Of a stretch of DNA of 55,263 bases, positions 1-55,263 are shown one piece after another (positions within the stretch are counted from its first letter, which is position 1; each line of letters opens with the position of its first letter). A program made the position numbers and the translations under genes. Source of the stretch: Candidatus Falkowbacteria bacterium (lineage in GTDB: Bacteria; Patescibacteriota; Patescibacteriia; Patescibacteriales; UBA12075); assembly GCA_003514005.1 (NCBI GenBank), contig DOSJ01000017.1, positions 1 to 55,263 on the forward strand, written 5' to 3'. The notes beneath the pieces are model-generated. The model was not told the DNA's origin, did not search any database, and worked only from the letters and a program-made list of their open reading frames with translations.

Positions 1-20
1 TTCAGTATATCTAGGACTAA

Positions 21-329
21 TCAGGTGGAACTTTAGAGAATAACGAAAATCATAGTGCTGCAATCGCTCGCGAACTAAATGAAGAAATCAAGTGTGCTAT
101 CAAAGAAATGCGTTTTTATCATTCTTTTGACTCGATAAACCAGATCTATAATGTCCCACAAACTGATCATGTATATATCGTTTCAATAAATAACAAGCCT
201 TTTTGCTCTAATGAAATCTGCGAGCTAGGCTGGTTCACAAAAGATGATATATCCGATAATAAAGTAAAAGTTCCGCCTGTGTTTTGGCAAAAAATATATC
301 CCATGCTTATTAACGAGAATTTTTTATGA
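21..329 (+). pseudogene. NUDIX hydrolase, 5'-truncated
   Basis: Reading upstream of the 108..329 ORF in frame gives SGGTLENNENHSAAIARELNEEIK, a NUDIX box (Gx5Ex7REUxEE). In-frame stops at 12-14 and 18-20 cut off the N-terminus. Confidence 0.7.
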
Positions 330-347
330 CGGCTTTTGGCTTACATC

Positions 348-443
348 GCACAACAAGGGATAAAAGGAAAATTGCTCGGCTCGCAATTTTCCCAAATTTT
401 CTCCACTGCGTTCCGAAAACTTCTTTTATCCCTGACGTTAGGC
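348..443 (+). other. attC-like integron cassette recombination site
   Basis: R''-like GCACAAC (348-354), complementary arms GGATAAAAG/CTTTTATCC, two internal hairpins, and R' GTTAGGC (437-443, GTTRRRY). Lies just after a stop codon. Confidence 0.75.
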
Positions 444-488
444 AAAATCGCTTGCGACCTCTCCGCTCCGCTGCGAGGTCACCACGAT
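437..488 (+). repeat. 52-bp hairpin repeat following attC (copy 1)
   Basis: Identical to 2217-2268 except for one base. Internal GACCTC/GAGGTC stem; TTAGGCAAAATCG (438-450) pairs with CGATTTTGCCTAA (485-497). Confidence 0.9.
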
Positions 489-576
489 TTTGCCTAATGT
501 GATATGCGACTACAAGAAATGACAATTTAAATATTCTCCTTTATATAAATTTTTTTCAATTTTATTTTTTAATGCT

Positions 577-906
577 ATGGATTTTAAAGAACTATTACAA
601 TTTATCGACAAACAAGACGGTAAACTTATAAAGAGTTATGAGAGCGGTCATGACAAAGAAAAACGTGTTTTAGCACGAGCCGTCAAACTCGCAGAAGAAA
701 CAGGAGAGCTTTGCAGCGAAGCGCTCTCATACAACAAAAACCAACGTCAAGAAAAACTGGACAACCATAGCGCCAATAGCTTAGCCAACGAAGTTGCTGA
801 TGTTATAATTACGACAATGCTATTAGCAAAAACGACTGACGTGGATATCGAAACAGCATTAAAAAACAAAATTGAAAAAATTAATAAAAGGTTTGAAAAT
901 ATTTAA
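577..906 (+). CDS. MazG-like nucleotide pyrophosphohydrolase
   Basis: LAEETGEL...NEVADV acidic motifs; 109 aa. Confidence 0.85.
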   Translation: MDFKELLQFIDKQDGKLIKSYESGHDKEKRVLARAVKLAEETGELCSEALSYNKNQRQEKLDNHSANSLANEVADVIITTMLLAKTTDVDIETALKNKIEKINKRFENI

Positions 907-922
907 ATTGTCTTTTCTCTTC

Positions 923-1003
923 GTCTAACTTTTTATTTTCCTTTTCTTTATTAGTTGAATAAAGGAAGAAAAATAAAAAGTTCGCATATCACTCTAGTTA
1001 TGT
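923..1003 (+). other. attC-like site, at least its right half
   Basis: GTCTAAC (923-929), an AT-rich hairpin at 927-982, and CATA-TCACTCTA-GTTATGT with the same TA+8nt+GTT spacing as the other attC sites. The left partner is ambiguous (see findings). Confidence 0.55.
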
Positions 1004-1071
1004 GTAATTGAGAAAACGACTAAAAATTAAAAGGGGGCAAAATTTATAAAATCTTAAACAAAACTTCTATT

Positions 1072-2046
1072 ATGACAACTCCAAAATTTGATCATATTGA
1101 TTTTATTAAACAAATAGTTTCTTTTTCTCCGAGGCAACATACCGGAGAAATCAAAACCGCAGATTTTCTAGAAAATTATCTAAAAAAAAGAAAAATTGAT
1201 TTTTTCGTTCAAAAATTCAAAACAACTGTTCCAGTGGAAAAGAAAGTGATTCTTAAAGCAGATGATAAAAATATTCCTTGTAAAAGTACATGCTTTGTAA
1301 GTGGAAAAATTCCAAACAAAGAAAATCTAATTAGTTCTCTTTGTAAAGATTTTCAATATGATGAACAGATTGGATACAATATAAATTTCAATCCTTCGTG
1401 CAAATCCATTTCTTGCGCATGTTTTTACAATTACCCTGCTGTAGCTATAGCTGGAAAAGATGTGAATAAGATTCTAAATGCAAAAAAGGTTGAAGGTTTT
1501 GTAGAAATAAAACCAACAACTTATACAGCAAGAAATATTTTAGTTGGAAATAAAACTAGCCCGAAAGTAATTTGCTTTGCTCATTACGATTCTGTTTTAA
1601 CTGGAGCATGGGATAATGCCTCTGGAGTTTCAACTATAATGGCAAGTATTATCCAACATCCAGAAACTTTGGAAAATGCTCTTTATGTTTTCACTGCCAA
1701 TGAAGAAATGTCATATGATAAAGACCCTGTGTATTGGTGTAAAGGTTTTAGAGCTTTTGAAGAAAAAAATCTTGCAATTATAGAAAAAGCAAAAAGAATC
1801 ATTGTTGTTGACGGAGTTGGAATCAGTCCTTCATATTGGATGGATAAATATGAGAACTTAAAGTCAACAATATTTTTCAGACAACTCAAAAAATTCATGC
1901 CAAAGATTAGAAGGCTTGGAGCAAGCACTTCTAAATTTGCTCAATATCTTTACCACAGTGAGCTGGATACTATAAAACAGATAAAAAAGAAACATTTAAT
2001 CCAAACCTGCCATGAGTTGCACAAAGAGATATCAAAAATAGAATAA
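1072..2046 (+). CDS. M28 family zinc peptidase
   Basis: AHYDS, GAWDNASG, ANEE, DGVG and YHS metal-ligand motifs. Confidence 0.85.
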   Translation: MTTPKFDHIDFIKQIVSFSPRQHTGEIKTADFLENYLKKRKIDFFVQKFKTTVPVEKKVILKADDKNIPCKSTCFVSGKIPNKENLISSLCKDFQYDEQIGYNINFNPSCKSISCACFYNYPAVAIAGKDVNKILNAKKVEGFVEIKPTTYTARNILVGNKTSPKVICFAHYDSVLTGAWDNASGVSTIMASIIQHPETLENALYVFTANEEMSYDKDPVYWCKGFRAFEEKNLAIIEKAKRIIVVDGVGISPSYWMDKYENLKSTIFFRQLKKFMPKIRRLGASTSKFAQYLYHSELDTIKQIKKKHLIQTCHELHKEISKIE

Positions 2047-2139
2047 ATTTTGCCCCCTATAAATTAAAAAAATGGTGCTTCGCACTTGATACGCCGTTTT
2101 CTCAACTATCCTTTCGGTCGGTCGCCTTGCAGTCTCCCC

Positions 2140-2223
2140 ACATAACAGCGATTAAGAGGAAATTTCTTGCAGAAAATTTCCCCAAATTCGCTTCGCGAAC
2201 TTCTCTTAATCGGGATGTTAGGC
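2140..2223 (+). other. attC-like site (84 bp)
   Basis: ACATAAC ... GATTAAGAG/CTCTTAATC arms ... GTTAGGC. CACATAAC is complementary to GTTATGTG at the cassette start (997). Confidence 0.8.
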
Positions 2224-2268
2224 AAAATCGCTTGCGACCTCTCCGCTCCGCTACGAGGTCACCACGAT
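2217..2268 (+). repeat. 52-bp hairpin repeat following attC (copy 2)
   Basis: One mismatch versus 437-488. Confidence 0.9.
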
Positions 2269-2338
2269 ATACGCAATAATAAAAAACCTCCTTTATTTAA
2301 TAAATAATTTTTGCATTGTAAAGCCAAACAAAAAAATT

Positions 2339-2725
2339 ATGGTTTTCTTCGAAGAATTTTTTCCATTTAATAAAGACAGTAAAATGAGACCAGGGCAGGA
2401 TGATGTTCCAGAAAGAGTTGCTCAAAGAGATTTTGGCAATGAGCAACCTAATCAGAAAATTGAAAAAGACTCAACTGCAGAAGAAATTTGCACTGAAGTT
2501 CAAAGAAAGATTGATGATCCAAAATCTATAAACCCAATCTCTTTTTTCAAATACAGGGGAGTTAATCTAAAAATCGGTATTTTAAGAAATTTGGGGAAAA
2601 TGCACTATGGTATTCAATTTGAAGGAGAATCTAAAGAAGAAAACGAAACTAGCGTAGGGAATATTGAAAAAAAAATTAACGAAATTCTTAAAGAAATTGA
2701 TAAGCGAATTGATAATAAATCATAA
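2339..2725 (+). CDS. hypothetical protein (probable cassette cargo)
   Basis: 128-aa ORF after an attC, followed by TTACATCGTACAAC (2765-2778), which resembles TTACATCGCACAAC (341-354) before attC1. Confidence 0.65.
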   Translation: MVFFEEFFPFNKDSKMRPGQDDVPERVAQRDFGNEQPNQKIEKDSTAEEICTEVQRKIDDPKSINPISFFKYRGVNLKIGILRNLGKMHYGIQFEGESKEENETSVGNIEKKINEILKEIDKRIDNKS

Positions 2726-2842
2726 AATGCCAAAACCATCTTTAACAACGAATGATTTTTTTAATTACATCGTACAACCAACACTCGTGATGAATAGCCC
2801 ACAATGTTCATGGACTTGAACAATATCATTTTTTTCCAAAAT

Positions 2843-2889
2843 AAAAAGGGGCAAAGAAATTTTTTTTCAAAAAATTCTTTGCCCCGTTT
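2843..2889. terminator. bidirectional intrinsic terminator-like hairpin
   Basis: GGGGCAAAGAA/TTCTTTGCCCC stem with A/T tails between convergent genes. Confidence 0.7.
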
Positions 2890-2975
2890 AAACGAATCAA
2901 TTTCCAAAATTCACACTCCATTTGAGATAATTTCCAGATTCAAAACCGGTTTCAAAAATGAACAAGTTTCAAGAT

Positions 2976-4217
2976 TTAAGAACAACGTTTTCGACCGGCA
3001 AACGCCAGTCCGATGAGTCCGCTTCCAAAAAGCAGAAGCGTAGCCGGTTCCGGAACAGGGTTCTGTCCGGGATTATCCGGTGCTTTGGTGTAGGTAACGC
3101 GAGTCGCAGAAGTAAAATCAATCGACCCGCCGGCAATAGCGCCGTCCAGTGTCCAATCAATGGTTGAGAGAAAATCCTTGTTTCCTAAATTCAAATAATT
3201 GAATTCGAACTGCGTAGGATCCAGCGAATTAATCCACCCGATCAGACTATCGTTGTTATCCCCGATTTTAGTTCCGGCAACATAGATCAGCCCATCGGGG
3301 TTGATGGCGGCATCGTAAATCTGCGATTCCAAATCAAACCCGTATATATCATCCACACCATAAGCCAGGTTTCCGTCCAGATGCAGGTAGTATGATCTAT
3401 CCGCTGTTGTAGTGAAAGAATTCCCCAGCACATAGATCTCGCCATTTTGCGAAATAATATCCGCAATCATGTCCTCCCCAAACAATCCGCCATAATCAAA
3501 CGTGACTGGCGCTTGATTTCGCTCGCCCTCGCCATTCAGATTGAATATCGCAAGATTGTGATTGGAAACATTGTCATTAGCACCCCGCTGTCCGCAACTG
3601 ACAGCAAGAATAATGTCCCCGCCATTTTGCGTCACAGAAATCCCCGCGATCGATGGCGCTGTCAATCCCAGTCCGCTTAGGTCAAGCGTTTTCATCTGCG
3701 TCCAGACAGGTTGATCATTCGCATCAGTTTTCATCATCTGAACACCTTTGGTGTTATACGAAAAATATATTGAAGTTCCGTCCGCATTTCGAATAGACAT
3801 TTTCGGATACATAACTTCGCCAGAAATTGGCGATTCCCAACTTGATTTTCTAACCGAAGAAGTCAGATTAAAATTAAAGCTTGTAATACCGTTTTTTGTT
3901 GTTCCCGCTCCGGAAAAAACATTAAAATCCGTAATCAAACCGCTGGAATTATAAATTGGTTCAATTGCTCTCGCGCCAGACACTGCTCTCGTTGCTTGGT
4001 ATATCACATTGCCATTTACATCACAACGCACAACTGTATTTCCGCGAAGTTCTACTGTACCAATAAAATTAGAACTGCCTTTTGGCTCAAAAAGACTCAC
4101 AATAATTCCAACTGAACTCCCAGATACAATTTCGGTTGTAATATCAGCGTATAAAAAGCTGATAAAAACAAATAAATACGTAAATACTACAAAAAATACT
4201 CTCAAATATTTTTTCAT
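2976..4217 (-). CDS. PEP-CTERM sorting domain-containing secreted protein
   Basis: Signal peptide MKKYLRVFF... with GGAGAGG RBS upstream of 4217; C-terminal VPEPATLLLFGSGLIGLAFAGRKR (PEP motif, TM helix, basic tail). Confidence 0.9.
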   Translation of the reverse strand: MKKYLRVFFVVFTYLFVFISFLYADITTEIVSGSSVGIIVSLFEPKGSSNFIGTVELRGNTVVRCDVNGNVIYQATRAVSGARAIEPIYNSSGLITDFNVFSGAGTTKNGITSFNFNLTSSVRKSSWESPISGEVMYPKMSIRNADGTSIYFSYNTKGVQMMKTDANDQPVWTQMKTLDLSGLGLTAPSIAGISVTQNGGDIILAVSCGQRGANDNVSNHNLAIFNLNGEGERNQAPVTFDYGGLFGEDMIADIISQNGEIYVLGNSFTTTADRSYYLHLDGNLAYGVDDIYGFDLESQIYDAAINPDGLIYVAGTKIGDNNDSLIGWINSLDPTQFEFNYLNLGNKDFLSTIDWTLDGAIAGGSIDFTSATRVTYTKAPDNPGQNPVPEPATLLLFGSGLIGLAFAGRKRCS

Positions 4218-4336
4218 TTTCCTCTCCTTTGATATTGTGTTTGTCAATGTTCAAATTTATATAAAAATAGCACTATTTAACTAATTTGTCAATACCATAA
4301 ATTAATTGTTTTATTTACATGGCATCAACACATTAT

Positions 4337-4795
4337 TTAAAATTTTAATTCAATTACTCGATTTACGTCACTAAATTTACCGTATGAAATTAAAGTAGTG
4401 ATTGGATCCGCATGACTATAGTTTATACTATAATAAGTTTCGTTTAATAACTTTTGTCTTCCCGTAGGACACAATACGTTACAAGAAATAATTACACCAT
4501 CAGTCTCAGAATCAAAACAAATAAATTCATTATTATTACAAGAAGGAATTACAGAATCATCTACGAAAACTATTGGATCATTTTTATTCTTCCTAAACTC
4601 CCACAAAATCCTCTCCGCCCCCGCCTCCGCGGCAAAAAAAGCCTTGGTTGATTGGACCTGGTCGGTGCCAAGGTGAAGGCCATTCACAACGATAGCAGAA
4701 AGGGATAAGGAGATAATCAAAACACTGGTCAGGACGAAGAATGTCATGACGAGCATAGCGGAGCCGGTTTGGGATTTTAAAATATTTTTTGTCAT
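4337..4795 (-). CDS. PilX-like minor pilin
   Basis: G|SAML hydrophobic helix and STKAFFAAEAGAE PilX N-terminal motif; part of the pilin cluster. Confidence 0.8.
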   Translation of the reverse strand: MTKNILKSQTGSAMLVMTFFVLTSVLIISLSLSAIVVNGLHLGTDQVQSTKAFFAAEAGAERILWEFRKNKNDPIVFVDDSVIPSCNNNEFICFDSETDGVIISCNVLCPTGRQKLLNETYYSINYSHADPITTLISYGKFSDVNRVIELKF

Positions 4796-4806
4796 TAAAT
4801 ATTTAC

Positions 4807-5118
4807 TTAAACAAATTTTATCTCTGCCCTAACATTGTATTCATTGCAAATTCTTTGAATGATTGCGGTGCCGGGAAAAACTTGCCCGTTTTCTATGCGA
4901 GAAATTACCGCCTGAGTGGTGTTGATTTTCTCAGCCAGTTCTTTTTGCGATATTTTTTTCTTTTTTCTAAACCTGATTATTTCATCCGCTAATTGCAACT
5001 TAACCATTTCCGAATGAAACGCTTTTTTAAATTCTGATTTCAGCATATTTTTTTTTAGTTCATCATCAAAAGAAGATGCTAATTTTTTTATGCTTTTTTT
5101 TGTTTTTTTACTATTCAT
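4807..5118 (-). CDS. XRE-family HTH antitoxin (HigA-like)
   Basis: SQKELAEKINTTQAVISRIENG HTH; 4-nt overlap with the upstream toxin gene. Confidence 0.85.
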   Translation of the reverse strand: MNSKKTKKSIKKLASSFDDELKKNMLKSEFKKAFHSEMVKLQLADEIIRFRKKKKISQKELAEKINTTQAVISRIENGQVFPGTAIIQRICNEYNVRAEIKFV

Positions 5119-5480
5119 ATATGCAATGTAAAATTATTTTTAAAATCCAAATATTTTTCCTGTGCGATTACAAGCTCTTTTTTTGGCGTTTCTTCTCCTT
5201 CTTTTTTTGAAAAAGCATGCAACAGAACCAAATAATCATCTTGCCAAATACAATATATTATCCGATGAAGATTTTTTGAAATCTTAACCCGGATTTCCGA
5301 AAAATCATATCCCCTCATATTCTTGCTAATAAAATTTCCAGCCTTTCCATCCTTTTCTGATACATAAAAAATATTTGCCATTACCTTGGCTTTATCTGAA
5401 TCTTTTTTGATAGCATCGAGATATGTTTTTACCGGAATATTATTCGTTCCTGATTCAACATAATATATTATTTTCAACAT
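5115..5480 (-). CDS. RelE/ParE-superfamily toxin (HigB/Gp49-like)
   Basis: SEIRVK..HRIIY...VLLHAFSKK...TPKKE motif; toxin-first gene order. Confidence 0.85.
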   Translation of the reverse strand: MLKIIYYVESGTNNIPVKTYLDAIKKDSDKAKVMANIFYVSEKDGKAGNFISKNMRGYDFSEIRVKISKNLHRIIYCIWQDDYLVLLHAFSKKEGEETPKKELVIAQEKYLDFKNNFTLHI

Positions 5481-5484
5481 TTTT

Positions 5485-5513
5485 AGTATATACCTTTAAA
5501 GATATATTGTCAA
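5485..5513 (-). promoter_or_regulatory. sigma70 promoter of the TA operon (probably leaderless mRNA)
   Basis: TTGACA-17nt-TATACT on the minus strand, 4 nt before the ATG. Confidence 0.7.
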
Positions 5514-5528
5514 TTTTTATTATTTTTA

Positions 5529-5564
5529 GCGTAGAGACGCCCCGCTGGGACGTCTTCTCTACGC
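5529..5564. repeat. GTAG-type REP-like palindrome
   Basis: GCGTAGAGACGCCCCGCTGGGACGTCTTCTCTACGC, an imperfect hairpin at a module junction. Confidence 0.6.
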
Positions 5565-5565
5565 A

Positions 5566-5652
5566 CCATTTACAACGATCGCGGAAAGGGATAAGGATAT
5601 AATCAAAATACTGGTCAGGACAAAAAATGTCATGAGAAGCATGGCGGAGCCG
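5566..5652 (-). pseudogene. orphan copy of the pilX-like 5' end
   Basis: Translates as GSAMLLMTFFVLTSILIISLSLSAIVVNG, versus GSAMLVMTFFVLTSVLIISLSLSAIVVNG in 4337..4795. Confidence 0.9.
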
Positions 5653-5662
5653 TAAATAATTA

Positions 5663-6811
5663 TTACTTTCCGTCATCAAATAAACCAACGTATTTTTTGT
5701 AAATATATGTTTGTCCGTATTTTTTTTCCTTATTTCTTGGTTGCAATATTTCCATTTTGACAAAACGATCAATCACGGTTTGCACACCAGCGCGTGTAAA
5801 GCCTGTCCATTTTTGAATAGTATTTACATCAACAATCGGTTGTCCATAAAGTTTTGGCAGGATTATACCGGCGCTTTCCGCCGCGCGCGTACCCAGTTTG
5901 TGGATTTTAATAAAATCTTTTTCACGCAATACAGTAATTTTATCAACAATATCGATCGCTTCATTGGCAATCTCAACTACGCCTTCCAGAAAAAAATTCA
6001 GCCATTCATAAACTTGTCCATTGTGATAGCCGAGTAATTTTTCGTAGTATAGTTGCTGATGTCTTTTAAAAAAAGAAGACAAAAATAAAACCGGCTTTTC
6101 CAGATAGCCTTGTTTCCAAAGAAAAAAGGTGATCAACATGCGGCCTGTTCTGCCGTTACCGTCCAGAAACGGATGGATAGTTTCAAATTGCGCATGAATT
6201 AATCCGGCCTTTATTATTGTTGGCACATCATCGTCGGTATGGATGAATTTTTCCAGGTCAGCCAAGGCGCGTTGCATTTCCGGGACTGGTGGCGGAACAA
6301 AAATGGCAGTGCTTGGTCTGGTGCCACCAATCCAGTTTTGGCTTTTACGAAATTCTCCGGGGTCTGAAAAATGAGTGGCTCTCGCCTGACTCATGAGTTG
6401 TTTGTGAAGCTCTCGAACAAAACGAAGCGACATCGGAAAATTATCAACGGTTATTCTTTTTATCCCGTAGTTCAATGCTTTTATGTAATGTAAAATATCA
6501 TCTACATCGCTGGATTCATTTGTTTCAGTTTTAATGCCAGCTTCAATTGCGTTTATCATGGTAGCGCGAGTGCCCTCGATCTGACTCGACGAAGCAGCGT
6601 CTTTACGCAAATACATTAAAAGAAAAAAATCAGAATCTGGCAAAAATTTTGTAATCCCGTCTAGTTTGCCAAGCAAGCGAGTCGCTTCATTGCAGATTTT
6701 TATGGTTTTTATATCAAAAAAAAATCCTTCTTTGGGTGGAAAAGGGCTTGGTATAAAGGCTTTAAAACCTTCAATTTGTTGAATACTGGTACCAATTTTG
6801 ATATTTTTCAT
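5663..6811 (-). CDS. Fic family protein (class II, N-terminal inhibitory helix)
   Basis: HPFLDGNGRTGR active-site motif and SSQIEG inhibitory motif. Confidence 0.92.
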   Translation of the reverse strand: MKNIKIGTSIQQIEGFKAFIPSPFPPKEGFFFDIKTIKICNEATRLLGKLDGITKFLPDSDFFLLMYLRKDAASSSQIEGTRATMINAIEAGIKTETNESSDVDDILHYIKALNYGIKRITVDNFPMSLRFVRELHKQLMSQARATHFSDPGEFRKSQNWIGGTRPSTAIFVPPPVPEMQRALADLEKFIHTDDDVPTIIKAGLIHAQFETIHPFLDGNGRTGRMLITFFLWKQGYLEKPVLFLSSFFKRHQQLYYEKLLGYHNGQVYEWLNFFLEGVVEIANEAIDIVDKITVLREKDFIKIHKLGTRAAESAGIILPKLYGQPIVDVNTIQKWTGFTRAGVQTVIDRFVKMEILQPRNKEKKYGQTYIYKKYVGLFDDGK

Positions 6812-6835
6812 AGTTTGTTTTGTCTTTGTTTAATA

Positions 6836-6889
6836 TATACAAAGTGTACTACTTTGTATATATTGTGTCAATGGATGTATACAAAGTGT
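6836..6889 (-). promoter_or_regulatory. Fic promoter with putative operator repeats
   Basis: TTGACA (6866-6871)-17nt-TACACT (6843-6848); palindrome TATACAAAGT/ACTTTGTATA and a second TATACAAAGTGT at 6878-6889. Confidence 0.6.
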
Positions 6890-6915
6890 CATATTCCCAA
6901 AATCCTATTACATAT

Positions 6916-7025
6916 CATTCACAACAATCGGGGAAAGGGACAAGGAGATAATCAAAATACTGTTCAGGACGAAGAATGTCATGACAAGCATGGCAGAGCC
7001 GTGTTGGGATTTAAGAATATTTTTT
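6916..7025 (-). pseudogene. second orphan copy of the pilX-like 5' end
   Basis: Translates as KNILKSQHGSAMLVMTFFVLNSILIISLSLSPIVVN. Confidence 0.9.
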
Positions 7026-7031
7026 AGCTTT

Positions 7032-8276
7032 TTATAAAACTTCGTAGAACGGAATAAATTTTACCAATGTATTATTTATTTTTACTTCAGATTTGTAAGA
7101 TAAATTTACAACCCATGCCTCTATTGGTTTATACTTTTCAATAAAATTGCGAAGTGAAACCGCGACGTTATTATTTTTTAGATTGGAATATTTTACTTCA
7201 ATCGGTAAAACTGTCTGTCCGCTTTTCATAACAAAATCAACTTCGGCACCGCCCAGTGTTCTCCAAAAATAAATATCTTGAGCGCTGTCTTTTATTTTTT
7301 CTTGCAATTGATTGGCAATAAAGTTTTGAAAAACAAATCCTAATTGTTCTGGTTGATTCAGATTTCCAAATAATCCTAAGGAAAAATTCCGCAGGCCCAA
7401 ATCATAAAAATACGCAATCGGCGACTTGGTTATTTCTTTACGTATATTTCTAAAAAACGGATGAATCAGTTTTATCGAATATGTTTTTTCTGCATACCAG
7501 ATATAATTTTTTATTGAAGCAACTGATATTCCAACCTCATCAGCCAATTTTGAATGCTTGATAATCTTACCCGATTGACTTGCCAATAGTTTTATCAGTG
7601 TTCCAAAAGCATCCGCCCGATCGATATTCAACAAGACTGCAATATCTTTTTCAATATAAGAGCGGAAAATTTCATTGATTATTTTTATTTTTTCTGTTTC
7701 TGCTTTTTCCAAAATTACGCGCGGATAACCGCCAAAATTTAAATATTCATTCAAAAATCCGGAAACCTTATCAGATTCCAACAAGAAAAAATCTGATAAT
7801 TTATCTTTGTATTTATATTCTGTTTTAAAATTTACTAACTCCTCAAAACTGACGGTATTTAATTCAAATATTCTTTTTCTACCGGCCAATGATTCATGGA
7901 TTTTTTCTTTTAGCTCAAGGCTTCCCGATCCGGACACGATAAATTTATATGGCAAGTTCATGTCATAGATGCCTTTCAAAAATAATCCGGCATTTTCTTT
8001 CCTTTGGATTTCATCAATAAAAACATAACCGCTTTTTCCCCCAAATTCCAATCTTATTTTTTCTAAAAGTTTATTTTGGGATTCTAGAAAAATTTTATCT
8101 GACTCAAAATCAAAATTAAAAAAAGCTACATTTTCACCTTTTTTTTCAAGAAAACTTTTTAATTCCAACATTAAAGTAGTTTTTCCCGATTGTCTTGGAC
8201 CCGTTATTAGCGAAATTTCTTTTGAATTAAGGTGTTTTTTTAATAATTCAAATATTTTTCGTTCAATTATTTTCAT
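7032..8276 (-). CDS. AAA_14/DUF4143-type ATP-binding protein
   Basis: GPRQSGKT Walker A, FIDEIQ Walker B, GGYP, and C-terminal EVDFV...PIEVK nuclease-like motif. Confidence 0.9.
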   Translation of the reverse strand: MKIIERKIFELLKKHLNSKEISLITGPRQSGKTTLMLELKSFLEKKGENVAFFNFDFESDKIFLESQNKLLEKIRLEFGGKSGYVFIDEIQRKENAGLFLKGIYDMNLPYKFIVSGSGSLELKEKIHESLAGRKRIFELNTVSFEELVNFKTEYKYKDKLSDFFLLESDKVSGFLNEYLNFGGYPRVILEKAETEKIKIINEIFRSYIEKDIAVLLNIDRADAFGTLIKLLASQSGKIIKHSKLADEVGISVASIKNYIWYAEKTYSIKLIHPFFRNIRKEITKSPIAYFYDLGLRNFSLGLFGNLNQPEQLGFVFQNFIANQLQEKIKDSAQDIYFWRTLGGAEVDFVMKSGQTVLPIEVKYSNLKNNNVAVSLRNFIEKYKPIEAWVVNLSYKSEVKINNTLVKFIPFYEVL

Positions 8277-8364
8277 AAAAATTAGCCAATATTAAATAAT
8301 TTATTAATCTACTCGATATTTTGATATATCTGTTATATTTTTTATCCAATAAATCAATAAGTAT

Positions 8365-8393
8365 ATTATATAAAATATTGTATAAATTGTCAA
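8365..8393 (-). promoter_or_regulatory. consensus sigma70 promoter of the AAA gene
   Basis: TTGACA-17nt-TATAAT on the minus strand. Confidence 0.75.
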
Positions 8394-8394
8394 G

Positions 8395-8958
8395 TCACTC
8401 ATAATGTCGCGAAGAAACCGTTGTCTGCATAACAGTAGGCTGACTATGCGAACCGGCATTCACCGCTTCGGTTTCGATTTTTATGGTGACACGGGATTGG
8501 ATCGTACGCGGTGGTGAAGGATTATTAACATTATCGGTTACCACAAAATCTAGTTTAGTTATTTCAATATCGTTTGGGGTAACCGGTAAAACATCTGCAT
8601 CGCGTTTAATTTCCAATTTATTATTATTCAAATAGTATTCTACACATTGGCCTTCTTTATTTTTAAAAAATAAATGCCCATTAACACCGGTGCCTGTTGT
8701 AAAATAAATTTCTTTATCGGACGCGCCATTACAATCCTTATTCATGATAATCGCGCTCCGAATTTCCTTGCTCATAATCTCAAATAAATAGCGGAGATTT
8801 TCTTGTGTATTCTGTCCGGCAATCGCGCTTTTTTGCGCTTCGACGGTTGACTTAAAAATATTCAATGTCAAAGCTCCCAAAATAATAAAAATACTGATAG
8901 TGAGCATGATCTCGATAAGTGATGTGCCGGTTTGGGTTTTGATTGGTTTTTTTTGCAT
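8395..8958 (-). CDS. type IV pilin-like protein (PilW-like)
   Basis: G|TSLIEIML prepilin motif and MSKEIR. Confidence 0.85.
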   Translation of the reverse strand: MQKKPIKTQTGTSLIEIMLTISIFIILGALTLNIFKSTVEAQKSAIAGQNTQENLRYLFEIMSKEIRSAIIMNKDCNGASDKEIYFTTGTGVNGHLFFKNKEGQCVEYYLNNNKLEIKRDADVLPVTPNDIEITKLDFVVTDNVNNPSPPRTIQSRVTIKIETEAVNAGSHSQPTVMQTTVSSRHYE

Positions 8959-8999
8959 TTGGTGATTTATGATTTTTGATTTATGTTATATGATTTTTT

Positions 9000-9554
9000 T
9001 TATTTCCAATCATACAAATAAGTTTCCGCGATATAGTCTTTTAACACACCTCTGTCTTGCCATTGAACGTGGGATTTTATTTTATAGTAATCGTCTTCTC
9101 CGTCAGAATTCAGATCTCCTCCTGGTGTTGCCGTAATCAAACGATAATATTGTGTCGGAATGTTACCAGTCGAAGTATGTGTATAAAAATTAGTTACACT
9201 GTCTAAAAAAAGTCTAGCGTTATCACTGTCAGTAATATTCGCAGGACTTGCATCGTCGATATCAATTATACCATCGGTATCTATTTTAAAATCAAAGTCT
9301 GCACCATCAGCAATACCAATGTCCCAATTAGTCGGATCCACTAACCAATTCTCATCCCGCACATTGCGGACCATCTCAATGCCTTCTTGCGCGAGCATGG
9401 ATGCGACAAGCATATTTTTATTGCCTCTTTGTACCTGGATATTCTGCATCACCAAAGAAAAAACACCCAAAAGGCCGATACTGACCACTGCCATTACGAT
9501 GGAGGCTTCAATTATTGAGAAGCCGGGGGATTGTTTTAGTTTTTTTAAAATCAT
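9000..9554 (-). CDS. type IV pilin-like protein (PilV-like)
   Basis: G|FSIIE prepilin motif and ASMLAQEGIEMVRN. Start moved to MILKK because the upstream extension is translated repeat DNA. Confidence 0.8.
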   Translation of the reverse strand: MILKKLKQSPGFSIIEASIVMAVVSIGLLGVFSLVMQNIQVQRGNKNMLVASMLAQEGIEMVRNVRDENWLVDPTNWDIGIADGADFDFKIDTDGIIDIDDASPANITDSDNARLFLDSVTNFYTHTSTGNIPTQYYRLITATPGGDLNSDGEDDYYKIKSHVQWQDRGVLKDYIAETYLYDWK

Positions 9555-9628
9555 GGGGTTTTGATTTTCGATTGCCGATTTCCGAATTATTTCATTCGCC
9601 ATTCGAAAATCGTAAATCGCAAATTTCT

Positions 9629-10192
9629 TCATTCAACATCAATTAGGCCGAATTTATTTATTTTTATAGTTCTTTCGTGCGTGCTGTCTGAATTAGTCAA
9701 AGTTAAAATTGCTTCCGTACCAGAAGTACAAACACCTGAATTATCACAAAGCCAAGTATTTGGATTTGGCGGTTCAAAAGATATATACAGCGAATTCTTT
9801 GCAGTTCCATCCAACTTCATTTCTCCATTTTTCATAAAAATATCATTAAGAAACAAAATTTTTTCACCATAGTCTTCTCCATTATCTCTTTTATGATCTC
9901 CGTCAGTATCTTTAAAAAAATAAAAACCATCATTGTTACCCGGATTATCTCTTAAAAATAAACCCCATCCCCCAAGGGGTACACTTCCGCCGTCTTCCTT
10001 CATACTCAAAGCAAAACTCTGTGCTTTGCGGATATCGCTGGCGAGTTTGTAGGCGGCTAGATCTACTTTGGTTTTTTTGTCATGGCCTTTGAAGTTTGTC
10101 ACAGCCATGGTGGAGATGATCGCGATGATTGCGACGCTGACCACAAGCTCGACCAAGGTGAAGCCGGATGAATTATTTTTTATATTTGACAT
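9629..10192 (-). CDS. type IV pilin-like protein (FimT/GspH-like)
   Basis: G|FTLVELVV motif and LASDIRKAQSFAL. Confidence 0.85.
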   Translation of the reverse strand: MSNIKNNSSGFTLVELVVSVAIIAIISTMAVTNFKGHDKKTKVDLAAYKLASDIRKAQSFALSMKEDGGSVPLGGWGLFLRDNPGNNDGFYFFKDTDGDHKRDNGEDYGEKILFLNDIFMKNGEMKLDGTAKNSLYISFEPPNPNTWLCDNSGVCTSGTEAILTLTNSDSTHERTIKINKFGLIDVE

Positions 10193-10203
10193 TATTTTCT
10201 TGC

Positions 10204-10366
10204 CTGAACCGCTGATTAGCGCTGATTTACGCATGATTACGCTGAAAATATTTTTAAAATATAATACTGTAAACCATGATTATAAATTATTACTTGAATT
10301 ATCTCTAAACTAATAAAAACAACAATCAGTGAAATCAGCGTAAATCTGTGCTAATCAGTGGTTCAG
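10204..10366. repeat. periodic inverted repeat (GCTGATT-type)
   Basis: CTGAACCGCTGATTAGCGCTGATTTACGC pairs with GCGTAAATCTGTGCTAATCAGTGGTTCAG. Confidence 0.8.
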
Positions 10367-10441
10367 ACTTTCTAAAAAACCGGCCGGCTAAAAACACCGG
10401 CCGATTTTTTTATTCAAAAAAAATTTTGTTTAGTCCAAAAA

Positions 10442-12574
10442 TTATTTCTTAGTCTCAATCCATTTCGGAAGTTTTTGCATGACATCAGAGGATTTGGTTC
10501 CAGAGCATGAATAACCAGTGGTTGTGTCAGTGACCGTAAATTGAATAGTACTATCCATAGCAGTGTTAAAATTAATTATCGTATCAATTTCATCATCAGT
10601 TGCGATATTTGCATTTAAACCAGATATTTCTTCCCAAAAATAGGTGCAATTAGCATCACAATTCACATATGAAGAACCATCAAAATATTTAGCACCACTC
10701 ATAAATTGAATATCTTGTCCGGCGTTTATTTCCAAGGGTAAGTGAGTTATGGCGGATGTTGGAAATTCATTTTCAAATGTTGTGAATGTTAGGGGGTTGC
10801 CATCATCAACAAATAAAACATTTGGAGAATCTGTTGGGCTATTATACGGTGTAACCATAGAACTACCGCCTTTGTCATCAGTAACTATTACTTCCCATTT
10901 ATAAGAAGTATTATAAACTAACCCATGTGAGGCATTAAGCGTAAAGGAACATGTGTCTCCGTCTGTCCAACCTACGCAATTTGCACAATTTGCGGTCGCG
11001 CTATTACAAACACCGGAATAAAAAACAGTGTTATTGTCAGACGCTTTTTTCACCCACAGTTGATAAGACTGTAATATATCACCATCAGTGTCATTAAATT
11101 TCCAATCTAATTTTGCGCGAAGCGCATTTGCTAAACATACTGCTATGTTTGGCGCAGTCATATTTGAAATTGTCGGCACAGCGTTCAATGATCCATTCAA
11201 CACAACTTTATAATCCGAAACATCGCACAAATTTTCACATGTACCGCCTGAACAATCGCCAGCAACCGTGCAAATAGCGCCGGCGTTACTTCCTCCGTTG
11301 CAAATCTTGGCATAATTTGAACAATTAAAACTTATCCATCCAATACCTGTCCCGCCGACACCTTCATTATATGCCCAACCGCTAAAAACATTACCGCTCA
11401 AAAAAACACCATAATTTGGAAGTGTTGTTTCGTTATCGTCATCAAATCTAATCCATCCATTATCCCCCAATGAAAGAATCTTTGCCCAGCCGGTTACAAC
11501 GCCAGTCCCTGTGTCTAATTTTGCGATCATTCCAGATCCAGAACCAGGATCATCTGTCGGAGAATTTGGTGGATTTCCTGTGTCACCATCTGATGTTCCG
11601 CAATCTTTATCCGTTCCACACCGATTAAAACTAATCCATCCGACATTTTCATTCCAAGCATATCCGGAAAATTCACCTGTGCCTAGATCAATATTAGTGC
11701 CATAAGTAGTATATGCCGTTGCCGGACATCCGGACGGATTACCAAGATAGTTAATTCCGTCATTATCACAATCATTAGAATTAAAGCTAATCCACCCTAC
11801 CCCCGAATTCCAACCCCAACCACTGACATTTGGTCCGGATGGCGGGAGAATGACACTCGTCATTTCAACGCCATATTCACTTATCTCACAAGAATCTTTG
11901 CACGTTCCACCGCCAGTGCAAGCACTATTGTCCATACAGATAGTTCCATTATTTGTCCCTCCGTCGCAAACAAAATAATTCGAACAATTAAAACTAACCC
12001 AACCTATACCTGGCGCGACCGAACCGCTATTGTACGCCCAACCGCTGAATTTGCCTGTCCCGCCGACATCAATGCTAACCTCGTCCGTACCGACAAGTCC
12101 ATGATCAAACCTAATCCAGCCGTCATTCCCCATTGAAAGAATTTTTGCCCAGCCGGTTACAGTATCATCACTAGTATTCATTTTTGCAATAGGGTCGCTT
12201 ATGGCACCAGTATTATACGGCGCTTCTGGCGGATTTCCGGTTACAGAGCGCTCAAAACTTATCCATCCCAAATTACTACTCCAGGCATTTCCAGAAAAAT
12301 CACCGGTCGTCTCATCAACTTTTACACCATAATTCGGATAATTAGTACCAATAGCCGGGCAACCAAGAGTACCGTCCGACGTACACGCAAGTCCGATACA
12401 ATCCGCATCGCATCCTGTTGAATTAAAACTAATCCATCCATAAAGTGAATTCCATGCCCAGCCCTTGATATTATCGTCCGTACTCGCTATCGCCCTATTT
12501 TGCAAAACAAAAAAACTGCCGAATATAACTAGAATGAAAAGAAAGATAATTTTTATTTTTGAAAAATATTGCAT
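10442..12574 (-). CDS. large secreted Cys-rich protein with GWAW/GWISFN repeats (pilus-associated adhesin candidate)
   Basis: Signal peptide, repeated GWA(W/Y)N...GWISFN units, C-terminal Ig-like region; located inside the pilin cluster. Confidence 0.75.
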   Translation of the reverse strand: MQYFSKIKIIFLFILVIFGSFFVLQNRAIASTDDNIKGWAWNSLYGWISFNSTGCDADCIGLACTSDGTLGCPAIGTNYPNYGVKVDETTGDFSGNAWSSNLGWISFERSVTGNPPEAPYNTGAISDPIAKMNTSDDTVTGWAKILSMGNDGWIRFDHGLVGTDEVSIDVGGTGKFSGWAYNSGSVAPGIGWVSFNCSNYFVCDGGTNNGTICMDNSACTGGGTCKDSCEISEYGVEMTSVILPPSGPNVSGWGWNSGVGWISFNSNDCDNDGINYLGNPSGCPATAYTTYGTNIDLGTGEFSGYAWNENVGWISFNRCGTDKDCGTSDGDTGNPPNSPTDDPGSGSGMIAKLDTGTGVVTGWAKILSLGDNGWIRFDDDNETTLPNYGVFLSGNVFSGWAYNEGVGGTGIGWISFNCSNYAKICNGGSNAGAICTVAGDCSGGTCENLCDVSDYKVVLNGSLNAVPTISNMTAPNIAVCLANALRAKLDWKFNDTDGDILQSYQLWVKKASDNNTVFYSGVCNSATANCANCVGWTDGDTCSFTLNASHGLVYNTSYKWEVIVTDDKGGSSMVTPYNSPTDSPNVLFVDDGNPLTFTTFENEFPTSAITHLPLEINAGQDIQFMSGAKYFDGSSYVNCDANCTYFWEEISGLNANIATDDEIDTIINFNTAMDSTIQFTVTDTTTGYSCSGTKSSDVMQKLPKWIETKK

Positions 12575-12704
12575 ATTAAAATTATTTTTAAAAAATCTTT
12601 AAACTATTTTTCATCCAAAAAATAAATCCCTTAATAATTTATAATGAATGATTTATGATATAAGATTTAATTTTAATTACATCCTAAATCTAAAATCATA
12701 AATC

Positions 12705-13523
12705 CTACATCAATACCCCCCAATACCACTGCAATATCACCTCCCCCCAAAACAAAACAATAATCGTTGCCGGCGCCAGAAATATACCCAAAGGAATCTG
12801 CGAGCCCAGGCTTTTCTTTTTGGTTAGCAAAAGAAAGATACCGACAATCGAGCCAATGATATATGCGAGAAATATCGCGACCAATACCATCGGCCAACCA
12901 AGAGTAAGACCCATGAGCAAACCGAGACGAATATCACCGCCACCAATCCATTTACCACGGGAAACCACAAATTGGATTAAAAAGAAACTTGCTCCTATTA
13001 TACCAGAAATCAGAAGATTTTGCCAATTTTGCCCGGTAGCCAAATTTAAAGCAAATATTATTGCACAGGCAGGCAAAGTGACAATATCAAGTATCAAATA
13101 CCATTTTAGGTCGTAGATGAAGATGATTGTCATTACGCTGATTATGAACCAGGATTTTAAAGTTAGAAGGAAGAAGTAAGAAGTAAGAAATTGAGATGTT
13201 TCAAAATTTAAAATTGAATAAAAATTAAAAAATACAAATTTCAAATTCACAACCATCGCCATCACAAACAAAACCGCAGTAAAAAACTCCACCACCGGGT
13301 ACTGCCATGATATCTTCGCCCCGCAGTGTCGACATTTGCCACGGAGGATGATAAAGCTTAGTAACGGAATATTGTCATACCAAGCAATGATTTTTTTACA
13401 CTTCGTGCACATTGAACGGCCGAGGATAGTTTTTTCTTCGTGCAAGCGCCAGATTAGGCAATTCAAAAAAGAGCCGATTGCTAGTCCGGCGATAAAAGAT
13501 ATAAATAGGGCGTAGTAATACAT
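12705..13523 (-). CDS. pilD: prepilin peptidase (A24)
   Basis: GSFLN, two CxxC pairs, DNIPLLSF, YDLK and GGGD motifs. Confidence 0.95.
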   Translation of the reverse strand: MYYYALFISFIAGLAIGSFLNCLIWRLHEEKTILGRSMCTKCKKIIAWYDNIPLLSFIILRGKCRHCGAKISWQYPVVEFFTAVLFVMAMVVNLKFVFFNFYSILNFETSQFLTSYFFLLTLKSWFIISVMTIIFIYDLKWYLILDIVTLPACAIIFALNLATGQNWQNLLISGIIGASFFLIQFVVSRGKWIGGGDIRLGLLMGLTLGWPMVLVAIFLAYIIGSIVGIFLLLTKKKSLGSQIPLGIFLAPATIIVLFWGEVILQWYWGVLM

Positions 13524-13548
13524 TGGATAATTTTATTAGAGAGGTTTT

Positions 13549-13632
13549 TTAGGTACTTAGGTACTTAGGTACTTAGGAATTTTTTTACCTAATTACCTAA
13601 GTACCTAATATCCTAATTACCTAAGTACCTAA
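13549..13632. repeat. TTAGGTAC 8-mer tandem/inverted hairpin
   Basis: (TTAGGTAC)n followed by (TACCTAA)n; same family at 41149-41222. Confidence 0.85.
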
Positions 13633-13635
13633 TCT

Positions 13636-14094
13636 CTAATTAACCAACCCTCCCGCCTTCACCCGATGCGCCCCCTTCTTCACGCTCCCCGACCCGATCT
13701 CCAAACGGTAATTGATTATAAATCCTTTTGCGTCTTCAAAACCTGCTTCGCAATATTCACCAGCAACATCCTGGCAAGGTGTATAAACATATCTTTCATT
13801 TGTTTTTGGGTCAAGCGGATATTCGTCTAAACACAGATTGCGTTCGCATTCGTCTGCTCTTTTTACCTCGCTTCGTACTAGTACTCTGGCCGGATAAATA
13901 TTTTTTTCTTTGTAAAACATTAGTAAATCAGTCTGTAAACGGCTAAGGTCGGACAAGCGGATGATGTCACGTGATTGACGACTGACAGTATAAATGCCCA
14001 GCATTGTCAAAACCAAAAACAAAACAAAAATAAACCCGCCGGCAGAATATAGGTAGATTTTGTTTTTTTGTTTTGGAGTTAGGGTTTGTTTCAT
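13636..14094 (-). CDS. pilin-like (GspG-like) protein
   Basis: N-terminal TM helix, SRDIIRLSDL...L..FY...YP and PLDP motifs. Confidence 0.7.
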   Translation of the reverse strand: MKQTLTPKQKNKIYLYSAGGFIFVLFLVLTMLGIYTVSRQSRDIIRLSDLSRLQTDLLMFYKEKNIYPARVLVRSEVKRADECERNLCLDEYPLDPKTNERYVYTPCQDVAGEYCEAGFEDAKGFIINYRLEIGSGSVKKGAHRVKAGGLVN

Positions 14095-14233
14095 TTTTTA
14101 CTTCGCTAAAACGCGGATTTATGCAGATGATTATATAGTGATTATAGCATAAAAAATGGAAAAAATAAAAATAAAAAAACCGTCAAGCATTTTTACTTCT
14201 TGCCAGGCTGAGGTTTTTTCGGTTTTTTCGGGA

Positions 14234-14262
14234 TTGACATTTTGATGAAATTTAATTACAAT
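14234..14262 (+). promoter_or_regulatory. sigma70 promoter facing the second cassette cluster (Pc-like)
   Basis: TTGACA-17nt-TACAAT. Confidence 0.7.
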
Positions 14263-14499
14263 AAGGAGTGAGATATTTGCATCATCAGACAACTAATTTA
14301 TGCGACTACAAGAAATTTTAGTCTTTTCTTCTTATAATAATTTAATGAAAATGATGTAATTAGTATTTTAAATAATAAATATCCTGATAAATTACAATAA
14401 AAAATTTTAAAAAATCAAATTTTCTTAGATGCAAGATTAGATTATAATTATATAAACAACGAGATAAAAAATTGACATCTAAACTATCTTCTTCCTTCT

Positions 14500-14916
14500 A
14501 TGAACACGAAGCATAAAATTATTCCTAAACTAATTGCTCCCTGTGGAATGAATTGTGGAATTTGTTTGGGATATCTTAGAGAAAAAAATAAATGTCTTGG
14601 GTGTAGAGGAGTTGATAAAAATAAACCCGATGGTTGTAGAAAATGTATAATAAAAAGTTGCCAAATTCTCAAAAATAATAAAATGCTTTTTTGTTCGGAC
14701 AAGTGTGAAAAATTTCCTTGCGCAAGATTAAAAAATCTTGATAAAAGATACAGAACAAAGTATAAGATGAGTATGTTAGAGAATCTTGAGAATATTAAAA
14801 AATTTGAAATTAAAAAATTTGTTAAATTCGAACAAAAAAGATGGAAGTGTCCAAAATGCGGAGAATTGCTTTGTGTTCATAGGGATTCTTGTTTGAATTG
14901 TGGCGAAAAAAGATAG
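14500..14916 (+). CDS. DUF3795-like Cys-rich protein
   Basis: APCGMNCGIC, CLGC, C..C.KFPC and terminal CPKC...C..C; followed by an attC. Confidence 0.8.
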   Translation: MNTKHKIIPKLIAPCGMNCGICLGYLREKNKCLGCRGVDKNKPDGCRKCIIKSCQILKNNKMLFCSDKCEKFPCARLKNLDKRYRTKYKMSMLENLENIKKFEIKKFVKFEQKRWKCPKCGELLCVHRDSCLNCGEKR

Positions 14917-14982
14917 TATATATCACCGCCTTGCGTCATACTGTGTCTCCTTTCAATCGGCATTTTTTCTTGCAGAAAAAAC

Positions 14983-15066
14983 ACATAACAGCGATTATCT
15001 GGTTCGGACTTGCAGTCCTCACCCAAATTTCACTTCGTGAAACTTCAGATAATCGCGATGTTAAAT
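14983..15066 (+). other. attC-like site (84 bp)
   Basis: ACATAAC-AGCGATTATCTG ... CAGATAATCG-CGAT-GTTAAAT; same length and branched layout as 2140-2223. Confidence 0.8.
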
Positions 15067-15198
15067 GAAATTTTATTCAAAAATATTTTTTCATTTTTTA
15101 TTGAGCCCTTTTTGAAATTTTTTTTGGAAAAGAAAAACCCACCGTTCCTTTCGTACTAAGTGGGGTGCATTGAGAGTTATCCGCGAGATTATCACGAA

Positions 15199-15669
15199 CT
15201 ATTCATAGCAGATTGTGAATTCCCTCACACCACCACTATAGGATGGCACAGTGGAAATAGAAATTATCCGCACATTTGGGTGAGCGTTCTTCCATTCTTG
15301 CAAAGAACGAATTCCATGAACGGCTATCTCAGGTTCGCGCGACATTCGGTCGCTTCGGTTGATGCGTGCGAACTTCTGTTGTGAGTTGTCACCTGATACG
15401 AAATAGATGATGTATCCGCTCACGCCCTCACGGTATGCAAGCACACCGGAGAACGAGACAACTTTTTTGCTACGGTTTGCACGGAGCCACTGATTCAACA
15501 TTGTGATATCGTCTACGTACTCCCTGCTCTGTGTGTAGACTTGAGTATTCACGAACGCAAAGTCCTGCATCTCCGTGACCGACTTAGGTTCGCTACTGTT
15601 CACACCAGAGCAACCAATAGCCATGGTTAAGAAAGTAATAAAAAGTGCTGCAAATATTCTCATCCTCAT
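15199..15669 (-). CDS. hypothetical lipoprotein
   Basis: Signal peptide with lipobox AIGC; GGAGG RBS; two similar internal halves (..LNQW...N..K/R..IS). Confidence 0.75.
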   Translation of the reverse strand: MRMRIFAALFITFLTMAIGCSGVNSSEPKSVTEMQDFAFVNTQVYTQSREYVDDITMLNQWLRANRSKKVVSFSGVLAYREGVSGYIIYFVSGDNSQQKFARINRSDRMSREPEIAVHGIRSLQEWKNAHPNVRIISISTVPSYSGGVREFTICYE

Positions 15670-15728
15670 GGAAATCCTCCTTCTTTGCGGGTTTTATGTA
15701 CAATTACGCCAAAATTAGCATTCAAAGT

Positions 15729-15757
15729 AGTATAGCAGAAAACGGCCATCCTGTCAA
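15729..15757 (-). promoter_or_regulatory. sigma70 promoter of the lipoprotein gene
   Basis: TTGACA-17nt-TATACT on the minus strand. Confidence 0.75.
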
Positions 15758-15776
15758 GCCCAACAACCGTGGGTCA

Positions 15777-17142
15777 CTAGTGTCCGGTTAAAATATCCCC
15801 AAAAATAGAAAAAGCCCCTAATTTACGTTATAATATTTGTATCGAGCAAACATTCAACTTAAATTAAAAGGCTATTTCTATGAATTATACTAACACAATT
15901 TTCAATCAATTGCTAAATTTCTTGCCTCGCTGTAAATTCAATCAATTTGTCGGACAGCACGAAAACGATAAATACACGAAACGTTTGACTACGTGGAATC
16001 AATTAGTGGCATTGATATATGCCCAGGCTACTGGCAAAGATAGCCTGCGTGAGATTGAGACCGGTTTCAACTTGAATAAAAATATCTGGTATCATTTGGG
16101 CGTAGGTTCAGTCGCCAGATCAAGCCTAGCGGATGCCAATAGTCGGCGCAGTTATCAGATATTTGAAAAATTATTCTATTCGCTATTAAGACAATTTCAA
16201 GAAATCATTCCCGAGGAAAACAAATTTGATTTTAAAAACCCGCTTTATTCCTTTGATTCTACCACGATTGAACTATGCTTGAATATTTTTGACTGGGCCA
16301 AGTTCCGTACCGCCAAAGGCGCATTAAAAATTCATACCCTTTTAAATAATCGCACTACCGTTCCGGAATTGTTAAATATTACTAATGGCAAAGTCGCCGA
16401 TGTCAGAGCGCTGAAAGAAATGGATTTGAATTTACCGCCACAAAGCGTGATTGTTTTTGATAGGGCATATATCGATTATGATTTATGGGATGAAATTAAA
16501 GAGAAAAAATGGTATTTTGTATCGCGGACAAAAATCAGCCAGAATTTGTTTGTTATCGGACAGCATGATATTGCAAAAACATTGGCTAAAAACATCCTAG
16601 CGGATGAACAAGTAATCTACGGCGATTACACGGCAATGCAGAATCACGGAGATATGGTATTGAGGAGGATTAGATATTACCACGAGAAAGATGAGAGAGA
16701 ATATGAATATTTGACCAATAATTTTGATCTGTCCGCTACTCAGATCGCCGAAATCTACAAACAACGCTGGCAGATTGAATTATTTTTTAAATGGATCAAA
16801 CAAAATTTGAAAATCAAAACATTTCTCGGCACTTCCGAGAACGCTGTAATGACGCAAATATGGGTGGCTATGATTTATTATTTGCTATTGGCGTATATAA
16901 AGTTTCAAACAAAGTTTAAAAAATCACTCTTGGAATTAACCAGAATGATTAGGGAGGTATTGTTAACCAGAAGAGATTTAATAGATTTATTATCCTTGAA
17001 CCTTAATACCGTCCTTAAGCTTAAAAAAATAGATGATAATCCACAGATGAGTTTTTGGTAGAAAGAAGAGTGCTAAGAAATTGTTAATTGAATGAAATTT
17101 GATGCTGGAAATTTAGGTTTTGGAATTTTAACCGGACACTAG
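15777..17142 (+). mobile_element. IS4-family insertion sequence
   Basis: Perfect 18-bp terminal inverted repeats CTAGTGTCCGGTTAAAAT (15777-15794 and 17125-17142); the terminal CTAG may be the target duplication. Confidence 0.92.
15880..17061 (+). CDS. IS4-family DDE transposase (DUF4372-type N-terminus)
   Basis: DSTT, FDRAY and Y..RWQIELFFKWIKQ (YREK-type) motifs. Confidence 0.95.
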   Translation: MNYTNTIFNQLLNFLPRCKFNQFVGQHENDKYTKRLTTWNQLVALIYAQATGKDSLREIETGFNLNKNIWYHLGVGSVARSSLADANSRRSYQIFEKLFYSLLRQFQEIIPEENKFDFKNPLYSFDSTTIELCLNIFDWAKFRTAKGALKIHTLLNNRTTVPELLNITNGKVADVRALKEMDLNLPPQSVIVFDRAYIDYDLWDEIKEKKWYFVSRTKISQNLFVIGQHDIAKTLAKNILADEQVIYGDYTAMQNHGDMVLRRIRYYHEKDEREYEYLTNNFDLSATQIAEIYKQRWQIELFFKWIKQNLKIKTFLGTSENAVMTQIWVAMIYYLLLAYIKFQTKFKKSLLELTRMIREVLLTRRDLIDLLSLNLNTVLKLKKIDDNPQMSFW

Positions 17143-17861
17143 CGCCTCTGCCCCTTCCCCAAATTCAAATAATAAATCCTCTTCTCCTCATCCAACCTCT
17201 CAATCGCATAACGCAAACAAGTGCGCGACATTGCCAGTGCATATTTATCTAAAAATGAAGTTAATTCTTTTTCACCAATGGCGGATTTCTTGCCCAACTC
17301 GCGAAGCATCCAGCCGACTGCTTTGTGCATTAAATCTTCTTTGTCGCCAAGCAGTAATTCGGATAATTTAAGCGTATCCTTAAAATCAAACGCGCGGATA
17401 AAGGCATACGTGGAAATAATCGCTATGCGCCGCTCCCAAAGCATTTTTGATTTTGCCAATTTATATAATAGATCGCGCGGCTTATCAAGCAAATACGCAC
17501 CAATGATATAGTGAGCGCTTAAATCAACCAAATCCCAATTATTAATCCATCTGGTGTTTTTTAAATATAGTTTATAAATTTTTTCACGCAATTTTTCATC
17601 ACCGGCCTTAAATTGATTAACCAAAATAATTAAAGCCGTCAAACGATGCTCATGATACTTGGAGTGTAAAAGATCCTCTGCGTCTTTCAGCGAAAGATTT
17701 TTGAACTTGGACGCAACCATTCTTTGGGCCGGCACTTTAATCCCAAGAAATATGTCCCCTTCCCCATACTGCTCTGGACCCGTCTTAAAAAAACCATGCA
17801 GAATTTTCGCCTGATTTTTGTTAGCTAGAGAATTTAATTCTTTCGTTATTTTAGCAAACAT
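17139..17861 (-). CDS. DNA alkylation repair protein (AlkD-like HEAT-repeat glycosylase)
   Basis: NNWDLVD, WERR and KAVGWMLRE motifs. Confidence 0.9.
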   Translation of the reverse strand: MFAKITKELNSLANKNQAKILHGFFKTGPEQYGEGDIFLGIKVPAQRMVASKFKNLSLKDAEDLLHSKYHEHRLTALIILVNQFKAGDEKLREKIYKLYLKNTRWINNWDLVDLSAHYIIGAYLLDKPRDLLYKLAKSKMLWERRIAIISTYAFIRAFDFKDTLKLSELLLGDKEDLMHKAVGWMLRELGKKSAIGEKELTSFLDKYALAMSRTCLRYAIERLDEEKRIYYLNLGKGQRR

Positions 17862-17898
17862 AAGAAAAATTAAAAACAGCTAATCAGTTTAGCCATTT

Positions 17899-18210
17899 TC
17901 ACTTAAATCTAAAAATTATTTTTTCAAAATCCAAAACTCTACCATTCTTAACCTTCACGCCTTCGCTTTCCAACAATTTAATCTTTTTAGTCTGTCCCCC
18001 GCCATATCCGCCCAAACCGCCGTCGCTTTTCACGATTCGATGACAAGGAACGCGCGGAGCATCCAGGTTTTTATGTAAAGCATTGCCAACTGCTCTAACG
18101 GCTTTTGGATTTTTTACCGCTATCGCAAGTAATTTATAAGTACTGACCTTGCCACTTGGAATTTCTAACAATTTTTTCAAAACTTTTTTTTCAAAAATTC
18201 CCAAATCCAT
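17899..18210 (-). CDS. O6-methylguanine-DNA methyltransferase (MGMT family, C-terminal domain only)
   Basis: RAVGNAL..N...VPCHRIV active-site motif. Confidence 0.9.
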   Translation of the reverse strand: MDLGIFEKKVLKKLLEIPSGKVSTYKLLAIAVKNPKAVRAVGNALHKNLDAPRVPCHRIVKSDGGLGGYGGGQTKKIKLLESEGVKVKNGRVLDFEKIIFRFK

Positions 18211-18216
18211 TATTTT

Positions 18217-18579
18217 TTATTTAAGATATTTTTTTACACTATCCGGAATCTTGTCCATTGTGCCAGCCGGAAGATTGTCTAGAGCCGAAGAATTATTCAT
18301 ATTTTTTAGACTATCCAGATTAACCGTGTCGCCTAACCCAAGCAATTCCTTGTACGAATTAAATACATCTTTGAGCAGAGGCGGCAAAAAAATCGCCCCC
18401 AAAATTAATGGGATAAAAATAATCAAAATTTTCAAAACCCCAAAAATCCTTTGCCAAAAAACAAAGCCGTTTATTTTTTTACTTATCTCAAGCACCTCTT
18501 CCGAAAGCTTGATGTTTTTTTCAATCAATTCTTTTAATTCACTAATTTCAGATTGCGAATTATTATTTTGCAGATCCAT
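18217..18579 (-). CDS. hypothetical membrane protein
   Basis: Coiled-coil N-terminus and one TM segment; co-oriented with neighbours. Confidence 0.7.
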   Translation of the reverse strand: MDLQNNNSQSEISELKELIEKNIKLSEEVLEISKKINGFVFWQRIFGVLKILIIFIPLILGAIFLPPLLKDVFNSYKELLGLGDTVNLDSLKNMNNSSALDNLPAGTMDKIPDSVKKYLK

Positions 18580-18640
18580 ATTTTAAAATAAATAATAAAT
18601 TCTTGCCTTAGTTATAAACCCAGTAAAAGCTATTTACACT

Positions 18641-18779
18641 TTGTCATTCCCGCGAAGGCGGGAATCTTGGTGCTATTTAATAAAATGACTTTTCCGTAAA
18701 ATGGTTTGAAAAACACTTTTATAAATTCCTTGTTTTTTTTATTTTATTACCGAGATTCCCGCCTTCGCGGGAATGACAA
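18641..18779. repeat. GTCATTCCCGCG palindrome doublet (REPIN/MITE-like)
   Basis: GTCATTCCCGCGAAGGCGGGAATC (18643-18666) and its exact inverse (18754-18777). Confidence 0.9.
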
Positions 18780-18801
18780 GTGGTTTTCCTCAAATCACAA
18801 C

Positions 18802-19551
18802 CTACCTAACCCCACAATACTCCACATACTCCGCCCCAATCTTCCGCATTCTCTCCATATCCTGCGCCGTAAACCCTGCCACGTTTTTGAAACGGTCATT
18901 TAATAAATCCATATTGGATTTAAATCCCTGCAAATACCACTTCCGCGCGCCGGCGATTATTTTTCCGGTTTCTTCTATGTCTTTTTTACCAACCAATTCC
19001 GGCACGACCGTTGTCCGGAATTCATACGGCAAGTCGCTTTCCATAATCTGTTTTATACTTTTTTTAATATCACGAATATTGGGCTGGACTTCGGTTATCA
19101 GATCGTAATTGCTTAGCCCGCCTTTTATATCCATTGCGATATAATCAAGCAACTTTTTTGCGATAAGCGCTTTTAACATTCTTGGATTTGTGCCGTTCGT
19201 ATCAAGCTTAACCTTGAAGCCAAGTGCCTTTATGCGCTCGATCATTTCCGGCAAATCCGCGTGGATTGTCGGTTCACCGCCGCTAATAACGACGGCATCA
19301 AGCTTTTTTTGCCTTTTTTCCAGAAAATCAAAAAGGTCATCCTCGGTAATCTCCGGATCAACCTTTTCGATCTTCTCGCCTGCTTTGGCAGACGGTTTTA
19401 TATTGAACTTGCCAAGCTCTTTTCGGGGCCAGACAAGCATAGGGTTATAGCAGAAATGACAGCGAAAATTACAGCCTTGGGTAAAAATAATTGCCGATAT
19501 ATGGTCAGGATAGTCTAGTAAGCTGAATTTTTGCAGTCCGCCGATATTCAT
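18802..19551 (-). CDS. nrdG: anaerobic ribonucleotide reductase activating enzyme (radical SAM)
   Basis: GCNFRCHFCYN CxxxCxxC motif, GGEPT, DTNG; downstream of nrdD. Confidence 0.92.
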   Translation of the reverse strand: MNIGGLQKFSLLDYPDHISAIIFTQGCNFRCHFCYNPMLVWPRKELGKFNIKPSAKAGEKIEKVDPEITEDDLFDFLEKRQKKLDAVVISGGEPTIHADLPEMIERIKALGFKVKLDTNGTNPRMLKALIAKKLLDYIAMDIKGGLSNYDLITEVQPNIRDIKKSIKQIMESDLPYEFRTTVVPELVGKKDIEETGKIIAGARKWYLQGFKSNMDLLNDRFKNVAGFTAQDMERMRKIGAEYVEYCGVR

Positions 19552-19554
19552 TTG

Positions 19555-19630
19555 TTAATTAGTAATTAGTTGATTAGTTAATTAGGGCATATTATCGCCG
19601 ATTCCCTAATAAACTAATCAACTAATTAAC
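19555..19630. repeat. TTAATTAG-type periodic hairpin
   Basis: TTAATTAGTAATTAGTTGATTAG.../...CTAATCAACTAATTAAC; same family at 38668-38762. Confidence 0.8.
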
Positions 19631-19647
19631 TGAATAATCCAAATTAT

Positions 19648-19800
19648 TTAATTACAACAACTGCCATTGTTAATTACAAACATCTTCCGATTATTATGCT
19701 CCGATGTCTTAGCGTCGTTCCATTGCTTAATCGGCCTTAAGTAACCGTTAACGCGACTGTAAACTTCGCACTCTTGTCTCTGTTTGATGATGGGGCTCAT
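19648..19800 (-). CDS. stand-alone NrdD C-terminal glycyl-radical domain (50 aa, not in the ORF track)
   Basis: MSPIIKQRQECEVYSRVNGYLRPIKQWNDAKTSEHNNRKMF... carries the RVxGY glycyl-radical loop that is absent from 19928..22093. Confidence 0.88.
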   Translation of the reverse strand: MSPIIKQRQECEVYSRVNGYLRPIKQWNDAKTSEHNNRKMFVINNGSCCN

Positions 19801-19927
19801 ACATTTTGTTTGAATCAGATACCCAACTTTCCCCGTTAAATACCTAATTCTTTTATTTTTATAATATTTTAATAAATTTTTTTACTTCTAACTTCCTACA
19901 GTCCTACCAGCCTACAAGCCTACAAGC

Positions 19928-22093
19928 CTACAGTCCTGCAATCATCTCAATCAAATCCCTTTCCACTCCCTCCTCAATCTTATCATCATTCTTCTTATCT
20001 GGATAGGTCGTAATCAATAATGCTTCCTGTTTTTCACCGACCTCAATTGCCTCAAACTTTGCCGAGTCCGCATAGCCATTTTCAGCATCGCATTTTGGGC
20101 AATAATAGTGTTCACCGGCAATATAGCCGTGTTTGGGACAGATGGAAAAAGTCGGAGTAATCGTAAAATATGGCAAATGATAGTTGTAAGAAATGTTTTT
20201 TACCAATCTTCTGACTGACTCTGCCGATGGCAATGCCTCTCCCAAATAAGCGTGCAGTACTGTTCCGCCCGTGTATTTGGTCTGGATATCGTCTTGCAAA
20301 TCCAAGGCGGCAAATAAATCATCGGTAAAATTAACTGGCAATTGTGTGGAATTGGTGTAATAAGGCGTTGCGTTTCCAGACTTGACTGCTTCTTGATTGG
20401 CTACGATAATATCAGGATATTTTTCTCGGTCAAGGTTTGATAAACGTCTGGTTGTGCCTTCGCCCGGTGTTGCTTCCAGGTTGTATAAATTATTTGTTTC
20501 ATTTTGAAAATCCATTATCTTTTCACGCATAAAATCTAATATCTCCAGTGCGAATTCTTTACCTTTTTTGGTAGTAATGTCTTCGGCAATCGGTACAAAA
20601 TTTAACATTGCCTCATTCATACCAATTAACCCGATTGTTGAAAAATGATTTTGCCAATATTTTCCAAAACGCAATTGAATATTAGCTAAATAATGCTTGG
20701 CATACGGGTAAAGTCCACCATTAGTTAACTCTTCAAGGACTTTACGTTTTGTTTCTAGGCTATCACGCGCAATTAACATTAAGCCATTGATTCTATCAAA
20801 AAATTCTTCTTTGGTTTTTGACAAATAACCGATACGAGGCAGATTTATAGTAACCACGCCGATTGATCCGGTCAAGGGATTGGCGCCAAATAATCCGCCG
20901 CCGCGTTTTTTCAGCTCGCGATTGTCCAGGCGGAGGCGGCAGCACATGGAACGTGCATCTTCCGGAGACATGTCGGAATTTATAAAATTTGAAAAATACG
21001 GAATACCATACTTGGCGGTCATTTCAAAAATCTTTTCAGCAACCGGCGACTCCCATTGAAAATCCTTGGTAATATTGTAAGTCGGAATCGGAAAGGTAAA
21101 TACTCTGCCCTTGGCGTCCCCTTCCATCATGGCTTCGGCAAAAGCCAAATTCAGCATATCCATTTCTTTTTGAAAATCCTTATATTTTTCCGGCATCACC
21201 TGTCCGCCGATAATCACGTTCTCTTCACTGGTCTGACCGGATGGCACCAGGTCCATAGTGATATTGGTAAACGGGGTTTGAAAACCCACTCTGGTCGGTA
21301 CATTGATATTGAATAAAAATTCTTGAATGCATTGCTTGACTTCGTTGTGGTTCAGCTTGTCATAACGGATAAAAGGCGCAAGGTATGTATCAAAACTGGA
21401 AAATGCTTCCGCGCCAGCTACCTCGCCTTGGAGCGTATAGAAAAAATTAATAACCTGGCCCAAGGCTGTTCGGAAATGTTTTGGTGGCTTTGATTCCACC
21501 TTGCCGGAAACGCCGGTAAAACCCTGCAACAATAAATCTTTCAAATCCCAGCCCGCGCAATAGGGCGCCAATAGCTGTAAATCATGGATATGGATATCGC
21601 CGTTTTGATGGGCATTGCGGATGTCTGCGGTATATACTTTGGAAAGCCAATAGTTTGAAGATATAATCGAAGCTAAATGATTGTTAAGTCCTTGCAAGCT
21701 ATAGCTCATGTTCGAATTTTCTTTGACGCGCCAGTCTGATTGCTTGAGATAGTCTTCCATGATATCAATGGAATTAACCATATTCTTCATGTCGCGCAAA
21801 CGCGCCCTTTGGTCACGATACAAAATAAATGATTTGGCCGCCTTGATCTGTTTATTGCTGATTAAAACCTCTTCCACAATATCTTGAATCTCCTCTACGG
21901 CCGGAATGCTTCTTTCATGGAATTTTTCCTTCAAAACCTCTACCACTTGATCAGTAAGCTTTTTTGCTAAATACTCATCCGGCTTACCTGTGGCCTCGGT
22001 TGCCTTGTAAATCGCTTTGATAATTTTGGCCTGATCAAAATCGACGATCTGCCCTTTTCTTTTTCTGATTTGGAGAATTTTGTTGTCTTGCAT
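19928..22093 (-). CDS. nrdD: class III ribonucleoside-triphosphate reductase, catalytic part
   Basis: N-terminal ATP-cone, HIHDL, SMCCRL, EATPGEG, YTNS, CPKHGY..CPKC; lacks RVxGY. Confidence 0.95.
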   Translation of the reverse strand: MQDNKILQIRKRKGQIVDFDQAKIIKAIYKATEATGKPDEYLAKKLTDQVVEVLKEKFHERSIPAVEEIQDIVEEVLISNKQIKAAKSFILYRDQRARLRDMKNMVNSIDIMEDYLKQSDWRVKENSNMSYSLQGLNNHLASIISSNYWLSKVYTADIRNAHQNGDIHIHDLQLLAPYCAGWDLKDLLLQGFTGVSGKVESKPPKHFRTALGQVINFFYTLQGEVAGAEAFSSFDTYLAPFIRYDKLNHNEVKQCIQEFLFNINVPTRVGFQTPFTNITMDLVPSGQTSEENVIIGGQVMPEKYKDFQKEMDMLNLAFAEAMMEGDAKGRVFTFPIPTYNITKDFQWESPVAEKIFEMTAKYGIPYFSNFINSDMSPEDARSMCCRLRLDNRELKKRGGGLFGANPLTGSIGVVTINLPRIGYLSKTKEEFFDRINGLMLIARDSLETKRKVLEELTNGGLYPYAKHYLANIQLRFGKYWQNHFSTIGLIGMNEAMLNFVPIAEDITTKKGKEFALEILDFMREKIMDFQNETNNLYNLEATPGEGTTRRLSNLDREKYPDIIVANQEAVKSGNATPYYTNSTQLPVNFTDDLFAALDLQDDIQTKYTGGTVLHAYLGEALPSAESVRRLVKNISYNYHLPYFTITPTFSICPKHGYIAGEHYYCPKCDAENGYADSAKFEAIEVGEKQEALLITTYPDKKNDDKIEEGVERDLIEMIAGL

Positions 22094-22122
22094 GAGGATG
22101 TTGTTATAAATTAATCAATTTA

Positions 22123-22217
22123 TATTTGTAGTATTTGAATGTAATTTGTAGTATTCGCATTATAAGCCATACGACTGTAATGCGAATACTACAAATTACA
22201 TTCAAATACTACAAATA
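22123..22217. repeat. perfect 40-bp inverted repeat
   Basis: 22123-22162 is the exact reverse complement of 22178-22217, with a 15-nt loop. Confidence 0.95.
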
Positions 22218-22233
22218 CTTCTTGTTTGAATAA

Positions 22234-22695
22234 CTAATTTTTCTTATTTTTTAAAAGCTTATTTAGTTCTTCTTGAAAATCTTCCAAATCTTCAAAAGAT
22301 TCATACACACTGGCAAAACGGATAAACGCGACTTTGTCGACTTTTTTTAGCTCTTTCATTATGATTTTTCCAATCTCTCTGGAATCAACTTCGCTTTTGC
22401 GTAAAGCTTGCAAATCCATTTCAATCGCGGAAACCAGTTTTTTGAATTCGTCGTCCGTAATCGTTCTTTTCTCTAACGACCGTTTTAATCCGCGTAGCAT
22501 TTTTTCCTTGTCATAGGCCTCTTTGCGCCCGTCTTTTTTTACTATCACCAAATCAAGCAATTCGATTTCTTCATAAGTCGAAAAACGAAAACCGCACTTC
22601 AAACATTCGCGCCGACGACGAATCGAAAAACCGTCAACCGCCACGCGGGAATCAACTACTTTAGTATCTTGAAATAAACAAATTGGACACTTCAT
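22234..22695 (-). CDS. nrdR: transcriptional repressor NrdR
   Basis: MKCPIC...VVDSR...RRRRECLKCGFRFSTYE zinc ribbon plus ATP-cone. Confidence 0.97.
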   Translation of the reverse strand: MKCPICLFQDTKVVDSRVAVDGFSIRRRRECLKCGFRFSTYEEIELLDLVIVKKDGRKEAYDKEKMLRGLKRSLEKRTITDDEFKKLVSAIEMDLQALRKSEVDSREIGKIIMKELKKVDKVAFIRFASVYESFEDLEDFQEELNKLLKNKKN

Positions 22696-22785
22696 ATATT
22701 AAAAAGGCAACAAAAAAACACCTAAAAACTTACCAATTTTGGTTTCGCCTGTTATAAATAGGTGTTTTACTACTCTTTACGGTAA

Positions 22786-22840
22786 TAACTATATCTTGTG
22801 CTGTATATTTATATTATACCACTATATATAGCAAAGTCAA
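22786..22840 (-). promoter_or_regulatory. promoter with tandem NrdR boxes
   Basis: Cores CTATATCTTG (22789) and CTATATATAG (22822), 33 bp apart; TTGACT-16nt-TATAAT overlaps the second box. Confidence 0.75.
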
Positions 22841-22987
22841 GCCCTTGCTAATCCGCTTATTTTACAATTTTTAATTTGTTATACCCTTAATTTACCACTT
22901 CTAAAATAATTTGCAAAGATGATATCCTGTGGATAAGTAATTAATATTAAAGTTCTAATTTCTAATTACTAATACCTAAAATATTTT

Positions 22988-25915
22988 TTAAACCGCGCTA
23001 ATTTCTAGCCCATCTTTGCCTAACTTAACATTTGTTTCAACCAATTTTTCTCGATTAGAAATCACGGCAATGCTATAATCTTGCCAATTGTCTTTCAAAT
23101 ATTTTTTTGCCGCTTGTTTTAGGTCTTTTGCCGTTACCTGCAAAACCTGTTTTTTAAAATCCAGACGATTTTTATCATTTATACCATATAATTTACGATA
23201 AAACGCGCCCCTGGCTTCTTCGGCTTCGCTGGCTGGGCGGTCCAGTTCGGAACAAACCTGCAAAATCGCTTCTTCGATTTCTTTTTTGGAAAAAGCATAA
23301 TTCAAAACATATTTTTTTGCCCCGGAATATACGTTTAAAGTATTCAGAATATGCGGATCCCGGTAAGAGCCAAAACTAAAAATGCCTTCGCTTTTGTCAT
23401 AGCGGGAAAATCCTCCATACGCCCCGCCTTTTTCTCGCAATTCATTGTGCAGATATTGACGGCTCAAAACTTTGCTCAGTACCGATAGCTTGGCAGAATC
23501 CGGATGATTTTGTGGAACCACTTTGAAACAGGCAGACACAAAAGAAACGGCAGTAGCTAAATAACGGCCGGTTTTTTGTTTTTTCTTGTCTAGTTTAATA
23601 ATATTGTTTATATCTAATTTTTCGGAGCTAAGCTCCGAAAAATTCCCAAACTCATTTTTTGTTAAACTCAGAGCTTTTTCTTCACCAATATTTAATATTT
23701 TGCCTTTTTCTTTTGCAAATAACTTTTTCCCGATTTTACTTAATTTATCAGACAAATCTTTCAGCTCTTTTTCGTCCAGTTTTTCAGTTATTTTTTTTAT
23801 TATTTCATACTGACTTAAACCGCCCCACATTTCTTTTAAGGCCGAAACTGTGGAAAGATTTTTGGCAGCCAGGCTGGCAGCCAAAATATGCCCTTCTTCA
23901 ACTATGCCGGTTTCCAGACCGGAGCGATATTCGCAAACAAATTTTTTCAAGTTATGGATATCGGAAAAATCAAATTCTGCCATTATTTCTTGGCAAAGAC
24001 TTTGCGTCTTTTTAATATTGGTATTCAAACATTTTGCCGAAACGATTATATACGCTTTACTGCGGTTTTCCGTACGATCTGAAGCGGTTTGAAAAAAAAC
24101 ACTAACACCGCCGGTCAGCGCGCTGATTGCTTCCGCCAAAACTAAGTAATTCTTTTGTTTTGTCCCTAGGAGCGGTAATACATGACAAAAAAGCGGAACC
24201 AAAGCAAGCTCCTCGTTAGACAAGGAATCGATTGGAAAGATGGCTGACCAATAAAAAATACCGTTGGTTTTTGCAGTATAGCTTATTACGTACTGATTGC
24301 TGTATTTTTTGTCTGCTATGATTTTTTTTATTTTCAATGGAATATCAGCTCTGCCAAGACTTGGCAAGCAGCTCAAATCTTCCTTTGTTTCTTGCAGTTC
24401 TTTTAATTTCTGCGAATCTTTTTTTATCTGTTCAATTTCTTCCACGCTTAAACGGCTTTGTATTTTTGCCAAGCTTTCTTTTTCTTGTTTCTCTTCTTTG
24501 GCCTGCATAGTTTTATCCGGCTCCAAAATTAACAAGGCCGAATGTTTGTTTGTTAGAAAATATTTAAAAATCTTTTTTTCCAAAAAATTTTTCTGTTTAA
24601 GTTTTTTTCGCAACGCCTTGATATCTTTGGTAAAATACAAAGCCGAAAGCGGATTGCCGCCGTGGATATACGGAATAATAAAACGGAACCAAAGCTTTAG
24701 GCCATAAGGATAAGGGCTGTTCACCACCTCGTTGTGCGTAATTTCCAATTTCTGCAAAGACGAGTTTATCGCTTCTGCGCTAATGCCGGTCTTTGTCAAT
24801 TTTTTCAAAACTGAAAAAATGATTTTTTTAATTTCCGCTATTTTGTGCTTAGAAACATCTTTCAGCCCAACTGAAAAAATTCCGTCTTTCAGCTCCGCAT
24901 TATATCCGCTTGCCTCTGCCAAATCGCTCCCCAAACCGGATTCCATTAATACCCGGCGCAAAGGCGATGCCGGGTTATCCAGCAAAATATCTTCCAAAAG
25001 CTCCAATACCAAAACCTCTTCCGCATCCATTACCGGCGAAACCAGCCAGCTTACAAGCGCGTGATATTTGCGGCTCGTATCCGTTTCCGAATCAACCGGA
25101 TATTGATAAACGGCTGTTTTTGATTTTTTCCAGCGCGGTTCCGACTTGACCTTTGAATCGATTTTCAAAGCAGAAAAATTTTTCATTACTTTGGCATGCA
25201 ATACTTTCAGATGAGCGGCCAAGGGCAAATCACCATAGCTATAAAAAAACGCATTGCTGGGATGGTAATATCGCGCGTGAAATCTTTTTAGATCCGCATG
25301 AGTCAGACTGGGAATTATTTTCGGATCGCCTCCGGAATTAAAGCGGTAGTTTGAACCCGGAAACAAAGAGCTCGTAATCGCCTCTTCCATTATTCTCTCC
25401 GGGCTGGAAAGCGAGCCTTTCATTTCATTATAGACAACACCCTTGTATTTGAGTTCGCCCCCTTCAAGTTCCAAACGAATGCCCTCTTGCTTAAAATTAA
25501 GCTCGGACAGGGTCGGATAAAAAGCCGCGTCTAGGTACACAGACATCAGATTATAAAAATCTTTTTTATTTTCGGTTGCAAAGGGATAGGCGGTCCAGTC
25601 ATTGCCGGTAAAAGCATTCATAAAAGTATTCAAGCTACGCCTGATCATGGAAAAAAACGGATCACGCACCGGGTAATTTCTAGAACCAGTCAAAACCGTA
25701 TGCTCCAAAATATGCGCGATGCCACTGGAATCTTCGGGTATAGTTTTGAAAGCCACGCAAAAAACATTCTCGCTATCCGCGCGATCAATATGCACGTATT
25801 TCGCGCCAGTAGCAATATGCGCAAGTTCCACAAATTCCAATTTTAAATCAGACAGATATTTGACCTGCTTAATTTTCCAGCCGTGGACTGTTTGACCTTT
25901 TTTATGTTTTATCAT
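22988..25915 (-). CDS. M16C metalloprotease (presequence protease/insulinase family)
   Basis: AHILEHTVL inverted zinc motif, FMNAFT, GVVYNEMKG, LREKGGAYGG and SYRDP. Confidence 0.93.
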   Translation of the reverse strand: MIKHKKGQTVHGWKIKQVKYLSDLKLEFVELAHIATGAKYVHIDRADSENVFCVAFKTIPEDSSGIAHILEHTVLTGSRNYPVRDPFFSMIRRSLNTFMNAFTGNDWTAYPFATENKKDFYNLMSVYLDAAFYPTLSELNFKQEGIRLELEGGELKYKGVVYNEMKGSLSSPERIMEEAITSSLFPGSNYRFNSGGDPKIIPSLTHADLKRFHARYYHPSNAFFYSYGDLPLAAHLKVLHAKVMKNFSALKIDSKVKSEPRWKKSKTAVYQYPVDSETDTSRKYHALVSWLVSPVMDAEEVLVLELLEDILLDNPASPLRRVLMESGLGSDLAEASGYNAELKDGIFSVGLKDVSKHKIAEIKKIIFSVLKKLTKTGISAEAINSSLQKLEITHNEVVNSPYPYGLKLWFRFIIPYIHGGNPLSALYFTKDIKALRKKLKQKNFLEKKIFKYFLTNKHSALLILEPDKTMQAKEEKQEKESLAKIQSRLSVEEIEQIKKDSQKLKELQETKEDLSCLPSLGRADIPLKIKKIIADKKYSNQYVISYTAKTNGIFYWSAIFPIDSLSNEELALVPLFCHVLPLLGTKQKNYLVLAEAISALTGGVSVFFQTASDRTENRSKAYIIVSAKCLNTNIKKTQSLCQEIMAEFDFSDIHNLKKFVCEYRSGLETGIVEEGHILAASLAAKNLSTVSALKEMWGGLSQYEIIKKITEKLDEKELKDLSDKLSKIGKKLFAKEKGKILNIGEEKALSLTKNEFGNFSELSSEKLDINNIIKLDKKKQKTGRYLATAVSFVSACFKVVPQNHPDSAKLSVLSKVLSRQYLHNELREKGGAYGGFSRYDKSEGIFSFGSYRDPHILNTLNVYSGAKKYVLNYAFSKKEIEEAILQVCSELDRPASEAEEARGAFYRKLYGINDKNRLDFKKQVLQVTAKDLKQAAKKYLKDNWQDYSIAVISNREKLVETNVKLGKDGLEISAV

Positions 25916-25943
25916 GTTTTATAAAATTGTTTTTCATTTTTTT

Positions 25944-26031
25944 GTCATTCCCGCGAAGGCGGGAATCCAGGGTTTACTGCTCTAATCTGGATTCCCGCCG
26001 GAGTTTATGCCCAGAGGGGTACGGGAATGAC
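25944..26031. repeat. GTCATTCCCGCG palindrome doublet
   Basis: GTCATTCCCGCGAAGGCGGGAATCCAG ... CTGGATTCCCG-(expanded loop)-CGGGAATGAC. Confidence 0.85.
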
Positions 26032-26039
26032 AAAAAATA

Positions 26040-26195
26040 TTAATCTCTTGAAGAAAAAAAATCACAATTCCCGGTTAAAGAGACTTCCTGCTCCAGCTCC
26101 GAACAATATCCGTCTTGATAACACTGGCACAGCGGACAATGCTTGTCTTCATTGTGATAATCTTCTTGATAATCTGCTTCGATTTCGTGGGACAT
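26040..26195 (-). CDS. small HiPIP-like Cys protein (51 aa, not in the ORF track)
   Basis: MSHEIEADYQEDYHNEDKHCPLCQCYQDGYCSELEQEVSLTGNCDFFSSRD; pattern YQ..CxxC..GxC..V..GxC. Confidence 0.6.
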   Translation of the reverse strand: MSHEIEADYQEDYHNEDKHCPLCQCYQDGYCSELEQEVSLTGNCDFFSSRD

Positions 26196-26274
26196 AGATT
26201 TAAACTAAATAATTATAATAACATACTATCATACAAATAATGATAGTTCCAGAAAAAATATTATTAATTATTTT

Positions 26275-26524
26275 GGTTCTTTAGACAATTCTGTGGGTAA
26301 ATATTAAACGTTTTTACTTTATTTGTCATTCCCGCGTAGGCGGGAATCTTGGTTGAACAATAACGAAATATTTTTACTGCATGTTTGTTATAAAACCATT
26401 TTATCATATCCTAATTTTATTATTTTAACACCGAGATTCCCGATCATTTAATATCTATTCCCTGCGGGGCAATGGAGTGTCGGGAATGACAAAATATTTT
26501 AACCATAAAATTGTCTAAAGAACC
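26275..26524. repeat. GTCATTCCCGCG doublet nested in an outer inverted repeat
   Basis: Doublet at 26325-26490; outer perfect GGTTCTTTAGACAATT/AATTGTCTAAAGAACC repeat. Confidence 0.85.
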
Positions 26525-26530
26525 ATTATT

Positions 26531-27691
26531 TTAAAAATTTTTTATCTCCCCTGCCCTAATCTCATCCTTAAATCCCTCATCCCCGTCCGACCAATCCGCA
26601 ATCTTTTTAAGTAGCGCCGCTTTTGCGTCTTTTTGCAATAAATCCGGGATGCCGATTTTTGATTGGTATGGGATTAATTCATAAGTAATTTTTTCCAAAT
26701 CATAATCCACGCCCACGCCAAAGCCTTCTTGCGTGTCCGGGCTAAAGTACTGATCAAAAATAAAATTACCCAAAGAATAAAAAATCAGTTTGTCCTGATA
26801 TTTTTCTATGCCCTGAATAACATGCGGATGATGTCCGATTATCAAGTCAACACCATTATCAATTAAATAATGCGCAAACTCGACTTGGCTTTTACCGGCA
26901 ACATGTCCATATTCCGTCCCCCAATGAATGTTTACAATAACAAAATCGCTCTCTGCTTCAGCATTTACCAGAATTTTTTTCAACTCCTCTTTCGGAACAT
27001 TTTGAAACACGATGCTAAGTCCGATCATCGCCGTCTTGACATCAGCGACATCGATAATTTTTAGAGTACATTCGCCAACCTTGCCGTCCGGACATCCGGA
27101 ATAGCCAATTCCCAGCTTATCTAAATTTTTACCCGTTTCCAAAAATCCAGCCTGTCCTTGATCCAGAATGTGATTATTCGCAATATTAAAAAAATTAAAA
27201 ATATCACCGCTAAAATCCCTTACACTCTCGGGCGAAAACGAAAAATCATAAGCATTTACCGGTGGATAATGCGCGCCGCCTTCCATAACCGCGCCTTCCA
27301 AATTTGCCGCGACCAGATCATAGCCTTTAAAAAAATCCGCATCAGTTTCTTTTAGCTTATTTAAAAGCACGGCAAAATCTTTCCCATAACGCTCTTTGAT
27401 ATGACGATCCAGCATGACATCGCCAAAAAACAAAAAACGCGCCGGCTGGTTATCAACATTTTCCGGAAAAGGGTTTTGTTTAATATCTTTTTTATCATCG
27501 GTAATTTCGGATACTGCGGTTTTGGATGTTTCGATGGTATTATCCGGCACAGAGACGTTGCGTTGCAAGGTCAATGCGGATTTACTTGCATTTTTTATTA
27601 CAAAAAATAATCCAACCAAAAAAGACGAAATAATAAATGTTGTGATCAATATTTTTTTACTTAAGCTGTTCATTTGGTTTAATTTTATCAT
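26531..27691 (-). CDS. CapA/PgsA-family metallophosphoesterase
   Basis: GDVML, NLEG, ANNHILD, HWG.EY, GHHPHV and YSLGNF motifs; N-terminal TM helix. Start moved to MIKLNQ. Confidence 0.9.
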   Translation of the reverse strand: MIKLNQMNSLSKKILITTFIISSFLVGLFFVIKNASKSALTLQRNVSVPDNTIETSKTAVSEITDDKKDIKQNPFPENVDNQPARFLFFGDVMLDRHIKERYGKDFAVLLNKLKETDADFFKGYDLVAANLEGAVMEGGAHYPPVNAYDFSFSPESVRDFSGDIFNFFNIANNHILDQGQAGFLETGKNLDKLGIGYSGCPDGKVGECTLKIIDVADVKTAMIGLSIVFQNVPKEELKKILVNAEAESDFVIVNIHWGTEYGHVAGKSQVEFAHYLIDNGVDLIIGHHPHVIQGIEKYQDKLIFYSLGNFIFDQYFSPDTQEGFGVGVDYDLEKITYELIPYQSKIGIPDLLQKDAKAALLKKIADWSDGDEGFKDEIRAGEIKNF

Positions 27692-27794
27692 GTGTGGGGA
27701 TAATGGCAAGGACTTATACAAAATAAAAAGCCCCGAACTGGTTATATCCAATCCGAGGCTGTGTTTTTTCCTGATTCTGAACGGAATCAAATGT

Positions 27795-29123
27795 TTAAAA
27801 ATCAAACTTCCGGGCGATGACGACACGGAGGATATCATAAGAGCGCGCGCAAAACTCGCCGCCGACACGTAATCCGTCCGAGTCGAAGCCGCCGACCGTC
27901 ACACGGCGACGGTCCGAATCAATTTCCTCTCCCCAGTGACACCATCTCTCAAGCAGTCTTTCCTTATTGCAAACACGGTAGTTCGATAATACCGTCTCAC
28001 TTACTACGAATTCATGGCACCTCTTGTAGACAGGACCGAGTTCTCTGATAAAACGCTCCTGGGTATAATAGTTCTTATCCGCAAATTTTCCGTTGAAGTT
28101 CAAGAGATAGTAGCCGGGTTCGATGTTGGTCTTGGTTGCCCAAAAATCCTCCTTGTTGGCGAGCCACCAGTCATTGTTGTAGAAATCCCGTGATCCGGTG
28201 CCAATCTCCTGCCTCATCTGCCTCGGATTCTGGCCGGAGTAATACCCCAATGCCCATTGTTCACCATTAGCGTTGGCTTCAATCGATTCATGTAAACTTG
28301 CTTCGGAATATCGTATTTGAACATTTTCCGGAAAAACTAATCCCCATATATCAGCAACTTGTTTATGGCTGATAATTTTGATGTTTTCGCTTGCTAATTC
28401 GCGAATAATATCATCCGCGTTTCTATTCTTTATGGTAACAACGTTGACTGTGGGAACCGAAGGGACATTGACTTTGATGTCGTCTGGATTAATCGCTTCA
28501 ATCATCTTTTCAATTTCATCCAGATCTTTTGCTTCCCCCTTGAGAAGTAGTGATATTGTCGGCCAAAGATCAGAATCAAGCGGATAGCGGTAACCATCAA
28601 ACAAAAAACATTCATGCGTATATTCGGATTTGCCGGATATCAGATGATAAAGCGCGACGCCGAATAAACGCAAACATTCTTCCGCTCCGATATCATTTCG
28701 ATATTCAACATAAAAACTGAATTCTTTTTCATCCGCAACACTAAAAAAGTCTTTACCGCGATTAAATCTAAATTTATGCGGTAAAAAAACCGCATATAAA
28801 CCCAGTGCCCATTTTGTTTTTAATTCTGTTATAAGAATTTTTAAAACAAGCGGTATTTCTTTTTTTTCAACCTTTGCGATCCTTTTTTCTGGTTCAGGCT
28901 GAACGGTTTCAACCGTTATGTTTTCTGAAACAATTTCTTCGAACCACTGATCAGCCCAAATAAACGTATTTCCGTTTACTCTATAATTTATTCCAGCGAA
29001 TTCAGTGATTTCAACCTCCATACCTATGAACTTAATCATATCTTCAACAAAACATACGTCAGATACTATTTCATCCCTTTTATCAATAATTCTGACTTTA
29101 TCACCTTTCTTATATTTTCTCAC
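27795..29123 (-). CDS. multidomain protein with DGR-target-like C-terminal variable region
   Basis: GGAGG RBS with GTG start. SH3-like N-terminus, kinase C-lobe-like FGVALYHLISG, and C-terminus VTVGGFDSDGLRV...LRVVIARKF rich in NNC codons. Confidence 0.65.
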   Translation of the reverse strand: MRKYKKGDKVRIIDKRDEIVSDVCFVEDMIKFIGMEVEITEFAGINYRVNGNTFIWADQWFEEIVSENITVETVQPEPEKRIAKVEKKEIPLVLKILITELKTKWALGLYAVFLPHKFRFNRGKDFFSVADEKEFSFYVEYRNDIGAEECLRLFGVALYHLISGKSEYTHECFLFDGYRYPLDSDLWPTISLLLKGEAKDLDEIEKMIEAINPDDIKVNVPSVPTVNVVTIKNRNADDIIRELASENIKIISHKQVADIWGLVFPENVQIRYSEASLHESIEANANGEQWALGYYSGQNPRQMRQEIGTGSRDFYNNDWWLANKEDFWATKTNIEPGYYLLNFNGKFADKNYYTQERFIRELGPVYKRCHEFVVSETVLSNYRVCNKERLLERWCHWGEEIDSDRRRVTVGGFDSDGLRVGGEFCARSYDILRVVIARKFDF

Positions 29124-29215
29124 ATTCCCTCCTTCTTATAATTTTTTAATATTTAATTATAATGTACAGCTCTTGCTTGAATACCGGTTATCTATAACAG
29201 ATACTCAAGAAAGAG

Positions 29216-29249
29216 CCCTGCCAAAATTGTTTTTGCAATTTTGGCAGGG
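29216..29249 (-). terminator. hairpin after the AAA ATPase gene
   Basis: CCCTGCCAAAATTG/CAATTTTGGCAGGG stem. Confidence 0.6.
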
Positions 29250-29258
29250 ATTAAAATT

Positions 29259-31613
29259 TTAAACTGATACTTTGCGTTTTTCAAGACCAGGAAATATAGC
29301 GAGGCTTTGTTCAGAAACTTGCTCTCCATAGAGCCTGGATTTTACATCTCTGAGTACCTCCTCCCAATTGTCCGGGCGAAGTCTTTTTGACGAACCCTCT
29401 ATCGCAAGCATAATCTGACGATCAACTTCCTGTGGATTGTTTTTCATTTCCCAGTCAGAAAGCGCCATTTCAAGATGTTTATCTTTCACCTTGTCAGCGC
29501 CGTCTCTGCCGGCATATTTGTCAGCCTCCAATACCATCCACTCAACGCTCGCTCCGGTGCAATAGTATTTTGCGGCCACTGTCTTGGCGAAAAGCGCGAA
29601 ATCTTTGATATCGGTCTGAATCTCGTAGCGGGCAAACATGACTTTGAAAATATCTGCATATTCATCCGCATTCGGCATAAGAAAAGGAATCGTATCATCA
29701 CTTCTGCCTTCACGTTTATAGGCGCTATCAATCAAATCGGGACGATTTGAAATTCGCACCCAGACTACTTTCCCTCTTCTTGCCGGGTCAGAAGTAAACT
29801 TGAACTTCATCTGTCTAAGCCGATTTGATACGCCTGAGTCGCCGCTTGGGGCGTCGCGCGAAGTTTCGCTCTGGTCCGCTTCGTCCTCGACAACGATAAC
29901 CGGTGAAAGGTCGTCCAGCGCCGCAAAAATCTTTTCTTGAATTTCTTCGGACTGTCCAACCCACATACTGCGCGGATTGGTGATTTCAACAAAATTGAAA
30001 CCGCACTCAAAAGCCAAGCACTCAAAAAAGAATGTCTTGCCGGTGCCGGGCGGTCCGGACGCAATCACCCCCATGGGAACTCGCCGCCACGTGCCTCTGA
30101 CAATATTATCATTAATTTCTTTTCCCCAGCGCTTCAGGTATTCTTTGCCGCCGAAATAATCAAGTCCCCACTTCGGGCATTTAACTTTAAGCCGATCGCC
30201 GAATTCTGTTTCCAATATCTCTTGTTTTTTTTCTTTGATCAAACCAAGGGTAATTGCAACTCTCTGCTCCTTGGCCAAAAGATATATGCCATCAATCTGC
30301 TTTAACGACAGCCCATTCGTAATGCGCCCCAAAAGTTCAGAGCCAAGGTCTTTGTCAAATTGGACGCCGTTCAAACTTCTATTGTACTCCCAACGTTCTA
30401 TTCTTTCTTCTTCGTTTGGTCTTGGAATACGGATGGCGCAAGCCTCACCGTTTTGCGATTTTACTCCTTCTGCCAAACTCGCAAGCAATGGTGTGACTAG
30501 AACGACAACATTTCCCGCTTTCCTAATTCTCTCATCTTTTGCCCAACGCTCCAAAATCTCAACTGAGATTCGATCTCCGACATTATGTGCCGTAATATTA
30601 TTCGGGGCGACATTCTGGGCAAAATTCACTATCAAGGCTACACGCAAATGATTGTCTTTTGTATCTATTAAAATCTTTTCCAAAAACCGAAATACTTTTT
30701 CCGGCGTTTCCCCGACAATCTGCGATAAAGGCGCCCGTAAAGCCTAAACCTGTTTAAGCTCTATTGCTTTTTTCTCCGCCTCAGACATTCCAGTTGTATT
30801 ACCCGTCGACACGGCGCCTGTTCCCAAAAAACGAGAACGAAACAGCTTCTCCATTTCTTCGCTCGCAAACTGCAATCCGGACGACAAAGAATAAAACATA
30901 ACCATATCCCTTTGCGCAAATACATCTTCCAAATACCGGCGGAAAGACACATATTCACCTCTTATATTCCTTTGAAAATCATAAACATTTCCCCAAAGGA
31001 TAAAAAGATGAGCAATGCCGGCCTTAAAGCAAAGTGAAAACTGCTTAAACCATTCGCTTGCACCGCATTTCGATTCGCAATATTTGATTAATGTTTTTTT
31101 CTCCGTCATTTCAATATTTTCCTCTTTATCCGGCAACTGCTTTTTCTGTTCAACCAATTCCAATAGTTCAGTTTCAGAATACCATTTTCCGCAAGGTTGG
31201 TCTGTTTTATAGTCAGGTGGACACCATTCTGCTTTAGTAAAATCAATACTTTTGTCAACCACTACCATTTTCGGATTTGAAACATAATACTTTTCGGTAT
31301 TCGGATCAATCATTAAAATTTTTACTTCTCCAAATCCCAGCAAAAATAAACATTCATTTACTTTAAAACGCATTCCAGGACGCTCCAATAAAGCACAATA
31401 AAATTTAGCATAAAACCTATAGTCATAATCTGTATTGAGTGGTTTACTCCAGTAATTATCATCACCATCAAAACCAGCCATATAACAAATCAAATCAAAC
31501 CAACTACTGTTTTCATTAATATTCAAATAAATGTCACCGCCTTTAAATCCGTGAAATTGTCTTTTTTCATCAACTTTAATTATGTCTTTACTTGCACAAG
31601 TTATTTCAATCAT
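29259..31613 (-). CDS. Ycf46-like AAA+ ATPase interrupted by one in-frame TAG (30744-30746)
   Basis: ORFs 30744..31613 and 29259..30683 share a frame, joined by *ALRAPLSQIVGETPEKVFRF. Motifs GPPGTGKT, EDEAD, SNRPDLID..YKREGR and N-terminal HLFILWGNVYD. Confidence 0.75.
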
Positions 31614-31628
31614 ATACCCCCCCCTTTT

Positions 31629-31784
31629 TTATCCGCACCAACTTTCCGTCCGAACATCCGGTTTTATACCGATTGCGGAGAGAAATGCCAGCATAGGCTT
31701 ATAATCATCGTTATGCGAATAGTCGGATATGACGTCGCCTTTACCGATTTGAATACTGATAAATTGCGGCTTTTTTTCTGCCAT
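31629..31784 (-). CDS. small protein, paralog of the adjacent DUF2997-like ORF
   Basis: Start MAEKK lies 1 nt after the upstream stop; IQIGKGDV...FLSAIGI resembles ITIGKGEDV...FLGRMGV. Confidence 0.6.
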   Translation of the reverse strand: MAEKKPQFISIQIGKGDVISDYSHNDDYKPMLAFLSAIGIKPDVRTESWCG

Positions 31785-31785
31785 A

Positions 31786-31983
31786 TTATTGGATGATTCT
31801 TTCAAAGCCTCCATCAGTCTCTGCTTCTCTTTTGTTGTCGCTGTATTTGACATGATTTTGCACCCCCATTCTTCCCAAAAATTGTCTAATCTTATTTTCT
31901 TCATCCGAGCATTCTTGCCCGACAAAGCCTTCAAAATCCAAAACATCCTCGCCCTTTCCAATTGTTATTTTAATTTTCTTCAT
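31786..31983 (-). CDS. DUF2997-like small protein
   Basis: IKITI...V..EGFVGQEC pattern; 4-nt overlap with the upstream gene. Confidence 0.7.
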   Translation of the reverse strand: MKKIKITIGKGEDVLDFEGFVGQECSDEENKIRQFLGRMGVQNHVKYSDNKREAETDGGFERIIQ

Positions 31984-32468
31984 AATTGAACTCCTTCAAC
32001 ATCAAAAAACAATTCTCCATCATCGGCAACCGTGGCTAATATTTCGACATTGTATTCATAGATTGTTAGGATGGATTTATATGCTTCTGCCCGAAATGCG
32101 CGAACAAAAAATTCTCGCAAACGGCCAATTTCTTTTTTCCATTCTACCCGGTATTCATCGGCAACAAATTCTATTGCACCCTCTCTGTTTATTTTCACTC
32201 CGAGTCCATTTGGCAACTCATTTGTCTTTAAGGAACCGATAAGCTCACCATTATAAGAATTACCATTGTAATCACTAATAGTGGTGTCTTTTCTAATCCC
32301 TTTTATTTTGCCAAGCCGGCTTAAGGCATTTTGGGCGCATTCTTTGATTAAAGAGGTTGTATCGATTTGACTTATCCATTCTGCTAAGTTTGAATTTATC
32401 TGCGAATAAAGTTCATTCATAATTTGCGGTGCGCCTAACTGGGTTCCAAGAATTACGATTTTACTCAT
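31980..32468 (-). CDS. DUF1257/Ycf35-like protein
   Basis: LGV....G.IEFVADEY...AF...Y.V....DDGEL pattern; AAGGAGG RBS; next to DUF2997-like and AAA genes. Confidence 0.6.
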   Translation of the reverse strand: MSKIVILGTQLGAPQIMNELYSQINSNLAEWISQIDTTSLIKECAQNALSRLGKIKGIRKDTTISDYNGNSYNGELIGSLKTNELPNGLGVKINREGAIEFVADEYRVEWKKEIGRLREFFVRAFRAEAYKSILTIYEYNVEILATVADDGELFFDVEGVQL

Positions 32469-32638
32469 GTTTGCCTCCTTATTTCGTCTTATTTTACATT
32501 AATCTTTATATATAAAACATCAGTTTATTTGTAATGAACATCGTTTCTTAAACGATTTTTTATACTACTATAATCCACACAAAAAGTCAATTGCAAGCTC
32601 ACAGCATTTCATGTTATAATAAACCCATAGAAAAACCC

Positions 32639-33895
32639 ATGCAAAATAATTATCAAATTGAAAAAATCAGCCATCAGATTTCCTATTATCCTAAAAAGAG
32701 AATGGGAATTTTTAATAGCCTGAATCTACAGCAAAAAAGCGAGACGATTAAACATCTTAGCAAGTATGTGCAAAAAGAGTTGGCAACCAAACTAAGCGAC
32801 GCGGAACTGGTGGAAATTGTCGAACGCCTTGATCCGGATGAAGCGACTGATATTCTCCAACTTTTGCCGGAGCACAGGAGCAAATTAATTATTGCCAAAT
32901 TAAACGAGCAATTGCGAAATGGCATATCCCTGTTGCTTAAATTTGATCCGGACACAGCGGCCGGATTAATGGATATCAATTACATCCATATAAATCAAAA
33001 CGACAGTATCGCCTCTGTTGCTAAACAAGTAAAAATCCATGAAAAAAGAACCGGAAAAACTCCGCTGATTTTGGCAATGGATAACGGTGTTTTAGCAGGC
33101 TATCTGCCGGTACATGAGCTTGGATTTAGCGGCGCCCGGGAAAAGGCGGCAAAATATGTCAAAAAAATAAAAACCATAAAATACACAGCTGACACCGAAG
33201 AGATTATTGATATTTTCCGCAAATATCCGCACAACAAAATAGTCGTTCTCGGAGACAGAGACAATGTTCTCGGCGCGATCTACTCAGACGATGTCTTGAA
33301 AATTCTCCACGAAAAAGAAGCTTCGTCTCTTTACGACTTCGCCGGTGTCCATGACGAAGAATCAGTCTATGATTCTATCAAAAATAAAGTTCGCTATCGC
33401 TACAAATGGCTGATAATAAACCTAGGCACAGCCTTTCTGGCCGCTTTTACTGTCGGCCTATTTGATGAAACCATTTCAAAATTTGTTCTCTTGGCCGTAT
33501 ATATGCCGATTGTTGCCGGCATGGGCGGTAATGCCGGCACACAGACAATGGCGATCATGGTACGTGGCATAACCCTGAAACAGATTGACCTAAAAACAAT
33601 GTGGCGCACTTTGCGGAGCGAACTTGGCTCCGGTTTTATCAATGGATTAATCAATGGCGTAATCATTATTAGTATCGTATATATAAAAGACAATGATTGG
33701 AAGATCGGCCTGATTTTGGCGCTTGCAATGATAAACAATCTGGTCGTTGCCGCTCTCTTCGGCACTATCGTCCCCCTGATAATGAAAAAACTCGGCAAAG
33801 ACCCGGCCTCTTCCGCTACCATATTCATAACAACCGCCACCGACGTCTTGGGATTCTTGGTATTTTTGGGACTTGCAACAGTCCTGCTTGGGTAG
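32639..33895 (+). CDS. mgtE: magnesium transporter MgtE
   Basis: MgtE N-domain, CBS pair, GMGGNAGTQ and DPA..ATIFITTATDV motifs. Confidence 0.93.
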   Translation: MQNNYQIEKISHQISYYPKKRMGIFNSLNLQQKSETIKHLSKYVQKELATKLSDAELVEIVERLDPDEATDILQLLPEHRSKLIIAKLNEQLRNGISLLLKFDPDTAAGLMDINYIHINQNDSIASVAKQVKIHEKRTGKTPLILAMDNGVLAGYLPVHELGFSGAREKAAKYVKKIKTIKYTADTEEIIDIFRKYPHNKIVVLGDRDNVLGAIYSDDVLKILHEKEASSLYDFAGVHDEESVYDSIKNKVRYRYKWLIINLGTAFLAAFTVGLFDETISKFVLLAVYMPIVAGMGGNAGTQTMAIMVRGITLKQIDLKTMWRTLRSELGSGFINGLINGVIIISIVYIKDNDWKIGLILALAMINNLVVAALFGTIVPLIMKKLGKDPASSATIFITTATDVLGFLVFLGLATVLLG

Positions 33896-33940
33896 ATTGT
33901 TGATATTTAAAATAAATATCAAGTTTAAAAAAACAATTTT

Positions 33941-34034
33941 TGTCATTTCGCAATGAGCGATAGCGAATGGAGAAATCCCTTATCTTTGTCATTTTCACAG
34001 TTAAGGGATTTCTCCGCTTCGCTACGAAATGACA
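33941..34034. repeat. GTCATTTCG-type palindromic doublet
   Basis: TGTCATTTCG...GGAGAAATCCCTTA / TAAGGGATTTCTCC...CGAAATGACA. Confidence 0.8.
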
Positions 34035-34065
34035 AAAACTAATTATTATCTAACTTTAAGTCAAA

Positions 34066-35736
34066 ATGGACAACATTTTTTTTCAAATCAGCATTTTAAT
34101 GGCAATGACGGTTACTATCGCATTTTTCATCCGTCTCTTGCGCCAACCGCTTATTATTGCCTATATCACGGCTGGCATTATTGCCGGACCGATGTTTTTT
34201 AATTTTTTGCATGGCGACAAACATACCTACGAAGTATTCGCGCAATTTGGAGTGGTTCTACTTTTGTTTATTATCGGCCTGAACTTGAATTTTAAACACT
34301 TGAAAAGCATCGGGCGTGCTTCTTTTGTCAGCGGCATCGGGCAAGTGTTGTTTACTTCGCTCATCGGCGTCTTGGTGCTTTTGCTCATGGATTTTTCTTT
34401 TAGTTCGGCGGTCTATCTGGCAATATCTATCACCTTTTCCAGTACGATCATTATCATGAAACTTTTGTCAGACAAGAAAGAAACGGAAACCGTTTACGGA
34501 CGACATACGATCGGGCTGATGCTGGTCCAGGATATAATCGCTGTTATCATCATGATTGCAATCGGCATTATGAAAGACGGCAACGGCTTTGCCGATTCTT
34601 TTTTAACGCTTGTTTTCCGGGGACTACTGGCCCTTGTCGTAATTATTTTAATTTCAAAATATCTTTTACCGAAATTTTTAAATAAAATATCCAATTCAAG
34701 CGAACTACTTTTTATTTTTACGATCAGCTGGTGTTTCAGCTTAGCCAGCTTTTTATACTACCTCGGATTTTCCATCGAAATCGGCGCTATCATCGCCGGC
34801 ATATCCCTTAGCTCCTCGCCCTATCAGCTGGAGATCGCGAGCCGCATCAAGCCCTTGCGTGATTTTTTCCTGGTTCTTTTCTTTATCGTTTTGGGCAGTG
34901 AAATGGCAATGGGCAATCTCTCCGCCATCTGGATTCCCGGCCTGGTTCTTTCACTTTTTATCTTAATCGGCAATCCACTAATCCTATATCTTCTATTCCG
35001 TTTCCTAAAGTTCACCCGGCGCAACAGCTTTATGGCCGGCTTGACCGCCGCCCAGGTCAGCGAATTCGGTTTTGTTGTTCTTTTTACCGGCAGCCAAGTA
35101 ACCAAGCTGGATGAAAACATCGTACCGATCTTTACGATTGTGGCAATAACGACTATTTTCTGCTCCTCTTACCTAATTATTTACAGTGAAAAAATCTACA
35201 AATTCCTTTTACCCTTTTTCAATCTTTTCGGTCCGGACAAATACCGCCAAAAAGAGCTTATGCCCTCCGTACATGATGTTTGGGTGGTTGGACATCATCG
35301 CATCGGCGTAAAAGTCTGCCACGCCCTTGCCAAAAATAAAGCCAATTTTTGCGTGATCGATTATGATTCCAGCGTTATCCGCGACTTGAAACAAAAAAAG
35401 ATAAGCTCGGTTTTCGGCGATATTTCCGATGTCGAGTTTTTGGAAAGCCTGCCGATTGCCGGCGCAAAAATGATTATCATGACCATACCGTCCCTCGAAG
35501 ACCAAATCAGCCTAATCAACCATGTCCGTAAAATCAATTCCAAAATAATCATCCTAGCCAATGCCTACCACTACGACAATTCCCGCGCCCTCTACGCCGT
35601 CGGCGCCGACTATGTCATGATGCCTCATCTCTTGGGCGCCGATTGGATATCCGGCATGCTAAACAAAAAACGCCTGACGCGAAAATACTTTAGCGAATTA
35701 AAAACCGAACAGATTGAAAATATTGAGGATGTTTGA
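34066..35736 (+). CDS. CPA2 cation:proton antiporter with C-terminal TrkA-N domain (Kef-like)
   Basis: About 12-13 TM helices, FSST, VQD, LRDFF and QVSEF motifs, then a Rossmann-like VGHHRIG domain. Confidence 0.9.
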   Translation: MDNIFFQISILMAMTVTIAFFIRLLRQPLIIAYITAGIIAGPMFFNFLHGDKHTYEVFAQFGVVLLLFIIGLNLNFKHLKSIGRASFVSGIGQVLFTSLIGVLVLLLMDFSFSSAVYLAISITFSSTIIIMKLLSDKKETETVYGRHTIGLMLVQDIIAVIIMIAIGIMKDGNGFADSFLTLVFRGLLALVVIILISKYLLPKFLNKISNSSELLFIFTISWCFSLASFLYYLGFSIEIGAIIAGISLSSSPYQLEIASRIKPLRDFFLVLFFIVLGSEMAMGNLSAIWIPGLVLSLFILIGNPLILYLLFRFLKFTRRNSFMAGLTAAQVSEFGFVVLFTGSQVTKLDENIVPIFTIVAITTIFCSSYLIIYSEKIYKFLLPFFNLFGPDKYRQKELMPSVHDVWVVGHHRIGVKVCHALAKNKANFCVIDYDSSVIRDLKQKKISSVFGDISDVEFLESLPIAGAKMIIMTIPSLEDQISLINHVRKINSKIIILANAYHYDNSRALYAVGADYVMMPHLLGADWISGMLNKKRLTRKYFSELKTEQIENIEDV

Positions 35737-35813
35737 TACACATATCATATTTAAAATAATAAAACGAGGTTTATAAAACCTCGTTTATTTTTTATACAAA
35801 TTTCCTTTTACTA

Positions 35814-36032
35814 TTATTTAAAAATAAACAACCAAACAACTATTATAAAGAGCAAAACAAAAAGATAGGCTACAAATTTATTTGTTACGCTGACAAAAAG
35901 TTCAAAACCATCACGAATAAAAACCGAAACCAAAAAATACATCAACAAAAACGGCAACAAGCAAAAAAGACAAAAATCCTTAAAACTTTTTATCCTTTTT
36001 ACATTATCATATTTTTCTTCTTTTCGAGTCAC
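35814..36032 (-). CDS. small hypothetical membrane protein
   Basis: GGAGG RBS with GTG start; two TM segments. Confidence 0.5.
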   Translation of the reverse strand: MTRKEEKYDNVKRIKSFKDFCLFCLLPFLLMYFLVSVFIRDGFELFVSVTNKFVAYLFVLLFIIVVWLFIFK

Positions 36033-36105
36033 CTTGACCTCCTTTGATTATAAAAATTTTTTATTTTGTAATAATTTCTGAATCATCTTTTTCATATCAA
36101 AAAAC

Positions 36106-36279
36106 TTATTCTTCCATCTTCTTCAAAATCTCCTCTACCTGTTCATTAGTGATATTTCTACCAGAAAGCCTAAGCGAAGCGCCCGTACTTTCGATTAAAA
36201 CCTTTTTTCGGAGCATTTCTAAATAAGCGGGGGTTAATCCGTTGTTGGTGCTTTTATTTTTTGCGATCTTTTGCTTCAT
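36106..36279 (-). CDS. small ORF resembling a Fic inhibitory helix/antitoxin (57 aa, not in the ORF track)
   Basis: ...LIESTGASLRLSGRNITNEQVEEIL aligns with QSSTAIEGNILNIAQVEAL of the upstream Fic; starts 4 nt after the Fic stop. Confidence 0.6.
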   Translation of the reverse strand: MKQKIAKNKSTNNGLTPAYLEMLRKKVLIESTGASLRLSGRNITNEQVEEILKKMEE

Positions 36280-36283
36280 ATTA

Positions 36284-37345
36284 TTATTTAGCTTCTAAAA
36301 CATAAGCACTAGCTGGACCTTTGCCGACCTGCTTGATCATTTTCATCTTTTTTAATTTTTGGAGATGAAACTGGGCTGTTCTTTTGGGGCATTTCAGGAT
36401 ATCCTCCACATCCTTAGTCGTAATCCGTCCCATTTGGTCTAAAAAATCCAAAATCTTCAATTGATCCGAATCCAGAAAAACTTGCTCATTGATATGGTCG
36501 CCTACAGTTTTACGCGATAACGATTTAATTTTAGCTTTGACACTTTCAATCTCCTCTCTAAAACCTAAAACAAAATATTCCAGCCAGGGGGTAAAGTCAA
36601 CCTTTCTATCTTCATAATTCTTGCCAATATTGATAGCCGCATAATAATCCTGCCGTTCGCGATTGTAATAATCCTCAAGAGCGAACAACCGTCTAAAGTC
36701 ATAACCTCGCTGATAGAGAATCAAGGTCGCCAAGGCGCGAGCGGTTCGCCCGTTGCCATCAGAAAAAGGATGAATAGCTGCCAGCTCCTGATGGACGATA
36801 CCGGCCACGATTACTGGATTTATTTCTTCTTGCTCACTTTTTAGAGTCCATTCGACCAAATCAGCACAAAGAGGCTGAACCTTTTTTACGTCTGGCCCCG
36901 TATAGATTATTTCCTCAACTCGACCGAACACTGATTTTACCACATACACCAACCCCTTACGATAAAAACCACTTTTTTCTTTGGCTAATGTTTTATCAGT
37001 AACTAATTTATGAATATGCAAAATCACTTTTTCAGAAATCGCTTGCTTTTTCTTTACAACCTCGTCAATATATTTCAAGGCTTTCAAATAATTTTCAACT
37101 TCATAAACATCTCTCTTCGGAGCGTCAATCTTCTGATTCGCATACAAGGCCTCAACTTGGGCAATATTCAAAATATTACCTTCAATGGCGGTCGAACTCT
37201 GGGTCATCCTGATTATAGCTTGTCGACGCAATTTCAACTCTTGTTGCGGTAAAATCTTAGCGTTTTCAATCACCGCTTTAGCTTCGGCAATTTCCGTAAG
37301 CCTTCTGACTACTCCATCCGTTAAATTGTATTTAGGTTTAAACAT
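36284..37345 (-). CDS. Fic family protein with C-terminal wHTH
   Basis: HPFSDGNGRTAR, SSTAIEGN and a C-terminal HTH. Confidence 0.92.
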   Translation of the reverse strand: MFKPKYNLTDGVVRRLTEIAEAKAVIENAKILPQQELKLRRQAIIRMTQSSTAIEGNILNIAQVEALYANQKIDAPKRDVYEVENYLKALKYIDEVVKKKQAISEKVILHIHKLVTDKTLAKEKSGFYRKGLVYVVKSVFGRVEEIIYTGPDVKKVQPLCADLVEWTLKSEQEEINPVIVAGIVHQELAAIHPFSDGNGRTARALATLILYQRGYDFRRLFALEDYYNRERQDYYAAINIGKNYEDRKVDFTPWLEYFVLGFREEIESVKAKIKSLSRKTVGDHINEQVFLDSDQLKILDFLDQMGRITTKDVEDILKCPKRTAQFHLQKLKKMKMIKQVGKGPASAYVLEAK

Positions 37346-37367
37346 ATTAATATCTTAACATATTTTA

Positions 37368-37400
37368 AAGAATCGCGCAAGAATCGCGCAAGAATCGCGC
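37368..37400. repeat. 3x 11-bp tandem repeat AAGAATCGCGC
   Basis: Directly visible upstream of the Fic start. Confidence 0.9.
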
Positions 37401-37467
37401 ACAATATACACAAAACGAGGCATTTCAGCCTCGTTTTTGCTATAAAAATGCTATTTTTTAGCTAATA

Positions 37468-38661
37468 TTACATCATCTTCTTCCGAATAAACGCCGGAAT
37501 CCCCAATTCTTCATCTTCCTCGCCTTCGCTGGCTACTTCGCGTTTTTTAACCGGTTCGGCCTGGGCGGCTTTGAGCGGAGAGACTTTTGGTCTTTCTCTT
37601 TTTTTCTGTTCTTCCATCTCGACCGTATCGCGCTCTTCTTTTTCGGCAATATAGGCGCTTGGGGTATAGGCTCTTTCTTGGGAAATAAGGTCGCGTTTCT
37701 TGCCGTATTGTCCGTCAAAACCGGTGGCAACTACGGTAATCTTTATTTCGTCTTTCATTTTAGGATCAATTACAGCGCCAAATATGATTTTGGCTTCTTC
37801 GTCAGCCGATGCGGTAATTATTTTAGCGGCTTCGTTTACTTCGTTCATGCCCAGATTAACGCCGCCGGTAATGGAAAAAAGGATGCCGCGCGCGCCCTCA
37901 ATATTCATTTCCAAAAGCGGAGAATTGATCGCCATCTTTGCCGCCTCAATCGCCTTGTTCTCACCGCTGGCATTACCGATACCCATCAGGGCAGAGCCGG
38001 CATTGGCCATAACCGCTTTAACATCGGCAAAGTCGACGTTAATCAGGCCCGGAACGGTTATTAATTCCGCGATGCCCTGAACGCCTTGCTGTAATATTTC
38101 GTCAACAACCATAAAAGCATCCAAAAGAGAGGTTTTCTTGTCGATAACTTGCAATAGCTTGTCATTCGGAATGGTAATGATTGTGTCTACCTTGTCGGCT
38201 AATTCCGCTAATCCCCGATCAGCGATATTGCGGCGTTGCGCACCTTCAAACTGAAATGGCTTGGTAACAACCGAAACAGTCAAAGCACCAAGATCGCGCG
38301 CGATTTCCGCGACAATCGGACTCGCACCGGTTCCAGTTCCACCGCCCAAACCGCAGGTAACAAAAACCATATCCGCATCCTTAAGCGCATCGCGAATATC
38401 ATTCTGTGATTCTTCGGCCGCTTGGCGACCAAGCTCCGGATTCATGCCTGCGCCTAAACCACGAGTAATGGATTTGCCAATATGCAATTTTTTACCCGAT
38501 TTATTGTAATGCAAAGCTTGGACATCGGTATTAATCGCGATAAATTCCACGCCTTTAACCCCAGCATCTATCATACGGTTAAGCGCGGATCCGCCCGAAC
38601 CGCCTACTCCCACTACTTTTATTTTAGCAAAAGTCTCTAATTCTGGTTTAACTTCGGCCAT
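37468..38661 (-). CDS. ftsZ: cell division protein FtsZ
   Basis: GGGTGTG tubulin signature, NVDFAD, C-terminal IPAFIRK. Confidence 0.99.
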
Positions 38662-38977
38662 ATTCTTTAGTTAATTAGTGATTAGGTAATTAGTTAATTA
38701 GGCATTGAAATAGTGTTATTATTCCTTTTAAAACCCTAATTAACTAATTAACTAATCAACTAAATATATTAGTAAAATATTAAAAACGTATATTTTCGAC
38801 TAAAAATTTTTACTTTTTTCTTAATAATATTTTATAATATTTATCAAAAAATAGCAAGCACTTTAAACAAAAAACCGTTTTAAAAATAAAACGGTCTGTA
38901 CAAATTTTTTATACACCTTGTAAACTACATTTCTACAATCCTACCAGCCTACCAGCCTACAATCCTACCGTCCTAAA

Positions 38978-40243
38978 CTACGGCATTAACGCCTTAAACC
39001 ATTTCTTAACCTGATCAACACCCTTGCTCATATCTAATTTTGCGGCAAACTTTCCGGTTTTGCTACTGGAAACGGAAGATAGGTTATCACCCCAGATTAT
39101 GAGACCTAAAGCGTTTAGGTATTCGGTATCGTTTACTTTATCTATAATTGTAGCGATTTTTTTGTTTGTTCCCAGACTTACCGGCAAACGCAGTTTTTTC
39201 TTGCCTGCTTCGATAATATTGGCAAGCTTTGTACCGCCGCCAATCAGAAATACTCCGCCCGGTAGCATACCTGAACGTTCAATTTTTTTGAACTCTTGGT
39301 CAACTTTTTCAAAAATCTCTTCTACACGCGCCTCTATTATCTCTGCCAAATATTTTTTGTTTACCGTTGTAATCTCGTCCGCAACCCCTTCTTCTTTCGC
39401 GATTTCACTGACATCAATCTCTTCATTTTTATCCAAATTACTCGGTACAGCCGAACCGTATTCTTTTTTGACCCGATCCGCAAAATTAATCGGACAACGC
39501 AAACCGATAGCCACATCAGCCGTTATATGGTCAGATCCGATCGGAATAACAGCGGTATGTAAAAGCTCGCCTTCTTCAAAAACCGCCAAAGAGGTGGTAG
39601 AAGCGCCGATGTTAACAAGCGCCGCGCCTAATTCTTTTTGCTTGGCGCCAATTACAGCCTCGGCCGCCGCTAAGGGCGACAAAACCAAGTCTTCGATATC
39701 TAAATTTGTGCGGAATATGGCTTTGGTAAGATTTTTTATCTGACTGGACAGACCCTGAATAATTAATGTCTCTACCTCCAAACGCACACCTGTCATGCCA
39801 ACCGGATCCTTGATATCACCTTGGTTATCAACGGTAAATTTAACCGGAATCACATGCAAAATCTCATAATTTGGCGGAACCGACAAAGCCTGTGCCGCTT
39901 CCAAAGCGCGAGCAACATCCTCTTGACTAATCTCGCCATCGCCCTTGCTTACCGCAACCACGCCCCGGCTTTTTTCGCATTTGATATATGGGGAATTAAT
40001 CGATACCCAAACCGAATCAATCGGTACGCCGACTAGTCTTTCCGCTTTTTCCAAGCATGCCGAAATAGACGATGTTACGTCTTCGATCGATTTTACCGCG
40101 CCTTTGTTAATGCCATTTGACGGCGCCTTAATCGCGCCGATAATCTGAAGCTCTTCGCCCTCTCCGGTATTTTTATGTTGTGCAACCACCAGGCGCACTT
40201 CGGTTGAGCCGATATCCAGACCGGCGATTATATTATCTTTCAT
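38978..40243 (-). CDS. ftsA: cell division protein FtsA
   Basis: GLDIGS, IIEARVEEI, C-terminal amphipathic KKWF; upstream of ftsZ. Confidence 0.97.
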   Translation of the reverse strand: MKDNIIAGLDIGSTEVRLVVAQHKNTGEGEELQIIGAIKAPSNGINKGAVKSIEDVTSSISACLEKAERLVGVPIDSVWVSINSPYIKCEKSRGVVAVSKGDGEISQEDVARALEAAQALSVPPNYEILHVIPVKFTVDNQGDIKDPVGMTGVRLEVETLIIQGLSSQIKNLTKAIFRTNLDIEDLVLSPLAAAEAVIGAKQKELGAALVNIGASTTSLAVFEEGELLHTAVIPIGSDHITADVAIGLRCPINFADRVKKEYGSAVPSNLDKNEEIDVSEIAKEEGVADEITTVNKKYLAEIIEARVEEIFEKVDQEFKKIERSGMLPGGVFLIGGGTKLANIIEAGKKKLRLPVSLGTNKKIATIIDKVNDTEYLNALGLIIWGDNLSSVSSSKTGKFAAKLDMSKGVDQVKKWFKALMP

Positions 40244-40393
40244 ATATTATTACACGAAACAAACGAAAAATTACGAAATAAACGAATATTTGTATTTAAA
40301 ACAATTATTGAATTCGTTATTTTCGTTATTCTTCGTCTCTTTTTGTGTATATACTATATTATACACAAAATTGTAAAAAATAACAATACTTTT

Positions 40394-40753
40394 TTATTTT
40401 ATAATATAGGGAAAAAATATTATCAAACCGATTATAACCGCAACAAACGAAGACAGCATTACTCCGGCAGCGGCAATGTCTTTTATTTCTTTGACATAAT
40501 CATCAATCCGCGGTTTTAAAATATCGGCAATGCGTTCAACTGCGCTATTGGCAAGCTCCATAAGCATTACCAAACTAATAACAAAAATTAACAAAATCCA
40601 CTCCAAGCGATTTATTTGAAAAAATAAGGCCAAAACTATAACAATCATTGCAAAAAATGCTTGAATACGCAAATTTTGCTCTTCTTTAAAAACTTTTAAC
40701 AAACCTTTGAAGGCATATTTAAAACTTTTTACCAGCCTTTTTAAATTAATCAT
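40394..40753 (-). CDS. dgkA: diacylglycerol/undecaprenol kinase family protein
   Basis: SFKYAFKG, E.N, ELANSAVE..D and KDIAAAGV motifs. Confidence 0.92.
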   Translation of the reverse strand: MINLKRLVKSFKYAFKGLLKVFKEEQNLRIQAFFAMIVIVLALFFQINRLEWILLIFVISLVMLMELANSAVERIADILKPRIDDYVKEIKDIAAAGVMLSSFVAVIIGLIIFFPYIIK

Positions 40754-41148
40754 AATTTTTTTATAAATTTCTCTCCCAGCTCAATCATTCTAAGTCTGCC
40801 TTTTTCCGTTTCATCATCATAGCCAAGTAAATGCAAAAGTCCATGCACAAGAATAAATACCAATTCATCTTCCACTGTTTTGGAATATTTCAAGGCCTGT
40901 CTTTTTATCTGTGCATAGTCAATTATCAATTCCCCTAGCTCACTCCCTTCTCCTGCAAAAGATAAAATATCCGTTGCTTTGTTTTTTTTACGATATTCCC
41001 GATTCAAACGCGTCATAGTGGCATCGCCGACAAAAGCGATCGAAACGGATTTATTTTTTATTTTATAGTAATCAAGAAATTTTACTGCCACTTTCTCAAC
41101 AAGCCTTTCATTTATTTTTGTTCTGATTTTATTATTTACCTCTATCAT
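40750..41148 (-). CDS. ybeY: rRNA maturation endoribonuclease YbeY
   Basis: LN.EYR.K..ATDILSF and HGLLHLLGYD motifs. Confidence 0.95.
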   Translation of the reverse strand: MIEVNNKIRTKINERLVEKVAVKFLDYYKIKNKSVSIAFVGDATMTRLNREYRKKNKATDILSFAGEGSELGELIIDYAQIKRQALKYSKTVEDELVFILVHGLLHLLGYDDETEKGRLRMIELGEKFIKKL

Positions 41149-41224
41149 TTTTAGGTACTTAGGTGCTTAGGTACTTAGGGTTTATTTAAAAAACCTACCC
41201 CCTAATTCCCTAATTACCTAATCA

Positions 41225-42259
41225 CTAATTAACTAAAGCAAGCGACTCAATCATCATATTAAATATCGCTGTATATATTAAAGTATTATCCATTCCCGTA
41301 TTATAAGAAATCGTAAAAACCGCTTCCATATTCAGATTGGAAAGATAAACTATCTGGTTATCCAAGTTTTTTATCCCGCTCCATCCCGCTTTGTACAAAC
41401 GCTGATTGCCTGCTATTTCACTTGCGCCCATAAGCGACAAATACCAATCATCCAAATTTTTTCCTGCCGTGTTTTCCTGGACAATGATTTGGACATACTG
41501 GCTATTGCCTGCTTGGAAAAGAATTGAGTTCTCACCATCAACATTAGTTTTTAACCATGTGTTTGGGTAATAGAGCGAGTACTTGTAATTATTATTTGTA
41601 TATTTTTCAATATTAGGGTTAACAATCAATTTCCCGGCTCCGGCCGGATTATAGAGTTTCATCAGCTCGTCATGATCGCTATAACCATCGCCGTCGCTGT
41701 CTGAATTGCTGATGTTGCAATCCAGTAAAACCTCTTCCAAATCGCTTAAGCCATCGCCGTCGCTATCCGTTGCCGGCACTTTTATACTGCTAGACGGATT
41801 GTTATCCGCGATTTCTTCCGTATTAGTAGCAACATCGGTACTGGTCGCGATATCATTAATGTTTATTTCTTTGATATCAAGCGGCGGCACAACATCCGAT
41901 TCGTCGGCGGTATTATCATCTTCCTCACCAACAGCCGTCTCTTCGTCTTCCACGGCAATACTTGGCGCAAGCACGCTATTGTTTTCCGTTTCAACGGTTT
42001 CTTCTACACTTTGAGTGATCAGCGGAGCCGATTCTGACTGAGGCTTTAGAATAAAAAAATACAAAGCCGCCAAAGCGCCAATCATAAGCAATGCCCCAAT
42101 TGCCAAAATAAAAATACCCACTCCTTTATGCCCTTGCACAACAATACGCGACCCAATAAAACGCTTGGGCATGGTGTGGATTATTACTTTTTTTTCCTGA
42201 AACTTTGCAGTAGAAATTTCAATATTTTGATTATCCGGCATTAAATTAGAAATTATCAA
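41225..42259 (-). CDS. membrane-anchored protein with DxDxDG Ca-binding repeats
   Basis: One TM helix, acidic linker, DSDGDGLSD.EE repeats. Confidence 0.75.
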   Translation of the reverse strand: MIISNLMPDNQNIEISTAKFQEKKVIIHTMPKRFIGSRIVVQGHKGVGIFILAIGALLMIGALAALYFFILKPQSESAPLITQSVEETVETENNSVLAPSIAVEDEETAVGEEDDNTADESDVVPPLDIKEININDIATSTDVATNTEEIADNNPSSSIKVPATDSDGDGLSDLEEVLLDCNISNSDSDGDGYSDHDELMKLYNPAGAGKLIVNPNIEKYTNNNYKYSLYYPNTWLKTNVDGENSILFQAGNSQYVQIIVQENTAGKNLDDWYLSLMGASEIAGNQRLYKAGWSGIKNLDNQIVYLSNLNMEAVFTISYNTGMDNTLIYTAIFNMMIESLALVN

Positions 42260-42307
42260 TTATTATCATTATTGAACATTGATTATTGAGTATTGGGTAT
42301 TAAAACA

Positions 42308-43081
42308 TTATTGATTAACCTCAAACAACTTCCCGCTCCCCAAAGGATTATATCCCCCCTTTACCTCATCTCCATCCGAATAACCGTCACCGTCCGAATC
42401 GGCTATCTTGGGGTTAGTCTTATATACTTTGACTTCTTCACGGTCAAAAAGCCCGTCATTGTCTGTATCAACATTATCAACCGCAGTGCCGATCTGCCAT
42501 TCCTCCGCATCAGTCAAACCATCGCCATCGCTATCCAGACTATCTTCATTAGGGATAATATCAGCTATGCCCGCATTTTCTTCCGGAACAGTTTCTATAT
42601 CAACCGGCATCTGATTATCTTCGTCCATGTTGTTCGTCTCGTTTGTTATATTATTTGTCGGTTCAACTGCTGTATCATTTTTTTGTACAGGCGCATTATC
42701 CTGCGAATTATCCACGACAGGGGTGCTTGCCTCCGGTTCAATATTTTTTACACTACCGTCATCAAGCCTTGTGATAATATATCGATAACCCCAAACACTG
42801 CCCACACCAATCAAAAGCAAAGCTAATACTAAAAAAACCAAAAAGAATATTTTTTGATGGCTAGGCTGATTTTTCTCTGCCGAATCCGTACTATCAAAAT
42901 CAATTTCCGGCTTTTTCTGAAATACCGGCGGTTTTTCCTTTTTTTCCGTTTCCGCAAAAATATCCTCTAATGACTCCTTTGGCAATTCATTTTTCACAAC
43001 CGGCCCTACTTGCGGCAACCCCAAAATCGGATTTGGGTTTACAGGACTTGCCTGTTTTTCATTTTGTAAATCGTCAAACAT
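42308..43081 (-). CDS. membrane-anchored protein with DxDxDG (bacterial TSP3-like) repeats
   Basis: Three DSDGDG/DTDNDG repeats after a TM helix. Confidence 0.8.
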   Translation of the reverse strand: MFDDLQNEKQASPVNPNPILGLPQVGPVVKNELPKESLEDIFAETEKKEKPPVFQKKPEIDFDSTDSAEKNQPSHQKIFFLVFLVLALLLIGVGSVWGYRYIITRLDDGSVKNIEPEASTPVVDNSQDNAPVQKNDTAVEPTNNITNETNNMDEDNQMPVDIETVPEENAGIADIIPNEDSLDSDGDGLTDAEEWQIGTAVDNVDTDNDGLFDREEVKVYKTNPKIADSDGDGYSDGDEVKGGYNPLGSGKLFEVNQ

Positions 43082-43086
43082 ATTTT

Positions 43087-43989
43087 TTATTTATTTTCTT
43101 TAATAATATTGTTGTTTTCTAGCTCTGGCTGTTTCTTTTTAATCTTTAAAATATAAAACGCAATAGTTACTAACAGTATAGCAAAAAATAGCAAAACGGC
43201 AATAAATAATATTTTTTGATTATTTTTTAAAAAAGAGTTATCTGTTTTTATTGCTTGCGCCGCGCAATCACTTCCACAATTCTCCAAATTCTCACCAACA
43301 TCACATTTTCCATTATTATTGCATGCTTGGATAATGTTTTCCACAACAGTTATATATTTTTCTTGGCTGATTTTCTGAAAATTATCAGATAGCGCTTCAA
43401 ATGTTATATAGTAATCACCTGCTTCTTTAAATTTATAATAATCAGGTAAGACTACCCTGTCCATAATACCATTTTTTTCTGAACTGAAAATTGCCACAAG
43501 CGGAGGATTGAAATTGGAACGACTTTTAACATATATCGGTTGATTAACTGAAAAAACTTTTGTTTCTTCTCCGCAGGTTTCATCCGTACAGAATAAAAAG
43601 CTGACATCCAGCGCCGGTTTTGAATCAATAAAAAATTCTTTCTCGGCAATTATTCTCTGATCATCACCCGTCGCAATAATCGCCCGGCATTTTTGAGACG
43701 GAATATTCGGTGTCAACATAATACCCTTGTATTCCCCTTTGTATGTTTTTCCAGCCTCCGACGATATTTCGACTTCATTTGGAATCGGTTGGGGCAAATC
43801 TTTTTCGCACACCAAATAAGGCGTTACCGCCTTGATCAATTCTGTTTCTTCATAAATAGAATAAGTAAATACTATTTCATCTCCAGGTTTAAAGCTTTCT
43901 TCTATATCAATTGCATAAAATGATTGGGCTGATACCAGAGAGGGCGATAGAAACAAGCAGAGTAAAAATAAAATTTGTATTTTTTTCAT
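43087..43989 (-). CDS. secreted protein with Cys-rich motif and C-terminal TM anchor
   Basis: Signal peptide, CNNNGKCD.GE..ENC.SDC motif, TM helix with basic tail. Confidence 0.75.
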   Translation of the reverse strand: MKKIQILFLLCLFLSPSLVSAQSFYAIDIEESFKPGDEIVFTYSIYEETELIKAVTPYLVCEKDLPQPIPNEVEISSEAGKTYKGEYKGIMLTPNIPSQKCRAIIATGDDQRIIAEKEFFIDSKPALDVSFLFCTDETCGEETKVFSVNQPIYVKSRSNFNPPLVAIFSSEKNGIMDRVVLPDYYKFKEAGDYYITFEALSDNFQKISQEKYITVVENIIQACNNNGKCDVGENLENCGSDCAAQAIKTDNSFLKNNQKILFIAVLLFFAILLVTIAFYILKIKKKQPELENNNIIKENK

Positions 43990-43990
43990 A

Positions 43991-46900
43991 TTATTTAGCG
44001 ATTATAAGCAGTTCCTTCGCGCGCGACAAGCCGCTTACAAATTCTGCGCGCAAAACAACTTTATAAAAACCTTTATTAAAGCTATGGGTCGGATTTTGAA
44101 CCGTGCTTGTCGTGCCGTCCGCAAAATTCCATTCAAATTTTGCCGGCACCTCGCCAAAACTGGCTGTAAAATTAACGGTCATTGGCGCCGCACCGGTTTG
44201 AGCTGAAGCTGAAGCCGTGACTGTCGCCGGTAAAATCGTTTTGTTAGCGCTGGTTTTAAATGTTTGATCAGCGCTTTGTGCTATGTTTCCGACCGGGTCT
44301 TTGGCGTACACCTTGTAATGATAAAGAGTATCGGGATTAAGATTGTTCAAAGTAATTCTCCTTTCAATATAATATATTTCATCATAATCCAAGGTATCGC
44401 CATAAGCCGTAGTTAAACCATAAACCACCTTGTAAGTCGCGACATCCGGCATGACAGGATTCTGGCTGAGCCTGATTATGATATCGCTTGTAGTCGCGCT
44501 GTTGCTTAGATTGGTTTCGGAAAAAACTTGGGCTATCACAGGCAAAGTCGTATCTTTGATTTTTGTTTTTATTTTGAATGGATTATACAAAGGGTCGCCA
44601 AAAGTGATGTCACGCCAGCGCAATACGGGATAACTGAGTGCGGAGCTTTCCGCTAAATTATAGCCACTCAACATATAATTTAAAAATATTTCCGGTCGCG
44701 GATGACCTGTTAAATACGGCTCTCCGGTAACTCCGGTGCCGGCAGTTAACCCGGCAACAAAAGCTTTTTTAAGAAAATTTGTACCAGAATCTGAATTCAA
44801 ATCACAAGCAAATGCTCCGACTTTCCAATTAAAAACATTATTATATTTTCCAAAATTATACCAACCTTCATACCAGATAGCATTCGGCGCTTTTTCCGCG
44901 CTTGAACCGTCAGTAAAAACAGCGCCACTTTCGCCGATTTCCTGCTCCCCGACTTGCCATTTATAATTCCAAGAAAGCCTGTCAGCAATGCGCTTGCCAT
45001 AAGCCATCCAGCGATCACCTGTGCCATAAGAACTTGAATCGGAAAAAGCCGGATAATTTGTATCAAGATATTCATCAGTGAATTTTGAATATCTAGTATC
45101 TACGTATCCGGTTCCACTATAGTAGCCGCTTTCATTAACAATGTATTTTTCACCATACAACGCGCGATTTAATAGTTCAAAATTATCCATGCGGACAACC
45201 GGATAAATATTTTTTCCGCCATATTTATATGAATGGTTAAAGTGGCGGTCGCTTTGTGTTTTTATAGCCACGGGATTAAAATACGGGTTATTGCCATTCC
45301 ACCCTGTTGAATAATCTGTCGAAGTGGCTATACTATTAACCGTCATCAAAGCATGATCCAAAGATCGCGTTCCATAGCTATCAAGCGGCGTGATTGACGA
45401 TGGCAATCCTACCAAAAGAAAATAATAAATCTTATCCTCGCCTACTTCAACCAATTTTGCCTGAATTGTTTTTACTATTTCATTATAAAAAGACGAATAT
45501 TTCACATCCTTATAATAATATGAATAACAACCCCCTCCTTCGGTTGAAGGATATACCGGCAACATATTCACGGCTGGTACATCGCGTTTTAACTTGTAGT
45601 ATTCCGCTATTTCAACATAATCCTTGATGCCATTCTTATTATTATCAGTCGCGCATTTGTCATTATAAATCACTAATAATTTAGCCGAGTCATCATTATT
45701 AACACTAATAGTGCAATTATTGTCATTGCCATTAGTACATCCCGAGGGACAACAGCCATCGTTATTCTGACAAGTGCTAACCACCGTATTTGAACATGTT
45801 GCTGAAATTGTGCTAGGATTTTTACAGACATCCGTAGTGCAAATATTTTTATCATCACATCCAGTATAATCAAAACATTTTACTTTGGACACATCAATCG
45901 GATTAATTTTTATCTGCCATGCCATCTGCGCGCTCTTGCCACCATTATCGGCTACTAACAGAACAATTGAATGTAATCCCTCACTCAGAGTATTTGTATT
46001 AAAAAAATAATAGCTTGTATTATCATATTCTCTTTCGGATGAATTATTTGAACTCGCAGAATTTATCACTCCGTCCTTGTCTGACGACAAAATATACGAA
46101 TAAGGCAATATTCCTCCTTGGACACTGGCGGAGAAATAGACAGTATCGCCTTTGTAATATTCCCTGATTCCGCCCGCGACATCCTCTTGTCCGCCAATAA
46201 TTAGATTATTAGAAACAATAACAAAAATGCTTGAACTATACTCAGCGCTGGCGCTGTCTTTGGTTACAAGCGTAATCTTGTGCATTCCAAGCGCCAATGA
46301 ATTAATACTTAAATAAGAAGCACTTCCAATTATACCCGCTTTATCAGATTTCCATTCATAAGAATATGGAGCTTTGCCGTACTGCGCGTATGCCGAAAAG
46401 AATATATTGGATCCAAGAGCAAATTCCTGATTATTTTCCGGATAATCGATTGGGGAATATAAAGTATTTATCAATTCACATTTACCCGTGTTCGTGTTAC
46501 AGATTTCTCCACCGGAATAATTACATGGTTTATTGATTTTTTCCAGACAAATGTCGCCGTCGCCTGCTTCGCCACAAGACCAAGACGTGTTCTGTCCCAA
46601 ACAGCCAATTTCCGCAGATGAACATTCATTGGCGCAAACAACACAGGCCTGGCTCAATGCCGGTAAATTTGCCGAGGTGCCGCATTTATTTTGATCTATG
46701 CAAGTTCTAGTTTGAATATTATTTAAACAAGCTCCGAAATCCGTGCAAACCCAATTTTCGGTACATGCGCAAGCCAAATCCGCTCCACTGCAGTCTTCGT
46801 CAATACCGTTGCCACAAATCTCTGTTGCCCCAAGATTAATAGCGCCTTTTGCGTCATCACAATCATCACCTGAACGCCCTTCTATATACGGCGTCTTTGA

Positions 46901-47920
46901 ACACATAGTATTGACGCGATAGACTTTTAGATTTTTATCGCAATAGCCATCCTTGTCATCATCACAGCCTTCGTCGGTCTGGCCGTTGCAATTGTTGTCA
47001 ATCGTATCGCAAGTTTCTTGTCCGCCGGGATAGGCGAATTTTTCATTGTCATTACAATCTATGGCCTTGCCGTCGTCGCCGGATTGTCCGAGAGCGCAGT
47101 TGTCGTAACCGTCGCCGTCATTATCTTGACAAGTACTGGTGCCGGAACAGCTTTGATTCAAGAGCGGCCTTTGAGAAAGAGTGCCACAATTGTTTTGGTC
47201 TATGCAAGATCTTATCTGGGTACTATTTTGGCAAGCGTTCCATTCGCCGCAAGTCCAATTTTCGGTGCAAACTGTTGTGCAAGCTTGACTTTCCGCCGGT
47301 TTGCTTGTCGCGGTTCCGCATTTATTCTGATCCGTGCAGGTTCTGGTCTGCAGATTATTCTGGCAAGCGCTCCAATTGCCACAAGTCCAATTCTCAGTGC
47401 AGGCTGTTGGTATATATTTAAATTTTTGCAATTGCCAAAAATTCTGGGCGCAAAGGGCGTCACGACAGCCGCATTTCCAGGCTGTTCCGGTCCAAGAGCA
47501 GATGTATACGAGAAGATAGTTGTCTTTCAACATATCCTCGGCACTGAAGACAACGTCTACTTTGGCTTTAGCAACCAGCCACAGGCTGTATGAAGCGCCA
47601 GTGGGGGTAAATTCAATCTGTTCCCATTTGCTGTTTTTCCAAACATAGCCGTATTTGTAGATATACTGTGTGGCTTGTCCGTTTCCGATTTCCGCGTTGA
47701 CTTGTGTTTGGGCGCAATCGGTTTTTACAAGCAGTTCTTTTTGGGTGGAAACGGTGTTGTAGGCGGCGCCAAATCCGGTTGGAACTGCTTGAGTGGAGGT
47801 GTATTGAGAGCAAGGAAAGGCGTTTGCGGAAAATGAAAAGAAGATGAGAAAGAAAAAAAACAAAAAAGGCAAGGCAAAAAAAGCCATGGCTTTTTTAGGA
47901 GGATTTGGTTGAGGATGCAT
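43991..47920 (-). CDS. large secreted Cys-rich protein with TIGR03790-like, FN3 and PKD domains
   Basis: Three CTENW.C repeats, DCND..PG..E.CD.IDNNC repeats, a domain ending GEPYL...FGDPLYNPF, and a C-terminal PKD (WNFADG...NPTH). Exact start uncertain. Confidence 0.75.
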   Translation of the reverse strand: MHPQPNPPKKAMAFFALPFLFFFFLIFFSFSANAFPCSQYTSTQAVPTGFGAAYNTVSTQKELLVKTDCAQTQVNAEIGNGQATQYIYKYGYVWKNSKWEQIEFTPTGASYSLWLVAKAKVDVVFSAEDMLKDNYLLVYICSWTGTAWKCGCRDALCAQNFWQLQKFKYIPTACTENWTCGNWSACQNNLQTRTCTDQNKCGTATSKPAESQACTTVCTENWTCGEWNACQNSTQIRSCIDQNNCGTLSQRPLLNQSCSGTSTCQDNDGDGYDNCALGQSGDDGKAIDCNDNEKFAYPGGQETCDTIDNNCNGQTDEGCDDDKDGYCDKNLKVYRVNTMCSKTPYIEGRSGDDCDDAKGAINLGATEICGNGIDEDCSGADLACACTENWVCTDFGACLNNIQTRTCIDQNKCGTSANLPALSQACVVCANECSSAEIGCLGQNTSWSCGEAGDGDICLEKINKPCNYSGGEICNTNTGKCELINTLYSPIDYPENNQEFALGSNIFFSAYAQYGKAPYSYEWKSDKAGIIGSASYLSINSLALGMHKITLVTKDSASAEYSSSIFVIVSNNLIIGGQEDVAGGIREYYKGDTVYFSASVQGGILPYSYILSSDKDGVINSASSNNSSEREYDNTSYYFFNTNTLSEGLHSIVLLVADNGGKSAQMAWQIKINPIDVSKVKCFDYTGCDDKNICTTDVCKNPSTISATCSNTVVSTCQNNDGCCPSGCTNGNDNNCTISVNNDDSAKLLVIYNDKCATDNNKNGIKDYVEIAEYYKLKRDVPAVNMLPVYPSTEGGGCYSYYYKDVKYSSFYNEIVKTIQAKLVEVGEDKIYYFLLVGLPSSITPLDSYGTRSLDHALMTVNSIATSTDYSTGWNGNNPYFNPVAIKTQSDRHFNHSYKYGGKNIYPVVRMDNFELLNRALYGEKYIVNESGYYSGTGYVDTRYSKFTDEYLDTNYPAFSDSSSYGTGDRWMAYGKRIADRLSWNYKWQVGEQEIGESGAVFTDGSSAEKAPNAIWYEGWYNFGKYNNVFNWKVGAFACDLNSDSGTNFLKKAFVAGLTAGTGVTGEPYLTGHPRPEIFLNYMLSGYNLAESSALSYPVLRWRDITFGDPLYNPFKIKTKIKDTTLPVIAQVFSETNLSNSATTSDIIIRLSQNPVMPDVATYKVVYGLTTAYGDTLDYDEIYYIERRITLNNLNPDTLYHYKVYAKDPVGNIAQSADQTFKTSANKTILPATVTASASAQTGAAPMTVNFTASFGEVPAKFEWNFADGTTSTVQNPTHSFNKGFYKVVLRAEFVSGLSRAKELLIIAK

Positions 47921-47943
47921 AGGGTTATTTAAAATAATAAAAT

Positions 47944-50900
47944 TTAAGGAGGTGGTGGGGGCGGGGGTGGGGGCGGAATACTCCCTCCACAATCAGTATT
48001 ACAATTACTGCTATTTTCCCCTACTCCAGCATTACAACCTTCTATTCCGCAACATTGCAAAACCGTACAATCACTAGTACAATTTGCTGTGCATTCCCCG
48101 GCTTCACATGTGTCATTTCCACAAACCGCTCCAGCACTGCAATCAATAGAGCAGTTAGCCGCATTTTCACCAGAATCGCAAGTGCCATTTCCACATGACA
48201 CGGGAGGAGGTGGTGGTGGCGATACATTACAATCCCCGGCGCAAGATGCAACTGTTTCACCGATACCGGCATTACATCCCTCAATACCGCAACAATCGGT
48301 CAAATCGCAATCCACATTGCAATTTGTCGTGCATTCGCCGACATCACAAGTGCCGTTTCCGCAATTACTGCTTGCCGGCACTGTCATTACTTCAAGCGAC
48401 CGCGGGCTTTCATTACCGTTTTTGTCAATTGCGGAAACCGCGAAATAATATGTTTGCCCGTTTGTTAATCCGCTGATGATAACTTCGGTGTCTTTACCAA
48501 TATCATTCGCTCCGCCATATATGCCGGAATTGACTCCATAATAAAGCTTGTAGCTTGTCGCCCCGGATACGGCGCTCCAACTCAATTTTACCTGCTTTTC
48601 CAAAGGAATAGCCAAAAGATTAATTGGCGCTCCCGGAGCGGATTCATCTGTAACCAAAATATCTTTTTCTCCAAAATATTCGCTTTCAGTTCCTGTATTT
48701 AAAAATGAAGTTACATTGAAATAATATTTTTTATCATTCGTCAAACCGTTAACGGCGCAAGTAAATGTCGTACCGGAAAGAGTACAAGAAATATTATCAC
48801 TATCGTCCGTAGCGTCATTGTATATTTCGCCATAATCATCATATTTTCCCGCGCCCGTCCCCCAATATATTTTATAGCCATCTACGCCGGCAACTCTTTC
48901 CCAGCTTACGCTAACGGTTTGTCCATCCGCCATGTTTAACAAAGAAATGTCAGCGCTTGCCGTCGGAATGTCTTCTCGGAAAAAATATACTTCTTTTAAA
49001 TAATTGCTTTGGCAAACACCGCTCGAATCCGGTCCGCAAGCAACGCCGAATACCGGGCAGACTTCACCAGTCGTACTACAGCTAAAAAACACCGAACGCC
49101 CTCGAATTATCCGATTCGGATCAGTTGACTTGTACCCGCTTTTAATCGCCGGCAAATCATCATAAGTTCCGGCAGAGCCGGCATCACGGCAATAATATAA
49201 TTTGTAGTTGTAATTATCACAGCCCGCGCCGGCAATCGAACAATTGTTATCCTGATCTTGCCACGGCTGCCAGGTGCCATCCGCCGCAATCGGCGGCCAA
49301 GGGTTGTTGCAGACAAAAAGAAAAACATCGGAAGATCCGGAAGGGGCTGGCACTATTCCTGATATTGTATTGCCGGGGGCATATTCCATGACTGCTGAAA
49401 CAAGAGTTTGTCCTTCCGTCTTTGTTGTGCCTGTGCGAACTAGCTGTTTGTCACCTGTTATTGGTAAAGGCAAGGCTGGTACAAAATCGGCAATTAGCGC
49501 GTTGCTTGTCGTCCAAACTAAATTCCAATCATAAATTCCCGGAATCGGCGAAAGAATCTGCTTATTGCCTCGCGCATAAGCTTTAAAAACTTTATCACTG
49601 TCTTTTATGGAATCATAAGTTTTTGTATTACCTGCGTCGTCGTCATTTTGATTATTGGTAGTAGTTTGAAATAAATAAGATTTCGGTTCAATTTCTATGC
49701 TATTAACAATACAAACGCCATTATTGGCTGATTGCTCCGACAAAGTCGTGAATGAAAAAAGATGCGAATTGGCATAAGTTATGCCATTCAGCGTTTCGCT
49801 TATCCCGCCGTTCATACCGATCCCATAAATACTTTTCACGCCTAGAGCGCGATTATCATTAAGAACCTGATCGCCTTTGATAATCGCGTAATAACGGCGA
49901 TTACCGTCTAATAGGCGATTGGGTCTAAAACTCAAAACACCTTTGCCCGCGGCATCATTGATTCCGCTCGCTTGCCCGGAAACCGCGCAAAAATTATGAC
50001 CGGCCTCGATTGCATAATAAGCCAAAGCCTCGTCTTGTGCCGAAAAAGGGTTAATAATTCTTTTTGCCAAGAACAGAATTTTTATATATATCTTTTCAAA
50101 AAAATTCTTTTTTGCTTGCGTCCATCCGGCGGCGGCCAAATATTGCGTCCCGGCGGGACAGGCATCAAAACCATAATCACCGACCAGGATCGCATTACCA
50201 TTAAAGCTCCCGGTATCCATCTGCTGGTCGAAATAAACGGTTATCTCGGCATTCCGGCAAATCTGGTCGCTATTATCCGCCGGAATCGAAGACTCTATAT
50301 TTGGCCTGGCACGACAGCAAGAATCCAGTCCACAGCCGACCCCGCTCGGCACAAGCCCGCTCGCAACGCAATCAATATCAGCCGTACAGCCACAACACAA
50401 TCCCCTGTTTTCCGTCGTACACGGCGCCTTATCGGAAACGCATTTCAAATCCAAGCCGGCCTCAACACATTCATCCGCGGCCGCATTCGGATCACAACAG
50501 CAAGTTCCGCAGCCATCGGAAAAATTCGAAGTAGCCGATTCATTCAGGCACTGGAAAGGATTGGCGCATAGACCATTATTACAAGCGCCGAATTCATCGA
50601 TTTTTTCCGATTGACAGCTAGTGCCTAAACCGTCAGTGGAGTTGCCTTTGCAAGAATTTGCACAATCGTTAAGTGCGTCAAAATCACCGCTTACTTTCGG
50701 AATAATATCGCAGGTATCTTTTTGCGGTAAGGTGCAATCATAATAAGCGCAATAATTCAAACCGCCACTATTGAAAGCATTCCCGCCACCAATCCCCCGG
50801 CAATTATTCGCAGATTTTCCGTCAACACAACAAGAAGTGGCGTGATCAGAACAACCGCTTGTATCTGCGGCTAATTGCGAGCAATCTTTGCAAGCCCCGA

Positions 50901-53900
50901 CTTTTGTTCCGTTGACTTCGTATTCGGTATCACAGAATTTTCCGGCCGCGCCCGTGCAATTGCAAGCCGCATCCGAGGCCGCGATATCAACCACTCCGCC
51001 GCTTTCCACCCGACAGCCGGTACAATATCCGGATCGATCCGTATCGGTAATTCGATCACTTCCGCAATCGCCGGCGCAAGTAAGCCCCAAGCAACAATCC
51101 TGGCTGTCATAGCTCACTCCTGCCTGTGGCAAACGGCAGCAACATTCGCAAACCGCGCTGTCCTTCTCGGTGCAGACGCCGGCATCGCAAACGGTCCCGC
51201 TCGGACAAATATCCAATGAAGAAATACATTCGCCGTTGCCATCGCTATTTACATCTTGGCAATTCAAGCCCAAAGGGCAAGAAGAACAAACAGTGCTCTC
51301 ATCAATACATTTATTATTGCCGATATTCATCCAATTTGCCGGACAGCTGGCTGAAGTATTTATATGCCAACGATTCACGCCGTTATAAGCCGCGCAATAT
51401 GCGTTGGTATTCTTATTTAAAGAATCCAGTACCGGTTTTGAGCAAACAATGGAATTTTCAATGCACTTATCCGCTAGGCTAGAATATGAACAAGTAATAG
51501 CCGAGCAACCGGGCATCGTGCAAATGTTATTTGTGCAAGCAATGCCGCTTGTAATCGCGTTTCCGCCGGAATATGGCGAACATAGCCCCGGTGAATTCGG
51601 ACAAAGCAGTGGTTCACAGGCGTTAGTCCTTTGCGCTCGTCCTTGGCAGCTGTCGGTAGAATCAGTATTAACGTCTTTTTCACATACGCAAGTGGTGGTG
51701 TTGCATTCCCAATCCGTTCCAAGTGTAGAGCAGATATCGTTATCAGCGTCGCAAACAGCGTTTGTCGTGTCGCCATCACAGGCCAATAGCCCACCCGAAG
51801 TAAACTCCCATTCATAAACCGATGCGGTAAACGCCCCATAACAATCGGATTTGTCAGTGTTCCCATCCAAATTTTTATCCGTGGCACAGCGACCGGCTTC
51901 ACTGCTGTCTATCGGACAGCAAACGCCGGAAACGGCGCCATTGTCGCAGTCCTGATTTGCCTTGCACTCACCGATATAAAAATTCATTCCATTGCCTTCC
52001 AATGTGGTATTTTTCAATACTTTGACCGGACCGGTCAAGGCGGACGGATGGACTTTTGCTTTTATCTTGTTAGTTTTCCCGCTAACATCCCAAGAAATAA
52101 TCGGACCGACCGCGGCCAAAGCGCCTTGCTGGTCTTGATTATTATAAAATCTTACCTTTGAAGCCCCGGAAGCGTCATAAGTACCGAAATATTCTCCCCA
52201 CAGGCTGATTTCACTGTTGTTTACTCCGCGTATCGGATCTATCCGGCACAAGCTGGGCGCCAAAGGCAAGGTGCTATTATAATGAAAAGTAGGGTCCGCT
52301 ACCGGCCCGGTCGAAAAAGTATCGGCCGTGTCGATCGGTTCAGTTACTCCGCTCAAACTAATAACAATATAATAATCGCTATCATCATTTGGTAAACCTT
52401 CCGGAACCTTTACCAATATCTGCTTATCGCTCCAAAGATTATTTTTACATTCCTCCGGAAAAACATAATCAGCTTCCGTGCCATATTTGGTCGGATCTCC
52501 GCCCGCATTATCGCTTAGATCAAAATCAAAATAAACTTTGCCGGTTTTTTGCGACGAACCAAAACCGCCGCCCATGATCGTAACATATTGTCCGGCTGAG
52601 CCGCTGGTCGGTGAGAACGAAGTTATATAAGGTCCGGTTTGCGGCTCTGTATTTTTAGTAAAAAACAAATAATTACTGTTAACGCCTCCAGTTTTGACAA
52701 ATGCGGTTTTTTTACCAATGCTAATATTCGGAACTTGCGCTGTTCCGAGAGTCGCAACCGGAAAAACAGAATTCAAAGCCGGAACATTGGCGGCATAAGA
52801 TCCAAAAAAAGCCGAAGCGCCGTTCAAACGGATGCCTTCGAAAGATACAGCGGTATTAATAACGCCGTTGTCCGGACTAAGCAAGCACAGACCGGGACGA
52901 GCTATGGTATTGTTTACAAAACCGATGATAGCGCCCCGCGAATCATTGTTTGTATCAAAAAATCCGCTGGCGGCTGTAACCCTGATTTGCGGACTGGCAG
53001 CCAATCCATTCGGCAGAACAACAATTATCTGATTGTTTTTCCAGCTATCAGCACATGACGGATTAGCAGTATTTGCCAAAGGCGCCTCTACTCCGTCAAA
53101 TTCTACCTTGCTCACACCCAAAACATAAGTACCGAAATAACGTCCGCTAATAGTCACTAATGACCTGGCTGAAGCATTGGCGGTATCAATATCGCAAGTA
53201 TCGCCCGCGACCAAGGCCGCGCAAACCGCATCATCGCTTCCACAATAGGCATTCGGACTAGCTTTGCAAAAACCACCGATAGGGGTTATATAGTCAATTA
53301 AAGGAGCATCCTCGCAAATACAACAATCACTAATCCCGGCTCTGTAACCCGCGGCTGTACATTCAGCTTCGGTCGTTCCGCCGCAAGCGCATAATCCGCC
53401 CGCGCATTTCGTATCGTCGCAATTCGCATTACCGGCGCCGCAAGACTCGGAAAGGCTTGTCCCGCACGAAGCGCCTTCGCAAGCGGCGCAAGGGCCTCCG
53501 CAATCGATTCCAACTTCTCCCAAGGGTTCGTCTTTGATATTGTTACAGCAATGACCGGGGCGCAAAAGATACGTCTTGTCATCACTTGCGCTGCGGCTGT
53601 CGATGTCATTGACAGTTACCTTAATATTTATCGGGGTACCCGGCATAATCGCGGAAGCATCCCACCACACAGGCGCGTTTGCGCTGCGCGAATTAAAAGT
53701 TTGTCCCCCGCCGGCAAAAACCGGATTTGATGCATCAATGATTGAAAGATTGTCAATAAAAAATTCCAGTTGGCTGATGCCGGAATTATCCGAGGCAAAA
53801 GCATACAGCTCATTATTATTTACCGCGCATATTTGATTAAAATCCAGTTTTACTGTAGGATTGTCACAATCTATCGTGTCGCCGACCGTAAATTCAATTT

Positions 53901-54783
53901 CACAGTCCAAACCGGTTCCCGGACAGCTTAATTCGATATCGCCAAAACTAAGTATGCCGGCGGCCCCGTCCTCTGCCGCCACTCTTACCCTTGTTCCGGA
54001 TGCAAAACAGTTGCTAGCGCCGCATGGATTGGCATCGCAAGCCGCAAAAGGCGTAAAAGCTATTCGATTGCCGCTCATAACCTTGTTGCCGGGAATAGGT
54101 AAACCGGTAGCAACATCCGTTACCGCAAATTTGGCATCCGCATACGATGATGGAAGAATGCCGCGGCTAAAAACATAAGAAACTTTTACATTCTTTATTA
54201 CATTCGTATCTCCATTATTCGGAATCGTCTTTTTGGTAAAAAATTCCGGCGGTGTTGTGCATTCGGAATCACAGCCCCAGGCACAGCAACGCTCTCCAAT
54301 CGCGCAATCGCCTGCACAAGAACCCCAAGTGCCGCCCGCGCCGCACACTTTCGTGCCAACGCCGTTACAACCGCATGATTTGATTTCTCCGGCAGTACAT
54401 CCGCCCTCGATTGCCGTACTGGTAATATTTGCGACAAAAGTCACAATTGCAAAAGCGGACAATATGATAACCAGACCGATAACTGCGGCAATCAATATGC
54501 GTTTGGCTTTTTCAACCCGATCCGCCTGTCCATTCGCCGTCATCCAAACAAACCCGCCATACATCACCATCACCACCGCGATAATCCCAAGGAATGTCAA
54601 AGCATAGCGGATTATATTTATAATCAAAACGCGAATATCCGTTCCCCCGCCATCATCCAGGCCGATATTGCCGGCATAATCGATACCGATATCAGGCGCT
54701 TGCGCCAATACAAAAAACGGCACGATTAATATTGTCACAGTTAGTAACGATAATAAGATAAATTTTATTTGTTTAAATTTCAT
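47944..54783 (-). CDS. giant (2279 aa) Cys-rich surface protein with N-terminal TrbC/VirB2-like pilin domain
   Basis: IINII..ALTFLG...YGGF.WMTA.G...V.KAK..L.AAVIGL pilin-like segment, IPT/TIG repeats, Ig-like and FN3 domains, CGNG.C repeats, and a poly-Pro end. Confidence 0.8.
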   Translation of the reverse strand: MKFKQIKFILLSLLTVTILIVPFFVLAQAPDIGIDYAGNIGLDDGGGTDIRVLIINIIRYALTFLGIIAVVMVMYGGFVWMTANGQADRVEKAKRILIAAVIGLVIILSAFAIVTFVANITSTAIEGGCTAGEIKSCGCNGVGTKVCGAGGTWGSCAGDCAIGERCCAWGCDSECTTPPEFFTKKTIPNNGDTNVIKNVKVSYVFSRGILPSSYADAKFAVTDVATGLPIPGNKVMSGNRIAFTPFAACDANPCGASNCFASGTRVRVAAEDGAAGILSFGDIELSCPGTGLDCEIEFTVGDTIDCDNPTVKLDFNQICAVNNNELYAFASDNSGISQLEFFIDNLSIIDASNPVFAGGGQTFNSRSANAPVWWDASAIMPGTPINIKVTVNDIDSRSASDDKTYLLRPGHCCNNIKDEPLGEVGIDCGGPCAACEGASCGTSLSESCGAGNANCDDTKCAGGLCACGGTTEAECTAAGYRAGISDCCICEDAPLIDYITPIGGFCKASPNAYCGSDDAVCAALVAGDTCDIDTANASARSLVTISGRYFGTYVLGVSKVEFDGVEAPLANTANPSCADSWKNNQIIVVLPNGLAASPQIRVTAASGFFDTNNDSRGAIIGFVNNTIARPGLCLLSPDNGVINTAVSFEGIRLNGASAFFGSYAANVPALNSVFPVATLGTAQVPNISIGKKTAFVKTGGVNSNYLFFTKNTEPQTGPYITSFSPTSGSAGQYVTIMGGGFGSSQKTGKVYFDFDLSDNAGGDPTKYGTEADYVFPEECKNNLWSDKQILVKVPEGLPNDDSDYYIVISLSGVTEPIDTADTFSTGPVADPTFHYNSTLPLAPSLCRIDPIRGVNNSEISLWGEYFGTYDASGASKVRFYNNQDQQGALAAVGPIISWDVSGKTNKIKAKVHPSALTGPVKVLKNTTLEGNGMNFYIGECKANQDCDNGAVSGVCCPIDSSEAGRCATDKNLDGNTDKSDCYGAFTASVYEWEFTSGGLLACDGDTTNAVCDADNDICSTLGTDWECNTTTCVCEKDVNTDSTDSCQGRAQRTNACEPLLCPNSPGLCSPYSGGNAITSGIACTNNICTMPGCSAITCSYSSLADKCIENSIVCSKPVLDSLNKNTNAYCAAYNGVNRWHINTSASCPANWMNIGNNKCIDESTVCSSCPLGLNCQDVNSDGNGECISSLDICPSGTVCDAGVCTEKDSAVCECCCRLPQAGVSYDSQDCCLGLTCAGDCGSDRITDTDRSGYCTGCRVESGGVVDIAASDAACNCTGAAGKFCDTEYEVNGTKVGACKDCSQLAADTSGCSDHATSCCVDGKSANNCRGIGGGNAFNSGGLNYCAYYDCTLPQKDTCDIIPKVSGDFDALNDCANSCKGNSTDGLGTSCQSEKIDEFGACNNGLCANPFQCLNESATSNFSDGCGTCCCDPNAAADECVEAGLDLKCVSDKAPCTTENRGLCCGCTADIDCVASGLVPSGVGCGLDSCCRARPNIESSIPADNSDQICRNAEITVYFDQQMDTGSFNGNAILVGDYGFDACPAGTQYLAAAGWTQAKKNFFEKIYIKILFLAKRIINPFSAQDEALAYYAIEAGHNFCAVSGQASGINDAAGKGVLSFRPNRLLDGNRRYYAIIKGDQVLNDNRALGVKSIYGIGMNGGISETLNGITYANSHLFSFTTLSEQSANNGVCIVNSIEIEPKSYLFQTTTNNQNDDDAGNTKTYDSIKDSDKVFKAYARGNKQILSPIPGIYDWNLVWTTSNALIADFVPALPLPITGDKQLVRTGTTKTEGQTLVSAVMEYAPGNTISGIVPAPSGSSDVFLFVCNNPWPPIAADGTWQPWQDQDNNCSIAGAGCDNYNYKLYYCRDAGSAGTYDDLPAIKSGYKSTDPNRIIRGRSVFFSCSTTGEVCPVFGVACGPDSSGVCQSNYLKEVYFFREDIPTASADISLLNMADGQTVSVSWERVAGVDGYKIYWGTGAGKYDDYGEIYNDATDDSDNISCTLSGTTFTCAVNGLTNDKKYYFNVTSFLNTGTESEYFGEKDILVTDESAPGAPINLLAIPLEKQVKLSWSAVSGATSYKLYYGVNSGIYGGANDIGKDTEVIISGLTNGQTYYFAVSAIDKNGNESPRSLEVMTVPASSNCGNGTCDVGECTTNCNVDCDLTDCCGIEGCNAGIGETVASCAGDCNVSPPPPPPVSCGNGTCDSGENAANCSIDCSAGAVCGNDTCEAGECTANCTSDCTVLQCCGIEGCNAGVGENSSNCNTDCGGSIPPPPPPPPPP

Positions 54784-54797
54784 TTACTATGTTTTTT

Positions 54798-55256
54798 GTC
54801 ATTCCCGCGAAAGCGGGAATCTTGGTTAAAAAATAACTAAATCATGTCTAAAAAATAATCATGCCACAAAGGATTTTCTTTTTTAATTAAATTATCTTTC
54901 CATTCTCTATTCCATTTTTTCATTTGTTTTTCACGTAATATTGCATCTTGAATATACTGATATTCCTCATAATATACTAATTTTGTGGTTTTATATTTTG
55001 CCGTAAAACTTTCCGGATTAATATGTAGTTTATGTTGAAATATTCTAGAAAATAAATTATTTGTTACGCCTATATATAAAACACTATTTCTTTTACATGA
55101 TAAAATATATACATAATAAGCGTGATCTTTTTTCATTTTTGTTTAGATACATATTCATTTTTATTTCCACCGAGATTCCCGCCTTCGCGGGAATGACAAG
55201 GAGATGCTTCACGGTTTTTCTTTATCCACCGAGATTCCCGCCTTCGCGGGAATGAC
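54798..55256. mobile_element. GIY-YIG gene flanked by inverted GTCATTCCCGCG palindromes (putative mobile unit)
   Basis: Repeat at 54798-54821 and inverse copies at 55174-55197 and 55233-55256. Confidence 0.6.
54837..55136 (-). CDS. stand-alone GIY-YIG nuclease
   Basis: YYVYIL...LYIGVTNNL..R...H...A..REKQ.K.W.R.WK..LI...NP.W motif. Confidence 0.93.
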   Translation of the reverse strand: MKKDHAYYVYILSCKRNSVLYIGVTNNLFSRIFQHKLHINPESFTAKYKTTKLVYYEEYQYIQDAILREKQMKKWNREWKDNLIKKENPLWHDYFLDMI

Positions 55257-55263
55257 CAGGAGA

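Follow-up and report, generated by a model that had tools for sequence, protein, structure and literature searches.

What are the long inverted repeats that bracket single genes in this locus and differ from gene to gene: a scar left by the making of gene cassettes, or a working part of them? The question arises from contig DOSJ01000017.1 of a Candidatus Falkowbacteria bacterium, a stretch of 55,263 nt that was analysed whole and is called the window here. Its source genome (G000, with contigs written C1, C4, C9 etc.) has 1.32 Mb and is 99% complete, and the best homologues of the window's MazG come from Patescibacteria MAGs. A first-pass annotation had described cargo genes enclosed by gene-specific, multi-segment stems that overlap stop codons, and all six of the inverted pairs that it named are exact reverse complements. 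We consider it probable that these matching ends are structural arms of a branched ssDNA recombination site for a Xer-like integrase, each gene being carried in the loop of one arm, and that the arms are written by a template and kept by selection. The features are collected in Table 1.

Table 1. Cassette-related features of the window, with positions counted from its first nucleotide.
Feature	Position	Strand	Details
Compact attC-like site	346..439	+	R″ core with AAC end 352–354, 10-bp L stem, unpaired G, hairpin 1, CCCAAAT, hairpin 2, ACTT, L′, 4-nt spacer, GTT 437–439
Gene-less R arm of MazG unit, own R′/R″ hairpin	437..498	+	
L″ arm of giant attC	499..508	+	Perfect complement of 983–992
Hairpin 1 5′ arm, the MazG leader	509..576	+	Scaffold first, then match to MazG's own 3′ end, reaching ATG
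MazG-family pyrophosphohydrolase gene, 109 aa, loop of hairpin 1	577..906	+	Pfam PF03819
Hairpin 1 3′ arm: last ~16 codons, stop codon, trailer	855..925	+	
Giant attC right half: hairpin 2, AGTT (family ACTT), L′ 983–992, 4-nt spacer, GTT	926..999	+	
M28 cassette, classical slot between R′ and R″	997..2146	+	Core 997–1004/2139–2146
Peptidase M28-domain gene, 324 aa	1072..2046	+	Pfam PF04389
Compact attC-like site after M28	2144..2219	+	
Decayed unit	2217..2778	+	437–488 hairpin copy fused to worn cassette start; R″-like end 2770–2778
Orphan left half of giant attC: R″, L″, hairpin 1 start	14284..14320	+	17-mer in common with 504–520
DUF3795-like gene	14500..14916	+	Weak Pfam match under cut-off; cassette start lost
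Compact attC-like site after DUF3795	14987..15062	+	

The stem around MazG is longer than had been noted, with segments at 508–538/895–925 (31 nt, 84%) and 551–576/855–880 (26 nt, 96%), the 3′ arm of the second lying within coding sequence; nearly all of 509–576 is complementary to 855–925, about 16 sense codons included. The M28 cassette has an outer stem (1008–1018/2095–2105), an inner stem that includes the TAA (1032–1047/2043–2058) and a looped-out 3′ insert at about 2108–2137. Both stems far exceed chance: none of 1000 shuffles and none of 69 ends from foreign cassettes attains the best ungapped scores of 22 (MazG) and 16 (M28). Two further proposed examples stay at chance level when taken alone and do not stand as independent cases, namely the 8-bp match of the DUF3795-like gene (score 8, reached by 128 of 1000 shuffles and 9 of 69 foreign ends), and a weaker match around 2339..2725 (score 8, reached by 374 of 1000 and 24 of 69). 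The description of the segments as gene-specific holds for the private stems, but not for 499–508/983–992, which is the L stem of an attC site, nor for 997–1004/2139–2146, the ordinary R′/R″ core, and some of the outer segments recur in other cassettes.

The window contains three compact attC-like sites; no integrase is encoded in its 55,263 nt, and no Rfam family matches there. The R arm at 437..498, whose R″ is AAT and which has no 2-nt spacer, looks damaged when compared with sister units. Within the decayed unit the ORF at 2339–2725 has no Pfam match, and no attC was found downstream of that unit. A near-identical direct repeat of the gene-less hairpin (437–488 and 2217–2268) flanks MazG and M28 and could be a substrate for slippage deletion. 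Contigs of four sequencing runs placed on 990–2800 contained no circle joints, and the repeat copy at 437 accounts for the contigs that end loosely at 2217. About 0.8 kb past the DUF3795 attC lies an IS4-type DDE transposase (15880–17061), which may be related to the decay of that cluster. Elsewhere, 4686–5652 holds two related segments of ~70 nt and a GTAG-led hairpin (about 5531–5565), which we take to resemble REP/RAYT remnants, and the segments surround a Gp49/HTH toxin–antitoxin-like pair adjoining a Fic gene. A PEP-CTERM-motif protein is encoded at 2976–4247. Two very large surface proteins, of 1333 and 2279 aa, are encoded at 43991–54783, and one of them starts with a T4SS-pilin-like domain.

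Sites were searched in the source genome, in eight further metagenome loci (a ninth was left out as a duplicate of that genome) and in 80 regions, with a detector built on attC anatomy (AAC/GTT, L stem, unpaired G and unpaired spacer). The 128 sites gave 72 cassettes, 70 of them distinct, while sites without a matching-core start and a nearby ORF were left out. Cassettes were chosen by core and AAT-like triplet, independently of any stem, and a private stem was defined as one starting at position 12, beyond the core, with a score of at least 10. Such a stem is present in 55 of the 70 related cassettes and is thus a general feature of them. Swapping the partners gives one in 60 of 4830 pairs, and none of the 11 class 1 cassettes has one (13 tried, ends missing for two; core runs of 8–13 nt). 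Related genomes and common end families are not independent in these counts. A first stem scoring at least 10 is absent from the remaining 15. The own partner is at least equal best in 60 of 70 cassettes and strictly best in 45, some outer segments being common to families. Beyond the core, a median of 30 further nt is paired. The stem meets the 3′ end directly (offset 11) in 34 of 62 cases and otherwise after a looped-out insert, as in M28, and its mismatch geometry is fixed, with position 11 opposite C in 57 of 62 stems. Looped-out 3′ inserts in the L096, L111, L113 and G001 arrays have in common a CGCTGCGCTCTC-like motif with a variable hairpin on either side, a counterpart of the CCCAAAT junction in attC. 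Further cassette arrays occur in the source genome at C4:103800–110900, C7, C9:1–1940 and C20.

The overlap of stems with stop codons is a common property as well, with a block scoring at least 10 in 20 of 58 single-gene cassettes versus 79 of 3306 swapped pairs. In comparison, ordinary genes rarely have such stems: gene-anchored matches of at least 12 nt surround 10 of 987 ORFs of the source genome versus 28 of 70 cassettes, and among the best matches of that control are two cassettes as well as several tandem repeats of 7-mers. Tandem 7-mer words in inverted arrays flank non-cassette genes at L176:1470–1870 and at G000 C8:20703–21059, C1:7891–9354, C16:210515–212371 and C22:2842–8640; these loci are the main non-cassette matches, and one of them holds a MazG homologue with a perfect 27-nt pair. 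Among 13 usable loci homologous to window genes, the longest inverted match is at most 9 nt in 12, and the remaining one has a 27-nt repeat made of 7-mers, without an attC motif; a fourteenth locus was left out because its ORF had been chosen wrongly. No stem like that of the window's MazG was seen among 20 inspected of 71 MazG loci, and no cassette-borne close homologue of its MazG or M28 in 251 genomes.

MazG itself occupies a second kind of slot. Long attC sites of this family consist, in order, of L″, a G-CTAC-like start, hairpin 1, CCCAAAT, hairpin 2, ACTT and L′, and the flanks of MazG reproduce this layout with identical spacing, the gene forming the loop of hairpin 1. Because it is located inside an attC, MazG is not the conventional cassette that it had been taken for, and its reading as an ordinary cassette without its attC was dropped once the long-attC layout and other gene-sized sites had been found. 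Hairpin 2 is closed by an AAAT/ACTT mismatch in 119 of 124 sites, a regularity partly built into the detector. Among 210 distinct attC right halves, 103 have a left arm within 200 nt (compact sites), 35 have one 251–745 nt away with no other right half in between, and for 72 the search rule accepted no left arm. The 35 gene-sized sites come from about 15 genomes, and in 25 of them a sense ORF covers at least half of the loop. A hairpin-1 block scoring at least 12 is present in 34 of 35 versus 64 of 1190 swapped (trans) pairs; foreign L arms were accepted in 8 of 942 tries, and the gene-sized sites have 21 different L arms, with the L stem formed across the gene in 33 of 35 predicted folds. Six of the 35 units stand directly after an attI-like site, 40–109 nt away. 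In one pair of homologous loop units (81% amino-acid identity), the R arm, the L arms and both neighbours differ, while the hairpin-1 stem shows a two-sided change, both arms having been altered together.

Pfam matches were obtained for 7 of 23 loop genes (MazG, three NUDIX, one GNAT, one EamA and one DUF6804). Nucleotide house-cleaning enzymes thus make up four of the seven (MazG at window 577–906 and the three NUDIX, the loop genes of L099, L097 and L109), in small numbers. The MazG unit of the window carries lesions, namely a damaged AAC/spacer, an altered CCCAAAT and an altered ACTT, and is therefore probably inactive. Positions 979–999 were considered as an attI site, but their spacing and L″ partner fit an attC right half better; they may be an attI/attC hybrid.

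A candidate enzyme is encoded on contig C9 of the same genome, where a 292-aa recombinase lies with a divergent array and an attI-like site. It passes NF040815 but not TIGR02249 (183.8 bits versus a cut-off of 265). About 42 residues of the VchIntIA insertion region are missing, VchIntIA 175–241 standing opposite query residues 192–216 only; we take that region to be the IntI insertion. Its best structural relative is a XerA-type enzyme, 4A8E. The attI-like site beside it ends, by its sequence, at G|TT, and its 11-6-11 layout presumably resembles dif. A conserved attI-like motif has 28 matches (duplicates included), many of them directly upstream of integrase genes, and occurs once, at the array head. 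Contig C4 has an attI-like motif of its own, while the integrase sits on C9. Among 121 related genomes, 37 have the integrase and 56 the attC motif, the reversed pattern giving one match in each of nine genomes. A link between integrase and cassette sites is suggested by their adjacency on C9 and in relatives; the wider spread of the attC motif counts against it, and an attempt to connect the window's contig with C9 gave no link.

Folding predictions agree with the proposal that the stems fold ssDNA so that cassette ends meet. The bottom strand of window 430–1010 folds with z = −11.3, and 0 of 100 shuffles fold as well. With DNA parameters, the bottom strand folds better than the top strand in 65 of 69 cases, and the site of the excised circle is predicted to be more stable than the site in the array in 66 of 69 (medians of −61 versus −43 kcal/mol). 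Whole array segments were folded for the 18 of 28 adjacent cassettes that span at most 1100 nt and have usable flanks. The outer stem formed in all 18. In 14 of these folds R″ found its own R′ as partner and in 3 the next R′; 15 folds had both L stems, and only 4 had paired flanks, which correspond to the fourth arm of the proposed junction and were truncated in sequence. Such equilibrium predictions leave kinetics and SSB out of account, and the cost that they put on loops of 0.4–1 kb may be too low.

Among the alternatives, the one that survives best regards the repeats as a footprint only, left by capture at a hairpin tip and extension of the free arm on the gene's 3′ end by fold-back synthesis, with no later function of the stem; we judge it unlikely. 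Leaders match the gene end in 12 of 58 cassettes versus 125 of 3306 swaps, whereas trailers match the gene start in 0 of 58 versus 76 of 3192 swaps. The C-terminus of MazG is similar to that of non-cassette homologues that have no repeat, its motif included. Loop-slot stems stop a median of 8 nt ahead of the ATG and include the stop codon in 18 of 25, and the scaffold at the start of window 509..576, in the unit at 499, is reused at G000:C4:105815 with a different gene and is found at other loci too. The leader/trailer asymmetry, the non-cassette C-terminus and the stem end near the ATG appear copy-like in these comparisons, as does the absence of a wobble bias among the stem mismatches (counts below). 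A pure footprint, however, does not account for the pairing of two ancestral protein motifs with each other. In 13 of 58 cassettes, a block scoring at least 10 joins the first 60 coding nt to the last 60, with 1.8 cassettes expected under synonymous shuffling; the corresponding counts are 14 of 996 for genome ORFs, 5 of 179 for ORFs of low GC and 2 of 53 for windows deeper in the gene. In a PhnP-like cassette, a single case, the paired coding ends are motifs present in 109 of 120 and 107 of 120 homologues. Such coding–coding blocks, ancestral motifs included, look selection-like and suggest either selection or continued conversion. Gene bodies also diverge while stems stay almost invariant, as do the paired ends of a 76%-identical cassette pair, and similar first stems show 45 two-sided versus 5 one-sided differences (20 non-independent pairs, conditioned on having a stem). 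Worn stems in decayed units and the fixed mismatch geometry count against a mere footprint as well. Template switching is known to perfect inverted repeats (PMC5941160), and inverted-repeat arms are possible in conserved coding DNA (PMC6649704), as far as the available portions of these papers go.

A role in RNA, also raised by the first-pass annotation, would have the transcript ends pair, hiding the start codon or letting RNase III cut single-gene mRNAs out of an array transcript. Stems do track start and stop codons, and loop genes are mostly in sense orientation (the 25 of 35 above). However, the 43 stem mismatches, against 1833 pairs, comprise 8 G–T (sense strand), 7 A–C and 28 others, which is no wobble bias, in small numbers, and with RNA parameters the sense strand is the stronger binder in only 28 of 70 cassettes. 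The distance between the crossover and the start of the stem is also fixed (offset 11, as given above), and stems occur in gene-less units. We regard this explanation as quite improbable.

Slightly less credit still is due to the possibility that the fold does not serve catalysis but chiefly shields single-stranded cassettes, or keeps them compact, during transfer (transformation uptake, with SSB and nucleases kept off). It would agree with the much greater predicted stability of circles, with type IV pilin-type genes in the window and with the recruitment of cassettes from transformed ssDNA by integrons (PMC12614218, in its accessible part), but it leaves the fixed mismatch and the L stem kept across the gene unexplained, and pairing fades deeper in the gene (the 2 of 53 windows above). 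That T-rich leaders pair by chance with gene ends rich in A stands as an explanation for DUF3795 and 2339–2725 but is refuted, and practically negligible, for MazG, M28 and the family, where every control (swapped partners, shuffles, low GC, direct repeats) gives far lower values and the MazG unit has the z value given above, even though 5′ arms are 52% T and synonymous shuffles attain the MazG leader score in 9.9% of trials.

The reading that we prefer, arms of a branched ssDNA recombination site, has several parts. In the sequence, the stretch from one G|TT point to the next forms a unit with two hairpins, an L stem and an R arm. Its cargo lies in one of two loops, that of the R arm (the classical slot, as for M28) or that of hairpin 1 within attC (as for MazG), and in both slots the private stem extends to about the stop and start codons. 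In predicted folds, the bottom strand is favoured, R″ pairs with its own R′ even within an array, and the site is more stable in the excised circle. An integrase of the C9 type may act on the cassette sites, and the long duplex may substitute for the absent IntI insertion. The stem would aid excision and insertion by keeping the flanking sites next to each other, perhaps within a four-way junction resolved by one strand exchange, and the circle would carry a ready-folded site for attI. The arms would be written and held near-perfect via template copying across the fold, at capture and later, and selection would retain them. A bolder version, which we offer tentatively and do not expect to be the likelier outcome, is a pre-IntI cassette system in Patescibacteria. 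There the hairpin tip of either slot would capture a gene, fold-back synthesis would copy the gene's 3′ end into the leader, and the stem would pre-assemble a Holliday-like junction for a plain Xer-type enzyme to resolve. If true, these loci would be a readable record of cassette making, a process that is largely unknown for integrons according to the part of PMC5371416 available to us.

How these cassettes relate to known systems can be stated feature by feature. With classical integrons (IntI, attI and attC; class 1, and Vibrio cholerae IntIA/VCR, PDB 2A3V) they share a divergent tyrosine recombinase with an attI-like site, co-oriented gene arrays, AAC/GTT triplets, the L stem, the unpaired G and central spacer, and the better bottom-strand fold, which is predicted here. 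However, R pairing in classical cassettes spans 9–11 nt in the accessible text of Bouvier 2009 (PMC2727003) and 8–13 nt in our 11 class 1 cassettes, so the baseline of about 7 bp assumed earlier was too low, and here the median of 30 further nt is added. Likewise, the terminal structures of 20–100 nt given in the available text of Cury 2016 (PMC4889954) contrast with gene-holding loops of 251–745 nt in 35 sites, and the IntI insertion, thought necessary for attC recombination in the literature as far as available, is absent from the integrase here. The window arrays resemble CALINs (Cury 2016, PMC4889954) in being attC clusters with no integrase in the window, and archaeal IntIs keep the additional domain, in the available text of Ghaly 2022 (10.1101/2022.02.06.479319), unlike the present enzyme. 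For CALINs and archaeal integrons, those two texts, supplements aside, contain no mention that we found of private stems or of genes inside attC. Nor did we find a description in the available parts of PMC8876359, PMC5371416, PMC2727003, PMC8946536, PMC9892861, PMC4889954, the Ghaly preprint and PMC12614218, whose supplements could bear on long attC sites. The XerA/XerC/XerD enzymes with dif-like sites are close by structure (the XerA-type 4A8E) and by the NF040815 match, but Xer/dif modules keep cargo between two fixed double-stranded sites, whereas the partner here is a variable branched hairpin with private cassette ends. MITEs and TIR transposons carry terminal inverted repeats common to the family, together with target duplications; in the present cassettes the own partner is strictly best in the 45 of 70 given above, and families have some outer segments in common. 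Quasi-palindrome correction (PMC5941160) and the coding palindromes of Nematomorpha mitochondria (PMC6649704) similarly involve, in the portions available, near-perfect inverted repeats with arms in conserved coding sequence, but the arms described here are 0.3–3 kb apart, are tied to a recombination site and have a mobile gene between them. Because three features that define integrons differ here (the IntI insertion, short end pairing and a gene outside attC), the cassette system is called integron-like; it is a variant of the integron and integron-like in its working. Its cassettes have a directional, gene-templated end signature, a second gene slot inside attC and an enzyme without the insertion, and gene-filled sites of this kind are likely to be missed by attC models based on terminal structures of 20–100 nt.

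Follow-up and report, generated by a model that had tools for sequence, protein, structure and literature searches.

A MazG-family gene in the predicted hairpin loop of an attC-like site, one of a class of long gene-bearing sites in Patescibacteria

The systems closest to the arrays analysed here are integrons (IntI, attI and attC, as in class 1 integrons and the Vibrio VCR), the CTX-phi phage of Vibrio cholerae and the pdif modules of Acinetobacter. Natural attC sites measure 57-141 bp according to PMC5371416, which also calls the way in which integron cassettes first form 'largely unknown'. Their terminal structures are put at 20-100 nt (PMC4889954) or 3-100 nt (PMC7439510), the only ORFs within attC in the account of PMC8876359 are short ones that serve translational coupling, and the integron integrase carries an IntI-specific additional domain (PMC9668308). 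In CTX-phi attP(+), as set out in PMC3089051 and PMC4792948, two inverted dif-like sites pair into a forked hairpin that is recombined with a double-stranded dif-like target by Xer, with neither an I2 domain nor extrahelical bases; the question of how recombination of single strands began ahead of the I2 domain is described as a chicken-and-egg paradox (PMC4792948). Segments of Acinetobacter pdif arrays alternate between inverted Xer-type sites, and both kinds may hold genes or none (PMC13141974).

Here we describe a site that resembles attC in its boxes and predicted fold and holds a whole gene between its arms. It lies in a window of 55,263 nt that is the whole of contig C5 (DOSJ01000017.1) of a Candidatus Falkowbacteria genome of 1.32 Mb in 22 contigs. 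No Rfam family reached its gathering score anywhere in the window.

The MazG cassette and the predicted fold of its site

The array is read here from a short, ordinary attC-like site at 348-443 that belongs to the preceding cassette, folds as a three-way junction (z -3.7) and has its crossover point at G437|T438 (all features located below at the MazG locus and around 14.3 kb are on the forward strand). The MazG cassette follows at 438-997 and consists of a 60-nt empty hairpin body and a 512-nt attC-like site. The body (438-497) is gene-less and GC-rich, with an inverted repeat at 435-450/485-500 and z -7.4, and its start pairs with the R'' end of the same cassette (6/6 complement). The site begins with the box GCCTAAT (492-498) and the left arm L'' (499-509). 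The 5' arm of hairpin 1 (510-576) makes up the entire mazG 5' flank and is complementary to the coding end and 3' flank of the gene, which occupies 577-906 as the cargo of the hairpin-1 loop. The 3' arm (855-918), defined by inverted repeats and the fold, overlaps the last mazG codons. A linker at 919-930, which contains GTCTAAC and is conserved in alignments of sister sites, leads to hairpin 2 (927-982, an inverted repeat that folds) and to the right arm L', spacer and R' (982-1003), with the crossover point at G997|T998. The stretch 998-1004 is perfectly complementary to the R'' end of the cassette that follows (2139-2145), and G997|T998 therefore behaves like a boundary between cassettes. 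That next cassette (998-2223) has the ordinary layout, with a peptidase M28 gene in its body (1072-2046; PF04389), closed by inverted repeats at 1025-1047/2043-2065, and a short attC-like site at 2140-2223 after it. In both the MazG and the M28 cassette R'' is an exact complement of the cassette's own start.

Other features were seen in and around this array. A near-identical second copy of the 438-488 body hairpin lies at 2218-2268, fused directly to an apparent cassette start, and fused junctions of this kind also occur in two other genomes (G108 and G366). A PEP-CTERM protein gene at 2976-4247 has a GC content above its surroundings, in a Patescibacteria genome. In metagenome contigs that match the locus, a transposase-like stretch, read by eye, stands upstream of the array.

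The product of 577-906 (109 aa) is assigned to the MazG family of nucleotide pyrophosphohydrolases on its match to PF03819 (29.6 bits; cut-off 22) and on its acidic residues E40, E41, E44, E72 and D75, which are invariant in 9/9 aligned homologues; in MazG proteins such residues have a role in metal binding. The closest homologues are in Patescibacteria records. The 11 closest that we examined stand in ordinary operons, not in cassettes, and all 12 viral matches are distant.

The claim that this gene lies within an attC-type site came from a reading of the sequence alone, and its geometry held up on closer analysis. The stretch 982-1003 reads L' arm, TA, 8 nt and GTT, like the sites at 348-443, 2140-2223 and 14983-15066, and the left arm proposed at 499-509 is an exact 11-nt complement of 982-992, directly after GCCTAAT. 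Each of the three ordinary sites forms a three-way junction in its fold and has the two internal hairpins that had been stated. The bottom strand of 490-1005 folds in the corresponding way: MazG lies in the first hairpin's loop, 927-982 makes up hairpin 2, and the energy is -85 kcal/mol compared with -45.8 +/- 4.4 for shuffled sequences (z -9.0; none of 100 shuffles as good). The top strand, folded as RNA, also folds well (z -8.1). Two further inverted repeats close hairpin 1, at 508-538/895-925 (84%) and 551-576/855-880 (96%); the 3' half of the latter is within the MazG coding end, and the pairing extends to the base just before the start codon. In these models the gene is thus confirmed to sit inside the attC-like site, between its arms and in the predicted loop of hairpin 1. 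Folded as a circle, the cassette is predicted to form a dumbbell.

On the 3' side of the stem, 44 of the 55 paired bases are coding sequence. The C-terminal residues that they encode are conserved in homologues whose own 5' flanks do not pair; all 11 homologues lack the pairing (-4.9 to -12.1, compared with -39.2 at the MazG site), which suggests that the 5' flank was shaped after the gene rather than the gene after the flank.

The left end of the site is less regular. Its R'' had been read as degenerate, and this is borne out: all eight sister sites show AAC, 6 nt and TA at that position, and all eight have R'' intact with respect to RYYYAAC, whereas the MazG site has GCCTAAT without AAC and a 4-nt spacer, 2 nt shorter. 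The sequence-only reading had offered GTCTAAC at 923 as the true R'' instead, in which case 923-1003 alone should fold as a canonical attC. We found nothing more than a plain hairpin in the fold of 920-1003, and in the alignment of nine sister sites from six genomes GTCTAAC falls on the conserved inter-hairpin linker, so this alternative was discarded. Predicted pairing of the R boxes is 0.0-0.01 at the MazG site, compared with 0.5 at a sister site on contig C4 and 0.75 at the site at 348. In the C4 sister R'' is intact, the L arm is altered on both sides and the ORF is another one, of 72 aa; this site folds with z -7.7. The R'' defect may have arisen by a small deletion or by a fusion; an internal hairpin arm with a similar GCCTAAT is present in a body in G366. 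Judged from the modelled pairing, the MazG copy is probably a poor substrate now, fixed in place and no longer mobile.

The 14.3-kb remnant and a gene-less sister site

The 18-mer at 503-520 was reported to recur exactly at 14299-14316, and these are indeed the only two copies in the window, where 0.07 would be expected; a third copy, with one change, is on contig C4. The 14.3-kb copy does stand after AGACAAC, as had been noted, with 5 nt between the two. The bases that follow it had been matched to the 3' flank of MazG. This likeness is real but weak, and mostly the 5' arm fits better: it is the better match in 7 of the 9 sister sites, with one tie, and the 3' arm is better for MazG only. What had been proposed as an empty partner of the MazG site is instead a left-half remnant of a site of the same subfamily (14283-14340), consisting of an R'' with AAC, the 5-nt spacer, the 18-mer and the start of a 5' arm, and lacking the right half. 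It shows no fold (z -0.47), has no linker, second hairpin or right arm, and lies among other decayed pieces of cassettes, so that the proposal of an empty partner at this place is not supported. A promoter-like match (11/12) precedes it. In G137 the right half of a site has likewise been lost while the left half and the loop gene were retained.

The neighbouring pieces include a remnant of the 3' end of a cassette body with a decayed R'' (14409-14482), whose sequence recurs immediately before R'' boxes in relatives and on C4, and a DUF3795-like gene (a weak match, below the Pfam cut-off) with an ordinary attC-like site at 14983-15066, supported by its fold; these last two (14500-15066) belong to a decayed second array. 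An IS4-family transposase gene (15880-17061) directly follows this array. A search for a partner arm of the 14.3-kb copy within 3 kb gave its best duplex in the start of the IS4 transposase (-15.1; MazG control, -18.9), without linker or hairpin 2, and was taken as chance. A body that carries an antisense gene opens, at 15083-15139, with a flank family that G133 and G051 have in hairpin-1 stems, again in long sites with an antisense gene; one flank type thus occurs in both slots.

Of the 19 matches of the 18-mer in metagenome contigs, 2 are the window's own locus and 17 are in unrelated contexts. A relaxed search of 301 genomes of the order gave 24 matches outside the own genome, which are gene starts reading MRLQE, or chance; most of these starts belong to one conserved protein, presumably ribosomal L5. 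The 18-mer was also considered as the start of a leader peptide, and this was dropped, as the frames stop after 8, 15 and 19 codons and show no further likeness. The left end of the subfamily has 10 matches in 7 of the 301 order genomes, all of one family. In viral contigs the subfamily pattern gave four matches, none of them with a right arm.

A pair of gene-bearing and gene-less sites does exist, in another genome (G169), so that the idea of such a pair stands although 14.3 kb is not a member of it. The two G169 sites have identical arms and an identical second hairpin. The gene-less one measures about 150 nt, folds with z -6.8 and has about 21 pairs in hairpin 1. The sequence of its loop is that of the 3' arm in sisters with longer stems, and its R' is GCT; for these reasons we lean, on sequence comparison, towards a deletion product rather than an ancestral form.

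The existence of a gene-less sister, together with the inverted repeats that bracket mazG, is what could be expected if a small non-autonomous transposon with terminal inverted repeats had taken the gene into the loop of an ordinary attC. We consider this extremely unlikely. The two G169 sisters differ in the stem itself and not by a clean insert. The repeats vary from gene to gene and often include coding sequence, as in the 44 of 55 bases at MazG, and hairpin-1 sequences match cassette bodies in one flank family only, otherwise matching only sister scaffolds.

Long gene-bearing sites as a class

To place the MazG site among its relatives, we parsed, together with the own genome, 92 stretches of 65 other genomes that had been selected on the presence of a recombinase or of several right ends. 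The right-end pattern was present in 15 of 25 genomes of the family and in 72 of 301 of the class, with 3 control matches, and a few matches look spurious. The parse gave 165 paired sites in 48 Patescibacteria genomes and left 53 right ends unpaired. Site sizes are bimodal: 123 sites measure 84-191 nt and 42, in 16 genomes, at least 323 nt, with none between. Three of the 42 were dropped for weak stems, leaving 39 long sites of 323-1117 nt with a closing stem. An ORF of at least 50 aa is present in 35 of the 39 (30 sense, 5 antisense). The four others are L166 7489-7893, L174 1654-2163, L195 and L236, and some of these four have shorter antisense ORFs or possibly non-coding cargo. The own genome has five long sites (two on C4 and one each on C5, C7 and C9; the C7 site is additional to the 165-site table).

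The ends of hairpin 1, whose pairing played no part in site calling, have a median of -28.0 kcal/mol in long sites, compared with -8.4 for swapped ends and -6.9 for an internal control. Stems around ordinary body genes are less regular (21/59). In cassettes with long sites the body tends to be near-empty: it is below 150 nt in 22 of 28 long sites (20/25 with resolved ends after removal of three doubtful calls) and in 0 of 54 short ones, a difference for which the Fisher p of 7e-15 is an overstatement, as the genomes are kin and not independent.

Loop genes are varied. Pfam names 7 of the 32 loop ORFs scanned (GNAT, three NUDIX, GrpB and two cupins). NUDIX genes occur in loops and in one body, and at 27-31% identity these are not the same gene. 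Within the subfamily of the MazG site, nine sites in six genomes each surround another ORF; several of them share 60-90 nt of stem at 79-95% identity, and several of the genes bring their own ribosome-binding site and downstream hairpin. The best hints of mobility, read from sequence, are that in G165 and G133 the first cassette behind attI, next to the recombinase gene, has a long site, and that G137 and G108 have homologous loop genes (43% identity) on the same scaffold with different bodies and at different array positions. Among the fetched arrays we found no identical long cassette in two contexts.

One could suppose that pairing between the 5' flank and the 3' end of the gene acts in the RNA, silencing or stabilising the transcript, with the recombination site incidental; pairing between the 5' and 3' parts of an mRNA is known from type I toxin-antitoxin systems. 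The good fold of the top strand at MazG and pairing right up to the start codon fit such a role, which we nevertheless regard as very unlikely, since the same stems close five antisense ORFs and four inserts without a 50-aa ORF and are always at one position of the recombination-site scaffold. G-T appositions, moreover, lean to the bottom strand (65 versus 45, p 0.07). The bottom strand is the more stable in 122 of 123 short sites and in only 22 of 38 long ones, where the bias is weak.

We prefer to see these stems as parts of a folded recombination site. In predicted equilibrium folds the L arms pair in 35 of 35 long sites, and still in 33 of 35 when the hairpin-1 5' arm is shuffled, so that the idea of a closing stem needed for folding was set aside as unsupported. 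Over positions L-4 to L+5, gap-free pairing is 95-100% in short and long sites; no extrahelical L-arm bases were seen among these sites, for which the caller demanded gap-free arms and could miss bulged ones.

Some observations concern the wider arrays. Array L190 1-7384 (G000:C4:103500-110883) has about ten cassettes behind an attI-like site, without a recombinase gene; it is downstream of tRNA-like genes and includes two long gene-bearing sites, one in first position. In hairpin 2 of many sites there is a -10-like box, and a pyrimidine run pairs with a purine-rich run that resembles a Shine-Dalgarno sequence; from these motifs the hairpin may drive or gate the next cassette. Many contigs of G000 have abundant REP-like palindromes and miniature inverted-repeat elements of 160-175 bp, and these two kinds of repeat dominate a genome-wide inverted-repeat scan.

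The layout of a gene in the loop is real, general and apparently undescribed in print: in largely open-access full-text literature we found no paper on whole genes inside attC or on such arrays in Patescibacteria. About a quarter of the called sites (39/165) far exceed the attC size quoted above and occur with a recombinase without the IntI signature. As the sites exceed that size and the recombinase lacks that signature, searches built on the two would probably miss the long sites.

Recombinase, proposed mechanism and known systems

No recombinase gene stands next to the array in the window. On another contig of the genome (C9), a 286-aa tyrosine recombinase gene is divergent from an array. 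The protein has 25 residues where V. cholerae IntI4 (2A3V) has 67, and thus lacks about 42 of the IntI insertion; it scores 183.9 bits with TIGR02249 (cut-off 265) and passes the XerA-like model NF040815. Nothing in the genome exceeds the TIGR02249 cut-off. Close homologues of the C9 recombinase are found in 44 of 301 order genomes, and a conserved attI-like site lies upstream of the gene on C9 and in most fetched relatives, with the cassettes after it. Sequence comparison thus indicates that a Xer-like recombinase without the IntI insertion stands beside a dif-like attI and such arrays. We assume that the C9 recombinase is the acting enzyme, a second Xer-like gene, on C13, being also present. 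Upstream of that 321-aa Xer-like gene is a palindromic dif-like site (G000:C13:66515-66542), an arm of which resembles the consensus L' arm of the cassette sites. Arrays here lie at attI, and none was seen at the C13 site.

In the 32 loci listed, attI and the start of the first cassette read 11+6+11 and are dif-like when set beside the dif table of PMC3089051, and every site has arm, 6 nt and arm at its left end as well. The ends of a site might accordingly be separate, inverted, double-stranded dif-like Xer sites, with bodies and loops as alternating modules and no folding, much as the C and D modules of Acinetobacter alternate and both hold genes (PMC13141974). Re-assortment of bodies and left arms would then be readily explained: one empty-body family joins several left arms, and MazG-type arms follow several body types. 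Yet right-end spacers are 8 or 9 nt, not 6, in 165 of 165 sites (104 types), although here the search pattern itself demanded 8-9. Left arms match their own right arm at 9 or more of 10 positions in 80 of 83 cases and the previous one in 7 of 83; arm complementarity entered site calling, so that this tally is partly circular. The bottom-strand bias of the short sites and the conserved internal hairpins would also have no role in such modules, and we judge them unlikely.

In the MazG cassette itself the usual gene position is taken by the 60-nt empty hairpin and MazG lies between the arms of the 512-nt attC-like site, and we think it likely that the loop serves as a second cargo slot. When the bottom strand becomes single-stranded, the arms would pair and rebuild a dif-like site, in which the short recombinase would cleave at G|TT. 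Excision would release the cassette as a dumbbell that has the gene and the empty hairpin at opposite ends and could re-enter at attI. The entry point for genes would be the tip of a hairpin-1 scaffold already in place, after which the 5' flank could be rewritten as a reverse copy of the 3' end of the gene, for example by template switching. Template switching is one way in which inverted repeats are made perfect. Counting against loop cargo is PMC8946536, in which long loops are reported to reduce the recombination of integron attC sites by as much as 4 logs in replicative conditions.

A wider proposal is tentative, and we would sooner expect parts of it to fail than the whole to hold: Patescibacteria would have a Xer/dif-derived cassette system, without an IntI domain or extrahelical bases, that works through a two-slot single-stranded dumbbell, with genes swapped at the hairpin tip and their 3' end copied to the 5' flank, and with sites intermediate between CTX-phi-type Xer recombination and integrons. 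If this were true, gene-in-loop sites would be visible records of cassette creation and a living intermediate between the two. One scaffold with nine unrelated genes and a gene-less sister, its junctions and gene-derived stems legible to the single base, makes cassette creation testable, and the long sites bear on how single-strand recombination started before the I2 domain arose.

In comparison with known systems, the arrays share with integrons tandem cassettes bounded by AAC ... G|TT, an R'' complementary to the cassette's own start, and a folded site with bottom-strand bias and a branched terminal structure, known here from predicted folds. All four variable R'' bases match the cassette's own start in 43 of 83 cases and the next start in 5 of 83, a tally that is partly circular, since the match of start and R'' entered site calling. 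As in integrons, attI adjoins a divergent tyrosine recombinase gene and the array reads away from it (as on C9), and arrays without a recombinase gene also occur. They differ from integrons in long sites of 323-1117 nt (512 nt for MazG) with whole genes inside and an empty body, in a recombinase without the IntI insertion and in L arms that pair without a bulged base over 10 positions. Acinetobacter pdif segments alternate in a similar way, but pdif are 28-bp double-stranded sites with arm, 6-bp spacer and arm on both sides. Here the spacer is 6 nt at left ends and attI and 8-9 nt at right ends, each arm co-varies with its partner, and conserved hairpins are part of the site. The forked hairpin of CTX-phi attP(+), recombined by Xer with neither I2 domain nor extrahelical bases, resembles the predicted fold here, and its enzyme the Xer-like one assumed to act. 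That system has one phage site of about 150 bp, host XerCD and chromosomal dif, whereas here there are many sites of diverse sequence, set in chromosomal arrays that have a recombinase gene and attI of their own, and the fork contains genes. Overall, our analysis indicates that these sites would work in the manner of an integron cassette whose folded Xer site resembles that of CTX-phi, yet fall outside the IntI systems.
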